Positions 1 through 64,000 of a DNA stretch of 64,000 bases are shown here, one piece after another (the stretch's first letter is position 1; the number at the start of each line of letters is the position of its first letter). The position numbers were made by a program, and so were the translations under genes. The notes under the pieces were generated by a model that saw only the letters and a list, made by a program, of their open reading frames with translations, had not been told where the DNA came from and did no database searches. This DNA is from Escherichia phage RB43, in sequence record NC_007023.1. One strand, given 5' to 3'.

Positions 1-797
1 CGCTGTATGACGGCGGTGTTAAACTTAACGAAATCATCACCAACGTGTATAATGCGTTCGGTGATGTGCGTTTGCTGACTGCAAATGATGGTGTTGGTAC
101 AATGCTGCTTCATGCAACTGGATATTTCCAGAAGTTGCCAAGAACGTATTATTCAGCAAACCCGATCGAACTGGGTTCATTGCATGATATGGATACAGCA
201 ACAGGGCCAATTACGGTTGTTCTTCCGTCTGGTAAGGCTGGCGAAGGGTGCTATTTCATAAATAGTAACGGTAGTATTTCTGTTGATCGTCCTGTTGTAT
301 TTCGTCCTCAAGTAGGCGATAACATCAAAGGGGTTAAGGATCAGCTTTATATCACTTCTCCTTACACCCAGATTAAATTATGGTGTGTGAAGAAAGAAGG
401 TTCAGTAACCACATGGGATTATTCAGTCGAATCTATGTTCGGCTCTAAAACAATGCCCGTGGATACTACCAAACTAATTTTGAAAGCATCACCGACCGCA
501 ATTCCTTTATTCGGTTACAGTGAATTCAGCGGGGCTAAGTTGCTAGTATATGCTGAAAATATGACAGGTACAGTCAACAAAATGGCTGAACTTCTCCTGT
601 CTGTGGATCGTATCGCAAGGGGCGTATATTCTACGGAATATGCTGTACTGAAAAATAGCGATGATGACATGTATTCACTTACTTTCACTGTCGGTGCTGG
701 TGACATTGTATATGCAAACGTCCAATCGGTACTCGAAGATCGAATTAAGTTCTCGATTAAAGCGGTTGACACCATTAAATCAGGGATCGCAGCATGA
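1..797 (+). CDS. 9: baseplate wedge / tail-fibre connector protein gp9 (5' end cut by window edge)
   Basis: Frame is open to window start; translation (NAFGDVRLL...HATGYFQK...FINSNGSISV...SPYTQIKLWC) aligns with T4 gp9 as recalled; ATGA overlap with next gene. Confidence 0.85.
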   Translation, partial: LYDGGVKLNEIITNVYNAFGDVRLLTANDGVGTMLLHATGYFQKLPRTYYSANPIELGSLHDMDTATGPITVVLPSGKAGEGCYFINSNGSISVDRPVVFRPQVGDNIKGVKDQLYITSPYTQIKLWCVKKEGSVTTWDYSVESMFGSKTMPVDTTKLILKASPTAIPLFGYSEFSGAKLLVYAENMTGTVNKMAELLLSVDRIARGVYSTEYAVLKNSDDDMYSLTFTVGAGDIVYANVQSVLEDRIKFSIKAVDTIKSGIAA

Positions 798-2611
798 AAC
801 AAGAAATTATTATTGGTAACGTGGTTGATGATGGCGCTGGCGATTACTTACGCCGTGGTGGTCAGAAAACAAACGCGAACTTTACCGAACTATACGAAAA
901 GCTGGGTGATGGGGAGATCCCACACCCAGCGGGTGCATGGAAAACACATTCAGCACCGACTCTGAACCCGATTTTCGGTGATTCATGGGCGCTGAATACC
1001 AGCAACAACCGTATTACTGTAAACCTCCCTAAAGGCGGCGTAGGCGATTATAACAAGGTTATTCGTCTGCGTGACGTATGGAGTAAATGGGCTGTAAACA
1101 ACGTCCGTATTGTTCCTGCAACTGGTGATACCATCAAAGGATCACCAACTTACAAAGAACTGTACAAAGATTTCATGGATGTTGAGTTAGTTTATTGTGC
1201 GCCTGGTCGTTGGGAATATGTCGAAAACAAACAGGTTGACAAAATCACAACTTCCGATCTGGCTACTGTAGCAAAAGAAACATATATTGCTACACAAGGA
1301 CAGACAGATTTCCCGAATGTGTTTGGCCCTGGTAACTCGTACAACGTCCGTGCTCTGGAAGTTTACTATCGTGGTAACTTGCTGTACATCGACGACAAAA
1401 ACGGATTTGTTGAAGCAAACAGCGATTATGGTTCACCTGGTACAAACCCTGGAGAATTGATTGACCTTGATGGTACTAACATACGCCTTAAACGTCCGTG
1501 TAACGCTGGAGACACGCTTCAATTCGTAACCTATATGGATGGTATAGCGACATGGCGATCGACGTATGAGGCGCATACTATGCGCGTATACAACACGGGT
1601 GATACTGAACTGGTAAGCGTACCTGGTGAAATCTGGGTTGGCAACCTTGCAACCAAAAAAGAATTTACCACTGCTGAATTCGGGATCAGTTCTCGTGTAT
1701 TGATTAATCCGAACTCTTTCGAACTGCTGTTGAACGGTCGCCAACTTGTTAAAGCAGGTGACGCGGATCTTCCTACATTCGTGTGTGAAGGGGCAGAAGG
1801 TTATGATGAAGATAGCTGTTTAGCTAACTCCGGTGCGTGGGTTCCTTCTGGACAGGACTACAGTTTGATCTTTGTTGATTCCATTGTAACAGGTATCAAA
1901 TTCAGTCAACCTCTTGAAAGTCGCGATGTTGTTACGATCCGTTGGTTCAATAACGATATCGGAACTGTAATGGAATGGGAAGGTGTTGGCGGTATTAAAG
2001 AGCATACCGATAAAATCTATCTGAACAACGAAGAAGAGTTAACCCTAGTTGGACGGATTGAATATACCGACTATAACAACCCGTCGCAGAAAACGATGCG
2101 TAAAATTACGGAACCTTTCAGCGGTCGATTGCTGGATCTGCAAGCGTTTTTTGATGTGATTCATCCGATCGGGACGATCTACGAAAACGCGCATAACGAC
2201 GCAAACCCAGGCGAATACATGGGCTTCGGTATCTGGAAACGGTACGCAGAAGGTCAATTTATCGCTGGTTGGACAACTGATGCAGCAGATAGCGATTTTG
2301 GTTTAAACAACAACGATTTGGATGGTTCTGGACAGCCTACACACACAGCAGGTGGTTCTGGTGGTGAACGTGGTTATGAAATTCATCCGATCAACGTTCC
2401 ACAAATTGAATCAACCGATAAAGTTCTGATTAAGGACGACAACGGGATCATTATCATTGGTGGCTGTCAGGTTGACCCAGATGCAACAGGGCCAGGATAC
2501 ACTAAATACCGTGAGGATGTATTGAAAGTAAATCAGGGTAACACTACCCCAGATAAACTTAAAACGCTCCCTCCGTATATTACTGCACATCGCTGGATAA
2601 GGGTAGCATAA
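794..2611 (+). CDS. 10: baseplate wedge subunit / tail pin gp10
   Basis: 605 aa; N-terminus MKQEIIIGNVVDDGAGDYLRRGG and C-terminus PYITAHRWIRVA match T4 gp10 closely. Confidence 0.9.
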   Translation: MKQEIIIGNVVDDGAGDYLRRGGQKTNANFTELYEKLGDGEIPHPAGAWKTHSAPTLNPIFGDSWALNTSNNRITVNLPKGGVGDYNKVIRLRDVWSKWAVNNVRIVPATGDTIKGSPTYKELYKDFMDVELVYCAPGRWEYVENKQVDKITTSDLATVAKETYIATQGQTDFPNVFGPGNSYNVRALEVYYRGNLLYIDDKNGFVEANSDYGSPGTNPGELIDLDGTNIRLKRPCNAGDTLQFVTYMDGIATWRSTYEAHTMRVYNTGDTELVSVPGEIWVGNLATKKEFTTAEFGISSRVLINPNSFELLLNGRQLVKAGDADLPTFVCEGAEGYDEDSCLANSGAWVPSGQDYSLIFVDSIVTGIKFSQPLESRDVVTIRWFNNDIGTVMEWEGVGGIKEHTDKIYLNNEEELTLVGRIEYTDYNNPSQKTMRKITEPFSGRLLDLQAFFDVIHPIGTIYENAHNDANPGEYMGFGIWKRYAEGQFIAGWTTDAADSDFGLNNNDLDGSGQPTHTAGGSGGERGYEIHPINVPQIESTDKVLIKDDNGIIIIGGCQVDPDATGPGYTKYREDVLKVNQGNTTPDKLKTLPPYITAHRWIRVA

Positions 2612-3273
2612 TGACACAATTTATTTCAAAGACAAGGGAGGGGGCGAAAGTCCCTTCCCGTGAAGCAGACTTTTTGCAATATGAAATGGGTACTAAAGAC
2701 CCTCTTATCGGTGGTAAACGTACTATCGGTGGTGCAAACGTCGATCAGCTTCGTAAAGGGGTAGATTATCCCAACGTGCAATCAGCAATCGATGACCTGT
2801 ATACTCTGTCTCAACAGATCCCGATCAACGGGGTTATCATGATGACAGAAGACAGTCCTCCGACCGCTGTTCAGCAGGTAGAGACTATAACTTTTGATGG
2901 TACTGTACAAAACACAGATCCAGACCAGACAAAAGCAACAATTCATGTTTATGGATTCCCGTTCGTGTTCGATAACACAACGAACGCATCAACCGTATGC
3001 GAAACAGTCTACAACAAGTTTACTGAATTTGTCAATGACGAAAAATATTTCGATCTGGTAACTCGCAAGGGCTTGAACGGTGAAATTCTGGAAGTTCGGT
3101 TTATTGATTGTGTTCCGCATCCGGTAACAAATACTACTGAAAACGGAATATCTATGGTAGGAACAATCGATGTACAGGCACGATCTGGTTACGGTACGTG
3201 GTCGAAACTGGGTGAGGTGGATCTTGCTGTAACTCCGGCAGTTCCAATTTTCTACTTTAAACGTATTGCGTAA
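2611..3273 (+). CDS. 11: baseplate wedge subunit / tail pin gp11
   Basis: 220 aa ORF in the T4 gp11 position, start overlapping gp10 stop (ATAATG); size matches T4 gp11. Confidence 0.8.
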   Translation: MTQFISKTREGAKVPSREADFLQYEMGTKDPLIGGKRTIGGANVDQLRKGVDYPNVQSAIDDLYTLSQQIPINGVIMMTEDSPPTAVQQVETITFDGTVQNTDPDQTKATIHVYGFPFVFDNTTNASTVCETVYNKFTEFVNDEKYFDLVTRKGLNGEILEVRFIDCVPHPVTNTTENGISMVGTIDVQARSGYGTWSKLGEVDLAVTPAVPIFYFKRIA

Positions 3274-3282
3274 GGATAACCA

Positions 3283-4674
3283 ATGAGTAACAACACAATT
3301 AACCACGTAAGCGATGCGTCCGTTTACGTGACTTTTGATCCGGCAGGTACGCAATGGCCCTCGACTTTCGTCAACGTACAGCAAGCATTAGCCTCTATAG
3401 GCCCGTGGGCGCGTACTGATGTTGGTTTGCCTAACGCGGCTCCTGGTATGCGTGGTATTGCTGCTATTGCTACCGAGGCGATGATTGACGCAGGGACAGA
3501 CAACGAAACGATCGTTACTCCTGCATTGCTGGCATATCGTTTACAAAATCCTCATGCGTCACAAACCGTTTGGGGATATACCAAATACGCAACTGATGCG
3601 GAAGCGGTTGATGTCGCAAACGATCTGGTTTCATTAACTCCGCGTTCGATCAATGTGGTTTTCAATACCAGACACGCATCAGAAACCGTGTGGGGTTCTT
3701 CTAAACTGTCAACGACAGCACAGGCAACAGCGGGTACTGATGATACAACCTCAATGACACCATTGAAGGTAAAACAAGCAATCTCTGCTCTGGTTCCGGT
3801 ACAATCCAACGCAACAGAAAGCGCGTTCGGTTTGGTTCAGTTGGCTACGGTTTCAGAAGTCCGCGCGGGTACTATTCGCGACGGTTTCGCAATTTCACCG
3901 TATACGTTTATTCGTCTGAATGCAACAGAAAGCGATCTGGGTATTGTTCGCCTAGCAAGTCAGGCAGAAGTAAACGCAGGAACTGATGATACCAAAGCCG
4001 TTACCCCGTTAAAACTGGCTAACCTTAAAGGCTCCGGTGGTTCTTTCGGTTTGGTTAAATTATCAACAGAAGTAAACGCAGGGCTGGCTAACACTGCTCT
4101 TTCTGCGGGTGCTAACGTAGTACCGAGCAACCGTGACAGCGCTATCACTGGTGGTGCATTGTATCAGGGTTCAGTTGCTGCTGCTAATAAATACCAGACA
4201 CATAGCGATATCGAAGCATCGTTACCGATTGGCTGTATGATGATGGCTGCATTTAACTCCGATTACGGAAACCTGTGTATTGCCAACGGTCGCGGGATGT
4301 ATACATACGAATACCCTGAACTGTTTGCACTTATAGGTTATACGTATGGCGGTAGTGGTAACATTTTCAACCTTCCCGATATGCGAGGCGTGGTTGCTCG
4401 TGGATTTGATGCGGGACGTGGTTTAGACCCAGGTCGCGGTTTTGGTACATACCAGCATCACGAAGTACAGTCACATGAACACCCTCTGCAAATGATCTAT
4501 CAGTCTGGTGGTAACTTACCATCATGGCAGTGTGTTTATGAACTGCGTACTGCGGAGAAAAACGACCAGCAATTATACTGGCCTGATCCTTCACTCAGTA
4601 AAGCAATGGCTGTTGGCGGCAACGAAACGCGAATGAAGAACCTTGCGATCAACTATGTAATTCGAGTACGATAA
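3283..4674 (+). CDS. 12: short tail fibre protein gp12
   Basis: 463 aa; position after gp11; repeated ...A(T/G)TDDT..VTP(L/A)K... motifs typical of T4 gp12/gp34 fibre repeats; C-terminal His-rich receptor-binding-like region. Confidence 0.8.
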   Translation: MSNNTINHVSDASVYVTFDPAGTQWPSTFVNVQQALASIGPWARTDVGLPNAAPGMRGIAAIATEAMIDAGTDNETIVTPALLAYRLQNPHASQTVWGYTKYATDAEAVDVANDLVSLTPRSINVVFNTRHASETVWGSSKLSTTAQATAGTDDTTSMTPLKVKQAISALVPVQSNATESAFGLVQLATVSEVRAGTIRDGFAISPYTFIRLNATESDLGIVRLASQAEVNAGTDDTKAVTPLKLANLKGSGGSFGLVKLSTEVNAGLANTALSAGANVVPSNRDSAITGGALYQGSVAAANKYQTHSDIEASLPIGCMMMAAFNSDYGNLCIANGRGMYTYEYPELFALIGYTYGGSGNIFNLPDMRGVVARGFDAGRGLDPGRGFGTYQHHEVQSHEHPLQMIYQSGGNLPSWQCVYELRTAEKNDQQLYWPDPSLSKAMAVGGNETRMKNLAINYVIRVR

Positions 4675-4686
4675 AGGGGTTAATCC

Positions 4687-6975
4687 ATGATTTCAAAACT
4701 TAACCCGTTACCAAAGATCCCGTTTGTTGATGGTGTCCCTTCGGACACCACACAAACCCCGATCAACTGGATAATTAACGGCGAAACTCTCGATGGTGCT
4801 AAAACCAAAGTCACTAACGAGGGTTCTTTAAACAGGTGCGGTGTTCTGGTACAAAAGAACGCGGTGCAATTAGAAACCAACACCATTACACAGACTGCAA
4901 AAATCAACGAAGTTATCGATCAGGTTAACCTCATTAGTGAAAACCTCGCGGCTATTTCTGATGAAAGCGTGATTGACAAACTGGATCAGGTTGTTGCTGA
5001 TGTAGAAGTGTTGAAAGTTGATATGACTGCGGTTCAAGGTTCTACTGCAAGCAATACCCTGAAAATCCAGGATCTCGATAAAGAGATCGGGACGTGGGAC
5101 GCTTCAACAGATCCTAAACACCGTACCATTCGAAAAGATATTATTTTCCTGAAAGGGGAAATGGGTGCGTACCCTGGGTTTAACGAAAACGGCGACGTAG
5201 ATCCGACATCAACGGGTTCCGGCATGAAATACAAAATCATGACGAACGCGCAAGCGATTTCGATTCATGAAGGACGTATTACGCGCCTTGAAGATGATTG
5301 GGCTAACTCAGACGTAGGTCATTTAACTGATGAAGTAACCGATCTGCGTAACGAAATGGGGCCAAAACATTTAGCGACATTTGAATCTGTATATGTTCGC
5401 CTGAACACTATCGGTACTGAGATCACTGGTATCAATTCCGAACTAACCAGCATCAACCAATATATCGGTCGTACTGGCACGGGTGGAACTGGTAGTATTT
5501 CTGCGCGTATGACTACGGCAGAATCGAATATCGCAACCCTGCAAACGCAGATGAATGATTCTGCTACTGGTGTATTACCTCGCGTAATTTCTTTGGAAAA
5601 TGCTGTCGGTAACTCTCAGATCCCTGGTAGTATTCGTTACGACATCAGCGCAATCAAACGTGACATCGGTGATATCAACATGATCGTCGGTGAATCAAGC
5701 GATGATGGTCTTCGTGGGGAAATGGCTCAGGTTATGACCGATATCGGTACTGATTCACAGCCTACGAGCATCAAAGGCCGTTTGCTGAACGTTGAGAACA
5801 CCCAACGTGACGATCATCAGAAACTGATTGACGTTGAATCTGTTGTTGGTAATACTTCAAGTGGACTCGTTGCGGCTAATATCGCGATGGGTAAAGCTGT
5901 TTACGGTGATGCAACGAGTTCTGATCCATTCCTGAAAGACGGTATTCAGAAAACAGCGCGTGACAGTAAAGCGGCTATCGGTGTAAACACAACCGGATCT
6001 GAAACAGGGATCTATAAACTGATTTCGGATTTGACTGCTCGTGTTGCTGCACTTGAAAGCGGTACTGGTGGCGAACTTGAACAACGTGTTTCTGATTTGG
6101 AAACCAATAAAGCATCGCATCAGGACGTTGCAAACGCATTGGTTCCGTATATTACCGAAGCGGAAGCAGATGTTAAGTACGAACCGAAGAAAATTCCGTT
6201 ATCGTTTACGCAAAACCTTGTTGGGCGTGGCGATTATATCGAAGGTGATGACATTTCTTTCATGGTTACGGTAACAGGTGGTAAACTGCCTTATGTCTAC
6301 CAGTGGAAGAAAGGAACCGCTGATGTAGGTACTAACGCATCGAGCATTCTGATCCAAAGCATTACCTCTGCCGACGCTGGCGTGTATAAAGTTGTTGTTA
6401 CCGATGCAGACAACACCGTAATTACTTCTGACGAAGTGACGGTTGCTGTTTATCCGGTTCCTCAGTTTGATACTAACCTGGCTGACAAATCGGTGGTTGA
6501 CGGTGATCCTCTGACTCTGGAAGTTGTATACAGCGGTGGTAAACCTCCGTACACTTACGAATGGTTCAAAGATAACTCTGTTATCTCTGGGGAAACATCA
6601 GCAACATTTACCAAATCTGCTGTTACAAGCGCTGATGCTGGTGAATACTATGTTTCTGTAACTGACGCAATGAACAACCAAAACGATTCAGTGAAAGCAA
6701 CCGTGACTGTAACACCTCGTCCGGCTCTTGCATTCACTACGGATCTGAGTGCTACTAAATCATACAGCACAGGTGCTAACATGGATCTTGCTGTTGTCGT
6801 GACTGGTGGTAAAACACCATATACGTATAAATGGTTTAAAGACACTGCGGAAATTTCCGGTCAGACAGGTGCAAGCCTTACCACTGTAGCAGAAGATGGG
6901 GTGTATAAAGTCGAAGTGACGGATGCACTAACGACTAAAATCACATCAACTGAATGCACGGTAACTGTGGCATAA
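4687..6975 (+). CDS. wac: fibritin (whisker/neck fibre, wac) with atypical C-terminal triple Ig-like array
   Basis: N-terminus (PFVDGVPSD...INWIINGETLDGA) matches T4 fibritin; long heptad-rich middle; last ~255 aa form three ~85-aa Ig-like repeats (GGK.PY.Y.W.K...SADAGVYKV.VTD); no foldon-like sequence. Confidence 0.8.
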   Translation: MISKLNPLPKIPFVDGVPSDTTQTPINWIINGETLDGAKTKVTNEGSLNRCGVLVQKNAVQLETNTITQTAKINEVIDQVNLISENLAAISDESVIDKLDQVVADVEVLKVDMTAVQGSTASNTLKIQDLDKEIGTWDASTDPKHRTIRKDIIFLKGEMGAYPGFNENGDVDPTSTGSGMKYKIMTNAQAISIHEGRITRLEDDWANSDVGHLTDEVTDLRNEMGPKHLATFESVYVRLNTIGTEITGINSELTSINQYIGRTGTGGTGSISARMTTAESNIATLQTQMNDSATGVLPRVISLENAVGNSQIPGSIRYDISAIKRDIGDINMIVGESSDDGLRGEMAQVMTDIGTDSQPTSIKGRLLNVENTQRDDHQKLIDVESVVGNTSSGLVAANIAMGKAVYGDATSSDPFLKDGIQKTARDSKAAIGVNTTGSETGIYKLISDLTARVAALESGTGGELEQRVSDLETNKASHQDVANALVPYITEAEADVKYEPKKIPLSFTQNLVGRGDYIEGDDISFMVTVTGGKLPYVYQWKKGTADVGTNASSILIQSITSADAGVYKVVVTDADNTVITSDEVTVAVYPVPQFDTNLADKSVVDGDPLTLEVVYSGGKPPYTYEWFKDNSVISGETSATFTKSAVTSADAGEYYVSVTDAMNNQNDSVKATVTVTPRPALAFTTDLSATKSYSTGANMDLAVVVTGGKTPYTYKWFKDTAEISGQTGASLTTVAEDGVYKVEVTDALTTKITSTECTVTVA

Positions 6976-6982
6976 TTTAACA

Positions 6983-7001
6983 AGGGGCGCAAGCCCCTTT
7001 T
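6983..7001 (+). terminator. rho-independent terminator after wac
   Basis: GC hairpin AGGGGCGCAAGCCCCT followed by TTTT. Confidence 0.6.
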
Positions 7002-7010
7002 GAGGATCAT

Positions 7011-7934
7011 ATGATTACGAACAATCCTGAACAATTGAAGGATGAAATTCTTCGTCGTCTGGGCGCACCAATCATCAAAATCGAAATCACACAAGACCAG
7101 ATTTACGATTGCATTCAACGCGCACTGGATCTGTATGCGGAATATCACTACAACGGAACAAACAAAAGTTACATTATCCTTACGTTAGGCGAAGACAACC
7201 CGCGAAACGTATTTGATTTGAGTAAAGAACATATTTTCGCGGTTACAAAAGTATTGCGTACAAATATCGGTTCATTGGTTTCTATGGACGGTACAGCGGT
7301 TTATCCGTGGTTTACTGATTTCCTGATGGGGCTTACTGGTGGTTCTCTGGGCGGTCGCTGTGCATCAAGCGTGTACGGTATGAATGCATATGGCGCGGAT
7401 CTGGGGTATTTTACACAGATGATGTCATATCAACGTTCAATGCAAGAGTTGCTGGCTCCATTACCTGATTACTGGTACAACGATGACACTGGTCAGTTTT
7501 GTGTATGGGGTAAAGTCAACAACGGTGATATTATTGTCATTGAAGTGATGGTAAGATCCTTTGTCGATGTTCCTAGTGCCGTAGGAAGCGTTGCAGGATA
7601 CGCTACAGCGGGTTCTAACGCAGTAGAAGACCAATCCATAGCCGACATCTACGATAACCCGTATAACGCGGTTGTGGGCGGTGTACGAGCGGGACAGGGT
7701 ACAACTGTTACTGGTGGAACCTCTGCATATAACAACCGTTGGGTAAAAGACTACTCAACCGCGCTGGTAAAAGAAATCAACGGGCAAATTCTGGCTAAGT
7801 TTCAGGGTATGCAATTGCCTGGTGGTGTTGCTCCAGATGGAACACGACTGATTCAGGAAGCGGAAACCAAATTACAAGGATTGCGCGACGAACTGATTTC
7901 TATGTCTGACGCAGTTCCTATTATTATGGTGTAG
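7011..7934 (+). CDS. 13: neck protein gp13
   Basis: 307 aa; ...LGAPII.IE.T.DQIYDCIQRALDLY...NNRWVKDY..AL.KE.NGQILA... matches T4 gp13. Confidence 0.9.
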   Translation: MITNNPEQLKDEILRRLGAPIIKIEITQDQIYDCIQRALDLYAEYHYNGTNKSYIILTLGEDNPRNVFDLSKEHIFAVTKVLRTNIGSLVSMDGTAVYPWFTDFLMGLTGGSLGGRCASSVYGMNAYGADLGYFTQMMSYQRSMQELLAPLPDYWYNDDTGQFCVWGKVNNGDIIVIEVMVRSFVDVPSAVGSVAGYATAGSNAVEDQSIADIYDNPYNAVVGGVRAGQGTTVTGGTSAYNNRWVKDYSTALVKEINGQILAKFQGMQLPGGVAPDGTRLIQEAETKLQGLRDELISMSDAVPIIMV

Positions 7935-7942
7935 GGGGAATA

Positions 7943-8689
7943 ATGCAAAACTGGGATGAAAGTTTATTCGCTCAGTTGTCAACGGGGGAGGGAGTCGATC
8001 GCAACTTAAAGGATCAAGTCACTAACCCGTATGTAAACTGGTACAAATATAACCCAACACAACAGCTACATGATTCACTTACAGCAGAATCAATCCAGAT
8101 GAAATCACCTGATATGTATTATGTCAGACGTGAATTTGTGAATATAGATAAAATTCTGGGTGAAGACCGAGAGTCTAAATTCACGAAATCGTGGAAGATC
8201 GCTGCATATATTGAATCATATGCTAACTATGAAGGACAGCGGGACTTCTTTAGCAAATTCGGGTTGAGTTCTAACGACGAAATGACGCTGGTACTAAATC
8301 CGCGTTTATTTGCACATCAAACTGATGGTGGTATTCCGGTGCTGGGGGATTTGGTTTATTTCCCAATGGATAACAGCTTGTTTGAAATTACATGGGTGGA
8401 AGCAGATCCGTTCTATCAGTTCGGTGATCGTCCTCAACGTAAAATCAACCTGGCTAAATTCATCTACACGGGCGAAGAATTGGCTCCTGAATTGCAGCGA
8501 AACGAAGGAATCCATATCGAACCTGATGCAGAACTGGATCTTGAACCTATTCGAAATCTTGACGGGCTGGCAGATATTAACATTGAACAGTACGAAGAAG
8601 ACAAAGAATTTGAAAGAGAAGGTGACGAGTTTATCGAATCTTTTGATGTTGTCAACGGTCGCGGTTCTCCGTTTGCTACACTGCCCTAA
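7943..8689 (+). CDS. 14: neck protein gp14
   Basis: 248 aa ORF directly after gp13 in T4 order; good RBS (GGGGGAATAATG). Confidence 0.8.
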   Translation: MQNWDESLFAQLSTGEGVDRNLKDQVTNPYVNWYKYNPTQQLHDSLTAESIQMKSPDMYYVRREFVNIDKILGEDRESKFTKSWKIAAYIESYANYEGQRDFFSKFGLSSNDEMTLVLNPRLFAHQTDGGIPVLGDLVYFPMDNSLFEITWVEADPFYQFGDRPQRKINLAKFIYTGEELAPELQRNEGIHIEPDAELDLEPIRNLDGLADINIEQYEEDKEFEREGDEFIESFDVVNGRGSPFATLP

Positions 8690-8761
8690 ATACAAATAGG
8701 GGAAACCCTATATATGTTGGGGTGTATGGTGAAAACCTGCACCCGATTCAAAGAGGATCTT

Positions 8762-9376
8762 ATGATATACACAAAACTTAAAGAATGGTTGCCTCATGAT
8801 CTATACGTTGAGTATGTTGATATCATAACGGCTTCACCAAAAACAGAATACACAGAAAAACATCATATATTACCACGATCGCTATTTCCTGAATTTGAAA
8901 ACGACCCAGACAACTTAGTAGAACTTGATGTGATGAAGCATTTGATGGCTCATAGGACATTAGCAAAAACCAATGACCATAAAATGATTCTCGCGTTTTT
9001 CATGATGTTCACCTACGAACATAAACGTTATTCTACATTGTCAGAACAGGAACAACAATTTATTCTTGAAGAAAAGACAAAAGCCCGTGAAGCAATGCGT
9101 GTTGTTAAAAAAGAACAGATGAAAGGTAAATATGATGGTGAAAACAACCCATTTTACGGAAAACGACATACTGATGAATTTAAGAAAATGATGGGTTCTG
9201 TGCATAAAGGTAAGAAGTTATCACCAGAACATTTAGCAAATCTCGTTGCCGCACACAAAGGCAAAAAACGAGAAAAAGTAAAATGCCCCCATTGTGGGAT
9301 AATGTGCGCCGCTAATACAGCAAAGCGCTGGCACTTCGATAACTGTAAGTCTGGACTTGTCCAGCAGGGGGATTAG
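8762..9376 (+). CDS. free-standing HNH homing endonuclease with NUMOD-like repeats (start could be upstream ATG 8714)
   Basis: HHILPRSLFPEF...NLVELDVMKHLMAH HNH motif plus repeated NPFYGKRHT / GKKLSPEHL / GKKREK NUMOD3-like motifs; RBS AGAGGA before ATG 8762; sits between gp14 and gp15 where T4 has no gene. Confidence 0.75.
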   Translation: MIYTKLKEWLPHDLYVEYVDIITASPKTEYTEKHHILPRSLFPEFENDPDNLVELDVMKHLMAHRTLAKTNDHKMILAFFMMFTYEHKRYSTLSEQEQQFILEEKTKAREAMRVVKKEQMKGKYDGENNPFYGKRHTDEFKKMMGSVHKGKKLSPEHLANLVAAHKGKKREKVKCPHCGIMCAANTAKRWHFDNCKSGLVQQGD

Positions 9377-9427
9377 AAAATTTTCGGATATTGGTATAAT
9401 AGTTCGCTGCGTAACTATATCGTTCTT

Positions 9428-10203
9428 ATGGGACAATTGTTTAACCATGTTCAAGTTAAACGAGTGCGTGGCGAACAAGAAAAATTCATTAAGGTTCCGA
9501 TTACCTATGCTTCAAAAGAGAAGTTTCTCGCTTCCATGAACAAACTCAACTACACGTTGAGTCAGGAAAACGTAGCGAAAACGGAAACCATTTTACCGCG
9601 AATGAATCTATCACTGGTGGACCTGCAATATAACGCAATTCGTAAAACCAGTATCGCGGTTAACCAGAAAATGTCGCAGTTACAAGCACCGCGTAAAACG
9701 ATCACACAGTTTAACCCTGTGCCATATCGTCTAATCTTTGAACTGGGTGTGTACACTCGTTACGAAGACGATATGTTTCAGATCGCAGAACAGATTTTGC
9801 CTTATTTTCAACCGCATTTCAACTGCAAGATTACCGAACTGCATAAGAACGAAATCAAAGTTGACCGAGACATCAAAATTAGTCTCCAATCGGTTGCACC
9901 AGATACAACGTTTGAAGGTGATGTTACCCAGCGCCGACACGTTGAATGGTCTTTCATGTTTGAATTACAGGGTTATCTGTACCCGCCTGTGACTGATGTC
10001 AAAGGTGAAATCAGAACAGTATACACGGATTTCTTTGCAAATATGAACCCACTGGACAAGGATAACTTTGAATCAGTGGACAGTCAAGCAGATCCGGTTG
10101 ATTTACCGCTTCAAGATTATACAGGCGAAGAATACATTCAGACTTATTCGCGCAACACGCCGATCCCGTCTGGTGATGAACCTCCGAAGCCGAGGGGAAC
10201 ATA

Positions 10204-10204
<1 letters not shown>
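9428..10204 (+). CDS. 15: tail sheath stabiliser / completion protein gp15 (first ATG; conserved N-terminus continues upstream to 9380)
   Basis: Matches T4 gp15 (FIKVPITYASKE...ILPR.NL.LVD...YEDDMFQIAEQILPYFQPHFN...PPKPRGT); 17 further conserved codons upstream lack ATG/GTG/TTG (see finding). Confidence 0.85.
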
Positions 10205-12538
<2,334 letters not shown>

Positions 12539-12555
12539 ATTAGAGGAAATCTATA

Positions 12556-14550
12556 ATGGCTTTACAATCTCCAGGTATTGAAACCAAAGAAACATCGGTA
12601 CAATCTACCGTTGTTCGAAATTCAACTGGTCGCGCTGCCATTGTTGGTAAATTTTCATGGGGGCCAGCTTATCAGATCCGTCAGATTTCTAATGAAGTCG
12701 AACTGGTAAACTATTTTGGTGCTCCAGACAACCTAACCGCTGACTATTTCATGAGTGCTGTTAACTTCTTGCAGTACGGTAATGATCTCCGTCTGGTTCG
12801 TGTTGTTGATAAAGATGCCGCAAAAAACGCAAGCGCAATTTTTAACCAGATTAAAACAACTATCGCATCACAGGGTTCTAACTATAACGTTGGCGACGTG
12901 ATCAAGGTAAAATATAGCAACACCGTAGTAGAAGAAAACGGTAAAGTAACTCAGGTTGACAGTAACGGTAAGATCCTTGCGGTAACTATCCCCAAGCGAA
13001 AAAAATCGTTGCTCGTGCTAAACAGATCGGTACTTACCCAGATATTTCTACTGGTTGGAACTACTGAAATTGTTTCTCAGTCTTCCGGTGTATCTGCGTC
13101 AATCACGATCGATGGTATCGAAAGCGATTCTGGGATCACTCTGTTGAACCTGGACATTGCAAAAGAAACCATTCAGGGAACTTCGTTCCAGACGCTGACC
13201 CAGAAATATCAGATCCCGTCTGTTGTGGCTCTGTATCCTGGTGAACTGGGTTCTACTGTACAGGTAGAGATCATTTCCAAAGCTGCTTACGACACTGGCG
13301 CTATGATTTCCGGCTATCCTTCTGGGATCTCCGTTAAAAACAGCGGTCGTTCTGTGATGACCTATGGTCCACAAACCGATAATCAGTACGCTTTTGTTGT
13401 GCGTCGTGGTGGTATTGTACAAGAATCTTTCATCGTGTCAACCGATAAAACCGATAAAGATATCTATGGCGTAAATATCTACATGGATGACTTTTTCGCG
13501 AACGGTGGTTCTCAGTACGTATTCGGTACTTCTATGAACTGGCCTAAAGGTTTCTCCGGTATTCTGGAATTTGGCGGCGGTCTGTCTTCAAACGACACCG
13601 TAGGCGCTGATGAACTGATGACGGGTTGGGATATGTTCGCAGACCGCGAAGCCTTACACGTTCCGCTGCTGATTGCAGGTGGCTGTGCTGGTGAAAGCGT
13701 GGAAATCGCTTCTACTGTTCAGAAACATGTTATTTCAATCGGTGATGAACGTCAAGACTGTACGGTTTTCGTATCGCCTCCGCGCTCTCTTCTGGTTAAT
13801 ATTCCGCTGGCAACTGCGGTTGATAACATCGTTGAATGGCGTACTGGTTATAAAATCAGTGGTGGTACTCCGGTAGACAATAACCTGAACGTAAGTTCAA
13901 GCTATGGCTTCCTGGATGGTAACTATAAATATCAGTATGATAAATACAATGACGTGAACCGTTGGGTTCCGCTGGCAGGTGATATCGCTGGCCTGTGTGT
14001 TTACACTGATAGCGTTGCTAACCCGTGGATGTCTCCGGCTGGTTATAACCGTGGTCAGATCCGTAACTGTATTAAACTGGCTATTGAACCGCGCACAGCA
14101 CACCGTGACGCGATGTATCAGGTTCAGATTAACCCGGTAACTGGTTTTGCAGGTGGCTCTGGTTTCGTTCTGTACGGTGATAAAACACTGACTAGCGTTC
14201 CAAGTCCGTTCGATCGCATAAACGTTCGTCGCTTGTTCAACATGATCAAGAAAGACATTGGCGATAATGCGAAATACAAACTGTTCGAAAACAACGACGA
14301 TTTCACCCGTGCTTCGTTCCGTATGGATACTGGTCAGTACATGACGAATATTCGTGCGCTGGGTGGTTGCTATGATTACCGTGTAATCTGCGACACCACG
14401 AACAACACACCAGACGTAATCGATCGTAACGAGTTTGTAGCGACTGTTTACGTGAAACCGCCTCGTTCTATCAACTACATCACTCTGAACTTCGTAGCAA
14501 CGTCTACAGGTGCGGATTTCGATGAATTGGTAGGCCCACAAGCCGTATAA
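12556..14550 (+). CDS. 18: tail sheath protein gp18
   Basis: 664 aa; N-terminal MALQSPGIETKETSVQ... and overall length match T4 gp18. Confidence 0.95.
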   Translation: MALQSPGIETKETSVQSTVVRNSTGRAAIVGKFSWGPAYQIRQISNEVELVNYFGAPDNLTADYFMSAVNFLQYGNDLRLVRVVDKDAAKNASAIFNQIKTTIASQGSNYNVGDVIKVKYSNTVVEENGKVTQVDSNGKILAVTIPKRKKSLLVLNRSVLTQIFLLVGTTEIVSQSSGVSASITIDGIESDSGITLLNLDIAKETIQGTSFQTLTQKYQIPSVVALYPGELGSTVQVEIISKAAYDTGAMISGYPSGISVKNSGRSVMTYGPQTDNQYAFVVRRGGIVQESFIVSTDKTDKDIYGVNIYMDDFFANGGSQYVFGTSMNWPKGFSGILEFGGGLSSNDTVGADELMTGWDMFADREALHVPLLIAGGCAGESVEIASTVQKHVISIGDERQDCTVFVSPPRSLLVNIPLATAVDNIVEWRTGYKISGGTPVDNNLNVSSSYGFLDGNYKYQYDKYNDVNRWVPLAGDIAGLCVYTDSVANPWMSPAGYNRGQIRNCIKLAIEPRTAHRDAMYQVQINPVTGFAGGSGFVLYGDKTLTSVPSPFDRINVRRLFNMIKKDIGDNAKYKLFENNDDFTRASFRMDTGQYMTNIRALGGCYDYRVICDTTNNTPDVIDRNEFVATVYVKPPRSINYITLNFVATSTGADFDELVGPQAV

Positions 14551-14596
14551 CGTCAAGGGGGCTGAAAAGCCCCCATAAATAATCCGAGGTTAAAAA

Positions 14597-15082
14597 ATGC
14601 TTACTGACATTTTACGTGCCTTTGAATCCGGCGATTTCGCACGTCCGAACTTGTTCGAAGTAGAGATCCCGTATCTGGGCAAAAATTTTAGATTCAAATG
14701 TAAAGCGGCAACCATGCCAGCGGCTACAGTTGAAAAAGTTCCCGTAGGCTACCAGAACCGCAAAATAAACGTTGCTGGCGACCGTACCTATGACGATTGG
14801 ACAATCACAATCTATAACGATGACGCGCATAATACGCGTGATGCCCTGGTAGCATGGTCAAACATGATGCACGGAATGGGTGATCAGATTAGTGGTGATA
14901 TTCCAGCGAACTACAAGAAAACCGCTACGGTTAAACAGAAAAACCGTAACGATGAAATTACCGCTGAACATACCATTCATGGCCTTTTCCCGACCAACGT
15001 TGGTGAAGTAACCCTTGATTGGGACAGCAACAACGAAATCTCAACCTTTGAGTGTACGTTTGCGCTGGATTGGTGGGAATAA
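14597..15082 (+). CDS. 19: tail tube protein gp19
   Basis: 161 aa; matches T4 gp19 in size and position; strong RBS. Confidence 0.9.
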   Translation: MLTDILRAFESGDFARPNLFEVEIPYLGKNFRFKCKAATMPAATVEKVPVGYQNRKINVAGDRTYDDWTITIYNDDAHNTRDALVAWSNMMHGMGDQISGDIPANYKKTATVKQKNRNDEITAEHTIHGLFPTNVGEVTLDWDSNNEISTFECTFALDWWE

Positions 15083-15087
15083 AGAGT

Positions 15088-15095
15088 TATAAATA
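15088..15095 (+). promoter_or_regulatory. T4-type late promoter -10 box (TATAAATA) upstream of gene 20
   Basis: Exact TATAAATA about 40 nt upstream of portal start. Confidence 0.55.
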
Positions 15096-15096
15096 C

Positions 15097-15126
15097 AGGG
15101 GTAGCAATACCCCTATCATTATTTTT
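15097..15126 (+). terminator. hairpin plus T-run after gene 19
   Basis: AGGGGTAGCAATACCCCT stem-loop followed by ATCATTATTTTT. Confidence 0.5.
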
Positions 15127-15136
15127 CGGAGTTACT

Positions 15137-16711
15137 ATGAACTTTTTGGGCTTTGGCAATGTACTTAGCTTTTTCAAGAATTTCGCCCGTGAGGATGAAA
15201 TTGAACTTGAACAGCAATTAAAAAATGATACAGGTTCGGTCGCGCCTCCTAAAAATAATGATGGTGCATATGAAATTGAAACCGACCTGAATAACCAGAA
15301 ATATGCTGGTGTATTTCAGCAGTTTTATTCTGGACAAGATCCGGCGATTCAGAACAAAGAACAATTAATCAATACCTATCGCGGTATCATGTCTTATCCA
15401 GAAGTTGAAAACGCTGTTTCAGAAATTATTGACGATGCGATCGTTAATGAACAGGGTAAAGATATCATTACAATGGATTTGGCTAAGACTAATTTTAGTA
15501 AAGCAATCCAGGATAAGATCGTTGAAGAGTTTGACAACGTTCTAAATATCTATGACTTTGATAACATGGGCGCTCGCTTGTTCCGTGATTGGTATGTGGA
15601 TTCTCGAATCTACTTCCATAAAATCATGCACAAAGACGAGTCCAAAGGTATCCGTGAATTGCGCCAACTTGATCCGCGCTGCATGGAACTGATCCGCGAA
15701 TCTATCACAGAAACCCTTGACGGTGGCGTGAAAGTATTCCGTGGTTATCGCGAATTTTTTGTGTATAGCGCACCGAAAGCGGGCTATACATACAACGGGC
15801 AGATCTACCAGGCTAACCAGAAAATTAAAATCCCGCGTTCCGCTATCGTGTACGCACATTCTGGTCTGGAAGATTGCAGCAACAACATTATCGGATATCT
15901 GCACCGCGCTGTCAAGCCAGCAAACCAATTACGTTTGTTGGAGGATGCGATGGTCATTTACCGCATCACCCGCGCACCTGAACGCCGTGTGTTCTATATC
16001 GACGTAGGTCAGATGGGTGGCAACAAAGCTACACAGTATGTAAATAACATTGCACAGGGGCTTAAAAACCGCGTTGTGTACGATGCTCGCACGGGTACTG
16101 TGAAGAACCAGCAAAACAACCTGTCTATGACAGAAGATTACTGGTTGATGCGTCGTGACGGTAAAGCGATCACAGAAGTTTCTACACTGCCTGGCGGTCA
16201 GAACTTCTCTGATATGGACGATATCAAATGGTTTAACCGTAAGCTCTATGAAGCACTGCGTGTGCCGTTAAGCCGTATGCCTCGCGATGATGGGGGTATG
16301 CAAATTGGTGGGGGTGGTGAAATCACCCGTGATGAACTGAAATTTAGTAAGTTTATCCGCACACTGCAAATTCAGTTCAGCCCTGTGCTTTCCGATCCGT
16401 TAAAAACTAACCTGATCGCGAAGAAAATTATCACAGAGGATGAATGGGAAGAAAACGTAAGTAAAATTTCGTTTGTATTCCAGCAAGATTCATATTATGC
16501 CGAAGTTAAAGACATCGAAATACTTGAGCGTCGTCTGAATCTAATGTCTCAGGTTGAAGGTGTGGTCGGGAAATATGTCTCCCATAAATACATTATGAAA
16601 GAGATTCTTCGAATGTCCGACGAGGATATTGATGAACAGGCGAAACTGATCGAAGAAGAATCTAAAGAAGAACGTTTTAAAAATCCAGAAGCGGAAGAGG
16701 AAAACTTTTGA
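15137..16711 (+). CDS. 20: portal vertex protein gp20
   Basis: 524 aa, same length as T4 gp20; conserved blocks throughout. Confidence 0.95.
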   Translation: MNFLGFGNVLSFFKNFAREDEIELEQQLKNDTGSVAPPKNNDGAYEIETDLNNQKYAGVFQQFYSGQDPAIQNKEQLINTYRGIMSYPEVENAVSEIIDDAIVNEQGKDIITMDLAKTNFSKAIQDKIVEEFDNVLNIYDFDNMGARLFRDWYVDSRIYFHKIMHKDESKGIRELRQLDPRCMELIRESITETLDGGVKVFRGYREFFVYSAPKAGYTYNGQIYQANQKIKIPRSAIVYAHSGLEDCSNNIIGYLHRAVKPANQLRLLEDAMVIYRITRAPERRVFYIDVGQMGGNKATQYVNNIAQGLKNRVVYDARTGTVKNQQNNLSMTEDYWLMRRDGKAITEVSTLPGGQNFSDMDDIKWFNRKLYEALRVPLSRMPRDDGGMQIGGGGEITRDELKFSKFIRTLQIQFSPVLSDPLKTNLIAKKIITEDEWEENVSKISFVFQQDSYYAEVKDIEILERRLNLMSQVEGVVGKYVSHKYIMKEILRMSDEDIDEQAKLIEEESKEERFKNPEAEEENF

Positions 16712-16959
16712 TGAAAGAATTTATCGAAGCAATCAAAAGCGGCGATCTGGTGGAGGCTAAAAAGCAATTTTACTCCATCATGGAAGACCGTACCGAAGCC
16801 CTTCGCCAAGAAATGCGCGTTGAAATTGCAGAAGCAGTACGAATCGAAGGTGAAACCGACGAAGACGACAGCGACGACGACAAAGACGACAAAGAAAATG
16901 GCGACGGCGACAAAGAAAAAGACAAAAAGCCGTCTGATAAAGACGACAAAGACGAATAA
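16711..16959 (+). CDS. 67: prohead core protein gp67
   Basis: Small protein with IEAIKS.DLV.A...F N-terminus and highly acidic D/E/K-rich tail, as in T4 gp67; ATG overlaps gp20 stop. Confidence 0.8.
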   Translation: MKEFIEAIKSGDLVEAKKQFYSIMEDRTEALRQEMRVEIAEAVRIEGETDEDDSDDDKDDKENGDGDKEKDKKPSDKDDKDE

Positions 16960-16971
16960 GAGGTGTAAATA

Positions 16972-17379
16972 ATGCAACTCGAACTCGAAGAAATTAGTGT
17001 TGAAGAACTCGAACCCCATTTAACCGAAGCGAAAGCCCGTGTTGATATTCTGGGGATCGATGAAGCCACTATTAAGATCATCGAAAATTTGGCGGTCGAT
17101 GAACCTCATTTAGCACTTGCGATGATGTCCATTGTCGAGGGTTTGAGTTTAGATGAAGTCATTGTTAAACACGTTGATTCTCGTGGTAATGTTGAGCGTC
17201 GAAAAGACCGCAAAACCCGTGAACGTAACGCGTATCAAACAACTGGCCTTACTAAGTCTCAACGTCGCCAAATCGCGCGTCGTGCTATGAAAACGAAACG
17301 TGCAAATCCTTCTATTACAACCCGCGCACAACGTAAGCGCAAAAAAGCGCTCCGTAAACGCGCCGCATTGGGGCTATAA
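16972..17379 (+). CDS. 68: prohead core protein gp68
   Basis: 135 aa ORF between gp67 and gp21 in T4 order; basic C-terminus. Confidence 0.75.
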   Translation: MQLELEEISVEELEPHLTEAKARVDILGIDEATIKIIENLAVDEPHLALAMMSIVEGLSLDEVIVKHVDSRGNVERRKDRKTRERNAYQTTGLTKSQRRQIARRAMKTKRANPSITTRAQRKRKKALRKRAALGL

Positions 17380-17381
17380 AT

Positions 17382-18029
17382 ATGAATGAATCCCAACTCA
17401 ATGAAAACGGCGATATGCTGCTAATCGAGGAATGGGGTTTACCTTGTGCGGATATTTCTGATTCTATTTTGGAATCGGTCGGAACGTCGAAAGACGGTAA
17501 ACTTAGGATTGAAGGTATTTTCCTGCAAGCCGAAAAAGTTAACCGAAATAAACGACTGTATCCGAAAAAAGTATTAGAAGAAGCAGTAAATGACTATATC
17601 AGAACTCAGGTTAATACCCGTCAAGCTCTGGGTGAAATGAATCACCCGCCGCGACCGAACGTCGATCCGCGTAATGCTTGCATCCTCATTGAAAAAATGT
17701 GGTGGAAGGGTAATGACGTTTGGGGCCGTGCTGTTGTTGTCGAAGGTGACAATGGTGATGGTGATAAACTTGCAGCGTTAATTCGTGCTGGTTGGGTTCC
17801 TGGTGTTTCTTCTCGCGGATTAGGTAAACTTGCCGATTCTGGTAAAGGTTACGGTATCGTACAAGAAGGTTTTAAATTGGCAGTAGGTGTTGATGTTGTT
17901 TGGGGGCCAAGCGCTCCAGATGCTTACGTTAAGCCAATTACCGAATCTCAGCAGACAAAACCGCTTGTTGAGAATATTAGTGCTGATGACGCTTTCAGAA
18001 AACTTTCTGAACGTTTGAAAGGTCTATAA
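17382..18029 (+). CDS. 21: prohead core scaffold protein and protease gp21
   Basis: 215 aa; NRNKRLYPKK.LE.AV.DYI...ALGE.NHPPRPNVDP...WWKGNDV.GRA.V.EGD.G.GDKLAA.IRAGW.PGVSSRGLG matches T4 gp21. Confidence 0.95.
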   Translation: MNESQLNENGDMLLIEEWGLPCADISDSILESVGTSKDGKLRIEGIFLQAEKVNRNKRLYPKKVLEEAVNDYIRTQVNTRQALGEMNHPPRPNVDPRNACILIEKMWWKGNDVWGRAVVVEGDNGDGDKLAALIRAGWVPGVSSRGLGKLADSGKGYGIVQEGFKLAVGVDVVWGPSAPDAYVKPITESQQTKPLVENISADDAFRKLSERLKGL

Positions 18030-18032
18030 ATA
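18025..18032 (+). promoter_or_regulatory. T4-type late promoter -10 box (TATAAATA) upstream of gene 22
   Basis: Exact TATAAATA about 28 nt upstream of gene 22 ATG. Confidence 0.5.
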
Positions 18033-18059
18033 ATATCATATCAAACAGGAAACTTAGAA

Positions 18060-18848
18060 ATGCTAAAAGAACAACTGTTGGCAGAAGCCCAGAACCTGGA
18101 TACCCCAGTTGAGTTAGACAGCATTTTCGAATCAGTTGAACTTTCTGATGAAGTGAAAGCGAATTTCACCACTGTATTCGAACAAGCTGTAAAAGCAAAC
18201 GCTGTTAAACTCGCTGAATCCCATATCAATCAGATCGCGGAACGTTCCGACGAATTGGTTGAAGCCCAGGTTGCCGAAAAAGCTGGCGAAATCGAAACAC
18301 GACTGTACGAAGATGCAAATAAATACTTCGACCACATCGCGCAAGAATGGCTCTCTGAAAATAAAGAAGCCGTATCCCGCGATATTAAGGCCGACCTATT
18401 CGAATCTCTGGTTACTGGCATGAAAGAATTGTTCGTTGATCACAACGTAATTATTCCAGAAGCCCAGGTTGATGTTGTTGCAGAACTCGAAGATGAACTG
18501 ACCGAAAATCAGCAGGAAGTTAAACGCCTGTTCGAAGCAAATCAGGCTCAGGCTAAAGAGATCGCCAACATGAAACGCGATACCATCGTTTCAGAAAAAA
18601 CCAAAGATTTAACTGAATCTCAGGTTGAGAAAGTTCACAATCTGATCGAAGGTTTGGAATATTCCGACAAGTTCGAATCCAAACTGACCGCAATTGTCGA
18701 AATGGTAGCGACTAAAGCGGAAAAACAGGTTGACGAGAGTACCACTACTCAGACAACCAAAGACGATTTTGTTCCGGTGAATGAAAACACTCCGGCAGAG
18801 AAATCGAAGATCAATAAATATGTTGAAGCGGCTAAACGCCTTTCCTAA
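18060..18848 (+). CDS. 22: prohead core scaffold protein gp22
   Basis: 262 aa acidic helical protein in the T4 gp22 position. Confidence 0.85.
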   Translation: MLKEQLLAEAQNLDTPVELDSIFESVELSDEVKANFTTVFEQAVKANAVKLAESHINQIAERSDELVEAQVAEKAGEIETRLYEDANKYFDHIAQEWLSENKEAVSRDIKADLFESLVTGMKELFVDHNVIIPEAQVDVVAELEDELTENQQEVKRLFEANQAQAKEIANMKRDTIVSEKTKDLTESQVEKVHNLIEGLEYSDKFESKLTAIVEMVATKAEKQVDESTTTQTTKDDFVPVNENTPAEKSKINKYVEAAKRLS

Positions 18849-18869
18849 TCTTTTATAAGGTAAGAAACA

Positions 18870-20444
18870 ATGTCTAAGAAAAACGAATTGATGGAAAAAT
18901 GGAACGATCTTCTGGAATCTCAGGAAGGTTTACCGGATATCGCTACCAAATCCAAAAAACAACTGGTTGCTGCCATTCTGGAAGCCCAGGAAAAAGACGC
19001 TGAAACCGATCCGGTTTATCGCGACGAAAAAATCGTGGAATCCTTCGGTGGTTTCCTGGCCGAAGCAGAAATTGCTGGCGACCACAACTATGACCAGACT
19101 AACATCGCGTCTGGTAAATCCAGCGGTGCTATCACCAACATCGGTCCTGCTGTAATCGGTATGGTTCGCCGTGCGATCCCTAACCTGATTGCATTCGACA
19201 TTTGCGGTGTTCAGCCTATGACTGGCCCTACTGGTCAGGTGTTCGCTCTCCGTGCTGTCTACGGTAAAGATCCTCTGGCTGGCGGTACTCCGGCAGATGT
19301 TCGTGAAGCGTTCCATCCGATGTTTGCCCCGGATACCATGTATTCTGGTGAAGGTGCTCACACCGCATTCGCGAAAATCACCACTGGTACAGCGATCGCT
19401 ACTGGCGCTATCGTATACCACATTTTCCAGGAAACTGGTATTGCATACTTCCAGAACGTTACCTCCGGCAACGTGACTGTAACTGGTGCTGATCCGGCTG
19501 CTCTGGATGCTGCTGTAATCGCAGAGAACGAAAAAGGTACTCTGGCTGAAATCTCTGTTGGTATGGCTACCAGTGTAGCAGAACTGCAAGAGAACTTCAA
19601 CGGTTCTAGCGCTAACCCGTGGAACGAAATGGCTTTCCGTATCGACAAACAGGTTATCGAAGCCCGTAGCCGCCAACTGAAAGCACAGTATTCTGTTGAA
19701 CTGGCACAGGATCTTCGCGCTGTTCACGGTATGGATGCTGACGCAGAACTGTCTGCAATTCTGGCAACTGAAATCATGCTGGAAATCAACCGCGAAATCG
19801 TTGATCTGATCAACTATACCGCTCAGGTTGGTAAATCTGGTTTCACCCAGACCGTAGGCTCTAAAGCTGGTTCCTTCGACTTCCAAGATCCGGTAGATAT
19901 TCGCGGCGCTCGTTGGGCTGGTGAAAGCTACAAGGCTCTGCTGATTCAGATCGACAAAGAAGCAAACGAAATCGCACGTCAGACAGGCCGTGGTGCTGGT
20001 AACTTCATCATCGCTTCCCGTAACGTGGTTTCCGCTCTGGCTCGTATCGACAGCGGCATCACTCCGGCAAGTCAAGGTCTCCAGAAGACTCTGAACGTTG
20101 ATACCACGAAAGCAGTATTCGCTGGTGTTCTGGGTGGCACTTACAAAGTGTACATTGACCAGTACGCACGTCAGGATTACTTCACCGTTGGCTTCAAGGG
20201 CGACAACGAAATGGATGCTGGTATCTACTACGCGCCATACGTTGCACTGACCCCGCTGCGTGGTTCTGATCCGAAGAACTTCCAGCCAGTAATGGGCTTC
20301 AAAACTCGTTACGGTATCGGTATCAACCCGTTTGCGAACTCTCGCTCTCAGGCTCCGGCAGATCGTATCACCTCTGGTATGATCAGCAAAGAAATGTGCG
20401 GTAAAAACGCATACTTCCGTAAGGTCTGGGTTAAAGGTCTGTAA
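18870..20444 (+). CDS. 23: major capsid protein gp23
   Basis: 524 aa; near-identical blocks to T4 gp23 (AEAEIAGDHNYDQTNIA, RRAIPNLIAFDICGVQPM, YIDQYARQDYFTVG). Confidence 0.97.
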   Translation: MSKKNELMEKWNDLLESQEGLPDIATKSKKQLVAAILEAQEKDAETDPVYRDEKIVESFGGFLAEAEIAGDHNYDQTNIASGKSSGAITNIGPAVIGMVRRAIPNLIAFDICGVQPMTGPTGQVFALRAVYGKDPLAGGTPADVREAFHPMFAPDTMYSGEGAHTAFAKITTGTAIATGAIVYHIFQETGIAYFQNVTSGNVTVTGADPAALDAAVIAENEKGTLAEISVGMATSVAELQENFNGSSANPWNEMAFRIDKQVIEARSRQLKAQYSVELAQDLRAVHGMDADAELSAILATEIMLEINREIVDLINYTAQVGKSGFTQTVGSKAGSFDFQDPVDIRGARWAGESYKALLIQIDKEANEIARQTGRGAGNFIIASRNVVSALARIDSGITPASQGLQKTLNVDTTKAVFAGVLGGTYKVYIDQYARQDYFTVGFKGDNEMDAGIYYAPYVALTPLRGSDPKNFQPVMGFKTRYGIGINPFANSRSQAPADRITSGMISKEMCGKNAYFRKVWVKGL

Positions 20445-20460
20445 TCGACTTTACACTAAA

Positions 20461-20488
20461 AGGCAACCTACGGGTTGCCTTTTTTGTT
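20461..20488 (+). terminator. strong rho-independent terminator after gene 23
   Basis: AGGCAACCTACGGGTTGCCT hairpin followed by TTTTTTGTTTG. Confidence 0.75.
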
Positions 20489-20537
20489 TGTGTAAATAGA
20501 TACAGGTAAAACACCATATAATTCAGGAACCATAGAA

Positions 20538-21860
20538 ATGAGTGATAAACACTACACAATTCACAAGTTGATGCGTCAGTCTACGCTTCCGTCTGGTAAA
20601 CGCGAAAAGGTTATCAACGAAGCAACAGGCACGACAGATATCAACGTACAGAACACGCGCCCAGAACTGGTTTCTTTAACTCGCGCCGTGAACAACCTGA
20701 TCTATCATGAACTGGTTGCAGTACAAGAAACTGATTTACCAGTAGCAACGCTTTTTGGTGTTCGTTATCGTAACCCTAACGGCGATATGACTTTCTCCAG
20801 CGCTGCAACCTATTCAGGCCGAATTTCAGGGCGTACAGGCATCGATGATATCGATCTGGCTAAAGCATACGTTAAGGGTGATTTATTCAAGCACGATGTC
20901 ACTGACGTTGTTTATGAGGTTATCGCACCGATTACGCTAAACACCCTGGATACTGACAAAGACACCGCACTGATGAAAGGTGTTTTCCAAAGTAAAATTC
21001 GTCTGGTGAGTGAAGCCGCTGATACATCGAAATACGAAACAAGCGAAGATATCGCATCAACTTCGTTCCAGATGGATCGCTGGAATATTCCGGTACGCTC
21101 TCGTAAGTTTAAAACCGAAATGACGGTTGAACTTATACAGGATCTGGAAGCAAACCAGTTTGAAGCAGATGGGGTTATCGAGGATATTCTGGGTACTGTT
21201 GCCAGTGAAGAAGTTAACAAAGATATCATCCAGACTCTGATCACCGTATCTAAGCGTTATAACGTTAACGGTGTTGTGACTGACGGTATTTTTGATGCTA
21301 CCACGTCTTACACTGCTGCTGATGCTCCGGCATTAGGCCGTATGCTGTATCAATTAGCGTGTGAAATGGGGCAGGAAATGAATAAAACCACTTCATTTGA
21401 TGCTACCTACGTCCTTTGCTCTGCTCGCGTCACAGGCATTCTGGCTGCGTCTGGTTGGATGACCGAAACTGACGAACAACACCCGCTGGCAACTGGTAAG
21501 CTACAGAACGGTTATTATGTCTATACAGACACGAACACCCCGTTTGATTATCTGCTGACAGGCTGTAAGTACGATCTGGGTGATATGGACCATGTTGGTT
21601 CTCTGTTCTTCACTCCGTACACCGAAGCCGACGAAGCAGGTTCAATCAAGGTATCCGTAGATCCGGCATCACTGCAACCGAAAGTAGCAATTCTGATGCG
21701 TTACGGTTTGTCTGTGAACCCGTATACAACTGAAACCGATTCTGATCGCCTGATCAAAGGTGACGATTGGTCTAACCTCGCAGGTAAATCTAAATTGAGT
21801 CAGATCGTAGGTGTTAAATTACCTACCTGGGTTAATCATGTTTTGAGAAGACCATTATAG
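20538..21860 (+). CDS. 24: capsid vertex protein gp24
   Basis: 440 aa gp23 paralogue following gene 23, as in T4. Confidence 0.9.
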   Translation: MSDKHYTIHKLMRQSTLPSGKREKVINEATGTTDINVQNTRPELVSLTRAVNNLIYHELVAVQETDLPVATLFGVRYRNPNGDMTFSSAATYSGRISGRTGIDDIDLAKAYVKGDLFKHDVTDVVYEVIAPITLNTLDTDKDTALMKGVFQSKIRLVSEAADTSKYETSEDIASTSFQMDRWNIPVRSRKFKTEMTVELIQDLEANQFEADGVIEDILGTVASEEVNKDIIQTLITVSKRYNVNGVVTDGIFDATTSYTAADAPALGRMLYQLACEMGQEMNKTTSFDATYVLCSARVTGILAASGWMTETDEQHPLATGKLQNGYYVYTDTNTPFDYLLTGCKYDLGDMDHVGSLFFTPYTEADEAGSIKVSVDPASLQPKVAILMRYGLSVNPYTTETDSDRLIKGDDWSNLAGKSKLSQIVGVKLPTWVNHVLRRPL

Positions 21861-21879
21861 TAATAAAGATCAACAAGGT

Positions 21880-22051
21880 CAAATGAGCGAAGCGAATTTT
21901 CACGAACGAAGTGAGTGATAGGAACTACATAATTATATTTTAATATTTTATATATAGAGAAAAATGTAGTTTTTGGTATGGTTTTTAACCAGATGTAAAC
22001 TAACATTCACTCACTACGTTCGTTCATGTACTCGCTTCGCTCGTAAATTTG
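21880..22051. repeat. large imperfect inverted repeat (about 40-bp arms) enclosing a nested 8-bp inverted repeat and an AT-rich core
   Basis: Left arm CAAATGAGCGAAGCGAATTTTCACGAACGAAGTGAGTGA (21880-21918) pairs with reverse complement of right arm (22007-22051); inner AACTACAT/ATGTAGTT at 21923-21971. Confidence 0.7.
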
Positions 22052-22076
22052 ACTTCTTGATCATAGTGGTTATAAT
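22049..22076 (+). promoter_or_regulatory. sigma70-like promoter upstream of uvsY
   Basis: TTGACT, 16-nt spacer, TATAAT; about 24 nt upstream of uvsY ATG; -35 overlaps the right arm of the inverted repeat. Confidence 0.55.
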
Positions 22077-22099
22077 GATTCTTTGTTTTGAGGTGATAC

Positions 22100-22522
22100 A
22101 TGACTGAACTAAAACTTGAAGATTTACAGGCTGAACTCGAACAGGATATGTTGATTGATCCTCTGAAACTACAGAGTGAATCAGCAGACATTCCGAAGAT
22201 TTGGTCAAAATGGCTTCGATATCATTCGAATGCTAAGAAAAAACTGATCCAGCTACAGGCCAGGAAAGAAGCAGATGTTAAAGAACGTCTTCTGTATTAC
22301 ACTGGACGGCATGAGACTGAAATGACTGATGTCATTTACACAGGTTCAGGTGAAATTAAGATTGCGATCAATGGTGATCCGAAAATTGTTGAGGTTAACA
22401 AGCTGATCCAGTATTTCGAATTGATTGCAGAATTCACCAGCAAAGCGCTGGACATTGTTAAGAACAAAGGATATTCTATCAAAAATATGTTGGAAATCCG
22501 AAAACTTGAGAGTGGTGCATAA
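22100..22522 (+). CDS. uvsY: recombination mediator UvsY
   Basis: 140 aa; LEDLQAELEQD..IDPLKLQSE......SKWL..HS..KK.L..L.A.KE...K.RL.YY.GR matches T4 UvsY. Confidence 0.85.
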   Translation: MTELKLEDLQAELEQDMLIDPLKLQSESADIPKIWSKWLRYHSNAKKKLIQLQARKEADVKERLLYYTGRHETEMTDVIYTGSGEIKIAINGDPKIVEVNKLIQYFELIAEFTSKALDIVKNKGYSIKNMLEIRKLESGA

Positions 22523-22523
22523 A

Positions 22524-22715
22524 ATGTCAAATCAATTTGAAAGCCAGCACGACGCTAAATGCGTGGTGTGCAAACGTCCAATGGTAACAGCTACTGGGTT
22601 TGTTACCGAATCCGGTCCCGTTTGTGGTCCTATCTGTGCTCAGTATCTGATTGAGCGTGATAAATCTGGACTGAACGAAGCCGACGATCTGAACGAAGTT
22701 CAAATGTTGCTGTAG
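22524..22715 (+). CDS. small hypothetical protein with CxxC...CxxxC zinc-ribbon-like motif
   Basis: ATG immediately after uvsY stop; 63 aa; Cys pairs CVVCKRP...CGPIC. Confidence 0.5.
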   Translation: MSNQFESQHDAKCVVCKRPMVTATGFVTESGPVCGPICAQYLIERDKSGLNEADDLNEVQMLL

Positions 22716-23032
22716 GTGGGAATATGAACACGGAAGATGTTGACTTTTTCGACGAAAGGCCGGATCTGATTGATTCCGGTTGTTTCGAAGATGAACACCC
22801 AGATTTTTAATCAGTAAATAGATGTGTACCCCTTGTTGGGCTTGGGCTTGCCGTATGGCGTACCCATTTGCGCCGTCCGATAGAATTTACTTTCGGCGGG
22901 GTGATTGGTAAAATACCTTCGAGTAAAGGCCAGTGAATAGTAATTCGGAATAGTACCGCACCGAAATAAATAAATGTACTTCCTCGCGGTTCTGTTATGC
23001 CGCTGTTTATATGACTGCGGTTATATAAAATT

Positions 23033-23066
23033 AAAGCCCCTTCCTTTCGGTTGGGGCTTCTTTTTT
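23033..23066. terminator. bidirectional hairpin terminator between convergent transcripts
   Basis: AGCCCC...GGGGCT stem with T-run downstream on plus strand and A-run upstream; overlaps uvsW.1 stop. Confidence 0.6.
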
Positions 23067-23295
23067 AGAACTTCTCTTCTTCTCCGGTTTCAAGTTCGGC
23101 TTTGAGTTCTTCACGCCGTCCCTTGATCGCGTCACGCATTGAAATGTCATCGGATGCTGCAACTTCAACTTCCTTGACCCGCGTATTGTAATACTTTTCC
23201 AACTCTTTCAAACCGTCCAATGTACGGCACGAAGCAACTTTATTCATGAAATCATCAATTGCGGCTTCGTTAACGAATTCAGTAAAACTTTTCAT
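23065..23295 (-). CDS. uvsW.1: UvsW.1 (small protein encoded downstream of uvsW)
   Basis: 76 aa minus-strand ORF right after uvsW; good RBS AAGAGG; same size as T4 UvsW.1. Confidence 0.7.
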   Translation of the reverse strand: MKSFTEFVNEAAIDDFMNKVASCRTLDGLKELEKYYNTRVKEVEVAASDDISMRDAIKGRREELKAELETGEEEKF

Positions 23296-23304
23296 CTTAA
23301 CCTC

Positions 23305-24804
23305 TTAAATTTCTACCTGTTTGATCACGTAGTCGAATCGTTCTTCATTGTAGATCCGCACACGTTCCATAGCATGTTTCATGCCGTAGTTAGTTGCACT
23401 ATATTTATTTTTGGCTGTCTTCGACTTCGCCAGCGTTGCCAGGTTATCGACGATATCCCATACAGTAGCCAGCGCTTTCGAACCATGCTTACGCAACACG
23501 CGCCCGATCGACTGCTTAACAACAACGGCAGATTTGCAAGGGTGTGCAAAAATGATGTGATGCAGGTTCTTGATTGAAATACCTGTACTCAGTACCCCGA
23601 TCGAACCGATTACAATCAAACCCTTTGTTGATTCCGCAATCTTTTTCATTTCGTTGCGGTCGTCAATGTCCGTATCGCCGTTGATCAACACAACGTTGTC
23701 ATAAACCTTGCTCAACTTCTCGTACAGCCATTTTCCGTGTTCTTTATACCGGAACATCACGAATGTGTTTTCGTTCTTCTCACGGGCTAATTTAAGCGCT
23801 AATTTTAGAATCCATGCGTTGCGCCGTGTATGGCTTGTAACGTACTTGATTTCTGTCTGGTAGTCCGCACCTTTTAACTTCTTAACCTCTTCTTCTTTGT
23901 ATCGAAGAAAGATTGTGTTAATTTTCAGGTTGGTGACTTGTCCATCATCCATCAAACGACGCGTATCAACTGGTTTAAAGACTTTACCGAACGCACCGAT
24001 GTATTGCATCATGTTCGTTTTCCCTTCTTTCAGGGAACCGGATAACCCCAGTTTGAAAATGCACTGATCCATTGTGTCGATAATCTTTTTGATGCTCAAC
24101 CCTGTTGAGAGGTGGCATTCATCAACCATCAGGCACATGAACTGCTGGAACCACTCAGCAGGCATTTTAACCGCTGATTGCCAGGTTGAAACATAGATTA
24201 GCGCGTTGCTGTTCTTAGCAGTACCGGAACGAATACCCAGCATTGCCGATTTCGGAAACAGTCGATAGTTTGCGATGTCCTCGATCATTTGGTCAACCAG
24301 CGCCGTAGTTGGAACGATAATCAGCACTTTACCGCTGTAATGTTCCAGACACCAACGGGAGATAAGACCCTGAATCAGTGATTTACCCGCTGACGTTGGC
24401 AGGTTCAGAACACCTCGACGGTTTTTGATACCGTGGAATACGGATTCGCGTTGATACCAGTAAGGATCGATCTTTTTGTCGCCGTCATAAACTGGATGCT
24501 CGTTTACCCACTTGTCAAAATCTTCTTGCGTGATATCCTCTGTCTCGTGGATCTTCGGATCTACCCAGATTGAATACCCGCGCGATTCTGCGAATTTTGC
24601 TACCAGATAGGCTAATCCATACGGGAGTTTTCCGTTGTAGTCCATCAGGTAAATGTACCCGTTCCATCCACCATATTTGTACTTGTTTTGGTACTGATAG
24701 CCTGGAGGCTGGAATGAAAAATAGTCACGCAGTTCATAGACAATGTTTGCTTCTGCCTGAATCTGTACGTGGCTTGTGTTTAAATATTTGACTTCAATAT
24801 CCAC
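23305..24804 (-). CDS. uvsW: UvsW RNA-DNA and DNA helicase (apparent GTG start)
   Basis: 499 aa; LNLPTSAGKSLIQ, KVLIIVPTTAL, DECH, GSLKEGK.N.MQY, IGRVLRKHGSK.ATVWD match T4 UvsW; first codon is GTG. Confidence 0.9.
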   Translation of the reverse strand: MDIEVKYLNTSHVQIQAEANIVYELRDYFSFQPPGYQYQNKYKYGGWNGYIYLMDYNGKLPYGLAYLVAKFAESRGYSIWVDPKIHETEDITQEDFDKWVNEHPVYDGDKKIDPYWYQRESVFHGIKNRRGVLNLPTSAGKSLIQGLISRWCLEHYSGKVLIIVPTTALVDQMIEDIANYRLFPKSAMLGIRSGTAKNSNALIYVSTWQSAVKMPAEWFQQFMCLMVDECHLSTGLSIKKIIDTMDQCIFKLGLSGSLKEGKTNMMQYIGAFGKVFKPVDTRRLMDDGQVTNLKINTIFLRYKEEEVKKLKGADYQTEIKYVTSHTRRNAWILKLALKLAREKNENTFVMFRYKEHGKWLYEKLSKVYDNVVLINGDTDIDDRNEMKKIAESTKGLIVIGSIGVLSTGISIKNLHHIIFAHPCKSAVVVKQSIGRVLRKHGSKALATVWDIVDNLATLAKSKTAKNKYSATNYGMKHAMERVRIYNEERFDYVIKQVEI

Positions 24805-24875
24805 TATGATTACCCTATGTACAAAGTATATAGGTATTTATTGCCTAAATATTGAATAAACACTGGAGATAGACA

Positions 24876-25796
24876 ATGAAAATTGATTACGAATTGGTAG
24901 AAGGGTTCCGTGCTCTGCCTACTAAAGAACAGAAAGGCGCACTGGCTGACTACGCTCAAAGCACCTTTGAAGTAAAATTGAACAAACAAAAATCATTCGA
25001 TAACATGCTGGCTGATCTGGAAGCTGCTGTACCAGCGGAAGAAGAAAAACCGGAACTGCTGATTGATTCCCCAGAATCCGCGATCGTTTCGTACACTGGT
25101 AGCGTTGCAATGGATGAACCTGTTGTTAACGCTCCGAACATTCCTGATGTTGTTGTCGATGTGTCGCAGGACTTTATGGATTACGTCAAAGACGTTGCGC
25201 CGGAAGTGGCTGATCAGATTAAATTAGTCCCTGATGTTGTTGTCGATGTGTCGCAGGACTTTATGGATTACGTCAAAGACGTTGCGCCGGAAGTGGCTGA
25301 TCAGATTAAATTAGTCCCTGATGTTGTTGTCGATGTGTCGCAGGACTTTATGGATTACGTCAAAGACGTTGCGCCGGAAGTGGCTGATCAGATTAAATTA
25401 GTCCCTGATGTTGTTGTCGATGTGTCGCAGGACTTTATGGATTACGTCAAAGACGTTGCGCCGGAAGTGGCTGATCAGATTAAATTAGTCCCTGATGTTG
25501 TAGAAGCGTCTGTAACCGCTTCTGACGAGTCCAAAGCTGATATGGCATGGTTGGACGGGTTTAGCCCTACAATCGTTCTGATGGGGCGTAGCGCTCGTTC
25601 TAACGGCTATTATACGTGTCCCTGGTGGATCTACGATTGGATTAAGAAAAATCCAGATTGGTACAAAGATCCTGACCAGTGTCCACACTACAGCGCACGG
25701 GATACCCTGAAATCGCTGGTGTACTACATCAAACGTGATGGTCAAGTTACTGTGCGTGAAACGCGCAACAGCAGTTTCGATACCTTCAAATTTTAG
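24876..25796 (+). CDS. Hoc-like capsid decoration protein with C-terminal capsid-binding domain and internal 4 x 29-aa perfect tandem repeat
   Basis: C-terminal ...YYTCPWWIYDWIKKNPDWYKDPD...RDGQVTVRETRN resembles T4 Hoc capsid-binding domain (AYIWCGWWVMDEI...GKDW...DVQESRNGY) as recalled; location next to uvsW as for T4 hoc; RBS GGAGA. Confidence 0.6.
   Translation: MKIDYELVEGFRALPTKEQKGALADYAQSTFEVKLNKQKSFDNMLADLEAAVPAEEEKPELLIDSPESAIVSYTGSVAMDEPVVNAPNIPDVVVDVSQDFMDYVKDVAPEVADQIKLVPDVVVDVSQDFMDYVKDVAPEVADQIKLVPDVVVDVSQDFMDYVKDVAPEVADQIKLVPDVVVDVSQDFMDYVKDVAPEVADQIKLVPDVVEASVTASDESKADMAWLDGFSPTIVLMGRSARSNGYYTCPWWIYDWIKKNPDWYKDPDQCPHYSARDTLKSLVYYIKRDGQVTVRETRNSSFDTFKF
25143..25501 (+). repeat. 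perfect 87-bp direct tandem repeat, 4 full copies plus 11-bp partial, in-frame inside the Hoc-like gene
   Basis: Copies start at 25143, 25230, 25317, 25404; each encodes PDVVVDVSQDFMDYVKDVAPEVADQIKLV. Confidence 0.95.
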
Positions 25797-25896
25797 CACT
25801 TTTTGCTAAAAATCTGGTTGACTCGTACCCCGCTTTAAAGTATATTTGTACTCGAAGGCGGGGGAAAGGCTCTCGCAGTGAAAGAAGGAAAGCAAA

Positions 25897-26214
25897 ATGA
25901 AAAACGAAATGATGAAAAATGCTTATTATCCGGTTTTGTTTGTTTGGGGCGGGGAAAAAGTTAAAACTATCGTTAATTCACAAGCTCCGTATTACACTGT
26001 AGGTGAAGCACTTCGTCACGCCGCCGAAGCTGATTATCCGGTATCATTTGAACCTGGTTATGCTCGTTGGAACGGTTCTAAGTGGGTTGCTGATAGCTGG
26101 GACAACTACGAAGAATCAAGAATGGAACATGATCCTGATTATGTTTCTCGCCAGATGGAAGCGCACATGATTGCAGACCGTCGCCTCGATAATGAAGCTC
26201 GCGGATTCTGGTAA
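25897..26214 (+). CDS. hypothetical protein
   Basis: 105 aa ORF with RBS GAAGGAAAG; followed by hairpin terminator. Confidence 0.5.
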   Translation: MKNEMMKNAYYPVLFVWGGEKVKTIVNSQAPYYTVGEALRHAAEADYPVSFEPGYARWNGSKWVADSWDNYEESRMEHDPDYVSRQMEAHMIADRRLDNEARGFW

Positions 26215-26220
26215 AATTTA

Positions 26221-26243
26221 AGGGGGCGAAAGCCTCCTTTTTT
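26221..26243 (+). terminator. rho-independent terminator
   Basis: GGGGGCGAAAGCCTCC hairpin followed by TTTTTT. Confidence 0.5.
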
Positions 26244-26287
26244 ATAGGTGAATAATGAATAAATAAAATCATGAATGTCTGAAAGAT

Positions 26288-26824
26288 TTGTCAGATGGTA
26301 AAGAAATCGAGAACGTTATATTCCTCGATATTGACGGCGTGTTAAATAATATGCGCTCTATGAAATTCGGTGAACATATGGACATCGAATGTGCGCGACA
26401 TCTACGCCGGATCGTCAACCATGCAAATTGTGATATCGTTGTTTCTTCAACGTGGCGCATTGGGAACACGACACACACCCTACGCGAAATCCTGTACCCC
26501 TGGGGCTTGTATCGCGTTATCGGTCGAACCTGTAGCAACATGGTTGGTAATTGTGTGCGTGGTGATGAAATAAAGGCGTGGATCGATACGTTCGGATGTA
26601 AGAACTACATGATCCTTGATGATGATTGTGATATGTTGCCAGAACAAAAAGATCACTTCGTCAGAACAGATCCTGAAATCGGGCTTACCGAAGAACAATC
26701 AACCTTTGCGATCCGCAATATATTTGGAGTAACAACCCCGTTTTGTCCTGAATGCAACGGCTATGGGCGCGTGAACCAATACGATAAATGCGGTAGCTGT
26801 AACGGTAAAAAATTGCGTCTATAA
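26288..26824 (+). CDS. HAD-superfamily phosphatase with C-terminal Cys-rich zinc-ribbon (apparent TTG start)
   Basis: N-terminal FLDIDGVLN (HAD motif I), SSTWR, ILDDD motifs; C-terminal CPECNGYG...CGSCNGKK; no in-frame ATG upstream of motif I. Confidence 0.6.
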   Translation: MSDGKEIENVIFLDIDGVLNNMRSMKFGEHMDIECARHLRRIVNHANCDIVVSSTWRIGNTTHTLREILYPWGLYRVIGRTCSNMVGNCVRGDEIKAWIDTFGCKNYMILDDDCDMLPEQKDHFVRTDPEIGLTEEQSTFAIRNIFGVTTPFCPECNGYGRVNQYDKCGSCNGKKLRL

Positions 26825-26827
26825 ATA
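26820..26827 (+). promoter_or_regulatory. T4-type late promoter -10 box (TATAAATA) upstream of second Hoc-like gene
   Basis: Exact TATAAATA about 25 nt upstream of ATG 26852. Confidence 0.5.
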
Positions 26828-26851
26828 CAGAAAAACTAAGAGGTTTCAATA

Positions 26852-27355
26852 ATGGCTACTGAAAAATGGACTACGGTTCACCCTATCCCGTGGCGTAACA
26901 CCAGCTTTACCTATCTTCCGTGGTGGATCTATGATATCATCGTTGCTGCTAATACGGCAGGTGGAGATTGGCGTGATTACGCAGAAGAAAAATATGCGAA
27001 AGAATTCGTCACGCTGAAACAAGCATACATCGACTAGACCGATGTTGATTTCATCGAATCTCGCAACGGCTACCTGTACAAACTCAGTGATTTTACTCCG
27101 GCTGATCCGGTTGTTACTATCACCCCGAAAACTGCCCCTGCTGATTTTAAAGTAGGCGATCCTGACCTTGCTGCAACCGATCTGTTTACTATCGATCCGA
27201 GCGGTACGGCTATGACTCTGACTGTGGATTCCTCTGGTCATGCGTCGATCGTTGGCGGTAAACTCCATGCTATAAGCGCTGGTGATGTTGTTGTAACGGC
27301 GACCTCCGGTTCTGTTACTGCAAACCTGACTGTAAATGTTAAAGTTGCTCCATAA
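26852..27355 (+). CDS. second Hoc-like gene: N-terminal capsid-binding domain interrupted by in-frame TAG (27035-27037), then Big_2-type Ig-like domain
   Basis: ATG 26852 to TAG gives 61 aa (VHPIPWRNTSFTYLPWWIYDII...GGDW...); same frame stays open to TAA 27353-27355 encoding ...FIESRNGYLYKL... plus Big_2-like domain; homology to Hoc spans the TAG. Confidence 0.5.
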
Positions 27356-27370
27356 CTAAGAAGGTAAAAC

Positions 27371-27871
27371 ATGCTTCTATTCGAATTCAATGATGTATTC
27401 GCGAAGTTTAGTGATGCAATTCAGGCAAAATTCGGCAAACGTCCCGAAAACATGACAGAAACAGAATACAATACTGCTGTTTCGTCCCTGGTTCGTACAG
27501 ATTTCTATGAAAAGCTGGCGATCGAGGTGTTGGGCTGGGACATGATGAAATGGGGTATGACTTATCGCGATCGCGAAGTTGGTTTCATTCTCGTCAATGA
27601 GGTTAAAAGCCCTCTGTGGGTAAACAACCAAAAAGTTGCATACATGGATAAGGTGTGTGCGGAAATGGGTATTGTGCGTCTGGATTTCTGGACGTGTAAG
27701 GATCTGAATGAACTGAAAGGTCATGCTTATCGTTGCCCTCTGATTTCTCGCAATGAGAAACATCGTCAAGCATGGGATAGCGCTGGCAAGTATCGCAGTG
27801 TATATCTGAATGATGACATGAACATCACTATTCAGGATGTGAACCGCGCCTTTGCGGATTACACACCATAA
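27371..27871 (+). CDS. hypothetical protein
   Basis: 166 aa ORF, RBS AAGAAGG, followed by terminator. Confidence 0.55.
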   Translation: MLLFEFNDVFAKFSDAIQAKFGKRPENMTETEYNTAVSSLVRTDFYEKLAIEVLGWDMMKWGMTYRDREVGFILVNEVKSPLWVNNQKVAYMDKVCAEMGIVRLDFWTCKDLNELKGHAYRCPLISRNEKHRQAWDSAGKYRSVYLNDDMNITIQDVNRAFADYTP

Positions 27872-27878
27872 ACAAAAA

Positions 27879-27906
27879 AGGGAACCGCAATGGTTCCCTT
27901 TCTTTT
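27879..27906. terminator. bidirectional rho-independent terminator
   Basis: GGGAACCGCAATGGTTCCC hairpin flanked by A-run and T-run; between convergent genes. Confidence 0.7.
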
Positions 27907-28367
27907 TACAGCTTTCTAACTTCTTTCAACGCTTCTTCTTTGCTACCAACGAAGAGGATCGCTTTTCCTCCCGCTTTCCTGAAAGGTAGTACCGCTTTCG
28001 CTCTGTCATCGAACAGTACACCCTGACCTGCATAGGCTGCTTTTTCGCCGCTGCTTTTGGTGTAGTGGAATTCAGGCAGATATCCTAACAGTTTAACAAG
28101 CGCTTTGCGTTTTTGTTCTGCAACTTCTTCGGAATTGTATTTACCGACACTGGTCAAGATCGCAACCTCGCCTAATGTTCTCATATGGCAGAACAGCGCA
28201 ACACCTTCTTCAATCGGTTTTAAATTTTCGTAGAAGTCGGTTTTAGATATTGCCTCTTTTGCCTTTTTGAGTTCATCCTGTGGCATTCTTGCTGGATCAC
28301 CATACATCGGTATGAAAGAACCTTCCCAATCAAACAGTACACCATCCATATCAAAGAAAAATTTCAT
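27906..28367 (-). CDS. HAD-family phosphatase, 5'(3')-deoxyribonucleotidase-like
   Basis: Starts MKFFFDMDGVLFDW (HAD motif I of the 5'-nucleotidase type); ...VLFDDR... near C-terminus; RBS GAGGAA. Confidence 0.6.
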   Translation of the reverse strand: MKFFFDMDGVLFDWEGSFIPMYGDPARMPQDELKKAKEAISKTDFYENLKPIEEGVALFCHMRTLGEVAILTSVGKYNSEEVAEQKRKALVKLLGYLPEFHYTKSSGEKAAYAGQGVLFDDRAKAVLPFRKAGGKAILFVGSKEEALKEVRKL

Positions 28368-28416
28368 ATCAATTCCTCGCTTTGTGTGTGCATCATATTC
28401 ATATATGTTCTCATTG

Positions 28417-29250
28417 TCAACCCCATGTATCGGTTTTGGGTGCGTATGCTGCAACTTTAGCAACCAATTCCTTATCAAGCTGGTCAATAGATTTCTGTGC
28501 TTTACCTTTTGACTTAACTTTGATGTAGTTAGACTTGACAACAAACATACCGCCTTTGTCAGATTTTTTGATCTCGCTATCGATACCAACTTTGTTAAAG
28601 CTGATCCAGATATCACCATCCATATACTGTTTCAGTGAATCGCCCATGTTCAGGATCTTAGCCATAGTAAGAGCGGCCCCTTCGTGGGTATCCATGAGGA
28701 TCTCTTTAGGAACCACACGGTCACGTTTCAGGTTCTGCTGCATAGCAATATGAACATCGTTCATTACCCAAACGATATGGATGTTTTCTTTATGGTATCC
28801 CAGCGTTTCAACGTCACGGGCAATGCTTGCCAGCTTGCTCATGCTTTTTAGGGTAACGTCGAAAATCAGGTTTGGTTTGCGGTCTTCTGGTGCTGCTGCA
28901 ATACCAGCATAAACACGCGCCTGGTTTTTGTTGGATACGTTGAAAACGTCTGCGATCACATGATGCAGGGTTGCCACGTTATCCGGGTTTTTCAGGTTCA
29001 TGGTTTTAACATCATGACCAGTTTTAGCTTTGATTTCTGCCGCCAGTTTGGTGCTACCCATTACCAGCTTTTTCAGTGCGTCAACGTCCAGTGTGATTCC
29101 TTCGATACCTAACAGTTTTTCGAGGGTAAAACCTTTACCGGAACCCGCACCGCCAGCCAGGATCACAACCTGACCAAATTTAGGATATGCCTTGCCGCCA
29201 AACGTAATCAACGCTTCGTCAAGGGATACAAAGTCTTTGAATGATTTCAT
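28417..29250 (-). CDS. P-loop NTPase, putative nucleotide/nucleoside kinase
   Basis: Walker A VVILAGGAGSGKGF; hydrophobic-D Walker B-like LIFDVT; 277 aa; RBS GGAG; immediately upstream of the HAD nucleotidase. Confidence 0.5.
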   Translation of the reverse strand: MKSFKDFVSLDEALITFGGKAYPKFGQVVILAGGAGSGKGFTLEKLLGIEGITLDVDALKKLVMGSTKLAAEIKAKTGHDVKTMNLKNPDNVATLHHVIADVFNVSNKNQARVYAGIAAAPEDRKPNLIFDVTLKSMSKLASIARDVETLGYHKENIHIVWVMNDVHIAMQQNLKRDRVVPKEILMDTHEGAALTMAKILNMGDSLKQYMDGDIWISFNKVGIDSEIKKSDKGGMFVVKSNYIKVKSKGKAQKSIDQLDKELVAKVAAYAPKTDTWG

Positions 29251-29362
29251 CTTAGAACTCCAGGGTTATTTTAATATATTTATTGACACCGTTTATTGGT
29301 TGGGTTTATAGTGAAGTTGTTCGACGGATAAGCCGGAAGAACTTAACCATAAGGTAAACATC

Positions 29363-30283
29363 ATGAAACTTGAATTAAACCGCTTCATCAAAGCCGCTGC
29401 TGCTGGCGACCAGTCAAAATACAAATCCCGTCGCGATACCCTGATTGACGATTTCTGTAATCTGCTGGGGTTCAAGCGCTGGCATACTCCGTCTATGCGT
29501 CCAGACTGTGATCCAAAATGGGATTACTTCAAATGGACTCCCCGCGATCGTGGTTATGTCGATAACGTCCGCGTAATGACATTCACTCATATGTACGCAA
29601 ATGCAATAATAGAAGTTGCCAAACGTAATAATTCTACGTACCCGAACGGGTGGAAGGTTGCAGAAGTCATTGAAACCCTGATGCAACTGCGCCGTGAATA
29701 TAAAGCTGGAATGATGATGCAACTGCGCCGTGAATATAAAGCTGGAATGATACGTAAATTGGAAGAACAATCCGAAAGACATGAATATAAAGAATGGTCT
29801 ATCGTCGCAAAATATCTGCTGAACATCACCTATTCGGTTTTCTGTCGCTTCGGAACAAAAGAAATCGGGTTCGGTTCTCATGATATCATTGCAGAAGCCC
29901 GTCATCGCCTGACATACGCGATCCTGAAAATTCAAAATTCCGGTGGTCTTGTTCTGGCTGCATTCTGTGATGAAATTGTGTACTACGGCGATCAGGTTGA
30001 AGTTGAAGGTGTTCACCACGAAAAATTCAACAAACTTGTGTTCGGACAATATAACAGCTATTCATACGGAAACGATATCCGCGTGATGATGCACCCGCGT
30101 ATTATGCTGGATATGGAAGGGTGGGAACCTGGACACGGGATCGGTGATATCGAAAGCCAGCGTGAACGCCGTGTTCGTTCTGTCGCAAAAGCTCGCGAAT
30201 TGATGACGGGTAGCCTTACTGATTACCTGTTCAGAACAAAAGAAGACGTTGAAAAAGAATTTGTTGACTTGTCGGGCGAATAG
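29363..30283 (+). CDS. hypothetical protein (contains 12-aa in-frame tandem duplication)
   Basis: 306 aa ORF; LMQLRREYKAGM duplicated. Confidence 0.55.
   Translation: MKLELNRFIKAAAAGDQSKYKSRRDTLIDDFCNLLGFKRWHTPSMRPDCDPKWDYFKWTPRDRGYVDNVRVMTFTHMYANAIIEVAKRNNSTYPNGWKVAEVIETLMQLRREYKAGMMMQLRREYKAGMIRKLEEQSERHEYKEWSIVAKYLLNITYSVFCRFGTKEIGFGSHDIIAEARHRLTYAILKIQNSGGLVLAAFCDEIVYYGDQVEVEGVHHEKFNKLVFGQYNSYSYGNDIRVMMHPRIMLDMEGWEPGHGIGDIESQRERRVRSVAKARELMTGSLTDYLFRTKEDVEKEFVDLSGE
29681..29752 (+). repeat. 36-bp direct tandem duplication (2 copies)
   Basis: ATGCAACTGCGCCGTGAATATAAAGCTGGAATG repeated with 36-bp period. Confidence 0.9.
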
Positions 30284-30350
30284 CGATAAGCTGTAATCAC
30301 TGAAAACAAGGAGATAACCATGAATACCATTCACTGCCGCAAAGAGTTCG

Positions 30351-30638
30351 TTGAGTTCTATCACGGATCATGTACTGCTGCCGGAATCGAAAGGCATGTT
30401 GTTACCTCCTTGTGCGTCTGAAACTCTGTCAGAGAAAGGCAGAAAGAAAAACTTAGACCGTGTTTTCTTCACCGCTGATATAGGTTTAGCCCGTATCTAT
30501 GCTGGAAGGGCTGCACGGTCAATCGGTGGTGATCCGGTACTGTATCGGGTTGTGTGTCCAGTTGACGCGGTATGTATGAACGACGACAAAGGCGCGAGTG
30601 TTTATCATGCTGCATGGGCTTTTTGTGAGGAAATATAA
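30351..30638 (+). CDS. hypothetical protein (TTG start in ORF track; alternative ATG at 30396)
   Basis: 95-aa ORF; overlaps a 33-codon ATG-initiated ORF (30320-30421) in another frame; start uncertain. Confidence 0.35.
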   Translation: MSSITDHVLLPESKGMLLPPCASETLSEKGRKKNLDRVFFTADIGLARIYAGRAARSIGGDPVLYRVVCPVDAVCMNDDKGASVYHAAWAFCEEI

Positions 30639-30775
30639 TGGAAATTTTGGTTCCTTTACTTGTTATTATGTTTATCGTGGTTTGGGTTATTGGTCCACTC
30701 ATTTTCATAGGTTATATCCTTTCAGAACACCAAAAATTTAACGAATGTTTGCGAAAAGGAATAAAATATGAATGA
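30638..30775 (+). CDS. small hydrophobic (membrane) protein, 45 aa
   Basis: ATG overlaps upstream stop (TAATG); translation MEILVPLLVIMFIVVWVIGPLIFIGYIL... is a single TM helix. Confidence 0.35.
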   Translation: MEILVPLLVIMFIVVWVIGPLIFIGYILSEHQKFNECLRKGIKYE

Positions 30776-30935
30776 TCGTGTTTTAGCAATTCTCGTTTTC
30801 CTTCTGGGGTATCGGGTTGAGGTGTTCGGTGGACACATGATGCTTAATGGTGACTTGACCGCAATTTGGATGGTTGCTGTTGGTGTTATGTTCACTTTCT
30901 TATCATTTGCGATTGTCAACGAGGCTACCCAATGA
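30768..30935 (+). CDS. small hydrophobic (membrane) protein, 55 aa
   Basis: ATG overlaps previous ORF; MNDRVLAILVFLLGY...IWMVAVGVMFTFLSFAIV two hydrophobic segments. Confidence 0.35.
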   Translation: MNDRVLAILVFLLGYRVEVFGGHMMLNGDLTAIWMVAVGVMFTFLSFAIVNEATQ

Positions 30936-31258
30936 AACTATTTCATGTAGTGTATAGCGGTATGGTTAATGTTGATGTTCCCTTGCTTTCCGTCGAAACG
31001 ATTGATACACTCGAAGGGAAGATCGGAAAACGTTTTAAAACTACCGTATCCGAAATCAGTACGGTGTTTGTTGACCATCCGTCAGATCTGGAAAATTTAA
31101 TCAACACTCTCGATGATTTACAAATCCCGTTTGCGGAAATTTTTCATCATCAATCGGGGCTGTATCTGATTGTGACATTTGTTCTAAAAAATGTTGACAG
31201 CAGAAATCCAGAAGTGCTAGATTTTATCCGTAACATTGATTCAAACAAAGGAAAGTGA
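30932..31258 (+). CDS. hypothetical protein
   Basis: 108 aa from ATG overlapping previous stop (ATGA); ORF track gives longer TTG-initiated version from 30866. Confidence 0.5.
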   Translation: MKLFHVVYSGMVNVDVPLLSVETIDTLEGKIGKRFKTTVSEISTVFVDHPSDLENLINTLDDLQIPFAEIFHHQSGLYLIVTFVLKNVDSRNPEVLDFIRNIDSNKGK

Positions 31259-31260
31259 TT

Positions 31261-31599
31261 ATGAAAATCGTTCAGCGTAATATCAGCGAAGTTAGCCAGG
31301 AAGAAAAAGTTCAGATCCATTTCAAATTCAATGATCTGAAACGTGGTTATGCAGAAATTGCCCGTGTTCATAAGTTGGACAATGGCGACATTTATATGAT
31401 TGTCCAAGAAATTGAACGAATCCGCGCTTTCCGTGCCGAAAACCCGAAAGTAAAACGTGTTCTTCGTCGTGTGTATGTGAATAAACATCGTAAGGCTGCG
31501 AAACCAGTTAAACCAAAACGCGAACCGCGTCCAGACAACAAACGCAAAGCAATTAACGGTGCTATGGCGCTGGCTTTCCAGGAAGCAGGTTTAGTGTAA
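31261..31599 (+). CDS. hypothetical protein with basic C-terminus
   Basis: ATG 31261 with RBS AAGGAAAG; Lys/Arg-rich tail (KHRKAAKPVKPKREPRPDNKRK). Confidence 0.5.
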   Translation: MKIVQRNISEVSQEEKVQIHFKFNDLKRGYAEIARVHKLDNGDIYMIVQEIERIRAFRAENPKVKRVLRRVYVNKHRKAAKPVKPKREPRPDNKRKAINGAMALAFQEAGLV

Positions 31600-31608
31600 G
31601 GGGTTAAC

Positions 31609-32136
31609 ATGAGTCGTAGAAATATGGAACGCTGGAATACTATTGTAACCAGCAGTATCAAACCAGTTGCGCCAGCGTTCAAGGAAGTTGTAGAAGAAAC
31701 TCCAGTTAAAACACAGACTGTTGTATCTTTGTGTGAAGAAGATTTAGAGCACCGTCGCCGTGCGAATCAAATTGAATTCGATCTGCGTATTGCCCGTTCA
31801 TACAACAGTAAAAACGATGATGCGCGTAGCCGTAACCTGCAATTTGCTCTTACGTTGAGCGATTGGACTGTGTTAATGAGTCAAACTACTTGTGCGTATT
31901 CCGGTAAGGTGTTTAGCACTCGCGGAGACAGCCCGAACTCTCGAACGATGGAACGTATTAACCCGATGTTGGGTTATACCCCAGAAAACACGATCGCAGT
32001 GACAAAAGCCGCTAACAGTGAAAAATCATCACTTGATGCGTTCATGAAGGGTTCTGTAATCCTTCCTGAAGTAAAACTGAAATTGTTACGCAAAGCCGCG
32101 TACCAAATTGAAAAACAATTGAAAATTAAAGGTTAA
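31609..32136 (+). CDS. hypothetical protein (possible degenerate HNH / His-Me-finger-like motif)
   Basis: 175 aa; ...CAYSGKVF...MERINPMLGYTPENTIAVTKAANSEK loosely resembles HNH core; weak. Confidence 0.45.
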   Translation: MSRRNMERWNTIVTSSIKPVAPAFKEVVEETPVKTQTVVSLCEEDLEHRRRANQIEFDLRIARSYNSKNDDARSRNLQFALTLSDWTVLMSQTTCAYSGKVFSTRGDSPNSRTMERINPMLGYTPENTIAVTKAANSEKSSLDAFMKGSVILPEVKLKLLRKAAYQIEKQLKIKG

Positions 32137-32140
32137 TATT

Positions 32141-33184
32141 ATGTTTGTGAAATATTCTTCTCTTACGAACCATTATGAAGGTAAATTCATCAATGGTGTG
32201 ATCATGAATGGTTTGACGGGCGGTGTGTGGGTTGCTCGTGAAAAGATCCACGGTGCTAACTTTAGTCTGATTACTTCTGACGGCGAAAGGGTTATTCCGG
32301 CAAAGCGTAGCGGTGAAATCCTTCCTACTGAACAGTTTTACGGTTGCGAACCTGTTGTTGCCCGATATGCCCCAGCAATCCGCAAACTGTGGGATGTCAT
32401 CAATACCGCACAACAGGTTAGCGGGATTTACGTTGATTCTCTGGTAATTCAGGTGTATGGTGAATTTGCGGGGCGCGGTGTTCAGAAAGATGTTGATTAC
32501 GGTGAAAAAGATTTCTACGTGTTCGATATCCGCGTAAATGGTAAATTCCTGCATGATAACATCGTTGCGGTGTATGCAAAAACTGTTGGCTTGAAAATGG
32601 CCCCGCTGTTAGCATACGGTACTTTTGACGAGATCCGAGCACTTCCGATCACGTTTGATTCAGTGGTTAACCTGGCGAACTCCGGCGCGATTCCTGCACA
32701 TAACGGGGTTGAACCTGAATTCAAAAACTTCATGACGCTGAAAGATGGTGAAGGTGAGAACATCGCAGAAGGTTTTGTTATGAAGCCCGTACACCCTGCT
32801 TTCATGCCGAACGGTGAACGTGTTGCAATTAAATGCAAAACGACGAAGTTTAGCGAGAAGAAAAACAAACAAGCGAACCGCTTCAATGCTCCGGCTGAAC
32901 TGTCGGAAAATGATAAAGTTAAACTGGATGTGTTCACCTGCTACCTGACAGAAAACCGCGTTAAAAACGTCCTGTCTAAAATTGACAGCACGAACCTTAC
33001 CGCGAAAGACTTCGGTCGCGTCATGGGGCTGACTGTACAGGATGCTCTTGAAGAAATCGAACGCAACTACGGACCGTTTATCGAACAGTTTGAAAACCCG
33101 ACGCTGGCGAAGAAAACTTTCACCAACGAAGCCTCAAGCCTGATTCGTACAAACTGGGGCGCAATCCTGAACAATGAATTTTAA
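32141..33184 (+). CDS. rnlB: RNA ligase 2 (RnlB)
   Basis: 347 aa; N-terminus ...KYSSL.NHY..KFI......GLTGG.WVAREKIHG.NFSLI (nucleotidyltransferase Lys motif) and ...KPVHPAFMPNGERVAIKCK..KFSEKK... match T4 Rnl2. Confidence 0.9.
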   Translation: MFVKYSSLTNHYEGKFINGVIMNGLTGGVWVAREKIHGANFSLITSDGERVIPAKRSGEILPTEQFYGCEPVVARYAPAIRKLWDVINTAQQVSGIYVDSLVIQVYGEFAGRGVQKDVDYGEKDFYVFDIRVNGKFLHDNIVAVYAKTVGLKMAPLLAYGTFDEIRALPITFDSVVNLANSGAIPAHNGVEPEFKNFMTLKDGEGENIAEGFVMKPVHPAFMPNGERVAIKCKTTKFSEKKNKQANRFNAPAELSENDKVKLDVFTCYLTENRVKNVLSKIDSTNLTAKDFGRVMGLTVQDALEEIERNYGPFIEQFENPTLAKKTFTNEASSLIRTNWGAILNNEF

Positions 33185-33322
33185 AACTGTTCTCGAAAAC
33201 GCAAAAACGGCTACCCTGATCGGTAGCCGTGAACCCCCCGAACGTATAGCAAACATCGCTATCAAGATCGGACGGCATTAAGTGATCGAGACATTTTAGC
33301 TTATTCTGGTGGTGCTCCTGGA

Positions 33323-33757
33323 ATGGATAGCCATTTCTTGTTTGACTACGCACCAGAAAGACGGCGCATAATTCTCCCTGAAAACGGTTTTAACGGGCTT
33401 TACTCGAATGGTATGGATATCATCGACTATAACGAGTTAGACACGTACAAAGCCGCTGACGAAGCGAGAAAGGTAGCTGGGAACTTCGATTACCAAAATG
33501 AATGGACACAAAGGCGTTATGCGAGAAATGCAGTTCAGATATTGCGCGAAAATTTAGACAGCCCGACTGACTTCGTGTTATTTTGGGCTATCGAAAAGGA
33601 TTTTTGTGTCAAGGGCGGTACGGCTATCGCAACACGCCTTGCACGATTATACGGTGTTCCCAGTTTCAACCTGTGGAAAGAAAACGTATTGAATGATGTT
33701 TGTGATACTTTGGGGATTAATATCAAACCTCCAACTTTGGATTTTCTCTGGTGCTAA
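33323..33757 (+). CDS. SLOG/DprA-like Rossmann-fold protein, 3' portion (conserved 5' part lies in another frame from ATG 33174)
   Basis: ORF from ATG 33323; same frame is open from 33233 (..LAYSGGAPGMDSH); ATG 33174 ORF (MNFKTVLENAKTATLIGSREPP...) ends 33281; together resemble GSR...SGGAxGxD pattern; assignment tentative. Confidence 0.4.
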   Translation: MDSHFLFDYAPERRRIILPENGFNGLYSNGMDIIDYNELDTYKAADEARKVAGNFDYQNEWTQRRYARNAVQILRENLDSPTDFVLFWAIEKDFCVKGGTAIATRLARLYGVPSFNLWKENVLNDVCDTLGINIKPPTLDFLWC

Positions 33758-33823
33758 CTCCCGAACAATCACGTAATTACGAACGCCTCTCAGTTGAAGA
33801 GGCACTTAAAAAGGTTAAGAACA

Positions 33824-34027
33824 ATGGTAGAGATCAACGGAATCGGGGTGAACCCGAACGCATTAATTTCAAAGAACGATCCTCGTTGCGGTCGTAGTCC
33901 TACGCTGGCAGAACGTGCGCGTAAGCTGGTAGAGGAAACAAACGGCAAGATGTTTGAAACATGCCGTGAAGAAATCACCCGCAACATTCTAAGTTTTCCA
34001 ACAAAACAATCATACACGTTGATATGA
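33824..34027 (+). CDS. hypothetical protein
   Basis: 67 aa from ATG 33824 (ORF track has upstream alternative start 33794). Confidence 0.4.
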   Translation: MVEINGIGVNPNALISKNDPRCGRSPTLAERARKLVEETNGKMFETCREEITRNILSFPTKQSYTLI

Positions 34028-34245
34028 AACGTTTTGTTGGTACGACGATGGGGCAAGAATGCACCAAACGTGCGTTTGATATGATCGGGGAATGGCTGAC
34101 CGAAGAAGGTTTAACCTATGAAACCCAAGCGGTAAGAACGTCTGCCGCAATACAATATGCAATGAGTAACCGCCGTATTTCAGGAAACGCCCCTGTAACT
34201 GAAAGAACTGGGTATAGCGAATACACGTATTTCATCACCTGGTAA
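34024..34245 (+). CDS. hypothetical protein
   Basis: 73 aa ORF with ATGA overlap to upstream ORF. Confidence 0.45.
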   Translation: MKRFVGTTMGQECTKRAFDMIGEWLTEEGLTYETQAVRTSAAIQYAMSNRRISGNAPVTERTGYSEYTYFITW

Positions 34246-34264
34246 AAAAGTTTGAAATAGTTGT

Positions 34265-34291
34265 TGACGGGAGTTCTGATTATGATAAGAT
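34265..34291 (+). promoter_or_regulatory. putative sigma70-type early promoter
   Basis: TTGACG, 15-nt spacer, TAAGAT; same TTCTGAT..TAAGAT architecture recurs at 45641-45668. Confidence 0.35.
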
Positions 34292-34332
34292 AGCTCCCGT
34301 AGACAAGACAACTAACCCAGAAGGAAAACATC

Positions 34333-34590
34333 ATGGAAATCAAATTAATCCCTACTTGCGCTGGTTACTGCTTGGCACTGAACGGTGTAGCAAACAACGG
34401 CAAAGGCTTACGGGCTAACGTTGAAGCAATGCTGAATGAACTGGCGTTGCGGAGTGAACCTGGGATGCAGTATGAGTATGATGACGTTGCAACCAGCGTT
34501 AAAATCTCTAATCTGGTGATGAATGGTGTTGACTGTGCGGGTGGTGGGATTGCTACATCGACTATGCAGACAATCGGGTTTTCTTACTGA
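34333..34590 (+). CDS. hypothetical protein
   Basis: 85 aa ORF with RBS AAGGAAAAC. Confidence 0.5.
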   Translation: MEIKLIPTCAGYCLALNGVANNGKGLRANVEAMLNELALRSEPGMQYEYDDVATSVKISNLVMNGVDCAGGGIATSTMQTIGFSY

Positions 34591-34619
34591 CCAGCAACTA
34601 AGGAATGTTATGAAAGATT

Positions 34620-35020
34620 ATATTTCAGAAGCAGAAGCGCTTGAAGAAAGCGGTTTTCAAGTCACCATTGACGATGAAGAAGATGGTGGCTATGATGGCG
34701 GTGTTATGTGGGGGCTTAAACGTCCACAACGTAAAACCCCTGTTCAATATTCTGATGGTTCAGTAAGATACGAAACGGTTGTTAAAGAAGTAAACGGGCG
34801 CGTCATTACGTCCGAACGGCAGAAGGACATTAAACAATTGTATGATGTCGCAAAAGCCGCTAAAGTAGGAACCGAGATTGTTTGTCCGGTGTGCAAAGAG
34901 AAACACAAGAAGACGACCTATCATAAGGTGTTCTGCTCTAATGGCAAAAAATCCAGGAAAGACTGCAAGAGTAAATACTGGAACACGATTCATCCTGAAC
35001 GTTTGGATCGTATCTTTTAA
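34620..35020 (+). CDS. hypothetical protein with CxxC motif
   Basis: 133 aa from ATG 34620 (RBS AAGGAA); CPVCKEK...C; ORF track has longer GTG/TTG version from 34523. Confidence 0.5.
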
Positions 35021-35042
35021 TCAAAACGTGGAGTACGTTTAA

Positions 35043-36473
35043 ATGCAAACTTTTAATGAACTGAATAGCATCATCACCTCAACCGATTCCTACAAAGTGT
35101 CTCACTGGATGCAGTATCCGCAAGGCACTGATGCAGCGATGTTCTATATCGAATCTCGCGGTGGTAAATTTGATGAAGTAGTAACCGCTGGCGTTAACTA
35201 CGTTGCGCGGGTTCTCGCTGAACCAATTACCATGAAGCAGGTTGAGTTAGCGCGGGTACTTTACCGTAAACACTTCGGAAAAGAGATCTTTAACTACGAA
35301 GGGTGGAAAAAGATTGCTGAACTGGGTTACACCCCTGTAATTTTCCGTGCGATCCCAGAAGGTACGGTGTTCCGGGAAAAATGCCGTGCGACTGTGTACG
35401 CCGAAAACGAATTCTCGTGGCTGGCTGGGTGGCTGGAGACAATGACGATTCGCGGTATTTGGTATCCGTCATCTGTAGCAACGCTATCGCGTGAGTGTAA
35501 AAAGGTTCTGGCACACTACCTGGATATGACTTCTGACCTTACTGGCGAAGCATATAACATCACACTGGGTACACGTCTGCATGATTTTGGGGCGCGGGGC
35601 GCGACCTCTGCTGAATCTGCTGGCATTGGTGGGCTGGCACACCTTTATAACTTCATCGGCACTGATACCGTAGAAGGGATGATTATGGCAATCAGCCTCT
35701 TTGCGGATTATCAAACACTGTTTGATGAAGTTGAAAACGTAGAAGTAGCTGGGGTTTCCATCCCTGCTCGTGAGCATTCAACTACGATTTCCTACGGTAA
35801 AGAAAACGAAGACGAAGCATATAAAAACAGCATTGAAATGTTCGGTGATGGGTTCTACGCTTGCGTATACGATTCATGGGACTACAAAGCCGCTGTTGAC
35901 CGGATCGATAGTTATAAAGAGAAAATCATTGCATCTGGCGGTGTGTTGGTAGTGCGTCCAGACTCAGGGGATATGATAGACAACATCATGTACACCTTGC
36001 GCAAACTGGGGCAAATCTTCGGATATACTGTCAACTCCAAAGGGTACAAAGTTCTTCATAACTCTGTTCGTATCATCCAGGGTGACGAGATCCACGGGCC
36101 TGAAACAATCAACCGTGTATTAAGCTGGATGGAAGCGAACAAATGGTCGAGCGAAAACATTGCGTTCGGTATGGGTGGCGGTTTGCTGCAAGAAGTTACC
36201 CGCGATACCCAGAAATATGCTGAAAAACTTTGCGCTATCCGTATCAACGGTGTGTGGAAAGGCGTTTACAAATGCCCGAAAGGTTCGGAATGGAAAAAGA
36301 GCAAGAAAGGTTTATTGATGACCATCACTAACGGGATGGAATTCAAGACAATCGATTCTCTCGAAGAATCTATTCCTGCTGGGTGGTTTGATGCGATGGT
36401 AACTTATTATGACAATGGTTATCTGAACAAAACTGACACTTTAGGGGAAATTCGTGAGCGTAGCCGGATTTAA
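35043..36473 (+). CDS. nadV: nicotinamide phosphoribosyltransferase (NadV/NAMPT family)
   Basis: 476 aa; N-terminal ...TDSYKVSHW...YPQGT..., GTRLHDFGARGATS, IRPDSGD, RIIQGDEI, FGMGGGLLQ motifs typical of NAMPT/NAPRTase family. Confidence 0.8.
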   Translation: MQTFNELNSIITSTDSYKVSHWMQYPQGTDAAMFYIESRGGKFDEVVTAGVNYVARVLAEPITMKQVELARVLYRKHFGKEIFNYEGWKKIAELGYTPVIFRAIPEGTVFREKCRATVYAENEFSWLAGWLETMTIRGIWYPSSVATLSRECKKVLAHYLDMTSDLTGEAYNITLGTRLHDFGARGATSAESAGIGGLAHLYNFIGTDTVEGMIMAISLFADYQTLFDEVENVEVAGVSIPAREHSTTISYGKENEDEAYKNSIEMFGDGFYACVYDSWDYKAAVDRIDSYKEKIIASGGVLVVRPDSGDMIDNIMYTLRKLGQIFGYTVNSKGYKVLHNSVRIIQGDEIHGPETINRVLSWMEANKWSSENIAFGMGGGLLQEVTRDTQKYAEKLCAIRINGVWKGVYKCPKGSEWKKSKKGLLMTITNGMEFKTIDSLEESIPAGWFDAMVTYYDNGYLNKTDTLGEIRERSRI

Positions 36474-36762
36474 TATCCGCGCCAACGATAACGGATCTGT
36501 AATCTTCTATAACAATCAGCCCCTTGTTGCTCGCAAGGGGCTTTTTTGTAAGTTAGTTGGGTATGGGTTCAAGTTGGAACAGGTGGATAATGCAACACTA
36601 AAAGAGATCGTGCGCATAGCCTATCTCCTGAAAGATAAGAAAGATGAACATAAGGCGGTTGCAATGCTGGAGAAATTGGGAGAAAATCATTGCTTCATCA
36701 TAAATCGTGGATACAAATACGATACAATCGCTTTATTTGAAAAAGGGCTTAGTGAACTATGA
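36454..36762 (+). CDS. hypothetical protein (GTG start)
   Basis: 102-aa ORF; SD AGGGGA 5 nt upstream of GTG; overlaps 3' end of nadV. Confidence 0.4.
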   Translation: MSVAGFNIRANDNGSVIFYNNQPLVARKGLFCKLVGYGFKLEQVDNATLKEIVRIAYLLKDKKDEHKAVAMLEKLGENHCFIINRGYKYDTIALFEKGLSEL

Positions 36763-37610
36763 ATTATTTGGGTGTGATACCTTACACGGGCAACAAACAG
36801 GATCTATTGCATAAGTTGTTTGAACTGTTTCCCGACCACCGACACTATCGTAGATTTGTCGATTGCTTCTGTGGTGGATTGAGCGTGTCGTTAAACGTTC
36901 CCAAACCAGTTCTAAGCAACGATTTCGATAAGACACTGATTGATGTATATAAGGTTCTTAAACGCGCTCCTGATCTCTCAGAGGTGCGAGAATTGATTGC
37001 TAAGAAGGGACTGAACAAAGAAAACAAAGATGCGTACCTGGCTTTTCGTGAAGAATACAACCAGCATCGCGATCCGCTGTGGCTGTACGTTCTGATCCTT
37101 CATTCATTCAGCAATGTCAACCGCACCAATGAGAAGGGAGAGTTTAACGCGCATTTTGGATACCGGACGATAAACGCATCAACGGTTAAGCGCTTTGAAC
37201 ACTTCAAGGCAAACGTAGCCGGAATTGAATTCACTTCTGGTTCTTACTCTGATATTGAAATCAGGGACACCGATTTTGTATACTGCGATCCTCCGTACCT
37301 GATTACGGATGCGGTGTATAATAAATTCTGGAATGCTGATCGCGAACGCGAGTTATACGCATTTCTTGACTCGCTTAACGAGCGGGGCATTTGGTTTGGA
37401 TTGTCCAACGTGACACACCATGCCGGAAAACAAAACGATATCCTGATTGAATGGATGAAGAAATACACCGTTCACAACCTGGATAAAAAGTATCTGTTAG
37501 GCCAGCATACAGAATCCTATGAGCAAAACAAAACTCAGGAGGTGTACGTGTGCAACTATCAGAAACGTGATGTAAATACATTCCCCTTAACACTCGATGA
37601 TTTAATGTAG
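36759..37610 (+). CDS. dam: DNA adenine methyltransferase (Dam)
   Basis: 283 aa; ...YTGNKQ.LL..L...FP....F.D.FCGGLSVSLNV..PVL.ND... and DPPY motif match T4 Dam. Confidence 0.9.
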   Translation: MNYLGVIPYTGNKQDLLHKLFELFPDHRHYRRFVDCFCGGLSVSLNVPKPVLSNDFDKTLIDVYKVLKRAPDLSEVRELIAKKGLNKENKDAYLAFREEYNQHRDPLWLYVLILHSFSNVNRTNEKGEFNAHFGYRTINASTVKRFEHFKANVAGIEFTSGSYSDIEIRDTDFVYCDPPYLITDAVYNKFWNADRERELYAFLDSLNERGIWFGLSNVTHHAGKQNDILIEWMKKYTVHNLDKKYLLGQHTESYEQNKTQEVYVCNYQKRDVNTFPLTLDDLM

Positions 37611-37616
37611 GTTAAC

Positions 37617-37889
37617 ATGTTTAAAATTTATGGTTATATTCCATCCGTTTATAATTGCGCTCCATGCCTGAACTGTAAGCGACTGCTGGACGCGAAAAAA
37701 CATGAATATGAATTCGTATCCGTTGCCGATTCCAAAGGCGAAGACGGGAAGCCGATCCTGAATGAATCGGTGATTGACGAACTCGAAGGACTGTTAGGAA
37801 CACGCCGGATGACCATGCCTCAGATTTTCCATGACGGGAAACACATTGGCGGGTTTGACCAACTTCGGGATTACGTTCGCACCCTGTGA
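37617..37889 (+). CDS. nrdC: thioredoxin/glutaredoxin NrdC-like
   Basis: 90 aa; MFKIYGY...C..C..AKRLL..KK..YEF...TMPQIF..G.HIGGFDQLR.Y matches T4 NrdC. Confidence 0.8.
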   Translation: MFKIYGYIPSVYNCAPCLNCKRLLDAKKHEYEFVSVADSKGEDGKPILNESVIDELEGLLGTRRMTMPQIFHDGKHIGGFDQLRDYVRTL

Positions 37890-37923
37890 TAAATAATGAC
37901 ACCTTACTTTGAATGGTGTTATT

Positions 37924-38406
37924 ATGCTGACGAAACGAATTACCAAAAAAGATTACCCCTCAATCAAGCAAGCTCTCTTTGACAAACAAGGGGGCTGCTG
38001 TGCTTTATGCAAGCGTCCTTTAGAGGGAGACATTGAAAAACATCACCTCGATCATGACCATGCTTTAGACGGCGAAAACGCCGGACGTGTGCGCGGCCTA
38101 CTGTGTAACCTATGCAACGGTACAGAAGGTATTGTAAAGCACAAATTTAACCGATCCGGTCTTGTGTCTCGTGATGTTGATTATATTGTCTGGTTGGAAA
38201 ACCTGCTTGCATATCTGAAACAAGATTATTCCGAAAACCGTATTCATGACAAATTCATACCAGATAAGGTAAAATGGTTTTCAAGACTTACCAAACCTGA
38301 TATGATTGCCGAAATGGTTTCTATGGGCTTCGAGTACGCCGAAAAAGACGAACGCAAAGCCTTAACCGCAAAATATAGAAAGCAATTAATGAAGGCAACG
38401 AAATGA
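37924..38406 (+). CDS. 49: endonuclease VII (gp49), Holliday-junction resolvase
   Basis: ...GGCCALCKRPL......HLDHDHAL.G..AG.VRGLLCNLCN..EG..KHKFNRSGL...VDY..WLENLL.YLK.DY..N.IH..F...K..FSRL matches T4 gp49; ORF track start 37909 is an alternative. Confidence 0.85.
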   Translation: MLTKRITKKDYPSIKQALFDKQGGCCALCKRPLEGDIEKHHLDHDHALDGENAGRVRGLLCNLCNGTEGIVKHKFNRSGLVSRDVDYIVWLENLLAYLKQDYSENRIHDKFIPDKVKWFSRLTKPDMIAEMVSMGFEYAEKDERKALTAKYRKQLMKATK

Positions 38407-38909
38407 ATGAAAAATATACGGAACTTGATGAACTTCTCAAGTGCGTAAGTGTAGACATTTGTAGCGGTGTTGTTACGTGGACTAAGCCAACAAACCGAAA
38501 AATTTGTATAGGCCAATCTGCTGGTGTTGTTGATAAAAACGGGTATACTGTTATCGGGTTCAAAGGGAAGAAATTCTTCCGACACCACGTTATATGGTAT
38601 GCGATTCATGGTACACTACCAGAAAAACCGTATGTTATTGATCATGTTCACGGAGTTGAACGTGGCGATGGGGTTTCGAACCTACAAAAGATTACACAAC
38701 AACAAAACATCATGAAGAAAAAGGTTCAGAGAAATAATAAATCTGGACATAAAGGCGTACATTGGTGCAACACATACAACAAATGGGTTGCAAAAATAAA
38801 GTTCAATGGAAAATCAATTTATATCGGAGAGTATGACGATTTGAATGATGCTATCAACGCAAGAATTCGCAAATCTCAAGAACTCTTTGGTGAGTTTGGA
38901 GAAATATAA
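38403..38909 (+). CDS. free-standing HNH homing endonuclease with AP2-type DNA-binding domain
   Basis: HHVIWYAIHGTLPEKPYVIDHVHGVERGDGVSNL (HNH) then GHKGVHWCNTYNKWVAKIKFNGKSIYIGEYDDLNDAINAR (AP2-like); inserted between gene 49 and nrdD. Confidence 0.75.
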   Translation: MNEKYTELDELLKCVSVDICSGVVTWTKPTNRKICIGQSAGVVDKNGYTVIGFKGKKFFRHHVIWYAIHGTLPEKPYVIDHVHGVERGDGVSNLQKITQQQNIMKKKVQRNNKSGHKGVHWCNTYNKWVAKIKFNGKSIYIGEYDDLNDAINARIRKSQELFGEFGEI

Positions 38910-41032
38910 TGCTTGTAGAAAAACGCGACGGCAAAACCGTTGATTTTGATAAAGAAAAAATCCGTATTGCTGTAGAAAAAGCTGGCGGGACTATGACGGA
39001 TGCTGATGCCGCAATCATGCTGGTTCAGTACAATCAGATCCGCGATGGTAGCGCAATGAAGATCGCCCGTATCCAGGAACTCGTTGAAGAATCCCTGATG
39101 AAAACGAACCCAGCGGTCGCCCGTGCATACATCGAATATCGTCACGATCGCGATATTGCCCGTGAACAGAAAAGTAAGCTGTTCAAAGATATCTCCGGTA
39201 TGGTGAATCTGTCCAACAAAGAGATCACCAACGAGAACGCGAACAAACACGCAAGGGTATTCCCGACACAGCGCAATTTGCTGGCGGGTATTGTAGCGAA
39301 GCATTTCGCCCGTAATCATATCCTTCCGAAACATATCGTAGAAGCGCATGACTCCGGCGACATCCACTATCATGATCTGGATTACAGCCCGTTCACGCCA
39401 TACACAAACTGCTGTCTGGTGGATTTGAAAGGTATGCTGGCTAATGGCTTCAAGATGGGTAACGCAGACATCGAACCCCCGAAATCAATCGGTGTTGCGA
39501 CTGCTCTTATGGCACAGATCACCGCACAGATTGCTTCTCACCAGTACGGCGGGACAACCTTTGCAAACGTGGATAAAGTGCTGGCTCCGTATGCAGAAAT
39601 GACATATGAAAAGCATGTTAAGGATGCTAAAAAGTATAAAATTTCGTTAGATCGTACATATGCGATGGAAAAGACTGAAAAAGATGTGTTTGATGCTTTC
39701 CAATCGTATGAATACGAAGTTAACACGCTGCATACTGCCAACGGACAAACACCTTTCGTTACTATTACTTTCGGTACTGGTACGGGAATGTTTGAACGGA
39801 TGATCCAGAAAGCTATTCTGAAAAACCGTATCCGTGGCCTGGGTAAAAAAGGTATTACTCCGGTATTCCCTAAACTGGTTATGTTCATGGAAAAAGGCAT
39901 TAACCTTGATCCAGAGGATCGCAACTATGACATCAAACAACTGGCTCTGGAATGCGCTTCAAAACGTATGTACCCAGATATCATTAGTGCATATAATAAC
40001 CGTCGCATCACTGGTTCTAGCGTTCCTGTATCTCCTATGGGTTGTCGCAGTTTCCTTAGTGTGTGGCATGATGATAACGGTAATGAAGTTCTGGATGGAC
40101 GTAATAACCTGGGTGTGGTGACAATCAACCTCCCGCGTATTGCTCTTGAAGCACAATCGCAGGAAGATGAAGACGCACATGACGCATTCTGGCGTATCCT
40201 TGATGAACGTCTGGAACTGTGCTTTGAAGCCCTGATGACTCGCATCGATAGCCTACGCGGTGTTAAAGCCAGTGTAGCCCCGATCCTGTACACGGAAGGT
40301 GCATTCGGTGTTCGTCTGAATCCTGATGATGAAATCCTGGAACTGTTCAAAAATGGGCGTAGCTCTATCAGTCTGGGTTATATCGGATTGCATGAAACGC
40401 TGTTAATGTTCGGCTCCGGTCAACATCCGTTCGATCGTATTGGCTCTCAAAATGTGGGTAAACTGATTCTGGAATATCTACGCGCCGCGACCGAGGCATG
40501 GAAAAAGAAAACTGGATTTGGTTTCAGTCTGTATTCAACCCCTGCCGAATCTCTCTGCCATCGCTTCTGTAAGCTGGACTTTGAGAAGTTCGGGAGTGTG
40601 AAAGGGATCACGGATAAAGGCTGGTACACAAACAGTTTCCATCTGGACGTAGACCGCACAGTGACACCGTTCGAGAAAATCGACTATGAAGCCGATTATC
40701 ATTACATTGCATCTGCTGGTCATATCAGTTATGTCGAATTCCCTGATATGAAAAACAACCTGCAAGCCCTGGAAAAAGTCTGGGATTATGCAATGGAAAA
40801 ACTGGACTATTTCGGAACTAACCTTCCGGTCGATAAGTGCTTTGAATGTGGTGCTGATGATGAATTCACTCCTACAGAAGACGGTTTCCACTGTAAACAT
40901 TGTGGTAATCACGATCCGGCAAAAATGAGCGTTACACGCCGTACATGCGGTTATCTGGGTGCTCCTGCTGTCCGTGGTTTCAACGAAGGTAAGAACAAAG
41001 AAATGATGCACCGCACTAAGCATCAAAATTAA
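38909..41032 (+). CDS. nrdD: anaerobic ribonucleoside-triphosphate reductase NrdD
   Basis: 707 aa; ATP-cone N-terminus (VEKRDGK.V.FD..KI), conserved catalytic blocks, C-terminal CxxC...CxxC zinc site and glycyl-radical region; uninterrupted (no intron). Confidence 0.92.
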   Translation: MLVEKRDGKTVDFDKEKIRIAVEKAGGTMTDADAAIMLVQYNQIRDGSAMKIARIQELVEESLMKTNPAVARAYIEYRHDRDIAREQKSKLFKDISGMVNLSNKEITNENANKHARVFPTQRNLLAGIVAKHFARNHILPKHIVEAHDSGDIHYHDLDYSPFTPYTNCCLVDLKGMLANGFKMGNADIEPPKSIGVATALMAQITAQIASHQYGGTTFANVDKVLAPYAEMTYEKHVKDAKKYKISLDRTYAMEKTEKDVFDAFQSYEYEVNTLHTANGQTPFVTITFGTGTGMFERMIQKAILKNRIRGLGKKGITPVFPKLVMFMEKGINLDPEDRNYDIKQLALECASKRMYPDIISAYNNRRITGSSVPVSPMGCRSFLSVWHDDNGNEVLDGRNNLGVVTINLPRIALEAQSQEDEDAHDAFWRILDERLELCFEALMTRIDSLRGVKASVAPILYTEGAFGVRLNPDDEILELFKNGRSSISLGYIGLHETLLMFGSGQHPFDRIGSQNVGKLILEYLRAATEAWKKKTGFGFSLYSTPAESLCHRFCKLDFEKFGSVKGITDKGWYTNSFHLDVDRTVTPFEKIDYEADYHYIASAGHISYVEFPDMKNNLQALEKVWDYAMEKLDYFGTNLPVDKCFECGADDEFTPTEDGFHCKHCGNHDPAKMSVTRRTCGYLGAPAVRGFNEGKNKEMMHRTKHQN

Positions 41033-41035
41033 TCA

Positions 41036-41069
41036 AAAAGCCCCTTGCGAAAGTGAGGGGCTTTTGTTA
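41036..41069 (+). terminator. rho-independent terminator after nrdD
   Basis: AGCCCCTTGCGAAAGTGAGGGGCT hairpin followed by TTTTG. Confidence 0.7.
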
Positions 41070-41103
41070 TATTACACATACCGAAACGATGGAGGATGAA
41101 AAG

Positions 41104-41337
41104 ATGAAACTGACAAGAAAAATGACTGATGTTGTTGGGTGTGCATTCGCTTTGGGTTATGAAGTGAAAAATCATCCTACTCGTATTGAGATCATCAACC
41201 CTATCAAGGGTCGCGCGGGGTTGGTTCTGTGTGAAGATGGTACAGCATATCGTAATGATGTTCAGTTGGATCTGGCTATCGCTCTGCGTACCGCAAAACA
41301 AATGAAAGACGTGCTTATAGCAGGTGCTAAAAAATAA
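41104..41337 (+). CDS. hypothetical protein
   Basis: 77 aa from ATG 41104 with RBS GGAGGA; ORF track lists longer TTG/GTG version from 41053. Confidence 0.5.
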   Translation: MKLTRKMTDVVGCAFALGYEVKNHPTRIEIINPIKGRAGLVLCEDGTAYRNDVQLDLAIALRTAKQMKDVLIAGAKK

Positions 41338-41347
41338 GGGTTATATT

Positions 41348-41674
41348 ATGTACTGGACAAAAGACAAATTCGTGTTTCGTGATGATGAAAGTTTTGGCAC
41401 GGTATACCGAAATTTAGCTTTGCGTGGTAGTGCTTTATCACCAAATCAACTATCGTCTGTTGTAATGCCGATAAAGGTTACTCACTGTGACCGTTTTGGT
41501 GTCAATGGTCTTGTTGATTCCGCTGGCACTTCCTGGTATTCGAACTGTTCTTATCTGTTAGACAACAACGATCGTGATCTCTTCAAGAAAGCTGTCCCAG
41601 TTGTTAAGAAGTCAAGAATCTGGATGTTCAAAACTTCTGGACTGTGCGCATCTTCTGGGACGAGTTTACGTTAA
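41348..41674 (+). CDS. hypothetical protein
   Basis: 108 aa from ATG 41348; 3' end overlaps next ORF by about 100 nt in a different frame. Confidence 0.45.
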   Translation: MYWTKDKFVFRDDESFGTVYRNLALRGSALSPNQLSSVVMPIKVTHCDRFGVNGLVDSAGTSWYSNCSYLLDNNDRDLFKKAVPVVKKSRIWMFKTSGLCASSGTSLR

Positions 41675-41825
41675 TGGAAAACTGGTCACAAAACAGGGTG
41701 ATCTTGAAAAATATCTTCGTAAACAACGTGAAGTTGCGTTGAAAGAAACAGAAAAAACAGTCAATCGGTTGACCAAATCGTTAGCCGAAGAAACAAAAAA
41801 TCTGAAACTGTTACGGGGTGAATGA
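41574..41825 (+). CDS. hypothetical protein (GTG start, no obvious RBS; may be continuation of previous ORF via +1 shift)
   Basis: 83-codon frame, protein-like from ...YVNGKLVTKQGDLEKYLRKQREV...; no in-frame ATG. Confidence 0.3.
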   Translation: MISSRKLSQLLRSQESGCSKLLDCAHLLGRVYVNGKLVTKQGDLEKYLRKQREVALKETEKTVNRLTKSLAEETKNLKLLRGE

Positions 41826-42064
41826 TGTTTCCATTAAAAGCGCGTGTTCGCAACAAAACAGGAACACAGGAATGGATGGAATGTATACGGGAAACAAAAC
41901 ATTTCTACATTTCTCAGGCAGTGGACAACAACGGAAAGAACATCCGTTATAATAAAGTTGGTGGTAAACGTGTGGGTATGGATCAATATCTCCAGGTTGG
42001 TACTGTTCGGCCTGTCAACGTTCCATTTGATTTAAGAATTCCTAACGGTAAACCTGTGATATGA
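41822..42064 (+). CDS. hypothetical protein
   Basis: 80 aa, ATGA overlaps with flanking ORFs. Confidence 0.5.
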   Translation: MMFPLKARVRNKTGTQEWMECIRETKHFYISQAVDNNGKNIRYNKVGGKRVGMDQYLQVGTVRPVNVPFDLRIPNGKPVI

Positions 42065-42570
42065 TCGGGAAAATCCTTGATATCCTGTTTCCCTCCCGTG
42101 TACGTGAGCGGGAGAAACAACAACAATTCGACGACATGTTAGAAGAAGTTATGTTCAATTCTTTTATGATGTGGAAGAAAAAACGCGAAGACGAGAAGCA
42201 CCCAAACGCACAAATGGCAAAGGGTGTTTCTAAATGCGCGGTTGGTCGTTACTGGGTTGAAAAAGATTATATTGATCTGATAGGCGCTATAGCTCCTGGG
42301 GTAACGCTGGAAGACTTTTCCCGTGCAACGGGGCGTTCGTATACTGGCTGCATCAATCGTCTGCGTATGCTGTCTATAGTGGTGCGTAGCAAGAATTACG
42401 GATATCGTGATGTTATCCGTCCGGTGATTCCGGTAAGCCGATTAAAAATTCACACGGCTAACGGAAAAAGACTTGACCTGACGGATGAAATGTGTAGAAT
42501 AGGCTATATCAGAGAGGGGAAAGTGTTAAAAGCCCCTGAATGGCTCACTAAACAATTTGAAATAAGGTAA
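42061..42570 (+). CDS. hypothetical protein
   Basis: 169 aa ORF, start overlapping previous stop. Confidence 0.5.
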   Translation: MIGKILDILFPSRVREREKQQQFDDMLEEVMFNSFMMWKKKREDEKHPNAQMAKGVSKCAVGRYWVEKDYIDLIGAIAPGVTLEDFSRATGRSYTGCINRLRMLSIVVRSKNYGYRDVIRPVIPVSRLKIHTANGKRLDLTDEMCRIGYIREGKVLKAPEWLTKQFEIR

Positions 42571-42574
42571 TCAC

Positions 42575-43167
42575 ATGATTAAGAAAATATTTTCGTTCCT
42601 CAACAACAAAGTAGAAACCGTCATCGAGCAAAACACCTCCCCAGAGGACGCATGGCGTAGCGCTGCACGTATCCTGATCAAGAGATTGACCGTCTGCAAC
42701 ATACCCGCATCACGGCTGCTCATGAGATCGCGAAACTAAGCAAAAAAGTTGTTGAGCACAAAGCTCTGCATGAAAGCAAAGAAGCAGAAATCAAAAAACT
42801 GCTGGCTGCTTCTCAGGAAGTTTCAAACAGTCATTACATTCTGGCACTGCAACACCGCAATATCTGGCAGGGGTTGAAAGAAAAGATCAATGAACTGGCA
42901 GAAATGAACAAACAGATCGATCTGTCTGTTGTTGAACTCGATAAAAAACTGGCTGATGTCAAAATGAACCTGGAAATTATCGAACTGAACAAACAGACTG
43001 AAAGCCTGGGTCTGACTGTGCCGGAAGATGTGATTGCAAGCGTGGGTCATACCTCCGTGAACGTCGATACTATCGTAACGAAGATTGATGTTCTGCTGGG
43101 TGGTAAGAACGCCGCCTCCGTGACTTCCGCTGATGTAAGTGCATACATCGAAGCCCTGAAAGCATAA
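42575..43167 (+). pseudogene. coiled-coil protein gene with apparent -1 frameshift about 35 codons in (5' part 42575-42739 in one frame, remainder open 42661-43167 in the -1 frame)
   Basis: ATG 42575 ORF stops at 42739; -1 frame has no start until TTG 42874 yet encodes protein-like helix ...QEIDRLQHTRITAAHEIAKLSKKVVEH... from 42661. Confidence 0.4.
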
Positions 43168-43173
43168 TGAGGA

Positions 43174-43193
43174 AGGGGCGCAAGCCCCTTTTT
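43174..43193 (+). terminator. rho-independent terminator
   Basis: AGGGGCGCAAGCCCCT hairpin followed by TTTTT. Confidence 0.65.
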
Positions 43194-43197
43194 GCCT

Positions 43198-43395
43198 ATG
43201 TATTATATTGAGCGTGATGAATTCGATAATTACTTTGTTGTTGATACTGTCCGTATGATTCATGAACCTCTGCCGTTGACTTGGTACTATTTGACCGAAT
43301 CTAAAAGGAAGAGATCGCGAATCAAGTTTACAGAGATGCGCTGTATGCGAAAACCGATATCAAAAGCGCGGCAATACAATCCAAATGTGAATTGA
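43198..43395 (+). CDS. hypothetical protein
   Basis: 65 aa from ATG 43198. Confidence 0.4.
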   Translation: MYYIERDEFDNYFVVDTVRMIHEPLPLTWYYLTESKRKRSRIKFTEMRCMRKPISKARQYNPNVN

Positions 43396-44117
43396 TGAAA
43401 GCCCAAACAACAATCAATGTTAGTAGACTTCTTGTTGATGGCAATCAACCGTTTGGTTATAATTGTATAGAAGATGCTTATACAAAAGAGGATGAAAAAA
43501 TGATGTGGGAACCTGGATTATCTGAACCGAAAAAGAAATTGTCCTATTCTTCTTGGAAAGAAAAGTACAAAGAACCTTTACAACACCTTCCGTTCAAAGA
43601 AAAGATCTTTGAGTTGCTTAATCCACATACGTATTCTTCTTCGTCATGGGTGTATGAAGGTCCGATCCTCGTCGGTGGATTTCTGGGGTATGTTGTTGAA
43701 ACATATAAATTGAAAGATTCTCTTGATGCTATCATGAGTTCTCCGTACATTGAAGATGTTAGTATTCCATACATCGCTACATCACAATACAGCGCACCGG
43801 GTAATATATCTTCGGATCGTTTGCAAGTTATCGCCTCTGATAATAAGTTTAAGTTTTCTGATGTATCGAGAGGTAGCAGAACTGTACTGATTGCTCTTGA
43901 CATAACAACTTCTGATCAGGACAAAGTAAACCTTATCATTGCATGTGATAGTGTAACTGACGTTACTCAATATTTTGGCGATAATTTCGAACGCAGACTG
44001 AAAGCAAAACAGCTTGAAAAGTTCATTCATAGCTGTAAAAAGAACGTGATGGAAAAATATGATCCGTCACTATCATACACGAAAATTGATGATGACCTGG
44101 TAGGTGAATTATGTTAA
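43395..44117 (+). CDS. hypothetical protein (noticeably AT-rich relative to neighbours)
   Basis: 240 aa from ATG 43395; Lys/Ser-rich; composition differs from flanking genes. Confidence 0.5.
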   Translation: MKAQTTINVSRLLVDGNQPFGYNCIEDAYTKEDEKMMWEPGLSEPKKKLSYSSWKEKYKEPLQHLPFKEKIFELLNPHTYSSSSWVYEGPILVGGFLGYVVETYKLKDSLDAIMSSPYIEDVSIPYIATSQYSAPGNISSDRLQVIASDNKFKFSDVSRGSRTVLIALDITTSDQDKVNLIIACDSVTDVTQYFGDNFERRLKAKQLEKFIHSCKKNVMEKYDPSLSYTKIDDDLVGELC

Positions 44118-44392
44118 TGAATAGTGCTCAATGCAAAGCCCTGAACTTTTTGATCCATGAACTGATTGAATGCGACATTCCTTTTGAGTTCGTTGATCCA
44201 ATCAATTCAGAACACCGCGTTTCTCTTTTCTGGGCTTCTGGTGATAGCAGTATCGACGCGGTGAATAACATCGTTGAACGCGCACAGAAGGATAATGTTA
44301 TTGTGATGATTGGTAGCGTTAACGCCTCCACCTGGAACAATGCTGATGCGTATTTCATCGGATACAAAAAACCGTTGACAGTGAAAGCATGA
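44111..44392 (+). CDS. hypothetical protein
   Basis: 93 aa ORF overlapping previous stop. Confidence 0.5.
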   Translation: MLMNSAQCKALNFLIHELIECDIPFEFVDPINSEHRVSLFWASGDSSIDAVNNIVERAQKDNVIVMIGSVNASTWNNADAYFIGYKKPLTVKA

Positions 44393-44435
44393 TCGCGTAA
44401 TATGCCCCTGTAGACAACAATATAGGGGCTAAATC

Positions 44436-44627
44436 ATGAAAATCAAAAATACTGCTACTGAAAATCTTTGCAACGAAATCGCTGCGACCTACTGGAAAGA
44501 AGGTCATCCAAAGGCAATGAAGGATTTTCAAAAGTGGTGTGACACCCAGAAATTATCAAAATGGGAATACATCGTAATCGTGGAACGGATCAGAGAACTG
44601 ATCCTTGATAAGAAAGGTATAAAATGA
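44436..44627 (+). CDS. hypothetical protein
   Basis: 63 aa ORF preceded by a GC hairpin (44404-44431). Confidence 0.45.
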   Translation: MKIKNTATENLCNEIAATYWKEGHPKAMKDFQKWCDTQKLSKWEYIVIVERIRELILDKKGIK

Positions 44628-45154
44628 TTCAGCTTACATCATACACCAACGCGATCAACAGCCTGTTCCCAGAAGGGACAGAAGCACGGCTTAATTTACA
44701 GGCTGCTGTGATCAAAAACATCGTTGATAGCGTTGTCGGTAAGAAGGTGACGGAAGAAATCGATAACTGTATTGTCACCCATGTTAGCGCGATGATGCCA
44801 CCAAAGCATGAGATCGAAAAGATTGTTCAAAATCAATTTGCCGATTACATTCAGAAACGCTACACATACAGCAATGTGTTTGATGCTAATTACAGTGGCA
44901 TTCGTCAGATTAAAGACGTGATCACCGAAAACGTTAAACAGCAATGCGCTAACCTGATTGAATCTATCAAACTTGATGCGATCGACAGCGCAAGCAAAAA
45001 CCTCAAAGAAGGCGAAGAAGCGTTTATTGCTCGTGTAACCAAAAATCTAGAAGTGACGGTTCGTAAAGAAATCATCGCTCGCGTGAACACCCAGTTCCCG
45101 CAAATCATCGACGAAGCAATCAAAGCCCGTCTGTTCCCAGAGGATAAAGGCTGA
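44624..45154 (+). CDS. hypothetical protein
   Basis: 176 aa ORF, ATGA overlaps on both sides. Confidence 0.5.
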   Translation: MIQLTSYTNAINSLFPEGTEARLNLQAAVIKNIVDSVVGKKVTEEIDNCIVTHVSAMMPPKHEIEKIVQNQFADYIQKRYTYSNVFDANYSGIRQIKDVITENVKQQCANLIESIKLDAIDSASKNLKEGEEAFIARVTKNLEVTVRKEIIARVNTQFPQIIDEAIKARLFPEDKG

Positions 45155-45600
45155 TGAACTTTGACCGCATCTATAACATGGATGTGGTCAACGGTAAAGG
45201 AATCCGTGTGGTGTTGTTTGTAACCGGATGCAATCATAAGTGTGATGGTTGCTACAACAAAAGCACATGGAATCCACGCAACGGTAAACCGTATACCGAA
45301 GAGACTGAAAACGAGTTGATCAGACTCCTTTCAAATCCTCATGTGGACGGATTGACGCTTACAGGTGGCGATCCGTTTTACCGCACCAATCATCCTGTAC
45401 TGTTAAAACTGCTCCAGCGCGTCCGTAACGAGTTGCCTGGTAAGAATGTATGGGTTTGGACGGGGTACACCCTCGAAGCCTTACAGAGTGATACAGAACG
45501 TTGTAAGCTACTTCCTTTTATCGATGTTCTGATCGATGGGAAGTATGAAAAGATTTACCGACTAAGAAACCGTTTCGCGGTTCGGACAATCAGCGATTGA
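45154..45600 (+). CDS. nrdG: anaerobic ribonucleotide reductase activating protein NrdG (radical SAM)
   Basis: 148 aa; ...DRIY..D.VNG.G.RVVLFVTGC.HKC.GCYN.STWN.RNG......LTLTGGDP...WTGY...IDGKYEK... matches T4 NrdG with CxxxCxxC cluster motif. Confidence 0.9.
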   Translation: MNFDRIYNMDVVNGKGIRVVLFVTGCNHKCDGCYNKSTWNPRNGKPYTEETENELIRLLSNPHVDGLTLTGGDPFYRTNHPVLLKLLQRVRNELPGKNVWVWTGYTLEALQSDTERCKLLPFIDVLIDGKYEKIYRLRNRFAVRTISD

Positions 45601-45640
45601 TTGAGTTTCAAAAGGATTCAATCGAAATTAAAAATATCGC

Positions 45641-45668
45641 TTGACCTGGTTGGTGATTCTGATAAGAT
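45641..45668 (+). promoter_or_regulatory. putative sigma70-type early promoter
   Basis: TTGACC, 16-nt spacer, TAAGAT; upstream of ATG 45710. Confidence 0.4.
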
Positions 45669-45709
45669 GTACCTCGTAACAAAACATAAACTAATTGAGA
45701 GATAATATT

Positions 45710-46636
45710 ATGATCCTGAATTTCAAAACCCGTAAAGAAGCCCGTGAATACTGCTGGAAATGGGGCATTCCCCTGAAAAGCATCACCAAAACCGCTAACA
45801 GTTCAAATCTTCCGTGGCGCGTGACTACCGAAGAAACCATGTTTAAAACTGGTCGTGATTATGAACTGGTTGATGTTGAAGGGTTTACCAATAACGGCAA
45901 AAACAAAGCCAACGTTACCCAGGCAAAACAGATCAAACAACACCTGAACGGTGTGATCACTATCATCAGTAAAGACGGCGACAAGTTCGAATTCAAATCG
46001 CCTGAATGCGTAGTGATGGACATCGTGCGTCCGTGGGAAGCGGTATTCTTCAAAGAGGTCAAACCGACCGTCAATGCGAAACCACGTAGCGCTAAACCTG
46101 CACCTGTTCAAGCTGACACGGTTGATGCGGTAGTTGATGATCTGGATGCGGCGCTGGATGGGGGCGTAAACCTCGCACCTGTTGAAGCGGTAGCACAGGA
46201 AGCATGGCCTACCCTCTTTGTGTGCAACATCCCGTATGTTCTGATTGATGAAGCGGGTTTCATTGCTGCACATGGCGCAAATAAAACAATCGTTGATTTC
46301 ATGAAAGAAAATAACGGTGTTTTGACATTTGAATGTGTTGATTCCGATGGTGATGCTACTATCAAAACATTCAAGCGCAATATTCCGATGGTGATGCACA
46401 GCGAACGTAAATATTTCCGCGAACTGGGTACTGGTAAAGTTCCTGCTCCGGCTGTACAGGTTGTTGATGTAACCGAAGAAGTTAACAAGAACCTTCATGA
46501 ACGTAAGATCATTGAAGCTGCACAGAAAGTTGAAGACGCGTTAGCAGAACATCAAAAAGCGATCGTAGTCGTACAACAAGCCGCTCGTGCTGTTCGCGAA
46601 GCTGCACAAGAACTTGCGCTCCTGTCTCGTAAGTAA
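45710..46636 (+). CDS. hypothetical protein
   Basis: 308 aa from ATG 45710; followed by hairpin terminator. Confidence 0.55.
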   Translation: MILNFKTRKEAREYCWKWGIPLKSITKTANSSNLPWRVTTEETMFKTGRDYELVDVEGFTNNGKNKANVTQAKQIKQHLNGVITIISKDGDKFEFKSPECVVMDIVRPWEAVFFKEVKPTVNAKPRSAKPAPVQADTVDAVVDDLDAALDGGVNLAPVEAVAQEAWPTLFVCNIPYVLIDEAGFIAAHGANKTIVDFMKENNGVLTFECVDSDGDATIKTFKRNIPMVMHSERKYFRELGTGKVPAPAVQVVDVTEEVNKNLHERKIIEAAQKVEDALAEHQKAIVVVQQAARAVREAAQELALLSRK

Positions 46637-46644
46637 TACAATTT

Positions 46645-46674
46645 GGGGGTGCTGAAAAGCATCCCCTTTTTATT
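46645..46674 (+). terminator. rho-independent terminator
   Basis: GGGGTGCTGAAAAGCATCCCC hairpin followed by TTTTTATTT. Confidence 0.65.
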
Positions 46675-46685
46675 TGAGGTATATT

Positions 46686-47399
46686 ATGGAATTGTTAGCT
46701 GGAAAAACTTACGGGTTGACCGTATCCCCAGAAGTATTTGCAGAGAAAACCTGGAAAACTGGTATCGCTGCAATCATTCGTAACAAAGGTTACATTCTCA
46801 TTGACCGTACATCCATCGGTGAATTCGAAGATAAAGCGTTTGTGCTGGATGGTGAATTCGAATACGAAATCCCACAATCCGAATGGAAATGGTTTAAAGA
46901 AGTATCGCCGGAAGATGGTGAATTCGTCGAGAAAGAACCGGAAGTTAAATCCGACACCAAAGAAATGAACGGTTCTATTGCTCAGGACATAACTAAACTG
47001 GACATTCCAAACTACACATTTAAAGCTGATGGTGTCGGTACGTTTGAAATTAAACCATATAACCCGTATAAGAATCTGGATATTCAGATCGCGTTCGGTA
47101 AGTCTCTCGAAGAGATTCGTGTTGTTCCCGATCCGTGCGACAAATCAGGTGAATATTTGCGTTTCGCGTTGCAACACCTTTTCAATGGTGGTAGCATCTA
47201 TTACATCGATATGGAAAAATCTATCGATATGCAGGAAGAAAAGATTGCTGAACTGTTCAATCTGCATAACCGATTGGAAGCAGTCGAAAACATCGAAAAA
47301 CTGTTAGGTAAAGAGAAAGCAAGGATCTTGGAAGACCTCAAGCCATACGGAAAGAAAAATGAAAGTAGAAATTTACGGAATTCCCGAAAACATTCATAA
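46686..47399 (+). CDS. hypothetical protein
   Basis: 237 aa from ATG 46686. Confidence 0.5.
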   Translation: MELLAGKTYGLTVSPEVFAEKTWKTGIAAIIRNKGYILIDRTSIGEFEDKAFVLDGEFEYEIPQSEWKWFKEVSPEDGEFVEKEPEVKSDTKEMNGSIAQDITKLDIPNYTFKADGVGTFEIKPYNPYKNLDIQIAFGKSLEEIRVVPDPCDKSGEYLRFALQHLFNGGSIYYIDMEKSIDMQEEKIAELFNLHNRLEAVENIEKLLGKEKARILEDLKPYGKKNESRNLRNSRKHS

Positions 47400-47637
47400 G
47401 TGTTATGGATGTATCGAGGCACAAAAGCTACTTAACGAAAAAGGGATAGAATATCATTTTTATCCCGTTCTGAAAGAAGCAAAAAATGATTTAGGCTTTG
47501 AATACGATCGACCACGTATCGAAGAGTTAGCAAAACGGGCACGACAACGCAGTTTGGCGTTCCAGTATCCGAGAATTTTTGTCGATAATGTTCTTATCGG
47601 CGGTTATATGCAACTGAAACAACTTATTGGTGACTAA
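47359..47637 (+). CDS. glutaredoxin-like protein (NrdH/Grx family)
   Basis: 92 aa; MKVEIYG.P.N..KCYGC..A..LL...GIEY......RIFVDNVLIGGY..L... has CxxC and Grx-like fold signature. Confidence 0.65.
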   Translation: MKVEIYGIPENIHKCYGCIEAQKLLNEKGIEYHFYPVLKEAKNDLGFEYDRPRIEELAKRARQRSLAFQYPRIFVDNVLIGGYMQLKQLIGD

Positions 47638-47949
47638 ATGAGCCGTGAAATTTTACTCCCTGCTGCAAACGCTATCCACGCTGAAACAATGGAATACATG
47701 GAAAAGTTCGTCGAGAATGACAACACGGACATTATCACGCCAATCCATTTGGACGCACTGGAAAACAAACTGCATAAGAAAATTAAAGATCAGTTCCCAG
47801 AAAAAGTTAGTCGCAATTTTGTTCGTCAGGAAATTGTAGCAATGATCCTCAAACACTACGGGATCGAAATGTTCGGTGTTAAACCGATTGCATCAAAAAG
47901 CAATGAAATTTCTGAAAAGACGATTAAGAAATACGCTAAGAAGAAATGA
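47638..47949 (+). CDS. hypothetical protein
   Basis: 103 aa ORF starting 1 nt after previous stop. Confidence 0.5.
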   Translation: MSREILLPAANAIHAETMEYMEKFVENDNTDIITPIHLDALENKLHKKIKDQFPEKVSRNFVRQEIVAMILKHYGIEMFGVKPIASKSNEISEKTIKKYAKKK

Positions 47950-49373
47950 TTTTTAAAACGATTGAATGTGTTCCGTCAAGTGGTAAGACAAAGGCGATTC
48001 TGAACCATATCAATCAAACGGGCGAAAAAGCAATCATAGCGTCGATTTCCATGATGTTATCAAAACAGTCTTATGACTATTACATCAATGAAGTTAAAGG
48101 GAAACGCGCTGTGATTGTGGACACGGATCACCGAACAAAACGAACCAACAACGATGCGCTGAAAGAAGTCATAAAAGATTTTGATGTGATTTTTATCACC
48201 CATGCAGCGCTAAAAAACATCGATGACTTTGATTTGTATAAGGATTATTCCTTGTATATTGATGAAGTTCCCGATCTGGTATCGTTCGAAAGTCTGCGAT
48301 TTAATAGCAATATCAAGCACATACGCGAGATTTGCTTGCCGTTTAGTTGCAATGCCGATGATATCGTTGATTTAAAACTTGACGAAGAAAAACGAGAACT
48401 GGTTACACGATTGGCCTACGATGGATTACGCAAACGTGATGATATAGCCGTTAAGATGTTTCCACTATACCGCGCTCTGTTGGGCGAAATTCCGGTAAAG
48501 ATGCAATGCAGCGATTCGGGCTATGTTTGCTACTTCGTAGAAGACCATGATGTTAGTCAGTGGAAGTTTAAAAATGTGACCATTGCTTCATCCAATATCA
48601 GAGATACGATTACAGGCAAGATCCTGAACAAGTTTCATGATGTGGAATTCGAAGAATCACCATTACAAAAGCTGGTTGACTTCAAGCAATACAAAAACAC
48701 AGGGCGCATACATATACATGTGCTCGCAGAGGGGGATTATTCGCGTTATACGGGCGATCTTTCTCAATCTGGGACGACAGTATACACTCAGATTAAAAAA
48801 CGCGTAGAGGCGCTTCTGGGAGGCGAACAGTTCATATACTGTACCAATACGTACCGATCGAAATTTAGCGACGGGCAGGAAATCCCGTATAACTCGCATG
48901 GTTTGAACTTCTATTCAAGCTATACAAACGTAGTTGCTTTGTTCAGTTACAACCCGTTACCCTGGCTGCGTCAAATGCTCCGAGCGGTTGCGGTTTCCTC
49001 CGGTTTAGAAGAGGAAGAATTAGTTGATGCGTATGTTGTCAGTAAATATTATGAACCAGCTTTCCAGTTATGCGCACGTTCTGATATTCGACACAATAAC
49101 AGCAAACGTAAAATTAATTTGTTTGTTCCTGATATGCGGTTAGCGAAATACATGAAGGAGAAGTATTTTCCTGATGCTGTAATCGAAACCTCAGAAGCAG
49201 TACAAACGAAAAGGCAGCGCAAATCATTTCAGTCTCTTTTCCAGATGACAGCACAAGAAATTAATGCTTTCAACTGGTATAAAAAGAAACACAAATTAGA
49301 TTTCGCTAATCCTCTTCACCACGCGATTGTAAAAGACTGGCTTAACAATTACCGTGAGAAAAAGGCGACTTGA
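47946..49373 (+). CDS. hypothetical protein with deviant Walker-A-like (PSSGKT) and Walker-B-like (YIDEVP) motifs
   Basis: 475 aa ORF immediately upstream of the tail-fibre module; function not recognised. Confidence 0.5.
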   Translation: MIFKTIECVPSSGKTKAILNHINQTGEKAIIASISMMLSKQSYDYYINEVKGKRAVIVDTDHRTKRTNNDALKEVIKDFDVIFITHAALKNIDDFDLYKDYSLYIDEVPDLVSFESLRFNSNIKHIREICLPFSCNADDIVDLKLDEEKRELVTRLAYDGLRKRDDIAVKMFPLYRALLGEIPVKMQCSDSGYVCYFVEDHDVSQWKFKNVTIASSNIRDTITGKILNKFHDVEFEESPLQKLVDFKQYKNTGRIHIHVLAEGDYSRYTGDLSQSGTTVYTQIKKRVEALLGGEQFIYCTNTYRSKFSDGQEIPYNSHGLNFYSSYTNVVALFSYNPLPWLRQMLRAVAVSSGLEEEELVDAYVVSKYYEPAFQLCARSDIRHNNSKRKINLFVPDMRLAKYMKEKYFPDAVIETSEAVQTKRQRKSFQSLFQMTAQEINAFNWYKKKHKLDFANPLHHAIVKDWLNNYREKKAT

Positions 49374-49388
49374 TGGTCGCCTTTTTTG
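49362..49388 (+). terminator. rho-independent terminator overlapping stop of upstream gene
   Basis: GGCGACTTGATGGTCGCC hairpin followed by TTTTTTG. Confidence 0.6.
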
Positions 49389-49390
49389 TT

Positions 49391-49398
49391 TATAAATA
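49391..49398 (+). promoter_or_regulatory. T4-type late promoter -10 box (TATAAATA) upstream of gene 34
   Basis: Exact TATAAATA about 30 nt upstream of gp34 ATG. Confidence 0.55.
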
Positions 49399-49428
49399 TC
49401 AGTATTGAATAGATAAAGGAAAACGATA

Positions 49429-52400
49429 ATGGTAGCTAAATCATTCCGCGCCACAAGTGGCCTTGATGCTGCTGGCGAAAAGGTTATCAACGTTGGTAAA
49501 GCATCCCGCTCTGTGTTGAGCGACGGCGTGAACGTTGACTTTTTTAACGAATTTAACACCGTACAACAGTACGATCCTGCTCGCGGTTATTCTGCGTTTA
49601 TGGCTATCATATATGCGCGTCGTATTTGGTATGCTCGTGCGGATATTGCATCACCAGCAGGGGCTTTTGATGAAACAAAATGGATTTCAACCCGTAACGA
49701 TCCGAAATGGGTTTATAACAACGTAACAAGTGTTGATGGTCTTCCCGTTGAATCCGGTACATACTTAATGGCTGATGGTCGTTTCTCTGAACTGACTTAT
49801 ATTCTGCCAGATGCACCAGTAGAAGGGGATATTATCACGATTAAAGATGGCGGCGGGATGGTTGGTATCAACAGTATGTTGGTACGTTCTAACACTCGTC
49901 AGATCCGTCTGCGTGATGTTCAATCCAGTTCTTACCGACTAACTCACCCATATATGACCGTTGCGTTTATTTTTAACGGTAACTTATGGCGCGTTGCTGA
50001 AATGTTAGACAACCGAGATTCACAGTTTGTGAACGCAACTGGTGCTGGATCTTTCCAGATGCAATCCGGTATGACTACATTCCGTAATAGCGGTACTGGT
50101 AAAATCACTCTTCAATTGCCGAAGTATGCAAACGATGGTGACTCCATCACAACTTACGACCTTGATAAACTGAGTTCGGTAAACGTTGCAACATTACAGG
50201 TATATCCTGGTAGCGGTCATACGATCACTTATGATAGCATTAACGGCGTAACCTCTGTTGCTTCACAGCGTTCCGGTTATGGTGTATTCATCTTTGACCA
50301 GACTAACAACCGCTGGGTTGTGTATGATGGTGATAACCGCGTTCGTCTGCGTCGTATCAGTTATGACCTGAACATGCTCCCGAACGATTATGTTTTCGTT
50401 ACTCCGATTGCTGGGAACCCTCCAACTATCCGTAACGTAACATTAACCCTCCCGCAAGATGTTGCAGAAGGGGATCGCGTGTACATCAGTATGTACATGA
50501 TGGGTAAAACACAGAACTGTACGATCAAAGTTAAAGATGGTTCCGGTGAAACAATCCGCACCAACAAAAACATGATGCAGTTCCCACAGCGTAAAGACTA
50601 TCCACCTGATGATTGGTTTAGCGTGACTACGCTTTCGTTTAACGCAGATACTGACTATCTTCCATATATGGAGTTGTCTTACCTGAAAGCAACGAAAGAA
50701 TGGGTTGTTGCACAGTATCGACCACTGGTTGAACGTGTTGATCCAACTAACCGTTCTCGTTTGGGTGTTATTGCGCTTGCTACTCAGGCAGAAGTAAACA
50801 AAAACCTGGAAGATTTGCCGTCTGATGAACTGGCAGTAACCCCGCGTACACTGGCGAATAAAACCGCTACTGAAACGCGCCGTGGTATCGCTCGCCTGGC
50901 GACGACAGCAGAAGTAAACCAGAACACTACGGCTACTTTTTTGGATGATATAATCGTAACGCCTAAAAAGCTGAACGAACGTACAGCAACAGAAGATCGT
51001 CGCGGTATACTGGAAATTGCTACTCAGGCAGAAACTAACGCTGGCACGGATGACACTACCGCAATCACGCCTAAAAAGCTCGATACGCGTCGTGCAACCG
51101 AAACCCTAGCAGGTATCGGAAAACTCGTCACCACGGGTGCTACGACTGCTGAGGGGGCTTTACGTGGGGATGCTGGTACTAACGTCTACAACTTCAATAA
51201 CGGTGTTGATCTGATCACTCCGAAATCGTTGAACGAGAAGACAGCAACCGAGAAATCGAAAGGTTTGGTTGTGCTGGCGACGGAAAACGAAGTTATTACG
51301 GGCGCTGCTGCTGGATCTGCTTCAATGCCGATCGTAGTTACTCCTGAAATGTTACATCGTAAAACGTCTACTGAGGCGCGGATCGGTTTGATTGAGATCG
51401 CAACTCAGACAGAAACCAACACAGGAACCGATGATACTCGTGCGGTAACGCCTAAAAAGCTGAATGATCGTAAAGCGACAGAAACGCTTGATGGTATTAT
51501 TGCACTGGCAACCACTGCGGAAGTTGCAGCGGGTACAGTAACGAATAAAGCGGTTGTTCCGGTTAAGTTGAAAGAGTTTTTCGACGTTGCTGGTCATATT
51601 GCTGTTGCAACTGCTGATGGTTTGACTCAATCCGGTACTATCTGGACTACGGTTAACCTGGGGATCGCGGCTGCTACTGAAACTCAACGTGGTACTTTGC
51701 GCGTTGCTACTCAGGCAGAAACAAACGCGGGTACTCTTGATACTGTTATCATCACTGCGAAGAAATTGCAAGCTAAAAAAGCTACCGACACAGCAGAAGG
51801 TATTATTCGCTGTGCAACGAATAGCGAAGCGGCTGCGGGTACTTCTACAAACCTGGCAATTACTCCGGCAACAATGCAGTATCTGAACGGTAACGATCCG
51901 GCGTGGGGTGCAACAACTACTCGTCGCGGTGCTGTATTCATTACCACTAAATCGAATACGTTCATTGGTGATAATCTGGTTGGTTCTACTCAACCTGTAG
52001 ACAGTTACCTTGAAGATTTCTATGCTGTATCGCCTCGCGGTCTTAACTTTGCCCTGCAAAACTTCTTACCGAAAATGGCAACAGCACAGAATAGCTTGAG
52101 TCTGGGTGGTGTGGTTGCTGCAAGTTGGATGCGTCGTGATGCTGATCAAACCGTAACGGGGAACAACAAGTATAACGGCACAAGCACTTTCGTGGGTAAC
52201 GTAGTTACTAACGGGACGCTGACGGCAAATGCTGCTGTAACCGTTAACGCAACAGTGACAACGAACAACAACATTAACCAATCTGCGAAAGCAAATACGG
52301 TTTATGCGAATACTGTTCTGGGTACTGCTGCTGCTGGAACCAAAAACCTGCTTCGTACTTTCCGTGGTGGTACAACGGATACTACATGGCATGAAACGGT

Positions 52401-53088
52401 TCAGGGTTCAGTGTATCGCATGGCAACGGGTGCAACTGATTTGGTTGATGTTCTGACGGTCGGTGATGTTGGTAATGGTGTGCTGGCTTACTACGGTAAT
52501 ACATTGCGCCTGAACAGCAAAGCCCTGGCAAACATTAACGCAAACGGTGATGTTACTATTGCGAGTGATGCAAGCCCTACGGTACAATTACGGACTGCTG
52601 CAACTAATGGCTGGAACGGTGTTACCATCAGTAACGACAAAGGGACAACCACAGCAACGGTGATCAACACCAGAAACTTTACCCAGCACCTTGACAGTAC
52701 GTATGTCAACGTAACGGGTGATACCATGACGGGTGCGCTGTCTGTCAACGTTAGTGGTACTGGTGGACGCTTTACCAGTGTAAGCGGTACAGCACATATT
52801 CAGGCGGGTGATTTCTCTGGCCCGATCCAGAAAATGCGCTTAACGGGTATTAACGATCAGGTATTGACTGAGTTTAACATCAATATCACCGATTACACCA
52901 AAGCGATGATCAACGGGAACCTGATTTACCATGCAGGTCGCAAACCTACTCCGGCAGAAATCGGGGCTGTTGCGGTTGCTGGTTCGACAGTAGACACGCT
53001 GGTAGTTCGCAACTACATCAAGATCGGAAACGTAAAAATCTACGCAAACCCAGTCACTAAGACTTGTGAGTTTGAGTGGGAGGAATAA
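49429..53088 (+). CDS. 34: long tail fibre proximal subunit gp34
   Basis: 1219 aa; N-terminus (...GLDAAGEKVINVG...DGVNVD...NTVQQYDPARGY...PAGAF), repeats (TLANKTATETRRGIARLATTAEVNQNTT..F.DDIIVTPKKLNERTATE) and C-terminus (IKIGNVKIYANPVTKTCEFEWEE) match T4 gp34. Confidence 0.92.
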   Translation: MVAKSFRATSGLDAAGEKVINVGKASRSVLSDGVNVDFFNEFNTVQQYDPARGYSAFMAIIYARRIWYARADIASPAGAFDETKWISTRNDPKWVYNNVTSVDGLPVESGTYLMADGRFSELTYILPDAPVEGDIITIKDGGGMVGINSMLVRSNTRQIRLRDVQSSSYRLTHPYMTVAFIFNGNLWRVAEMLDNRDSQFVNATGAGSFQMQSGMTTFRNSGTGKITLQLPKYANDGDSITTYDLDKLSSVNVATLQVYPGSGHTITYDSINGVTSVASQRSGYGVFIFDQTNNRWVVYDGDNRVRLRRISYDLNMLPNDYVFVTPIAGNPPTIRNVTLTLPQDVAEGDRVYISMYMMGKTQNCTIKVKDGSGETIRTNKNMMQFPQRKDYPPDDWFSVTTLSFNADTDYLPYMELSYLKATKEWVVAQYRPLVERVDPTNRSRLGVIALATQAEVNKNLEDLPSDELAVTPRTLANKTATETRRGIARLATTAEVNQNTTATFLDDIIVTPKKLNERTATEDRRGILEIATQAETNAGTDDTTAITPKKLDTRRATETLAGIGKLVTTGATTAEGALRGDAGTNVYNFNNGVDLITPKSLNEKTATEKSKGLVVLATENEVITGAAAGSASMPIVVTPEMLHRKTSTEARIGLIEIATQTETNTGTDDTRAVTPKKLNDRKATETLDGIIALATTAEVAAGTVTNKAVVPVKLKEFFDVAGHIAVATADGLTQSGTIWTTVNLGIAAATETQRGTLRVATQAETNAGTLDTVIITAKKLQAKKATDTAEGIIRCATNSEAAAGTSTNLAITPATMQYLNGNDPAWGATTTRRGAVFITTKSNTFIGDNLVGSTQPVDSYLEDFYAVSPRGLNFALQNFLPKMATAQNSLSLGGVVAASWMRRDADQTVTGNNKYNGTSTFVGNVVTNGTLTANAAVTVNATVTTNNNINQSAKANTVYANTVLGTAAAGTKNLLRTFRGGTTDTTWHETVQGSVYRMATGATDLVDVLTVGDVGNGVLAYYGNTLRLNSKALANINANGDVTIASDASPTVQLRTAATNGWNGVTISNDKGTTTATVINTRNFTQHLDSTYVNVTGDTMTGALSVNVSGTGGRFTSVSGTAHIQAGDFSGPIQKMRLTGINDQVLTEFNINITDYTKAMINGNLIYHAGRKPTPAEIGAVAVAGSTVDTLVVRNYIKIGNVKIYANPVTKTCEFEWEE

Positions 53089-53094
53089 TATAAA

Positions 53095-54681
53095 ATGGCG
53101 AATAACGAATTCATGGCGTTATTCGGCCCTGATAGCTTTACGGCGAATGTGTTTTCAGAAGCAAACGCCGTAAAATATCGATTGGTTGTGCGTGGGGCTA
53201 ATTTAAGCTCCACACTCAACGCAATTGAGGTTTCTATCAATGGGGCTGATATTATAAACAGAAACACACAACGAGATCGCGGAATTAACCTGGCGATTAT
53301 TGATGGAACAACGTTAGCATTACTGGATTATAAGACATTTGATATGTATGGTGATCCTACTACGAACGGGAACGCGCTTAGGGACTATTTGGGTTCTCTT
53401 CCAGCGAATCGCATTGTGTGTTTTTATAGTTACGACGCAATAGGAAGTAACGCCAACTTTACCGCAATTATGCGTAAAATTGGTTCTGTTGCATGGCCGG
53501 AAGAACGTTTTTTCTCAACCGATGATCGTCGTCGTTCGTCGTATTCTGCCATATATTCATCAACCATGAAGAAAATCTGTATGGAAAACTTCGTGGGTGG
53601 ATCTGGCAGTATATCACAGGATGATACGAGAAGTTTTGTTGAAGTTGTGTTTGACGAATTCAGCGACATCGGCGTTACTGGTATTCCTGAACGTATGGTC
53701 GATGATGTACAAACGTATCAGAACAGCGGTTCATTATATGGATATCATGGGTATGGTTCATGGAATATAGGAACCGATGTTTTTCGTGGGGATATATTCA
53801 AAGTAACTGGTGATCTGTATTGTTCACAAGAACTTCGTGACGCTGGCGGGGATACGTATCTGTATATCTGGACAGAAACTGCTGGTGCGCAATGGGTAGC
53901 GTCTTCTCTGTTGCGTACAACAAACTTAACTCCTGATACGTGGCATTCTTTGTCTATATATTTCACGATCCCGCAAGGCACAGAAAATGTCAAGATGGGT
54001 TGTCAAGTATATCATTATCCGTCAACCGTAAACGTAGGTCTTTCTCAATGTCGAAATGTACAAATCAGTAAAGTACCGCGTGAAGAAGTAAACAGAAACG
54101 GTGCTGCAATTGGTGTGAACGGTGTGCGTATGCAGACGCTTTCCGAAGTTGACACAACCGGAACTGAAAACCCGATTGAACAGTTACTTTCATTGCCTGT
54201 ATCACCTGCTGGAACTCCGAGCAATAAAACGATTGTTTCGCATAACTTCACAGAACTTGATTATCTTGTTGCAGATCCAACGGAATATACATCAACCGAT
54301 ACAACCCAATATCTTGTTAAAGAGTGGGCTAATAAACAATATGACTTTGCAAAAGTGTCATTGAGTAGTGTCGGGGCTAAACCTGGTGATGTCATCCGTA
54401 TTGCGGGACAGCTTAAACGCGATGCGACCGCGATTGCCAACAATAAACGAGCATTCATAATCATGCAGTTCCTTGATGCGAATAATCAGTATATTGGCGC
54501 ACCACAACCAGTTATTATCCAGGATGTAAGCACAGTACCAAACGTGTATACATTCTATAAAAGCGAAGGTGTCGTTCCTGCTGGTGCTGTGAACTTTGAT
54601 TTCGGTTTTTATCGTTATCCGAGCAACACAAGCACAGGATCGGTGTCAGTTAAAGACGTTAAATTGTCTATCGTTCGTTAA
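53095..54681 (+). CDS. 35: long tail fibre hinge connector, gp35-like (by position)
   Basis: 528 aa ORF between gp34 and distal-fibre genes; no strong motif recognised; assignment by synteny. Confidence 0.55.
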   Translation: MANNEFMALFGPDSFTANVFSEANAVKYRLVVRGANLSSTLNAIEVSINGADIINRNTQRDRGINLAIIDGTTLALLDYKTFDMYGDPTTNGNALRDYLGSLPANRIVCFYSYDAIGSNANFTAIMRKIGSVAWPEERFFSTDDRRRSSYSAIYSSTMKKICMENFVGGSGSISQDDTRSFVEVVFDEFSDIGVTGIPERMVDDVQTYQNSGSLYGYHGYGSWNIGTDVFRGDIFKVTGDLYCSQELRDAGGDTYLYIWTETAGAQWVASSLLRTTNLTPDTWHSLSIYFTIPQGTENVKMGCQVYHYPSTVNVGLSQCRNVQISKVPREEVNRNGAAIGVNGVRMQTLSEVDTTGTENPIEQLLSLPVSPAGTPSNKTIVSHNFTELDYLVADPTEYTSTDTTQYLVKEWANKQYDFAKVSLSSVGAKPGDVIRIAGQLKRDATAIANNKRAFIIMQFLDANNQYIGAPQPVIIQDVSTVPNVYTFYKSEGVVPAGAVNFDFGFYRYPSNTSTGSVSVKDVKLSIVR

Positions 54682-54700
54682 GGGGCTTCGGCCCCTTTTT
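54682..54700 (+). terminator. rho-independent terminator
   Basis: GGGGCTTCGGCCCC hairpin followed by TTTTTC; followed by CATAAATA late-promoter-like box. Confidence 0.6.
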
Positions 54701-54773
54701 CATAAATACAGTCATTATAGGAGAATTTTATGGCTGATTTGAAATTAGGCACAACGTTAGGTGGTGCTGCTAT

Positions 54774-57002
54774 TTGGAGTGCTTCGAATCTCCGTTATTG
54801 CCGTCAGGTGGACAAATAACGTATAAAGGCTGGCGTATCTATACCGAAAATGATCGCCCGACAGCGGAAGATATAGGGGCGTTGTCTCTTGCTAATGGTG
54901 GTACTGTTAACAATGATACGACATTCACGAAAAATATAACCGTAGGCGTTAATGCTGTTGCGGGTGCATTGTTTTCTAGATCGTACATCGATATTACTCG
55001 CGCCGGAAGTGAACCAAACATTGTTTTTCGTCGTTCTGATGTTACTACTACGCCGACGACAGAACAAGCCCTTTTAATACTTAATGCTATGAATGGGGCT
55101 AACGTTACTGCGGGTACGTTTAATATTCATGCGCGTACTGATGGCGGGAACAAAGTTTATATTACTGCGTATAAATCGGGATCACAAAATACATCATTAA
55201 CGCTAGATTCGCAACTTCAACAGGTAACGGTAGAACAAGGCACTTTCCGTGTCACTGGAAATACTGTTCTTGCTGGTGCAACTGCAACCACGTTAAACGT
55301 TACTGGGGCGTTGACTGCACAAACGGTTACTCCGGCGAACTGGCAAAATCACGATGTTCGTTATATGACGGGTATTCCGACCAACATGCAGGGAAATAGC
55401 CTAAGCGCTGCTGTTGTTACCGAAAAGAATGATGTTCTTTCCGTAAACGGTAACTTGGTTGATGGTCCTTATGGCGATAATACCTACGTGGGCCAGGTGG
55501 TAAACTATCGCCGCACGTCGAATGCGAGCAACTCGATCACTCAGTTCTTCCTTGATGGTACTGCTTTCCATATCCGTACAGGTTCTGGATCTCCTGGTGC
55601 TTGGTCTTGGACGGGTGGAGGTGCTAACGGTTGGCGTAAAGTGTATGATGAAAGTCACAAACCTACTCCGGCAGAAATCGGTGCATTGAAAAATACTACC
55701 GATACATTGAACGGTGAATTGGGTGTTATCGGTGATGTTTCTTTAAAATCACCTACAGGTCGTCATATTAAATTCGTGTATACGAAAAATGATGGTACTC
55801 AGATTGTTGATGGGTTTATCTACAAAGACGGACCTGATGCTGGTAATCGTCGTTCCGGTATTCGCATTAACTGTTATACGCCGAATAAAGAAACTGGTAA
55901 TGGGGAGTTTTCCGGTGAATTCATTTTCAACGAAAATGGTAGCTTTATTCTTCCTCCTGGCGGCACAATATATCAGGAAGGTATAACACCAGGTCTTTAC
56001 GCAAACGTTATATTAAGTGCCGCTGCTGCTGGTACTACATCATACCTTCGTAAATTCCGAGGTGGTGGCCCTGATACAATATGGCATGAGGCAGTTCGAT
56101 CTAACGTATACGCTTTGGGAACTGGCGCGACATATTCAAATGAAGTAATGACTCTCGATGACACTGGTAATCTGTCTATCAAAGGAACCCCGTCAACATC
56201 AACGAACGTTTTCCTGGATAGTGACGCAAAATCTGTTATTTGGTTTAGACATTCCGGCGGTGCGGAAAAAGGCGTTGTGTGGGCAGAGAGTGATGGTAAA
56301 TTAAAATTACGCGCAAATGCTGGCGGTTCTGCTACTTATGAGTTTTATGCTGGTATGATACACTCACAATACCCCGTATCAGGTACAGATCGCGGTATTA
56401 TTCGCGGTACTCCTGATGGGGGTGGTTGGGATCAATGGCGTGAACGTTCTGCTGCTGTATCTGTTGATGTTCCCGGTGTCAATAATAGCGCATACAGTAT
56501 CTGGAAAGCAACTTCATGGAATAACACCTATGTTGCTGCAATTGGATGTTCATATGCCCGAACTTTACACCAGGCGCCGGCCCGTGTTCGTCTGGTTCTG
56601 CAAAGTTCTGTTGCTTTCTACTTCGATGGTGATGGTAGCTTTAGTACAAGTACAGGGAACATCACGGCAGGTAATAGTGGTTACTTTAACGATGTGTATA
56701 TTCGTTCTGATGAAAAATTGAAAAGCAATTTCAATAAGATTGAAAACGCATTGGATAAGGTTGAACTGTTGAATGGTTTGACTTATGATAAAGCAAGCTA
56801 TATCGGTGGCGAAACTGTTAAGCGCGAAGCTGGTTTGATCGCACAGGAACTGCAAAAGGTATTACCGGAAGCCGTATCTGTTGGTAAGGATACCAAAGAA
56901 AACGAAGTGCTTGTTATTTCGCCAACTGCAACTATTGCATTACTGGTCGAAGCAATCAAAGAACTGCGTGAAGAAGTAAGGGAACTCAAATCCCGACAAT
57001 AA
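54774..57002 (+). CDS. long tail fibre distal subunit paralogue A (gp36/gp37-like) with C-terminal intramolecular chaperone domain; conserved N-terminus is in another frame from ATG 54730
   Basis: ORF track start is TTG 54774; upstream ATG 54730 frame encodes MADLKLGTTLGGAAIWSASN (gp36-type N-terminus) then stops 54819; body has GG.PDTIWHEAVR and C-terminal ...DVYIRSDEKLKSNF...GREAGLIAQELQKVLPEAV (S74-type chaperone). Confidence 0.7.
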   Translation: MECFESPLLPSGGQITYKGWRIYTENDRPTAEDIGALSLANGGTVNNDTTFTKNITVGVNAVAGALFSRSYIDITRAGSEPNIVFRRSDVTTTPTTEQALLILNAMNGANVTAGTFNIHARTDGGNKVYITAYKSGSQNTSLTLDSQLQQVTVEQGTFRVTGNTVLAGATATTLNVTGALTAQTVTPANWQNHDVRYMTGIPTNMQGNSLSAAVVTEKNDVLSVNGNLVDGPYGDNTYVGQVVNYRRTSNASNSITQFFLDGTAFHIRTGSGSPGAWSWTGGGANGWRKVYDESHKPTPAEIGALKNTTDTLNGELGVIGDVSLKSPTGRHIKFVYTKNDGTQIVDGFIYKDGPDAGNRRSGIRINCYTPNKETGNGEFSGEFIFNENGSFILPPGGTIYQEGITPGLYANVILSAAAAGTTSYLRKFRGGGPDTIWHEAVRSNVYALGTGATYSNEVMTLDDTGNLSIKGTPSTSTNVFLDSDAKSVIWFRHSGGAEKGVVWAESDGKLKLRANAGGSATYEFYAGMIHSQYPVSGTDRGIIRGTPDGGGWDQWRERSAAVSVDVPGVNNSAYSIWKATSWNNTYVAAIGCSYARTLHQAPARVRLVLQSSVAFYFDGDGSFSTSTGNITAGNSGYFNDVYIRSDEKLKSNFNKIENALDKVELLNGLTYDKASYIGGETVKREAGLIAQELQKVLPEAVSVGKDTKENEVLVISPTATIALLVEAIKELREEVRELKSRQ

Positions 57003-57003
57003 G

Positions 57004-57030
57004 AAAAGCCCTTCGGGGCTTTTTCTTTTT
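57004..57030 (+). terminator. rho-independent terminator
   Basis: AGCCCTTCGGGGCT hairpin followed by TTTTCTTTTT. Confidence 0.65.
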
Positions 57031-57037
57031 ATAAATA
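57030..57037 (+). promoter_or_regulatory. T4-type late promoter -10 box (TATAAATA) upstream of second distal-fibre gene
   Basis: Exact TATAAATA 27 nt upstream of ATG 57064. Confidence 0.5.
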
Positions 57038-57063
57038 TCATAAAAGCATTTGAGGATCTAATA

Positions 57064-59502
57064 ATGGCAGATTTAAAATCCGGTACTACCATAGGCGGTA
57101 ATACTATCTGGAGTCAGGCTAATTTGCCTTTACTCCCTACTGGAAACACACTAACGTATAAAGGCTTCAAAGTCTATACGGAAAATGATAAGCCTACAAA
57201 AGCTGAAATAGGATTAGGTAACGTTACCAACGACGCACAGGTCAAAAAATCCGGCGATGAAATGACGGGTGATCTGACACTAAAGAACAATACTCAGTTA
57301 ACGGTTCCTCGCCGTATTAACCTGATTGCTGATACTGCGGGGAATGCTCCTTATCTGTTAACTACTCGTTCAGATAACAACGCGGTTACAGATCCGTTCC
57401 CGTCACAGCATACTCGCACGTTTACTTTGTTTGTCAACACAAAATCGAATACTTCCGATCCTTTTGGTGGTGCTAACCTTGCTGCTCTATTATCGCATCA
57501 GTCAACTACTGGGGCAGGTTCTATCGAACTGCAAGCATATGATGCACCAAACAAGACAACAGGCGCTACGGGAATTCTACGCGCTCAGATTGGGCTTAAT
57601 GGGTGGGATGGTTCAATTAACCTTTCCGGTGCTTCGTTAAACGTTGGTATGAGTACAACGGTCAGTGGTAACTTAACAGGAACCCAACTGATCACAAAAG
57701 GCGACGGAAACCGTAACGTCGAATTCCGTGATGCTGGCGGTAACGAATTAGCAATGATATTTGCTGATACTGGTAAAAACTTATATGTTCGTTCAGGTGG
57801 TTCTTATGTAACACGTTTCGCTGCTGATGGTACTCTTATTCTGGCAAACGGTTTGACCGCACCACGTCAAATTTTTGTTAATGGTGCTGGATTGCCAGCA
57901 AACAACAGCTTGATTCGACTTGATACAAGCACTGATGGAAACGCCTCTGGTGACGGCGCAACGCATCTTGGTGTGAAAGCTGATGATGGGAAATTTTATC
58001 ATTATTTCCGTGGTGCTGGTACGATGTTCATCGACGTGAAAGGTGGAATATCTTCTTCAACCCCGTTGTATATGAATGGAGTTGATCAGGCATTACCCAA
58101 AATTGAAATGTTGTCAACTGGTGCGGCTGGCGGTAAAAACTTACTACGTCGATTCCGTGGTGGTCTTCCTGATATTATATGGCATGAAACTGTTCAGCAG
58201 GGTGAATATAAGCTGATGACGGGTAACACCGATAGTGAAATGCAACTATGGGTTAGTGCTAGTGGTGCTGGTCGAGGTGGTGCAATTTACGGTGGTACGT
58301 TTACGGCTGATCGCGGTAATGATGGATTCAAGATCCGTTATAAACCTGCAACAGAATCAGCAATGTTCCAGATATGGAACAGAGATACGAGTGTATTGAA
58401 CTCTTATTTCGGATACGGGTCAAGTAATCAGGCAACAATTAACCTGTATAACCGATTAGGTGATATTGCTGTTTCTACTCCGAACGCTGCGTTCCGGTTA
58501 GATAATACTTTATTAACGCTTGGTAGTTCATCGTCAGCACAAGCCAGTAGTCAAACATTCTATATCCAAAACTGGGGTAATTCTGGTCGTCCTGCTGTGT
58601 TTGAAGTACATGATGATACGGGTTATCATTTTTATTCACAACGAATGCCTAATGGAAACGTAGAATTTCAAACTTCTGGCAATCTGACCGTCAGTAACGG
58701 CGCATACATTTATGGCGGCAATGGCCTAGAAATTCGTTCTAATGGAAACCGTCATGTATGGTTTAAAGATAACGCAGGTAGTGAAAAGGTTGTTATTTAC
58801 GCCGAAGATGATGGCGGGTTGAAAATCCGTACTACGAGTCAGCAATATTCAACTCGTTTTGGTGACGGCATGATTCTAACTACAGGTGCTGCAACCACTG
58901 GAGGTGATAAAGGTTTACTCCGTGGTACTGTTCAGGGTGGTGCGTGGGTCGCATGGCGTGACCGTGCTGCTGGGTTGTTGGTGGATTGTCCTAACTCCAG
59001 AAACGAAGCATACAGCATCTGGAAAGCTACACACTGGGGCGATCAGCATATTGCCGCAATGGATGTCTATGCGGGTGGCGGCAATCCAGTTGTAGTTATG
59101 CACGTTGGTGGTGCTGATTTTTCCTTCGACAATGGTGGTCAATTCAAAGCCAGTGGTTATATTTACTCAGGGGCACATGGTGATTTTAACGATGTGTATA
59201 TTCGTTCTGATATCAGGCTGAAATCTAACCTAGTTGAACTGAAAGATGCACTGAGTAAAGTCGAACAGCTTAAAGGTTATATCTACGATAAGAAACTGAA
59301 AGTCGAAGATGATGAACCTAATGGTCGTGAAGCGGGTATTATTGCTCAGGATCTTCAAAAGGTTTTACCGGAAGCAGTAAGAGAAAACGAAGAAACCGGA
59401 ATGTTGACGATCTCCCCGTCAAGTGTTAACGCGCTTCTGATTACGGCAATCAATGAATTGCGTGAACGTCTGGAAGCAATCGAACGGAAAATAGGGGCGT
59501 AA
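57064..59502 (+). CDS. long tail fibre distal subunit paralogue B (gp36/gp37-like) with C-terminal intramolecular chaperone domain
   Basis: 812 aa; N-terminus MADLKSGTTIGGNTIWSQANLPLLPTGNTLTYKGFKVYTEN matches T4 gp36 N-terminus; GGKNLLRRFRGGLPDIIWHETVQ and ETVFEVHDDTGYHFYSQR like T4 gp37; C-terminal DVYIRSDIRLKSN...GREAGIIAQDLQKVLPEAV chaperone domain. Confidence 0.8.
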   Translation: MADLKSGTTIGGNTIWSQANLPLLPTGNTLTYKGFKVYTENDKPTKAEIGLGNVTNDAQVKKSGDEMTGDLTLKNNTQLTVPRRINLIADTAGNAPYLLTTRSDNNAVTDPFPSQHTRTFTLFVNTKSNTSDPFGGANLAALLSHQSTTGAGSIELQAYDAPNKTTGATGILRAQIGLNGWDGSINLSGASLNVGMSTTVSGNLTGTQLITKGDGNRNVEFRDAGGNELAMIFADTGKNLYVRSGGSYVTRFAADGTLILANGLTAPRQIFVNGAGLPANNSLIRLDTSTDGNASGDGATHLGVKADDGKFYHYFRGAGTMFIDVKGGISSSTPLYMNGVDQALPKIEMLSTGAAGGKNLLRRFRGGLPDIIWHETVQQGEYKLMTGNTDSEMQLWVSASGAGRGGAIYGGTFTADRGNDGFKIRYKPATESAMFQIWNRDTSVLNSYFGYGSSNQATINLYNRLGDIAVSTPNAAFRLDNTLLTLGSSSSAQASSQTFYIQNWGNSGRPAVFEVHDDTGYHFYSQRMPNGNVEFQTSGNLTVSNGAYIYGGNGLEIRSNGNRHVWFKDNAGSEKVVIYAEDDGGLKIRTTSQQYSTRFGDGMILTTGAATTGGDKGLLRGTVQGGAWVAWRDRAAGLLVDCPNSRNEAYSIWKATHWGDQHIAAMDVYAGGGNPVVVMHVGGADFSFDNGGQFKASGYIYSGAHGDFNDVYIRSDIRLKSNLVELKDALSKVEQLKGYIYDKKLKVEDDEPNGREAGIIAQDLQKVLPEAVRENEETGMLTISPSSVNALLITAINELRERLEAIERKIGA

Positions 59503-59513
59503 TGCCCCTCTTT
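59494..59513 (+). terminator. hairpin terminator overlapping stop
   Basis: GGGGCGTAATGCCCC followed by TCTTT. Confidence 0.45.
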
Positions 59514-59527
59514 AAAGAGGTAAAATT

Positions 59528-60052
59528 ATGGCAATTGTTGGAGTACCCGGATGGATCGGGTCGTCTGCGGTAGCAGAAACAGGACAGCGTTGGATGTCTG
59601 CGGCGGGTAGCGCTGTTCGAATTGGTGCGCCTTTCTGGATGTCCCAAATGGCAAACCAATCAGTATATAATATTTCAATACCAATATTCGAACGATATTA
59701 TAAAGGTATTCGTTATCGTGGTTGTTGGAATACTGGATGGAATCTCCCTTTATCTAAACCTGGTTGGAACGCTACTCCTGGTGGTAGTTTTAACGGGCTG
59801 GCTTACGGGACTTGTGTTGCAGTGCAAAACTATCTCGATGGTGAATATAGCGTATTAACTATTCAAAGTGGTCCTGCTGCAAACTTTCGACTCACTACTG
59901 ATGACGGTGCGGTGTTTAACTTTATTGATACCGGACGATATGACGCAGGATATCGAAACTACAAAATCGATCCTAGTCAACATGTGGCATGGTTCGACTA
60001 CCTTAATGCTCGTATAGGACAAACAAGACAAGGACTAGTTGCTATAAGATAA
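59528..60052 (+). CDS. 38: gp38-like tail fibre adhesin/assembly protein
   Basis: 174 aa; N-terminus MAIVGVPGWIGSSAVAETGQRWMSAAGSAVRIG matches T4 gp38 N-terminus; no glycine-rich segments. Confidence 0.8.
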   Translation: MAIVGVPGWIGSSAVAETGQRWMSAAGSAVRIGAPFWMSQMANQSVYNISIPIFERYYKGIRYRGCWNTGWNLPLSKPGWNATPGGSFNGLAYGTCVAVQNYLDGEYSVLTIQSGPAANFRLTTDDGAVFNFIDTGRYDAGYRNYKIDPSQHVAWFDYLNARIGQTRQGLVAIR

Positions 60053-60112
60053 ATATGTTCGGGGGTTGGGAATCCCCGACCGAGGGTATAAAATGGCGCT
60101 ATACAAGATAAA

Positions 60113-60736
60113 TTGGCTGTGCTTGAACGGGTAATGTCGTTCATCATGGCGGTCAAAACGTGGAAACAGCTTTTCATCAAATTGATTCTTATCGTAACAA
60201 TTTTCATTATGTTTATTACATGGTACAAATGGGATGACCTGTTTGCAGTATGGAAATCATCTTCGAGCGTGATCGATGTTCCCACAATGGAGATCGAAAA
60301 AGCAAAAAAGTTTGAATCCGCATCCATTGAACAGTTAAACATAGTGCATTTAACTACGGGTGCGGATTTTTCGGCAGTCTTTGGGTTCAGACCTAATAAT
60401 GTCAATTATTTTGTTGATATAATTGCGTATGAAGGGAAGTTACCGCAACAGATTGATCCGAAAAATCTGGGTGGCTATCCTATAGATAAGACATCGGAAG
60501 AATACAACAGACATATAAACGGGCTACCGTATATCTCAGATATCGCAAGCCCGTACCTTCCGACAAAAAATCTTGTTCCGGTAGTCTACACCTTTAGTTG
60601 TCCTTACTTCAATCTCGAAAACTACTATTCAGGATCAATCTTAATGGAATGGTATAAACAGAAGCCCGAAGTCACCGACATGAAGTTAATGATCGTGTGC
60701 AATCAGGCCGCTAGAATTTTAGGCAGGATTCGATGA
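60113..60736 (+). CDS. t: holin (t), lysis inhibition-type; true start uncertain (TTG 60113, ATG 60134, or ATG 60093 with frame change)
   Basis: ...ESASIEQLNIVHLTTGADFSAVFGFRPNNVNYFVDIIAYEGKLP...LGGYPIDKT...SCPYFNLENYYSGSI...QAARILGR matches T4 holin T; conserved residues (DKLAVLERV) extend upstream of first canonical start. Confidence 0.85.
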   Translation: MAVLERVMSFIMAVKTWKQLFIKLILIVTIFIMFITWYKWDDLFAVWKSSSSVIDVPTMEIEKAKKFESASIEQLNIVHLTTGADFSAVFGFRPNNVNYFVDIIAYEGKLPQQIDPKNLGGYPIDKTSEEYNRHINGLPYISDIASPYLPTKNLVPVVYTFSCPYFNLENYYSGSILMEWYKQKPEVTDMKLMIVCNQAARILGRIR

Positions 60737-60760
60737 TAATTTCAGTTTCGTTTTTTCCAA

Positions 60761-60799
60761 AGCCCGATTGATGAAGTTTTTAACTTTCGTCATCGGGCT
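60761..60799. terminator. long hairpin between convergent genes (bidirectional terminator)
   Basis: AGCCCGAT...ATCGGGCT 8-bp stem with partially paired interior; T/A-rich flanks. Confidence 0.55.
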
Positions 60800-60993
60800 T
60801 TTATCGTATATATCCCACGTTCGCATAAGTTCATACGGTGTAGGAATATATTCATCGTTCCAGTACCCACATTCCCTATCGTAATGCGCCGGAAACCAGC
60901 CTCTGCGGTGTAATATACAAAGAACCCAGCCTTACCCACAGGCGCTACCTTAAAACCTCGTGTAGCGGCTTTCATTGCTTCTTCGTGTGTCAT
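60790..60993 (-). CDS. hypothetical protein
   Basis: 67 aa from ATG overlapping upstream stop (TAATGA); ORF track lists TTG-extended version to 61008. Confidence 0.4.
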   Translation of the reverse strand: MTHEEAMKAATRGFKVAPVGKAGFFVYYTAEAGFRRITIGNVGTGTMNIFLHRMNLCERGIYTIKAR

Positions 60994-61280
60994 TACGCAC
61001 CACTCCAATAATTTATAAAGCGACGAACACCGTATGCTTCCATTTCGATAAAATGGAGTGTCCCGTGTAGCATATCATGATTTTCGTCTTCATCGACAAT
61101 ATCCCAATCGGTAGCTTTCTGTTCTTCAACACTGGCAATGAATACCTGGTTGATTTCGATTTTGCGGTGAGACCGTCTAATGATCGTATCCCCTTCACGG
61201 AACACGATCACATCTGGAACAGTCGGACGGTACGCGGTTTTACCCGCGCACACTTCGTTTAGCATTTCTTCATATGTCAT
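60993..61280 (-). CDS. hypothetical protein
   Basis: 95 aa minus-strand ORF, ATG at 61280. Confidence 0.45.
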   Translation of the reverse strand: MTYEEMLNEVCAGKTAYRPTVPDVIVFREGDTIIRRSHRKIEINQVFIASVEEQKATDWDIVDEDENHDMLHGTLHFIEMEAYGVRRFINYWSGA

Positions 61281-62065
61281 TCTAATACCTTTACGCGTTG
61301 AACGATGGTCTGTTTCACGTCTTTGTATTCCCCGTGTTCTTTAACAGTGGCCTTGAAAGTGATTACGTCACCTTCTTCTGCAATGTTATTACCGAAGTAA
61401 ACAACAACATTACCATCAACATTAATTTTGGTCATGAATCTTTCTACTTCTGTGTAGTAAGAAACTTGAGTGTATCCCAGTGAAATCACTTTCTCAACAG
61501 TACCCGTCATTTGCAGACGCTGTTTGATTTCCCCGATGTGTTTTGCTGCGGCAATCTTCGCCTGGCGTTCTGCTTCCCATTCTGCACGGATTTCTTCACG
61601 TTTAGCGATGTAATCCTTATCCAGCGCAACCCCCATGCAGTAAGCGCAAATGGCGCTGAATACTGGGTCATTGTTCTTTTCGCTGGACTGATCAGCCCAC
61701 CATAGAACAGTAAACATCGGCATATCTGCAATCACTTCGCCTTTACGCTTACCGATTGGCATTATGCCTTGTTCCAGCAGTTCCAGTTTTTCAGTATCGT
61801 ATACTGACAGTTTGCCGCGACGTTCGAACAGATCGAAGTCTGCGAAGCCCTGGAAAACCATTTCGAAACTTTCTGATTGAGTCAAACGACTCACCATGCG
61901 ATCGTAGTATTCACGCGCTTTCTCTTCTGCTTTGTCTGGATCAGTAGACAGGTTGCAGATATAGTTATCAGAAGTATATCCACCTCCCCGACGCTCTACA
62001 CGAAGAGTGTACATAGCATTTTTACGACCAGAAGAAATGAAGTAAGTAGCGGTAACTTTAGTCAT
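61277..62065 (-). CDS. hypothetical protein
   Basis: 262 aa from ATG 62065 with RBS AAGGAG; ORF track version extends to 62104. Confidence 0.55.
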   Translation of the reverse strand: MTKVTATYFISSGRKNAMYTLRVERRGGGYTSDNYICNLSTDPDKAEEKAREYYDRMVSRLTQSESFEMVFQGFADFDLFERRGKLSVYDTEKLELLEQGIMPIGKRKGEVIADMPMFTVLWWADQSSEKNNDPVFSAICAYCMGVALDKDYIAKREEIRAEWEAERQAKIAAAKHIGEIKQRLQMTGTVEKVISLGYTQVSYYTEVERFMTKINVDGNVVVYFGNNIAEEGDVITFKATVKEHGEYKDVKQTIVQRVKVLE

Positions 62066-62113
62066 GGTGAATCTCCTTTGAACGTTTCGTTTCGACAAGA
62101 CCAATATAGCAAA

Positions 62114-62142
62114 AGCCCCCGACCGAAGTCAAGGGCTTTTTT
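62114..62142. terminator. hairpin with flanking A/T runs (bidirectional terminator)
   Basis: AAAAGCCC...GGGCTTTTTT. Confidence 0.45.
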
Positions 62143-62145
62143 AAA

Positions 62146-62475
62146 TTACAGGAATAAACCTGTTCGAATTACCAAATCGATTTTGTTCGTCGGTTCAACC
62201 GGATACTTTTCGACCAGATTGCTGTTGACGTACATCCCGACATACTCATGAGGAATGTTTGATTCATTCGCCCATGCCAGATTGTCATCTGTACGCGGCC
62301 CCAGCATCAGGTTAACAATATCTACAGCGCGATCCTGTTCTGGAGTGTTGTCGCATCCATTCACATATCGCCCGTGTGCGGTTTTGAGGATTTCAACTGT
62401 TTTTTCGTCTGCTTCGACGAGATACAGATTAATGTTTTCTGGGATTTCCTCAAAGATGATCAAAACATTTTTCAT
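62146..62475 (-). CDS. hypothetical protein
   Basis: 110 aa from ATG 62475 with RBS AAAGG; ORF track version extends to 62562. Confidence 0.45.
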   Translation of the reverse strand: MKNVLIIFEEIPENINLYLVEADEKTVEILKTAHGRYVNGCDNTPEQDRAVDIVNLMLGPRTDDNLAWANESNIPHEYVGMYVNSNLVEKYPVEPTNKIDLVIRTGLFL

Positions 62476-62625
62476 CAAACTTACCTTTGTGTTTTTGTTT
62501 ACGTTTTGCTTCTTTAGAATCTCGCTTGCGATCGGCGTGAGTTGAAGCGCGGTTAAAATCATGTTTTGCTACCGGATTGTTCATCGAGGATATAATATCA
62601 CATGATGTTGAATACTGACTTCACC

Positions 62626-62790
62626 ATACAGTTTTACGATAGTTAGGCTATCAGACCCTTTAACAATTCTGTATTTTTCAGGAACAACGCGGTCGATTTC
62701 TTTTTGACGAAGTTAAGCAATCCGAAGTCATCTATATCTTTTGGTGCTTGGGAAATAGAAGACAGCGATACTCGTTGACGCGAATCGTAG
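62626..62790 (-). CDS. small hypothetical protein (54 aa)
   Basis: Not in ORF track (<60 aa); ATG with RBS AAGGAAAA at good spacing. Confidence 0.3.
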
Positions 62791-62854
62791 TACGAAGAAA
62801 TTACAAACATATATTATTTTCCTTATTGGGGCTTTTTAGCCCCATTTTAACTAA

Positions 62855-63118
62855 TTAATCCAGCAGTTTGCGGATCTTATCCGCGATACGTCCGGCACGG
62901 GTTGCGCTTGCGGTATGATCACTTTCTTTGGTAGCCAGTTCAGCCAGTTTGCGCTGATGTTCTTCTTCCGCTGCTTTGCGGTCTGCTGCAACCTGTGCAA
63001 CCTGATCGTTGTCGTGTTGAATACGCGCTTCCAGTTCGGTCAGAGTTTTGTCGAACGTTGCAACGATTTCATCAACAGAGCGGATTTTAGAAGAAAAAGG
63101 ATTCAGTTTCATATTCAT
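62855..63118 (-). CDS. hypothetical protein (helical, charged)
   Basis: 87 aa minus-strand ORF. Confidence 0.5.
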   Translation of the reverse strand: MNMKLNPFSSKIRSVDEIVATFDKTLTELEARIQHDNDQVAQVAADRKAAEEEHQRKLAELATKESDHTASATRAGRIADKIRKLLD

Positions 63119-63126
63119 AGTCTCAA

Positions 63127-63567
63127 TTAGTATGGTTGGAATTCAAAGTCAAACAGGTCATTTAAAGCACGGTTGTATTCAGTGTAGTTCTCACCATCAC
63201 CGAAACGCATCTGAATTGCGCTTTCCGCTATTGTACCAGTAAGATTTGAGAAACCAAAGAGGTTTTTAATCTTATCGTGTGCAACGAAGTACAGAGAAGC
63301 ACTATCCAGCAACGCAACCATCGCAGACGGTTCGTGCTCGCGGCGTTTAATACGTAACAGGGTACGATTTGCACCAGTCTTGCGGCGTTGATTCGGTGCT
63401 ACGTAGAAACGAAATACTACTTTGCCCGTTTTATCATCAACTACCAGGTAGAAACCATGTTCTTTCAGGTCAACTCCTTCGAACTTGGTGAACTCACCGC
63501 GTTTCATGTCACCTATCTTAACAGCATATTTGTGGATGTCAAGCCTTGTCAGAATTCTTTTCGTCAT
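63127..63567 (-). CDS. hypothetical protein
   Basis: 146 aa minus-strand ORF. Confidence 0.5.
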   Translation of the reverse strand: MTKRILTRLDIHKYAVKIGDMKRGEFTKFEGVDLKEHGFYLVVDDKTGKVVFRFYVAPNQRRKTGANRTLLRIKRREHEPSAMVALLDSASLYFVAHDKIKNLFGFSNLTGTIAESAIQMRFGDGENYTEYNRALNDLFDFEFQPY

Positions 63568-63955
63568 TTTCTTTTACCAGTTTATTTCCGAATTTGGTGT
63601 TCACACCAGTTTTTGCATTAACGGTCAGCATAACCAGGACAATTGGTGATGATACCAGCAGGATCACAACACCAAAAAACAGACGTATCAAACGTATGGA
63701 TAACGTACCCAGCCACACAAGAGATTTTTCAGCCCAGCGATTAACCGTTCCGAGTACCAGCATAGCATATGCCATGTTAAATGCAAGTGCTACTGCGATA
63801 TATCCGTAAGGTTTTTTGAAATATGTTTGTTTTCCGTCTTCTGAATGACCAGCAAGAGGATTTCCATCATTCCACAGGTCTTTAGAATCTTGTAACGCAC
63901 TTTTTCCGCGTTCAATATATTCCCAGTAATCGGGAACGCCTTGCAGTAATTTCAT
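63539..63955 (-). CDS. hypothetical membrane protein
   Basis: ATG 63955 with RBS AGGAT; two hydrophobic segments (IAVALAFNMAYAMLVLG, FGVVILLVSSPIVLVMLTV). Confidence 0.5.
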   Translation of the reverse strand: MKLLQGVPDYWEYIERGKSALQDSKDLWNDGNPLAGHSEDGKQTYFKKPYGYIAVALAFNMAYAMLVLGTVNRWAEKSLVWLGTLSIRLIRLFFGVVILLVSSPIVLVMLTVNAKTGVNTKFGNKLVKENDEKNSDKA

Positions 63956-64000
63956 AATCAAATCCTATGCGCCTGAATCGCTCCAGGCGCTGTTGTTGGG

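Follow-up and report, generated by a model that had tools for sequence, protein, structure and literature searches.

Two tandem distal tail-fibre genes of Escherichia phage RB43 carry gp36-type anchors and C-terminal chaperone domains

Long tail fibres set the host range in T4-like phages. The genes encoding them were analysed in a stretch of 64,000 nucleotides, here called the window (sequence record NC_007023.1), which is 99.9% identical to the RB43-GVA records and thus derives from phage RB43. The locus comprises the gene for the proximal half-fibre protein gp34, that for a long form of the knee protein gp35, two distal fibre genes and a gene for gp38 (Table 1). The tandem pair of paralogues proposed from the sequence alone is present on the plus strand, and a hairpin with a T-run precedes each of the two genes. 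An exact late-promoter motif, TATAAATA, had been reported ahead of gene 2 and is found there; gene 1 has CATAAATA instead, which is one base off the T4 late-promoter motif.

The two-fibre arrangement of RB43 is already known from GenBank AY266307 and from the 2011 literature, and in itself is no discovery. In AY266307 both genes are already labelled, as gp36-37.1 and gp36-37.2, and its depositors had recorded their gp36-like N-termini and similar organisation. That record and the window represent the same locus of the same phage, with a one-base deletion in gene 1 and further private indels in the window. In their passages on RB43, Trojet et al. 2011 (PMC3157838) treat a “g37 duplication” whose function was unclear to them, and leave undecided whether a mixture or a single copy is expressed; one-fibre or disrupted variants and distant two-fibre relatives do not figure in these passages. 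A literature search for virion proteomics or fibre imaging of RB43-like phages, or of any Pseudotevenvirus, found none.

Table 1. Features of the long tail fibre locus of RB43 (positions in the window).
Feature	Position	Strand	Basis
Exact TATAAATA upstream of gp34	49391		Late-promoter motif search
gp34, proximal half-fibre, 1219 aa	49429..53088	+	ORF; syntenic with annotated gp34 in Miller and RB16
gp35, hinge or “knee-cap” protein, long form, 528 aa	53095..54681	+	Pfam ILEI 62-132; phrog_1154
Hairpin GGGGC-TTCG-GCCCC with T-run (54682-54700), then CATAAATA	54682..54710	+	Read from sequence; Miller annotation has terminator there
Distal fibre gene 1 (gp36-37.1)	54730..57002	+	AY266307 name gp 36-37.1; phrog_5667, phrog_1425
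One base missing (T in place of TT), shifting the frame of the first 20 gene 1 codons	54790..54791	+	This record only
Three extra single bases in gene 1 tip (56542, 56557, 56577)	56542..56577	+	
Intramolecular chaperone (Peptidase_S74) of gene 1; predicted cut before Ser encoded at 56706 (SDEKLK)	56706..57002	+	
Terminator hairpin (57003-57024), then exact TATAAATA (57030-57037)	57003..57037	+	
Distal fibre gene 2 (gp36-37.2), 812 aa	57064..59502	+	ORF; AY266307 name; alignments; PHROG
Intramolecular chaperone (Peptidase_S74) of gene 2; predicted cut before Ser715 (SDIRLK)	59206..59502	+	
gp38, short-form tail-fibre tip adhesin, 174 aa	59528..60052	+	Gp38_N; phrog_1121

As had been noted from the sequence alone, the first 20 codons of gene 1 are out of frame. 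This is true of the window, in which the frame opened by the ATG at 54730 meets a stop at 54819 and a TTG at 54774 is given as the start of the main frame, and it does not hold in the other RB43 records. The T at 54791 missing here is present in AY266307, in HE981739 / RB43-GVA and in Miller, and the alignment with RB16 likewise places a one-base gap in the window around this position. The other RB43 records, which keep the T, therefore encode an intact gene 1 protein of 756 aa. The three extra bases in the tip make 12 residues read IGCSYARTLHQAP where relatives have MDVHMPNFTPGA, so that the AAMDV motif, common to gene 2, is lost from gene 1 in the window. In all, seven private single-base indels break frames that are intact in the other aligned RB43 records; of four that lie outside the start of gene 1, three are located in short runs, and the fourth is placed just within the reading frame of the holin, which thereby loses the ATG start used by RB43-GVA. 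Since the frameshift in gene 1 is private to the window and one of seven such indels, it is probably a sequencing error of this record. Programmed frameshifting at 54791 was rejected because Miller and the remaining RB43 records have the base, because of the RB16 gap in the same stretch and the six further private indels, and also because AAT CTC CGT is no slippery heptamer.

Both proteins start with MADLK.GTT.GG..IWS.(A/S)NLPLLP.G..(I/L)TYKG...YTEND.P, a sequence common to gp36 of five other genera. The gp36-like N-terminus claimed for both genes is borne out by alignment with gp36 of Miro, JD18, JSE, ACG-C40 and PG7, the consensus of which (MADLK.G.T.GG..IW...N.PL.P.G..L.YK..K.Y(T/S)E..KP) is found in both, and by tblastn, in which the anchor matches T4 gene 36. 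In gene 2 this gp36-type anchor corresponds to residues 1-44; the gp36 family PHROG 1425 covers residues 1-225 of gene 1 and residues 1-50 of gene 2. With T4 gp36 the RB43 fibres thus have about 45 N-terminal residues in common, whereas they lack its PF03903 domain and its gp37-binding C-terminus, and T4 gp36 in turn lacks a chaperone domain.

The joint that connects gp36 with gp37 is absent from both proteins. Within their first 200 aa, Pfam family PF03903 (Phage_T4_gp36, gp36 residues 60-190) gave no match at E-values up to 10; gp36 of Miro scored 89.6 bits and that of ACG-C40 29 bits. Alignments with relatives revealed no similarity to the gp36 C-terminus in gene 1 or gene 2, and the gp36-attaching N-terminus of gp37 (MA.LK.IQFKR...) is found in neither, as both start with the gp36 anchor. 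From the N-terminal halves of gp37 of Miro, JD18, ACG-C40 and PG7 only isolated short motifs are matched. Nor does either protein resemble a small gp36 of about 220 aa, since they are 756 and 812 aa long and end in a gp37-type tip followed by a chaperone domain.

The 730 distal residues of gp37 of the Slopekvirus phage Miro align collinearly with gene 2 from its residue 36 onwards (60% identity between residues 36-75 and Miro gp37 538-577; residues 555-810 match 1032-1269), and gene 1 residues 465-755 match Miro gp37 1005-1268. The LLR.FRGG..D.IWHE block, which had been noticed in gp34 as well, was recovered there by alignment (gene 1 414-481 with gp34 949-1016, 50% identity; gene 2 349-413 with gp34 963-1026, 52% identity). 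With gp37 of ACG-C40, a T-even relative that has a gp38 of the T2 type, and with gp37 of JSE, an RB49-like phage, the tips and chaperone domains of both genes share 41-48% identity across some 260-330 aa. Moreover, the motifs WR(D/E)R, IWKAT.W, AAMDV and FNDVYIR-SD are common to the RB43 fibres and the gp37 proteins of gp38-adhesin phages, and both genes match the gp37 chain of PDB 6F45 (E 2e-10 and 6e-4).

The chaperone domains read from the sequence alone were found by Pfam at both C-termini, Peptidase_S74 (PF13884) matching gene 1 with 54.7 bits (E 1.3e-14) and gene 2 with 59.5 bits (E 4.1e-16) at a curated gathering cut-off of 22 bits; the RB16 orthologues of both genes likewise score above it. 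The motif VYIR-SD(E/I)(K/R)LKSN occurs in both genes, with the Ser codons at 56706 and 59206. In each case this putative cleavage Ser is followed by a Lys five residues on (VYIR-S-DEKL-K and VYIR-S-DIRL-K), an arrangement that we take to be defined by Ser911 and Lys916 of the K1F endosialidase. The alignments support the view that each protein is a fusion of a gp36 N-terminus with a gp37 C-terminus, ending in a chaperone domain of the self-cleaving type. A heterotrimer of the two products is implausible, because their shafts are only 10-27% identical and their lengths unequal.

The sole Pfam match of gp38 is Gp38_N (PF21721; E 1e-21, 77.1 bits, cut-off 25), so that membership in Caudo_TAP (PF02413) or the Tfa-type chaperones was not found, and it matches phrog_1121 (“tail fiber adhesin”, the short-form family) over its full length. 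Its N-terminal part is an attachment domain of the T2/T6 type, and its C-terminal part a specificity domain of different descent, the 120 aa of which are unrelated to gp38 of ACG-C40 or PG7; the gp38 alignment shows none of the glycine-rich segments of a polyglycine-rich receptor-binding domain. In the passages of Trojet et al. 2011 on this protein (PMC3157838), RB43 gp38 is a host-range adhesin and no chaperone, with a host-range mutation at residue 100. This residue is Q in the window and K in the GVA record, the sole difference between their gp38 proteins. A gp38 of the T2/T6/S16 type docks on gp37 after loss of the cleaved chaperone domain (PMC9569957). The sequence-only reading had remarked that gp38 is retained beside fibres with their own chaperone; a gp38 of 174 aa is indeed present, but any paradox in this presupposes the T4 model, and RB43 gp38 is an adhesin of the T2/T6/S16 type.

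The tips, the chaperone domains and the N-terminal domain of gp38 are homologous to the T2/T6/S16/RB49-type tip, in which a self-cleaving gp37 is capped by a gp38 monomer (PDB 6F45). Unlike T2/S16-type fibres, those of RB43 have no separate gp36, carry a gp36 anchor in place of the N-terminal half of gp37 and are encoded by two such genes, and the C-terminal domain of RB43 gp38 is not polyglycine-rich. Among members of the genus, the similarity of gp38 follows the gene 2 tip (Spearman 0.76-0.82) and not the gene 1 tip (0.27-0.57). In the comparison of RB43 with Miller, gene 1 has a dS of 0.96, gene 2 one of 0.17 and gp38 one of 0.02; the corresponding values for RB16 and GAP161 are 0.20, 1.36 and 1.39. 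Hence gp38 co-varies with gene 2 only, a relation that is confounded by the adjacency of gp38 and gene 2. Both tips finish in the same G.FNDVYIR blunt end, so that gp38 could cap both fibres, which would make two specificities less likely.

Purifying selection acts on both genes (dN/dS 0.1-0.3). Comparison within the genus gives 87-100% identity for the anchors over the first window of 40 residues, while in both genes unrelated sequence has taken the place of the distal 250 aa; gene 1 occurs with four tip types among eight phages. Fraggle_ER53 and Taquito possess one distal fibre gene each. It arose independently in each phage, when the 5′ ends of the two genes recombined, and the junction follows codon 42 in one phage and codon 17 in the second; thus, chimeric anchors work and the body of gene 1 is dispensable. 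Within the gene 1 anchor, Lw1 carries a 14-nt deletion and UPEC03 a 91-nt tandem duplication, and IME-CF2 has two frameshifts in gene 1. Altogether, five of the 13 phages inspected have lost gene 1 or carry it in broken form, and gene 2 is intact in every one (Fisher p = 0.04), a count in which some gene 1 disruptions are single-base changes that may be sequencing errors and the UPEC03 genome is partial. The anchors are therefore interchangeable and gene 1 is dispensable, and the comparison suggests that phages of this kind can do without the first fibre and frequently lose it.

Two MADLK-anchored fibres are likewise encoded by more distant relatives in which gp35 is long. One of these loci (L040) has a separate gp38 behind the first fibre gene and, between this gp38 and the second fibre gene, a gene for a Caudo_TAP chaperone; having its own gp38 adhesin, the first fibre must be a terminal fibre. 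In another (L036) a small Tfa-like ORF follows each fibre gene. Scans of IMG/VR yielded 14 loci by gp38 and 6 by gp35, mostly the same isolates. A count of records with two gp36-anchor “places” was discarded as too high, the second place in Slopekvirus and Jiaodavirus probably being an internal VYTENDKP of gp37. The KVP40-like Schizotequatrovirus VH7D resembles RB43 in having two proteins with one gp36-type anchor, one of them ending in a chaperone domain, and differs from it in that one anchored protein (512 aa) lacks this domain. In Aeh1, g37 is duplicated with a small ORF downstream of each copy, according to the passages of Trojet et al. on that phage (PMC3157838). Aeh1 and Schizotequatrovirus resemble RB43 in that a genome has at least two distal fibre genes, whereas gene sizes and accessory genes are unlike. 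Lateral fibres of the T5 family (the L-shaped pb1, LtfA/LtfB of DT57C) mature by a C-terminal S74 chaperone, as is predicted for the RB43 fibres, and are located at a siphovirus collar instead of a myovirus knee. The RB43 tip and chaperone are 36-42% identical to “tail fiber protein” genes of GSP044, STG2 and SE7 (genomes of about 110 kb), which we take to be T5-like phages. DT57C-type phages have two fibre proteins with two specificities, as far as they are cited in PMC9569957.

On these grounds we lean, with slightly better than even confidence, towards two separate and complete distal half-fibres, with gene 2 and gp38 forming the core fibre, gene 1 an accessory one, and the two probably competing for the six knees. 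Each fibre would dock at the knee, presumably on gp35 and the gp34 C-terminus, through its gp36-type anchor of about 45 residues; for T4 itself, PMC5537660 does not settle which protein the gp36 N-terminus binds. The S74 chaperone would trimerise each fibre and then cut itself off, the predicted cleavage leaving mature chains of about 658 aa for gene 1 and about 714 aa for gene 2. Gene 2 together with gp38 would act as the core receptor-binding fibre in the way of T2 and S16, its cleaved tip bearing a gp38 monomer as a cap. Gene 1 would provide a second, accessory fibre whose tip can be exchanged on its own, probably directed at another receptor, possibly a surface polysaccharide. We infer that the interchangeable anchors most likely compete for the knees rather than occupy them jointly, which would give a mixed virion and might allow the dual host range proposed from the sequence alone; on hosts without the gene 1 receptor, loss of gene 1 would be tolerated or even favoured.

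An alternative is a forked fibre, in which both distal half-fibres sit on every knee and the long gp35 offers a second docking site in an extra domain, yielding six bifurcated fibres with both specificities. Alignment with gp35 proteins of 371-382 aa divides RB43 gp35 into a canonical part (about residues 1-375) and an additional C-terminal beta-sandwich domain of about 150 aa, which is weakly similar to residues 190-300 of gp35 itself (E 1e-4). The AF2 model has three domains, for which Foldseek returned FAM3/ILEI-like and tandem CBM22-like folds, the extension being the second CBM-like beta-sandwich. The length of gp35 fits a fork in that it is 515-533 aa throughout the clade whose fused fibres bear a gp36-type N-terminal anchor, a clade in which most phages have two such genes, and 371-382 aa where a genus has a single gp36; furthermore, branched fibres with chaperone domains are known from the T5-like phages DT57C and DT571/2, as cited in PMC9569957. 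However, the long gp35 is no strict marker of two fibres, since Pectobacterium phage POP12 combines it with a single distal fibre gene, and the one-fibre phages Taquito and Fraggle retain the extension. A solved structure of gp35 or gp36 that would place the anchor on gp35 was sought and none exists. A fork also predicts that loss of gene 1 is neutral, and its repeated independent loss suits competition somewhat better. We regard forked fibres in RB43 as unlikely, and slightly more doubtful still as a general feature of Pseudotevenvirus and its relatives, in which gp35 with its FAM3/ILEI-like domain and two CBM-like beta-sandwiches would hold two distal halves and possibly serve as a lectin-like knee.

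It seems improbable that only one copy matters, with gene 1 redundant or decaying and not in virions, or with a single gene expressed at a time. Its loss or breakage in five of 13 phages and its imperfect promoter motif CATAAATA would agree with this, and single expression is considered possible in the passages of Trojet et al. on the duplication (PMC3157838). Against it, gene 1 is intact across most of the genus, with two distal-subunit CDS in most annotated records, it shows a dN/dS of 0.11-0.23 at dS up to 1.6 and a good Shine-Dalgarno sequence, its anchor is conserved while its tip is actively exchanged, and two fibres are kept in distant relatives.

Most genome annotations imply an arrangement in series, in which gene 1 as the gp36 equivalent sits at the knee and gene 2 as the gp37 equivalent on the cleaved tip of gene 1, giving a half-fibre of T4 length capped by gp38. 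The two genes do stand at the positions of genes 36 and 37, and gene 1 contains the more gp36-like sequence by PHROG 1425 (residues 1-225). The summed mature length of about 1372 aa comes near that of gp36 plus mature gp37 in Slopekvirus (Miro, about 1396 aa), as expected of a series and contrary to two separate fibres; the distal half-fibre of T4, with 1247 aa in sum, counts in the same direction. Nevertheless, a series is very improbable, because the parts of the joint are missing from both proteins and variants without a working gene 1 exist: Lw1, IME-CF2 and UPEC03 are viable with an intact, self-anchored gene 2, and the anchor of Taquito, of gene 2 type from residue 18, works without gene 1. 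In addition, gene 2 has a near-invariant gp36-type anchor of its own, the gene 1 tip is exchanged for unrelated sequence within the genus, and the first fibre of L040 is terminal. The sequence comparisons hence favour two separately attaching fibres, and they speak against ordinary gp36 and gp37 equivalents at distinct positions, which the sequence-only reading had named as the outcome that would contradict it.

If RB43 and its relatives do mount two alternative fibres on one anchor, this anchor would be a natural plug-in point for host-range engineering. A therapeutic phage grown on one host only could then lose gene 1 and, unnoticed, have its range narrowed; Nando and Taquito, both of the same genus, are already used in a therapeutic cocktail (PMC12578640). 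Natural pairs such as these would also be ready material for the question of the purpose of the duplication left from 2011. That gene 1 of RB43 might bind O-antigen is a conjecture. As an anecdotal observation, resistance to the two-fibre phage Nando was mapped to wzzB (O-antigen) and resistance to the one-fibre phage Taquito to rfaQ (LPS core) (PMC12578640).

The region 53000-60800 of the window matches Pseudotevenvirus RB43 isolate GVA (HE981739, HE858210) over the whole query with 99.9% identity in megablast. Further matches comprise a 5.5-kb RB43 record (AY266307) and about 60 genomes of related phages with Citrobacter, Cronobacter, Enterobacter, Klebsiella and Escherichia as hosts. AY266307 names exactly these genes 'gp 36-37.1', 'gp 36-37.2' and 'gp 38' (the first two here gene 1 and gene 2) and notes that the N-terminus is like that of T2 gp36 and that the second gene is organised as the first. 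Passages of Trojet et al. 2011 (PMC3157838) mention 'duplications of g37' in RB43 and Aeh1 with unclear function, and one trimer is suggested there by the fibre size. In view of this annotation and these passages, the locus is a rediscovery; what is added here is comparative evidence on the function of the duplication, which was left open in 2011.

Positions of the features in the window and in the comparison loci
Feature	Sequence	Position	Length
gp34	window		1219 aa
gp35 (knee)	window	53095-54681	528 aa
gene 1 (gp36-37.1, + strand)	window	54730-57002	
gene 2 (gp36-37.2, + strand)	window	57064-59502	
junction motif in gene 2	window	57169-57288	
gp38	window		174 aa
gp38 codon 100	window	59825	
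T-type holin	window		
ORF directly upstream of gp34	window	47946-49373	475 aa
seven private single-base indels against RB43-GVA	window	54791, 56542, 56557, 56577, 60102, 60865, 62701	
single chimeric distal gene	L011 (Fraggle_ER53)	5239-7461	
single chimeric distal gene	L012 (Taquito)	4242-6455	
14-nt deletion in gene 1	L016 (Lw1)	4146-4200	
tandem duplication in gene 1	L031 (UPEC03)	1934-2115	
polyglycine-rich gp38	L031 (UPEC03)	6466-7278	270 aa
gene 1 with apparent deletions	L030 (IME-CF2)	1830-4101	
two anchored fibres, small ORF after each	L036 (metagenomic)	9627-14188	
two anchored fibres, one shared small ORF	L039 (metagenomic)	10625-15112	
two anchored fibres, adhesin after the first	L040 (metagenomic)	10637-15731	
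first anchored protein	L014 (VH7D)	5161-6699	512 aa
second anchored protein	L014 (VH7D)	12001-16200	1399 aa

Everything that the sequence-only reading had listed for the locus was found again. The two genes are tandem paralogues, a hairpin with a T-run as terminator lies upstream of each, and an exact TATAAATA precedes gene 2, with another exact copy upstream of gp34; CATAAATA is located upstream of gene 1. The chaperone domain proposed for both C-termini was confirmed as Pfam Peptidase_S74 (S74), well above the curated cut-off. Both N-termini, described as gp36-like, align with gp36 of Slopekvirus, Jiaodavirus, Krischvirus, Tequatrovirus and Karamvirus, and the LLR.FRGG..D.IWHE block of the gp37-like body recurs in gp34 as claimed. 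A Ser-x4-Lys motif is present in both proteins at VYIR/SD..LK, and from its position the mature chains after cleavage at VYIR/SD are predicted to have 658 and 714 residues.

Identity between the two proteins amounts to 67% in the first 40-residue window (the gp36-type anchor) and 44% in the last 260 residues (distal tip and chaperone), with 10-27% in between. Compared with Miro of the sister genus Slopekvirus (gp36 of 222 aa, gp37 of 1270 aa with S74, gp38 of 175 aa), both RB43 proteins start with the N-terminus of gp36 and end with the C-terminus of gp37. Residues 36-75 and 555-810 of gene 2 correspond to Miro gp37 538-577 (60% identity) and 1032-1269, and residues 465-755 of gene 1 align to 1005-1268; neither protein matches the C-terminus of Miro gp36 or the N-terminal half of its gp37. 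The Pfam gp36 domain was found in neither protein, and PHROG 1425 (gp36) matches residues 1-225 of gene 1 and only 1-50 of gene 2. Gene 2 changes from gp36-like to gp37-like sequence at VYTENDKPT.AEIG, the beginning of the conserved junction motif VYTENDKPT.AEIG.GNVTNDAQVKKSGD.MTG.L (residues 36-75), which is also found within the gp36 proteins of JSE and PG7 and the gp37 proteins of Miro and JD18 and sits at module boundaries of gp36 and gp37 in several genera. An origin of the gp36-gp37 fusion by recombination at this shared motif is plausible, and the motif is likely to be a recombination hotspot.

The frame that starts with ATG at 54730 has only 29 codons in the window and stops at 54819, and the main frame of gene 1 goes on in the -1 frame. 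The N-terminal codons of gene 1 are thus out of frame as stated earlier, but this is most likely an artefact of the record, the missing T being present in AY266307 and GVA. Alignment of 15 kb of the window with RB43-GVA shows two substitutions and seven single-base indels. At all of these sites that it covers, AY266307 reads as GVA does, and so do Miller and RB16 wherever the sites can be aligned. All seven indels cause frameshifts in ORFs that are intact in GVA. The T lost at 54791 causes the frameshift in gene 1, and a cluster of three insertions spanning 36 nt (56542-56577) changes 12 residues in its tip and destroys an AAMDV motif kept by every relative and by gene 2. The fifth lies just inside the holin frame, where the window ORF begins with TTG at 60113 and GVA uses an ATG, and the last two break two small reverse-strand ORFs, both intact in GVA. 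Since so many private indels break frames, including that of the holin gene at its 5' end, they are best explained, the one at 54791 included, by sequencing error as the most likely cause. The change at 54791 may instead be a genuine mutation of the stock, which would fit natural disruptions of gene 1 in other phages.

Most likely, gene 1 and gene 2 code for two alternative fibres that attach separately. In the usual annotation, gene 1 is gp36 and is followed in series by gene 2, the gp37 of one fibre; the genes do occupy the positions of genes 36 and 37, and their summed mature length of about 1372 aa is close to that of Miro gp36 plus mature gp37 (about 1396 aa). However, the joint between gp36 and gp37 is missing from both proteins. 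Furthermore, the anchors are nearly invariant across the genus, while in both genes unrelated sequence takes the place of the distal 250 residues. RB16 and Nando, for instance, have gene 1 tips with 12-20% identity, RB16 and GAP161 have gene 2 tips with 15-22%, and eight phages show four types of gene 1 tip. A tip that had to bind the invariant anchor of gene 2 would not be expected to vary in this way, and therefore the variable gene 1 tip counts against a serial arrangement. gp38 covaries with gene 2 rather than with gene 1, which points the same way, although the adjacency of gene 2 and gp38 confounds this comparison.

Natural variants without a working gene 1 also argue against a single composite fibre. 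In Klebsiella phage Fraggle_ER53 and Enterobacter phage Taquito, a single distal gene, in which the start of gene 1 is joined to the body of gene 2, lies between gp35 and gp38. The crossovers differ, following codon 42 in one phage and codon 17 in the second, so these are independent deletions through recombination between the paralogous anchors; the Taquito anchor, of gene 2 type from residue 18 on, works in the absence of gene 1. In Lw1, the deletion affects codons 6-10 of gene 1, and the annotated CDS therefore begins at an internal ATG. UPEC03 carries a perfect 91-nt tandem duplication in the 5' region of gene 1, removal of one copy restoring an ORF of 743 aa, and gene 1 of IME-CF2 has apparently lost a single base at two sites. 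The lesions of these three phages are near the 5' end of gene 1, and each of the three has an intact gene 2. Gene 1 is lost or disrupted in five of the 13 phages inspected and gene 2 in none (Fisher p = 0.04), or in six of 13 with the window frameshift counted (p = 0.015). Both genes are nonetheless under purifying selection (dN/dS 0.1-0.3) and present in nearly all of 62 records, which likewise speaks against the serial arrangement.

Distant relatives, found through a long gp35 with 39-47% identity, repeat the theme of two anchored fibres with other tip systems. Three are metagenomic, with MADLK-anchored fibres: L040 encodes an anchored S74 fibre, its own Gp38_N adhesin, a Caudo_TAP chaperone gene and then a second anchored fibre; the two fibres of L036 lack S74 and are each followed by a small Tfa-like ORF; those of L039 have similar C-termini. 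The first-position fibre of L040 must be terminal because it has an adhesin of its own. Similarly, the KVP40-like Vibrio phage VH7D encodes two proteins whose gp36-type N-termini (MAELRSTTAIGG...) are almost identical. The shorter lacks a chaperone domain, the longer has an S74-like motif at its end, and two further large fibre-like ORFs separate the two.

The earlier proposal of alternative fibres is thus partly right: separate attachment is most likely, given the absent joint, the swapped tips, the loss of gene 1 and L040, and a dual host range is conceivable, but the role assigned to gp38 was wrong. In the literature, neither virion proteomics nor fibre imaging was found for RB43-like phages. 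Two such fibres may compete for the six knees, or each knee may hold both at once. In length, the knee protein gp35 exceeds its counterparts in other genera by about 150 aa, and its AlphaFold model (mean pLDDT 75.6; domains mostly 80-93, linkers poor) comprises a FAM3/ILEI/POMGnT1-stem-like domain and then two CBM-like beta-sandwiches, which Foldseek aligns to a tandem CBM22 pair. The last sandwich is a clade-specific extension weakly resembling the middle domain of gp35 itself. All folds of the model are of carbohydrate-binding type, and the extra sandwich could offer a second docking site or form a lectin-like knee. However, Pectobacterium phage POP12 has the long gp35 with the extra sandwich and one fibre only. 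Purely as a matter of plausibility, competition is the better fit to the repeated, independent losses of gene 1, because a fibre that takes up a knee but fails to bind the host used in the laboratory would carry a cost.

In most T-even relatives, gp37 has a self-cleaving chaperone and the cleaved tip is then bound by a gp38 monomer, the receptor-binding protein (PMC9569957). Passages of Trojet et al. 2011 (PMC3157838) show the 174-aa gp38 homologue to be the RB43 adhesin, its first 50 or so residues being like T6 gp38 and its C-terminus novel, and map an RB43 host-range variant to residue 100, the K-12 host-range mutation being written there as Q to R. This codon is CAA (Gln) in the window and AAA (Lys) in RB43-GVA, the sole difference in gp38, and the window is therefore of the non-GVA type at this residue. 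The tips in RB43 share 41-48% identity with gp37 of T-even relatives with gp38 adhesins, and both fibre proteins match the S16 gp37 chain (PDB 6F45). RB43 gp38 contains the Gp38_N attachment domain and belongs over its full length to the short-adhesin family phrog_1121; the polyglycine-rich receptor domain was not found in it. Retention of gp38 beside self-chaperoning fibres, previously regarded as an oddity on the assumption of a T4-style folding chaperone, is no paradox, gp38 being a tip adhesin according to PMC9569957 and the passages of PMC3157838. It might cap both fibres, because both tips share a G.FNDVYIR blunt end.

In UPEC03, likewise a Pseudotevenvirus, the slot downstream of gene 2 holds a T2/S16-type polyglycine-rich gp38 in place of the usual short form of 172-174 aa, and thus the two adhesin types are exchangeable on tips of this kind. 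The tip domain family of gene 1 also occurs in fibres of other phages, which we take to be without gp38. Resistance is reported to be O-antigen-related for the two-fibre phage Nando and LPS-core-related for the one-fibre phage Taquito (PMC12578640), a contrast that is suggestive, and no more, with regard to the gene 1 receptor.

The ORF directly upstream of gp34 is conserved, and one of the same size is located at the corresponding position in L036, L039 and L040. The gene tables of L039 and L040 record no Pfam match for it; where the sequence was read (window and L036), its N-terminus is MIF.T.ECVPSSGKTKAILN.

What the first reader, a model, noticed from the sequence alone, without database searches (positions are those of the whole stretch)
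54730..54820. Distal tail-fibre paralogue A: conserved N-terminus displaced by a single-base frame change at a short C-run
ATG 54730 encodes MADLKLGTTLGGAAIWSASN in frame, matching paralogue B, but the frame then reads LRYCRQVDK and stops at 54819. The continuation expected from the paralogue (PLLPSGGQITYKGWRIYTEN) is in the -1 frame from 54792. The sequence reads AAT CTC CGT TAT where AAT CTC CCG TTA (N L P L) is expected, i.e. CC where CCC would restore the frame. Either the gene is a recent pseudogene or expressed only from TTG 54774 without its attachment domain, or this is a homopolymer miscall.
Basis: seen in the sequence. Interest (0 to 1): 0.5.

Follow-up and report, generated by a model that had tools for sequence, protein, structure and literature searches.

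The report
Sequencing error splits RB43 tail-fibre gene
The broken start of this phage tail-fibre gene is almost certainly a one-base sequencing error in the original phage RB43 genome record, because two other RB43 sequences and all close relatives have the gene intact, so it is a database defect and not biology.

Summary
The frame break is really in the window. ATG 54730 reads MADLKLGTTLGGAAIWSASNLRYCRQVDK and stops at 54817-54819, and the rest of the gene runs in the frame of TTG 54774..57002. The missing base is a T, not a C. The window has AAT C-TC CG, whereas two other RB43 records (RB43-GVA and AY266307) and phages Xman and GuL6 all have AAT CTT CCG. The same gene carries three extra bases (56542, 56557, 56577) that scramble 12 codons, and it has no substitutions against the other RB43 records. 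Across the 64 kb the window has 23 single-base indels against RB43-GVA, all inside genes and none shared by an alignable relative. They break 13 genes, including the holin at codon 4. Sixteen of 19 substitutions are also private to the window. The 742-aa TTG-start ORF is exactly YP_239256.1 / AAX78802.1 of phage RB43, so the public annotation worked around the error. The real gene is the 756-aa gp 36-37.1. It has a gp36-like N-terminal module and a C-terminal Peptidase_S74 chaperone domain. Verdict: an artefact of this record, not a pseudogene or a recoding site. Interest is low.

The parts
54682..54700 (+). Terminator-like hairpin GGGGC-TTCG-GCCCC followed by a T-run, directly after the stop of the gp35-like gene (53095..54681)
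   Evidence: Read directly from the sequence. The same layout follows paralogue A, ahead of paralogue B.
54701..54708 (+). CATAAATA, one mismatch from the T4 late-promoter box TATAAATA
   Evidence: Read directly. Paralogue B has an exact TATAAATA at 57030-57037 in the equivalent place. Function is inferred, not shown.
54719..54723 (+). Shine-Dalgarno AGGAG, 6 nt upstream of ATG 54730
   Evidence: Read directly. It marks ATG 54730, not TTG 54774, as the designed start.
54730..54819 (+). True start of gene 36-37.1. The first 21 codons (MADLKLGTTLGGAAIWSASNL) are correct, then 8 out-of-frame codons and a stop.
   Evidence: identical prefix of 21 aa with the RB43-GVA protein.
54790..54792 (+). Site of the missing base: the window has C-T-C where all comparators have C-T-T-C (one T of a TT pair is absent)
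54774..57002 (+). 742-aa ORF as annotated in the public RB43 genome (YP_239256.1 / AAX78802.1). It is the body of gene 36-37.1 read from a spurious TTG start.
   Evidence: and the exact-sequence look-up.
56542..56577 (+). Three private extra bases (T56542, C56557, C56577, net +3) that scramble 12 codons. The true reading AAMDVHMPNFTPGAARV matches AAMDV in paralogue B.
56706..56876 (+). Peptidase_S74 intramolecular chaperone domain (residues 659-715 of the restored 756-aa protein), including ...DVYIRSDEKLKSN...
   Evidence: Pfam PF13884, 54.6 bits against a cut-off of 22, E 1.3e-14. Window coordinates were computed from the residue numbers.
57064..59502 (+). Paralogue B (gp 36-37.2, 812 aa), identical to RB43-GVA
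59528..60052 (+). gp38 adhesin gene (Gp38_N domain). Codon 100 is wild-type CAA, as in AY266307.
   Evidence: PMC3157838.

Best explanation
The window is the originally deposited genome of coliphage RB43. The frame break at 54790-54792 is a base-calling or assembly error in that record: one T of a TT pair was dropped. The real gene, gp 36-37.1, is an intact 756-codon long-tail-fibre distal-subunit gene that starts at ATG 54730. It sits behind its own terminator, late-promoter-like box and Shine-Dalgarno sequence. Its first ~58 residues are the gp36-type N-terminal module, which by inference joins the distal half-fibre to the gp35 hinge. Its C-terminus is a Peptidase_S74 intramolecular chaperone domain, which by inference from that family aids trimer folding and is then cleaved off. 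Shown here: the indel is private to this record and the gene is intact everywhere else. Inferred: the cause is technical and not a mutation in the sequenced stock.
For: (1): against RB43-GVA (L001), AY266307 (L002), Xman (L003) and GuL6 (L004), the window differs from the two RB43 records in this gene only by four single-base indels (-T near 54791; +T 56542, +C 56557, +C 56577) and by no substitution. (2): AY266307, a separately deposited RB43 record that shares the window's wild-type g38 codon 100 (CAA; GVA has AAA), agrees with GVA at all four indels and at the holin indel 60101. (3): the window has 23 single-base indels against GVA over 64 kb, and at every one where GuL6 or Xman can be aligned the relatives agree with GVA. 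All 23 lie inside GVA CDSs. (4): these indels break 13 genes when read from the GVA start, including holin t after codon 3, NrdG and ten others. Three clusters of three nearby indels restore the frame after scrambling a short stretch (tail sheath 12993/12999/13059, nicotinamide PRTase 35368/35375/35386, fibre A 56542/56557/56577). (5): 16 of 19 substitutions are also private to the window. Only 2 are GVA-derived, and one of them is at the g38 residue-100 host-range site reported in PMC3157838. (6): seven other members of the 90% cluster are 756 aa with an identical N-terminus (MADLKLGTTLGGAAIWSASNLPLLPSGG...). The window's 742-aa version is exactly YP_239256.1. (7): the expression signals are placed for ATG 54730.
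Against: No reads or traces are available, so the error is inferred by comparison and not observed. RB43 has two distal-fibre paralogues, and the literature (PMC3157838) says it is unclear whether both are used, so loss of paralogue A might be tolerated. The sequenced stock was not the GVA lineage, so private real mutations are possible in principle.
Confidence: 0.93

Rival explanations
1. A genuine mutation in the sequenced RB43 stock: paralogue A is a recent pseudogene, or is made only from TTG 54774 without the first 21 residues of its attachment module, and the phage relies on paralogue B.
For: Two paralogues exist, and PMC3157838 states that the fibre may be built from only one expressed version, so A could be dispensable. 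The stock differs from RB43-GVA at the g38 host-range codon.
Against: AY266307, which has the same wild-type g38 codon, has the gene intact. Four indels with zero substitutions in 2.3 kb is not a mutational spectrum. The same record has 19 more private indels, all in coding sequence, that break 12 other genes including the holin, which a plaque-forming phage should not tolerate together. The triplets of compensating indels within 35-70 nt look like poor read stretches.
Confidence: 0.05
2. A programmed -1 ribosomal frameshift or transcriptional slippage joins the 54730 frame to the 54774 frame, so one full-length protein is made from two frames.
For: The two frames overlap by 46 nt (54774-54819), and the joined product would be the conserved protein.
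Against: The overlap (TGG AGT GCT TCG AAT CTC CGT TAT TGC CGT CAG GTG GAC AAA TAA) has no X XXY YYZ slippery heptamer and no homopolymer run. Protein homology switches frame exactly at codons 21/22, as a one-base deletion would produce. No relative or other RB43 record keeps a two-frame arrangement. IME-CF2's breaks are at other positions.
Confidence: 0.01
3. The window is correct, and the other records (RB43-GVA, AY266307, Xman, GuL6) carry the errors.
For: None beyond the formal symmetry of a pairwise difference.
Against: Four separate records and four metagenomic proteins agree with each other. Their reading gives an uninterrupted conserved protein, and AAMDV matches paralogue B where the window reads AAIGC.
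Confidence: 0.005

Closest known systems
RB43 gp 36-37.1 (AAP04368.1 in AY266307; CCL97738.1 in RB43-GVA HE981739; UniRef Q858B6)
   Same: This is the same gene of the same phage. It is identical at the nucleotide level apart from the four indels and lies in the same locus order: gp34-like, gp35-like, 36-37.1, 36-37.2, gp38, holin t.
   Different: The window's copy lacks one T near 54791 and has three extra bases at 56542-56577. Its annotated product (YP_239256.1, 742 aa) therefore loses the first 21 residues, starts with the spurious MECFES, and has 13 scrambled residues in place of 12.
T4-type gp36 (RefSeq name: hinge connector of long tail fiber protein distal connector), N-terminal module
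   Same: The first 58 residues match the N-terminus of gp36-type genes in 1440 phage records, typically at about 50% identity over the full 58 aa. The AY266307 record carries the same note.
   Different: In RB43 this module is fused to a long gp37-like shaft with a Peptidase_S74 C-terminus, and the fused gene is duplicated. T4 has separate genes 36 and 37 (the T4 arrangement is from general knowledge; the RB43 duplication is stated in PMC3157838).
Peptidase_S74 intramolecular chaperone domain (PF13884; known from phage endosialidases and other tail-fibre proteins)
   Same: There is a clear Pfam match in both paralogues (54.6 and 59.5 bits against a cut-off of 22), and the segment DVYIRSD.(K/R)LKSN is conserved between them.
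   Different: Autoproteolytic release was not tested here. A T2/T6-type gp38 adhesin gene follows the two paralogues in the locus.
Frame-broken fibre gene in Citrobacter phage IME-CF2 (NC_029013)
   Same: The orthologue is annotated in pieces in a public record (three CDSs; a 408-aa cluster member).
   Different: The breaks lie at other positions, so nothing is conserved. I did not examine whether those breaks are errors too.

Membership tests
Record-level sequencing or base-calling error | The difference is private to one record and absent from separately deposited sequences of the same strain | tested here: met
   RB43-GVA and AY266307 both read AATCTTCCG and lack the three extra bases.
Record-level sequencing or base-calling error | The same kind of difference recurs across the record, without regard to coding sequence or gene importance | tested here: met
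   There are 23 private single-base indels in 64 kb, all inside CDSs, and 13 genes are broken including holin t. 16 of 19 substitutions are also private.
Record-level sequencing or base-calling error | Reads or traces show low quality or conflicting calls at the site | not testable with these tools
   No reads or traces are available.
Recent pseudogene | The disruption is present in the strain itself, so it is reproduced in separate sequencing of that strain | tested here: not met
   The gene is intact in two other RB43 records, one of which has the same wild-type g38 allele as the window. The exact stock was not resequenced.
Recent pseudogene | Relaxed selection leaves substitutions alongside indels | tested here: not met
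   0 substitutions against 4 indels in 2.3 kb.
Programmed -1 ribosomal frameshift | A slippery heptamer X XXY YYZ (or a slippage-prone run) lies in the frame overlap | tested here: not met
   None is present in 54774-54819 (read directly).
Programmed -1 ribosomal frameshift | The two-frame arrangement is conserved in relatives | tested here: not met
   All relatives have a single frame.
T4-type long tail fibre distal subunit (gp36/gp37 class) | A gp36-type N-terminal module | tested here: met
   tblastn of residues 1-58 finds 1440 phage records, annotated as gp36 / distal hinge connector in T4-like phages.
T4-type long tail fibre distal subunit (gp36/gp37 class) | Position in the long-tail-fibre locus between the gp35-like gene and gp38 / holin t | tested here: met
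   Annotated synteny in GuL6, Xman and AY266307. Gp38_N is found in the ORF at 59528..60052.
T4-type long tail fibre distal subunit (gp36/gp37 class) | Incorporated as a trimer in the virion fibre | not testable with these tools
   This needs virion proteomics or structural work. PMC3157838 says the use of the two paralogues is unresolved.
Peptidase_S74 intramolecular chaperone | A Pfam PF13884 match above the gathering score | tested here: met
   54.6 bits (paralogue A, restored) and 59.5 bits (paralogue B) against a cut-off of 22.
Peptidase_S74 intramolecular chaperone | Autoproteolytic cleavage after trimer folding | not testable with these tools
   A biochemical property. Only the conserved ...YIRSD.(K/R)LK... 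segment was seen.

The most novel reading that the evidence does not exclude
The stock of RB43 used for the 180.5-kb genome really carried the frameshift in paralogue A, alone or with the downstream scramble. A viable RB43 would then make its long tail fibres with paralogue B only, which would be natural evidence that the duplicated distal-fibre gene is dispensable on the propagation host.
Probability: 0.04. Interest if true: 0.25.

Novelty: not a real feature. Interest (0 to 1): 0.05.

Why it matters
There is no biological novelty here. The practical value is curation. The RefSeq/GenBank protein YP_239256.1 / AAX78802.1 (UniRef Q56BB9) for this RB43 fibre gene lacks the first 21 residues of its gp36-type N-terminal module, starts with six spurious residues, and has 13 scrambled residues near position 590. 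Anyone modelling or engineering RB43-type fibres should use AAP04368.1 / CCL97738.1 (Q858B6) instead. The same record misreports at least 12 other genes in this 64-kb stretch, including the holin and NrdG. Apparent pseudogenes or odd start codons in this genome should therefore not be read as biology without checking RB43-GVA.

Tried and rejected
(2) Programmed frameshifting is rejected, because there is no slippery site and no conservation. (3) Errors in the comparator records are rejected by the agreement of four records and four metagenomic proteins, and by the match to paralogue B. (4) I checked whether the differences reflect real divergence between RB43 stocks. Outgroup polarisation shows only 2 GVA-derived substitutions, one of them at the published g38 host-range site, while 16 substitutions and all 23 indels are private to the window. 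(5) A full-text search for 'RB43-GVA' found one paper (PMC3157838). It explains the GVA and TLS stocks and the g38 mutation but does not discuss errors in the genome record. (6) Exact TATAAATA boxes are not clearly enriched in the window (7 found, 3.1 expected, 4 of 100 shuffles reach 7), so the late-promoter assignment rests on position only.

Full report
**1. The observation**

- ATG 54730 is preceded by AGGAG at 54719-54723 and reads MADLKLGTTLGGAAIWSASNLRYCRQVDK, stopping at 54817-54819.
- The long ORF 54774..57002 (TTG start, 742 aa) lies in the -1 frame and reads ...SPLLPSGGQITYKGWRIYTEN....
- Paralogue B (57064..59502, 812 aa) starts MADLKSGTTIGGNTIWSQANLPLLPTGNTLTYKGFKVYTEN, so the N-terminus of paralogue A is split over two frames exactly between codons 21 and 22.
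- The similarity is far beyond chance. The restored A protein matches B with BLASTP E 4e-20 at the N-terminus and 2e-59 at the C-terminus.

**2. Identity of the window**

- Megablast of 54500-57100 against phage records gives 99.8% identity to Pseudotevenvirus RB43: RB43-GVA in HE981739 and HE858210, and the 5.5-kb fragment AY266307.
- The 742-aa TTG-start translation is an exact match to NCBI proteins AAX78802.1 / YP_239256.1, 'gp36 small distal tail fiber subunit [Escherichia phage RB43]', on a 180,500-bp contig.
- The window is therefore the original RB43 genome record, and its annotators dealt with the frame break by starting the gene at TTG 54774.

**3. What differs**

- In the other RB43 records the gene is one CDS of 2271 nt (756 codons), annotated 'gp 36-37.1' in AY266307. 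Xman and GuL6 have the same.
- Against RB43-GVA and AY266307, the window's gene has no substitutions and four single-base indels.
- The first indel is a missing T: the window reads AATC-TCCG and the others read AATCTTCCG. Either repair encodes N-L-P-L.
- The other three are extra bases at 56542 (T), 56557 (C) and 56577 (C). They add 3 nt in total, so the frame is regained after the true MDVHMPNFTPGA is replaced by IGCSYARTLHQAP.
- The true reading AAMDV matches AAMDV in paralogue B, and the window's AAIGC does not.

**4. Is it specific to this gene?**

No. Over the full 64 kb the window differs from RB43-GVA by 23 single-base indels, 19 substitutions and a tandem-repeat copy-number difference.
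- At every indel where GuL6 or Xman can be aligned, those relatives agree with GVA and not with the window.
- All 23 indels lie inside annotated GVA genes.
- Read from the GVA start codons, 13 genes in the window are frame-broken. These include holin t after codon 3, NrdG, the last codons of the gp24-like vertex protein, and ten others.
- Three clusters of three nearby indels restore the frame after a short scramble: tail sheath 12993/12999/13059, nicotinamide phosphoribosyltransferase 35368/35375/35386, and fibre A 56542/56557/56577.
- Of the 19 substitutions, 16 are private to the window. Two are GVA-derived, one is ambiguous and one could not be aligned.
- One of the GVA-derived substitutions is g38 codon 100 (CAA in the window and AY266307, AAA in GVA). 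This is the site that Trojet et al. (PMC3157838) report as the host-range mutation of RB43-GVA.
- Real divergence between RB43 stocks is therefore about two substitutions in 64 kb. Roughly 39 further differences are peculiar to this record.

**5. Independent check within the same lineage**

AY266307 shares the wild-type g38 allele with the window. It nevertheless agrees with GVA at all four indels of gene 36-37.1 and at the holin indel 60101. The intact gene is therefore not a peculiarity of the Geneva lineage.

**6. Interpretation**

The best-supported reading is that these are technical errors in the deposited record.
- Four indels with no substitutions is not a mutational spectrum.
- Real indels would be strongly depleted in coding sequence.
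- A plaque-forming phage should not tolerate simultaneous frameshifts in the holin and a dozen other genes.
- Triplets of compensating indels within 35-70 nt are what poor read stretches give.

I put this at 0.93. A real mutation in the sequenced stock (0.05) cannot be formally excluded without reads, and paralogue A might be dispensable, since PMC3157838 notes that the fibre may use only one paralogue. Programmed frameshifting (0.01) fails both tests: there is no slippery heptamer in 54774-54819 and no relative keeps two frames. IME-CF2's orthologue is annotated in three pieces, but the breaks lie at other positions.

**7. What the gene really is**

The restored protein is 756 aa.
- Its first 58 residues match gp36-type N-termini in 1440 phage records, at about 50% identity in T4-like phages, where the gene is annotated as the distal hinge connector.
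- Its C-terminus (residues 659-715, window 56706-56876) is a Peptidase_S74 intramolecular chaperone domain at 54.6 bits against a cut-off of 22. Paralogue B has the same domain.
- The gene has its own upstream signals: a hairpin with T-run (54682-54700), CATAAATA (54701-54708), AGGAG, then ATG. The same layout precedes paralogue B, which has an exact TATAAATA at 57030.
- By inference from these families, the N-terminal module joins the distal half-fibre to the gp35-like hinge, and the S74 domain aids trimer folding and is then cleaved off. Neither step was tested here.

**8. Novelty and verdict**

The gene is already known, and the frame break is not a real biological feature. The only value is curation. 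YP_239256.1 / Q56BB9 is truncated and locally scrambled, and at least 12 other genes in this part of the record are affected. RB43-GVA or AY266307 should be used instead. Interest is 0.05.

Noticed in passing
window 25143-25501 (inside ORF 24876..25796, +): There is a perfect 87-bp tandem repeat of 4.1 copies (100% matches). It is in frame, giving four 29-aa repeats (PDVVVDVSQDFMDYVKDVAPEVADQIKLV) in a 306-aa protein. The syntenic gene is annotated as minor capsid protein / prohead protease inhibitor in GuL6 and Xman. RB43-GVA has only about 1.1 copies (CDS 660 nt), and GuL6 and Xman have genes of similar size (660 and 654 nt). This is either a real repeat expansion in this stock or an assembly artefact of this record.
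   Followed up: partly
window 12993, 12999, 13059, 21825, 30393, 33274, 34018, 34541, 35368, 35375, 35386, 41605, 41629, 42679, 43302, 45547, 60101, 60864, 62700: Nineteen further single-base indels are private to this record relative to RB43-GVA, GuL6 and Xman. They frame-break 12 other genes, including holin t at codon 4 (60101), NrdG (45547) and the end of the gp24-like vertex gene (21825). They also locally scramble the tail sheath and the nicotinamide phosphoribosyltransferase. The missing bases come in runs of the same letter: six T in 33274-35386 and five A in 41605-45547.
   Followed up: yes
window 44556-44642: Six substitutions fall within 87 nt, all private to the window (GVA, GuL6 and Xman agree with each other). 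This looks like another low-quality stretch of the record.
   Followed up: partly
window 59825 (g38 codon 100, gene 59528..60052): The window and AY266307 have CAA (Gln), and RB43-GVA (HE981739) has AAA (Lys). Trojet et al. (PMC3157838) describe the RB43-GVA host-range change at residue 100 as Q to R. The position agrees, but the amino acid in the deposited GVA genome is K, not R.
   Followed up: partly
window 53095-54681 (+), gp35-like tail-fibre hinge gene: Residues 62-132 match Pfam PF15711 ILEI (interleukin-like EMT inducer domain), E 1.3e-11, 45.3 bits against a cut-off of 27. This is an unexpected domain label for a phage fibre hinge protein.
   Followed up: no
window 56706-56876 and 59206-59382, with 59528-60052: Both distal-fibre paralogues end in a Peptidase_S74 intramolecular chaperone domain, yet a T2/T6-type gp38 adhesin gene (Gp38_N, E 1e-21) follows them. 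How a gp38 adhesin docks on a fibre whose C-terminus is presumably cleaved off, and which of the two paralogues it serves, is not explained. PMC3157838 also leaves the role of the duplication open.
   Followed up: no
L011 3231-5502 (Citrobacter phage IME-CF2, NC_029013): The orthologue of this fibre gene is annotated as three separate CDSs (3231-3440, 3590-4246, 4276-5502). The breaks lie at positions unrelated to the RB43 break, so this may be another record with frame errors in the same gene.
   Followed up: no
L002 3606-3626 and 3918-5059 (AY266307) = window 58299-58319 and 58611-59752: AY266307 has its own differences from the window within paralogue B and g38: a cluster of 4 substitutions plus a compensating indel pair at 58299-58319, and 6 more substitutions. 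RB43-GVA agrees with the window there (one search lists no differences in that range), so these appear private to AY266307.
   Followed up: partly
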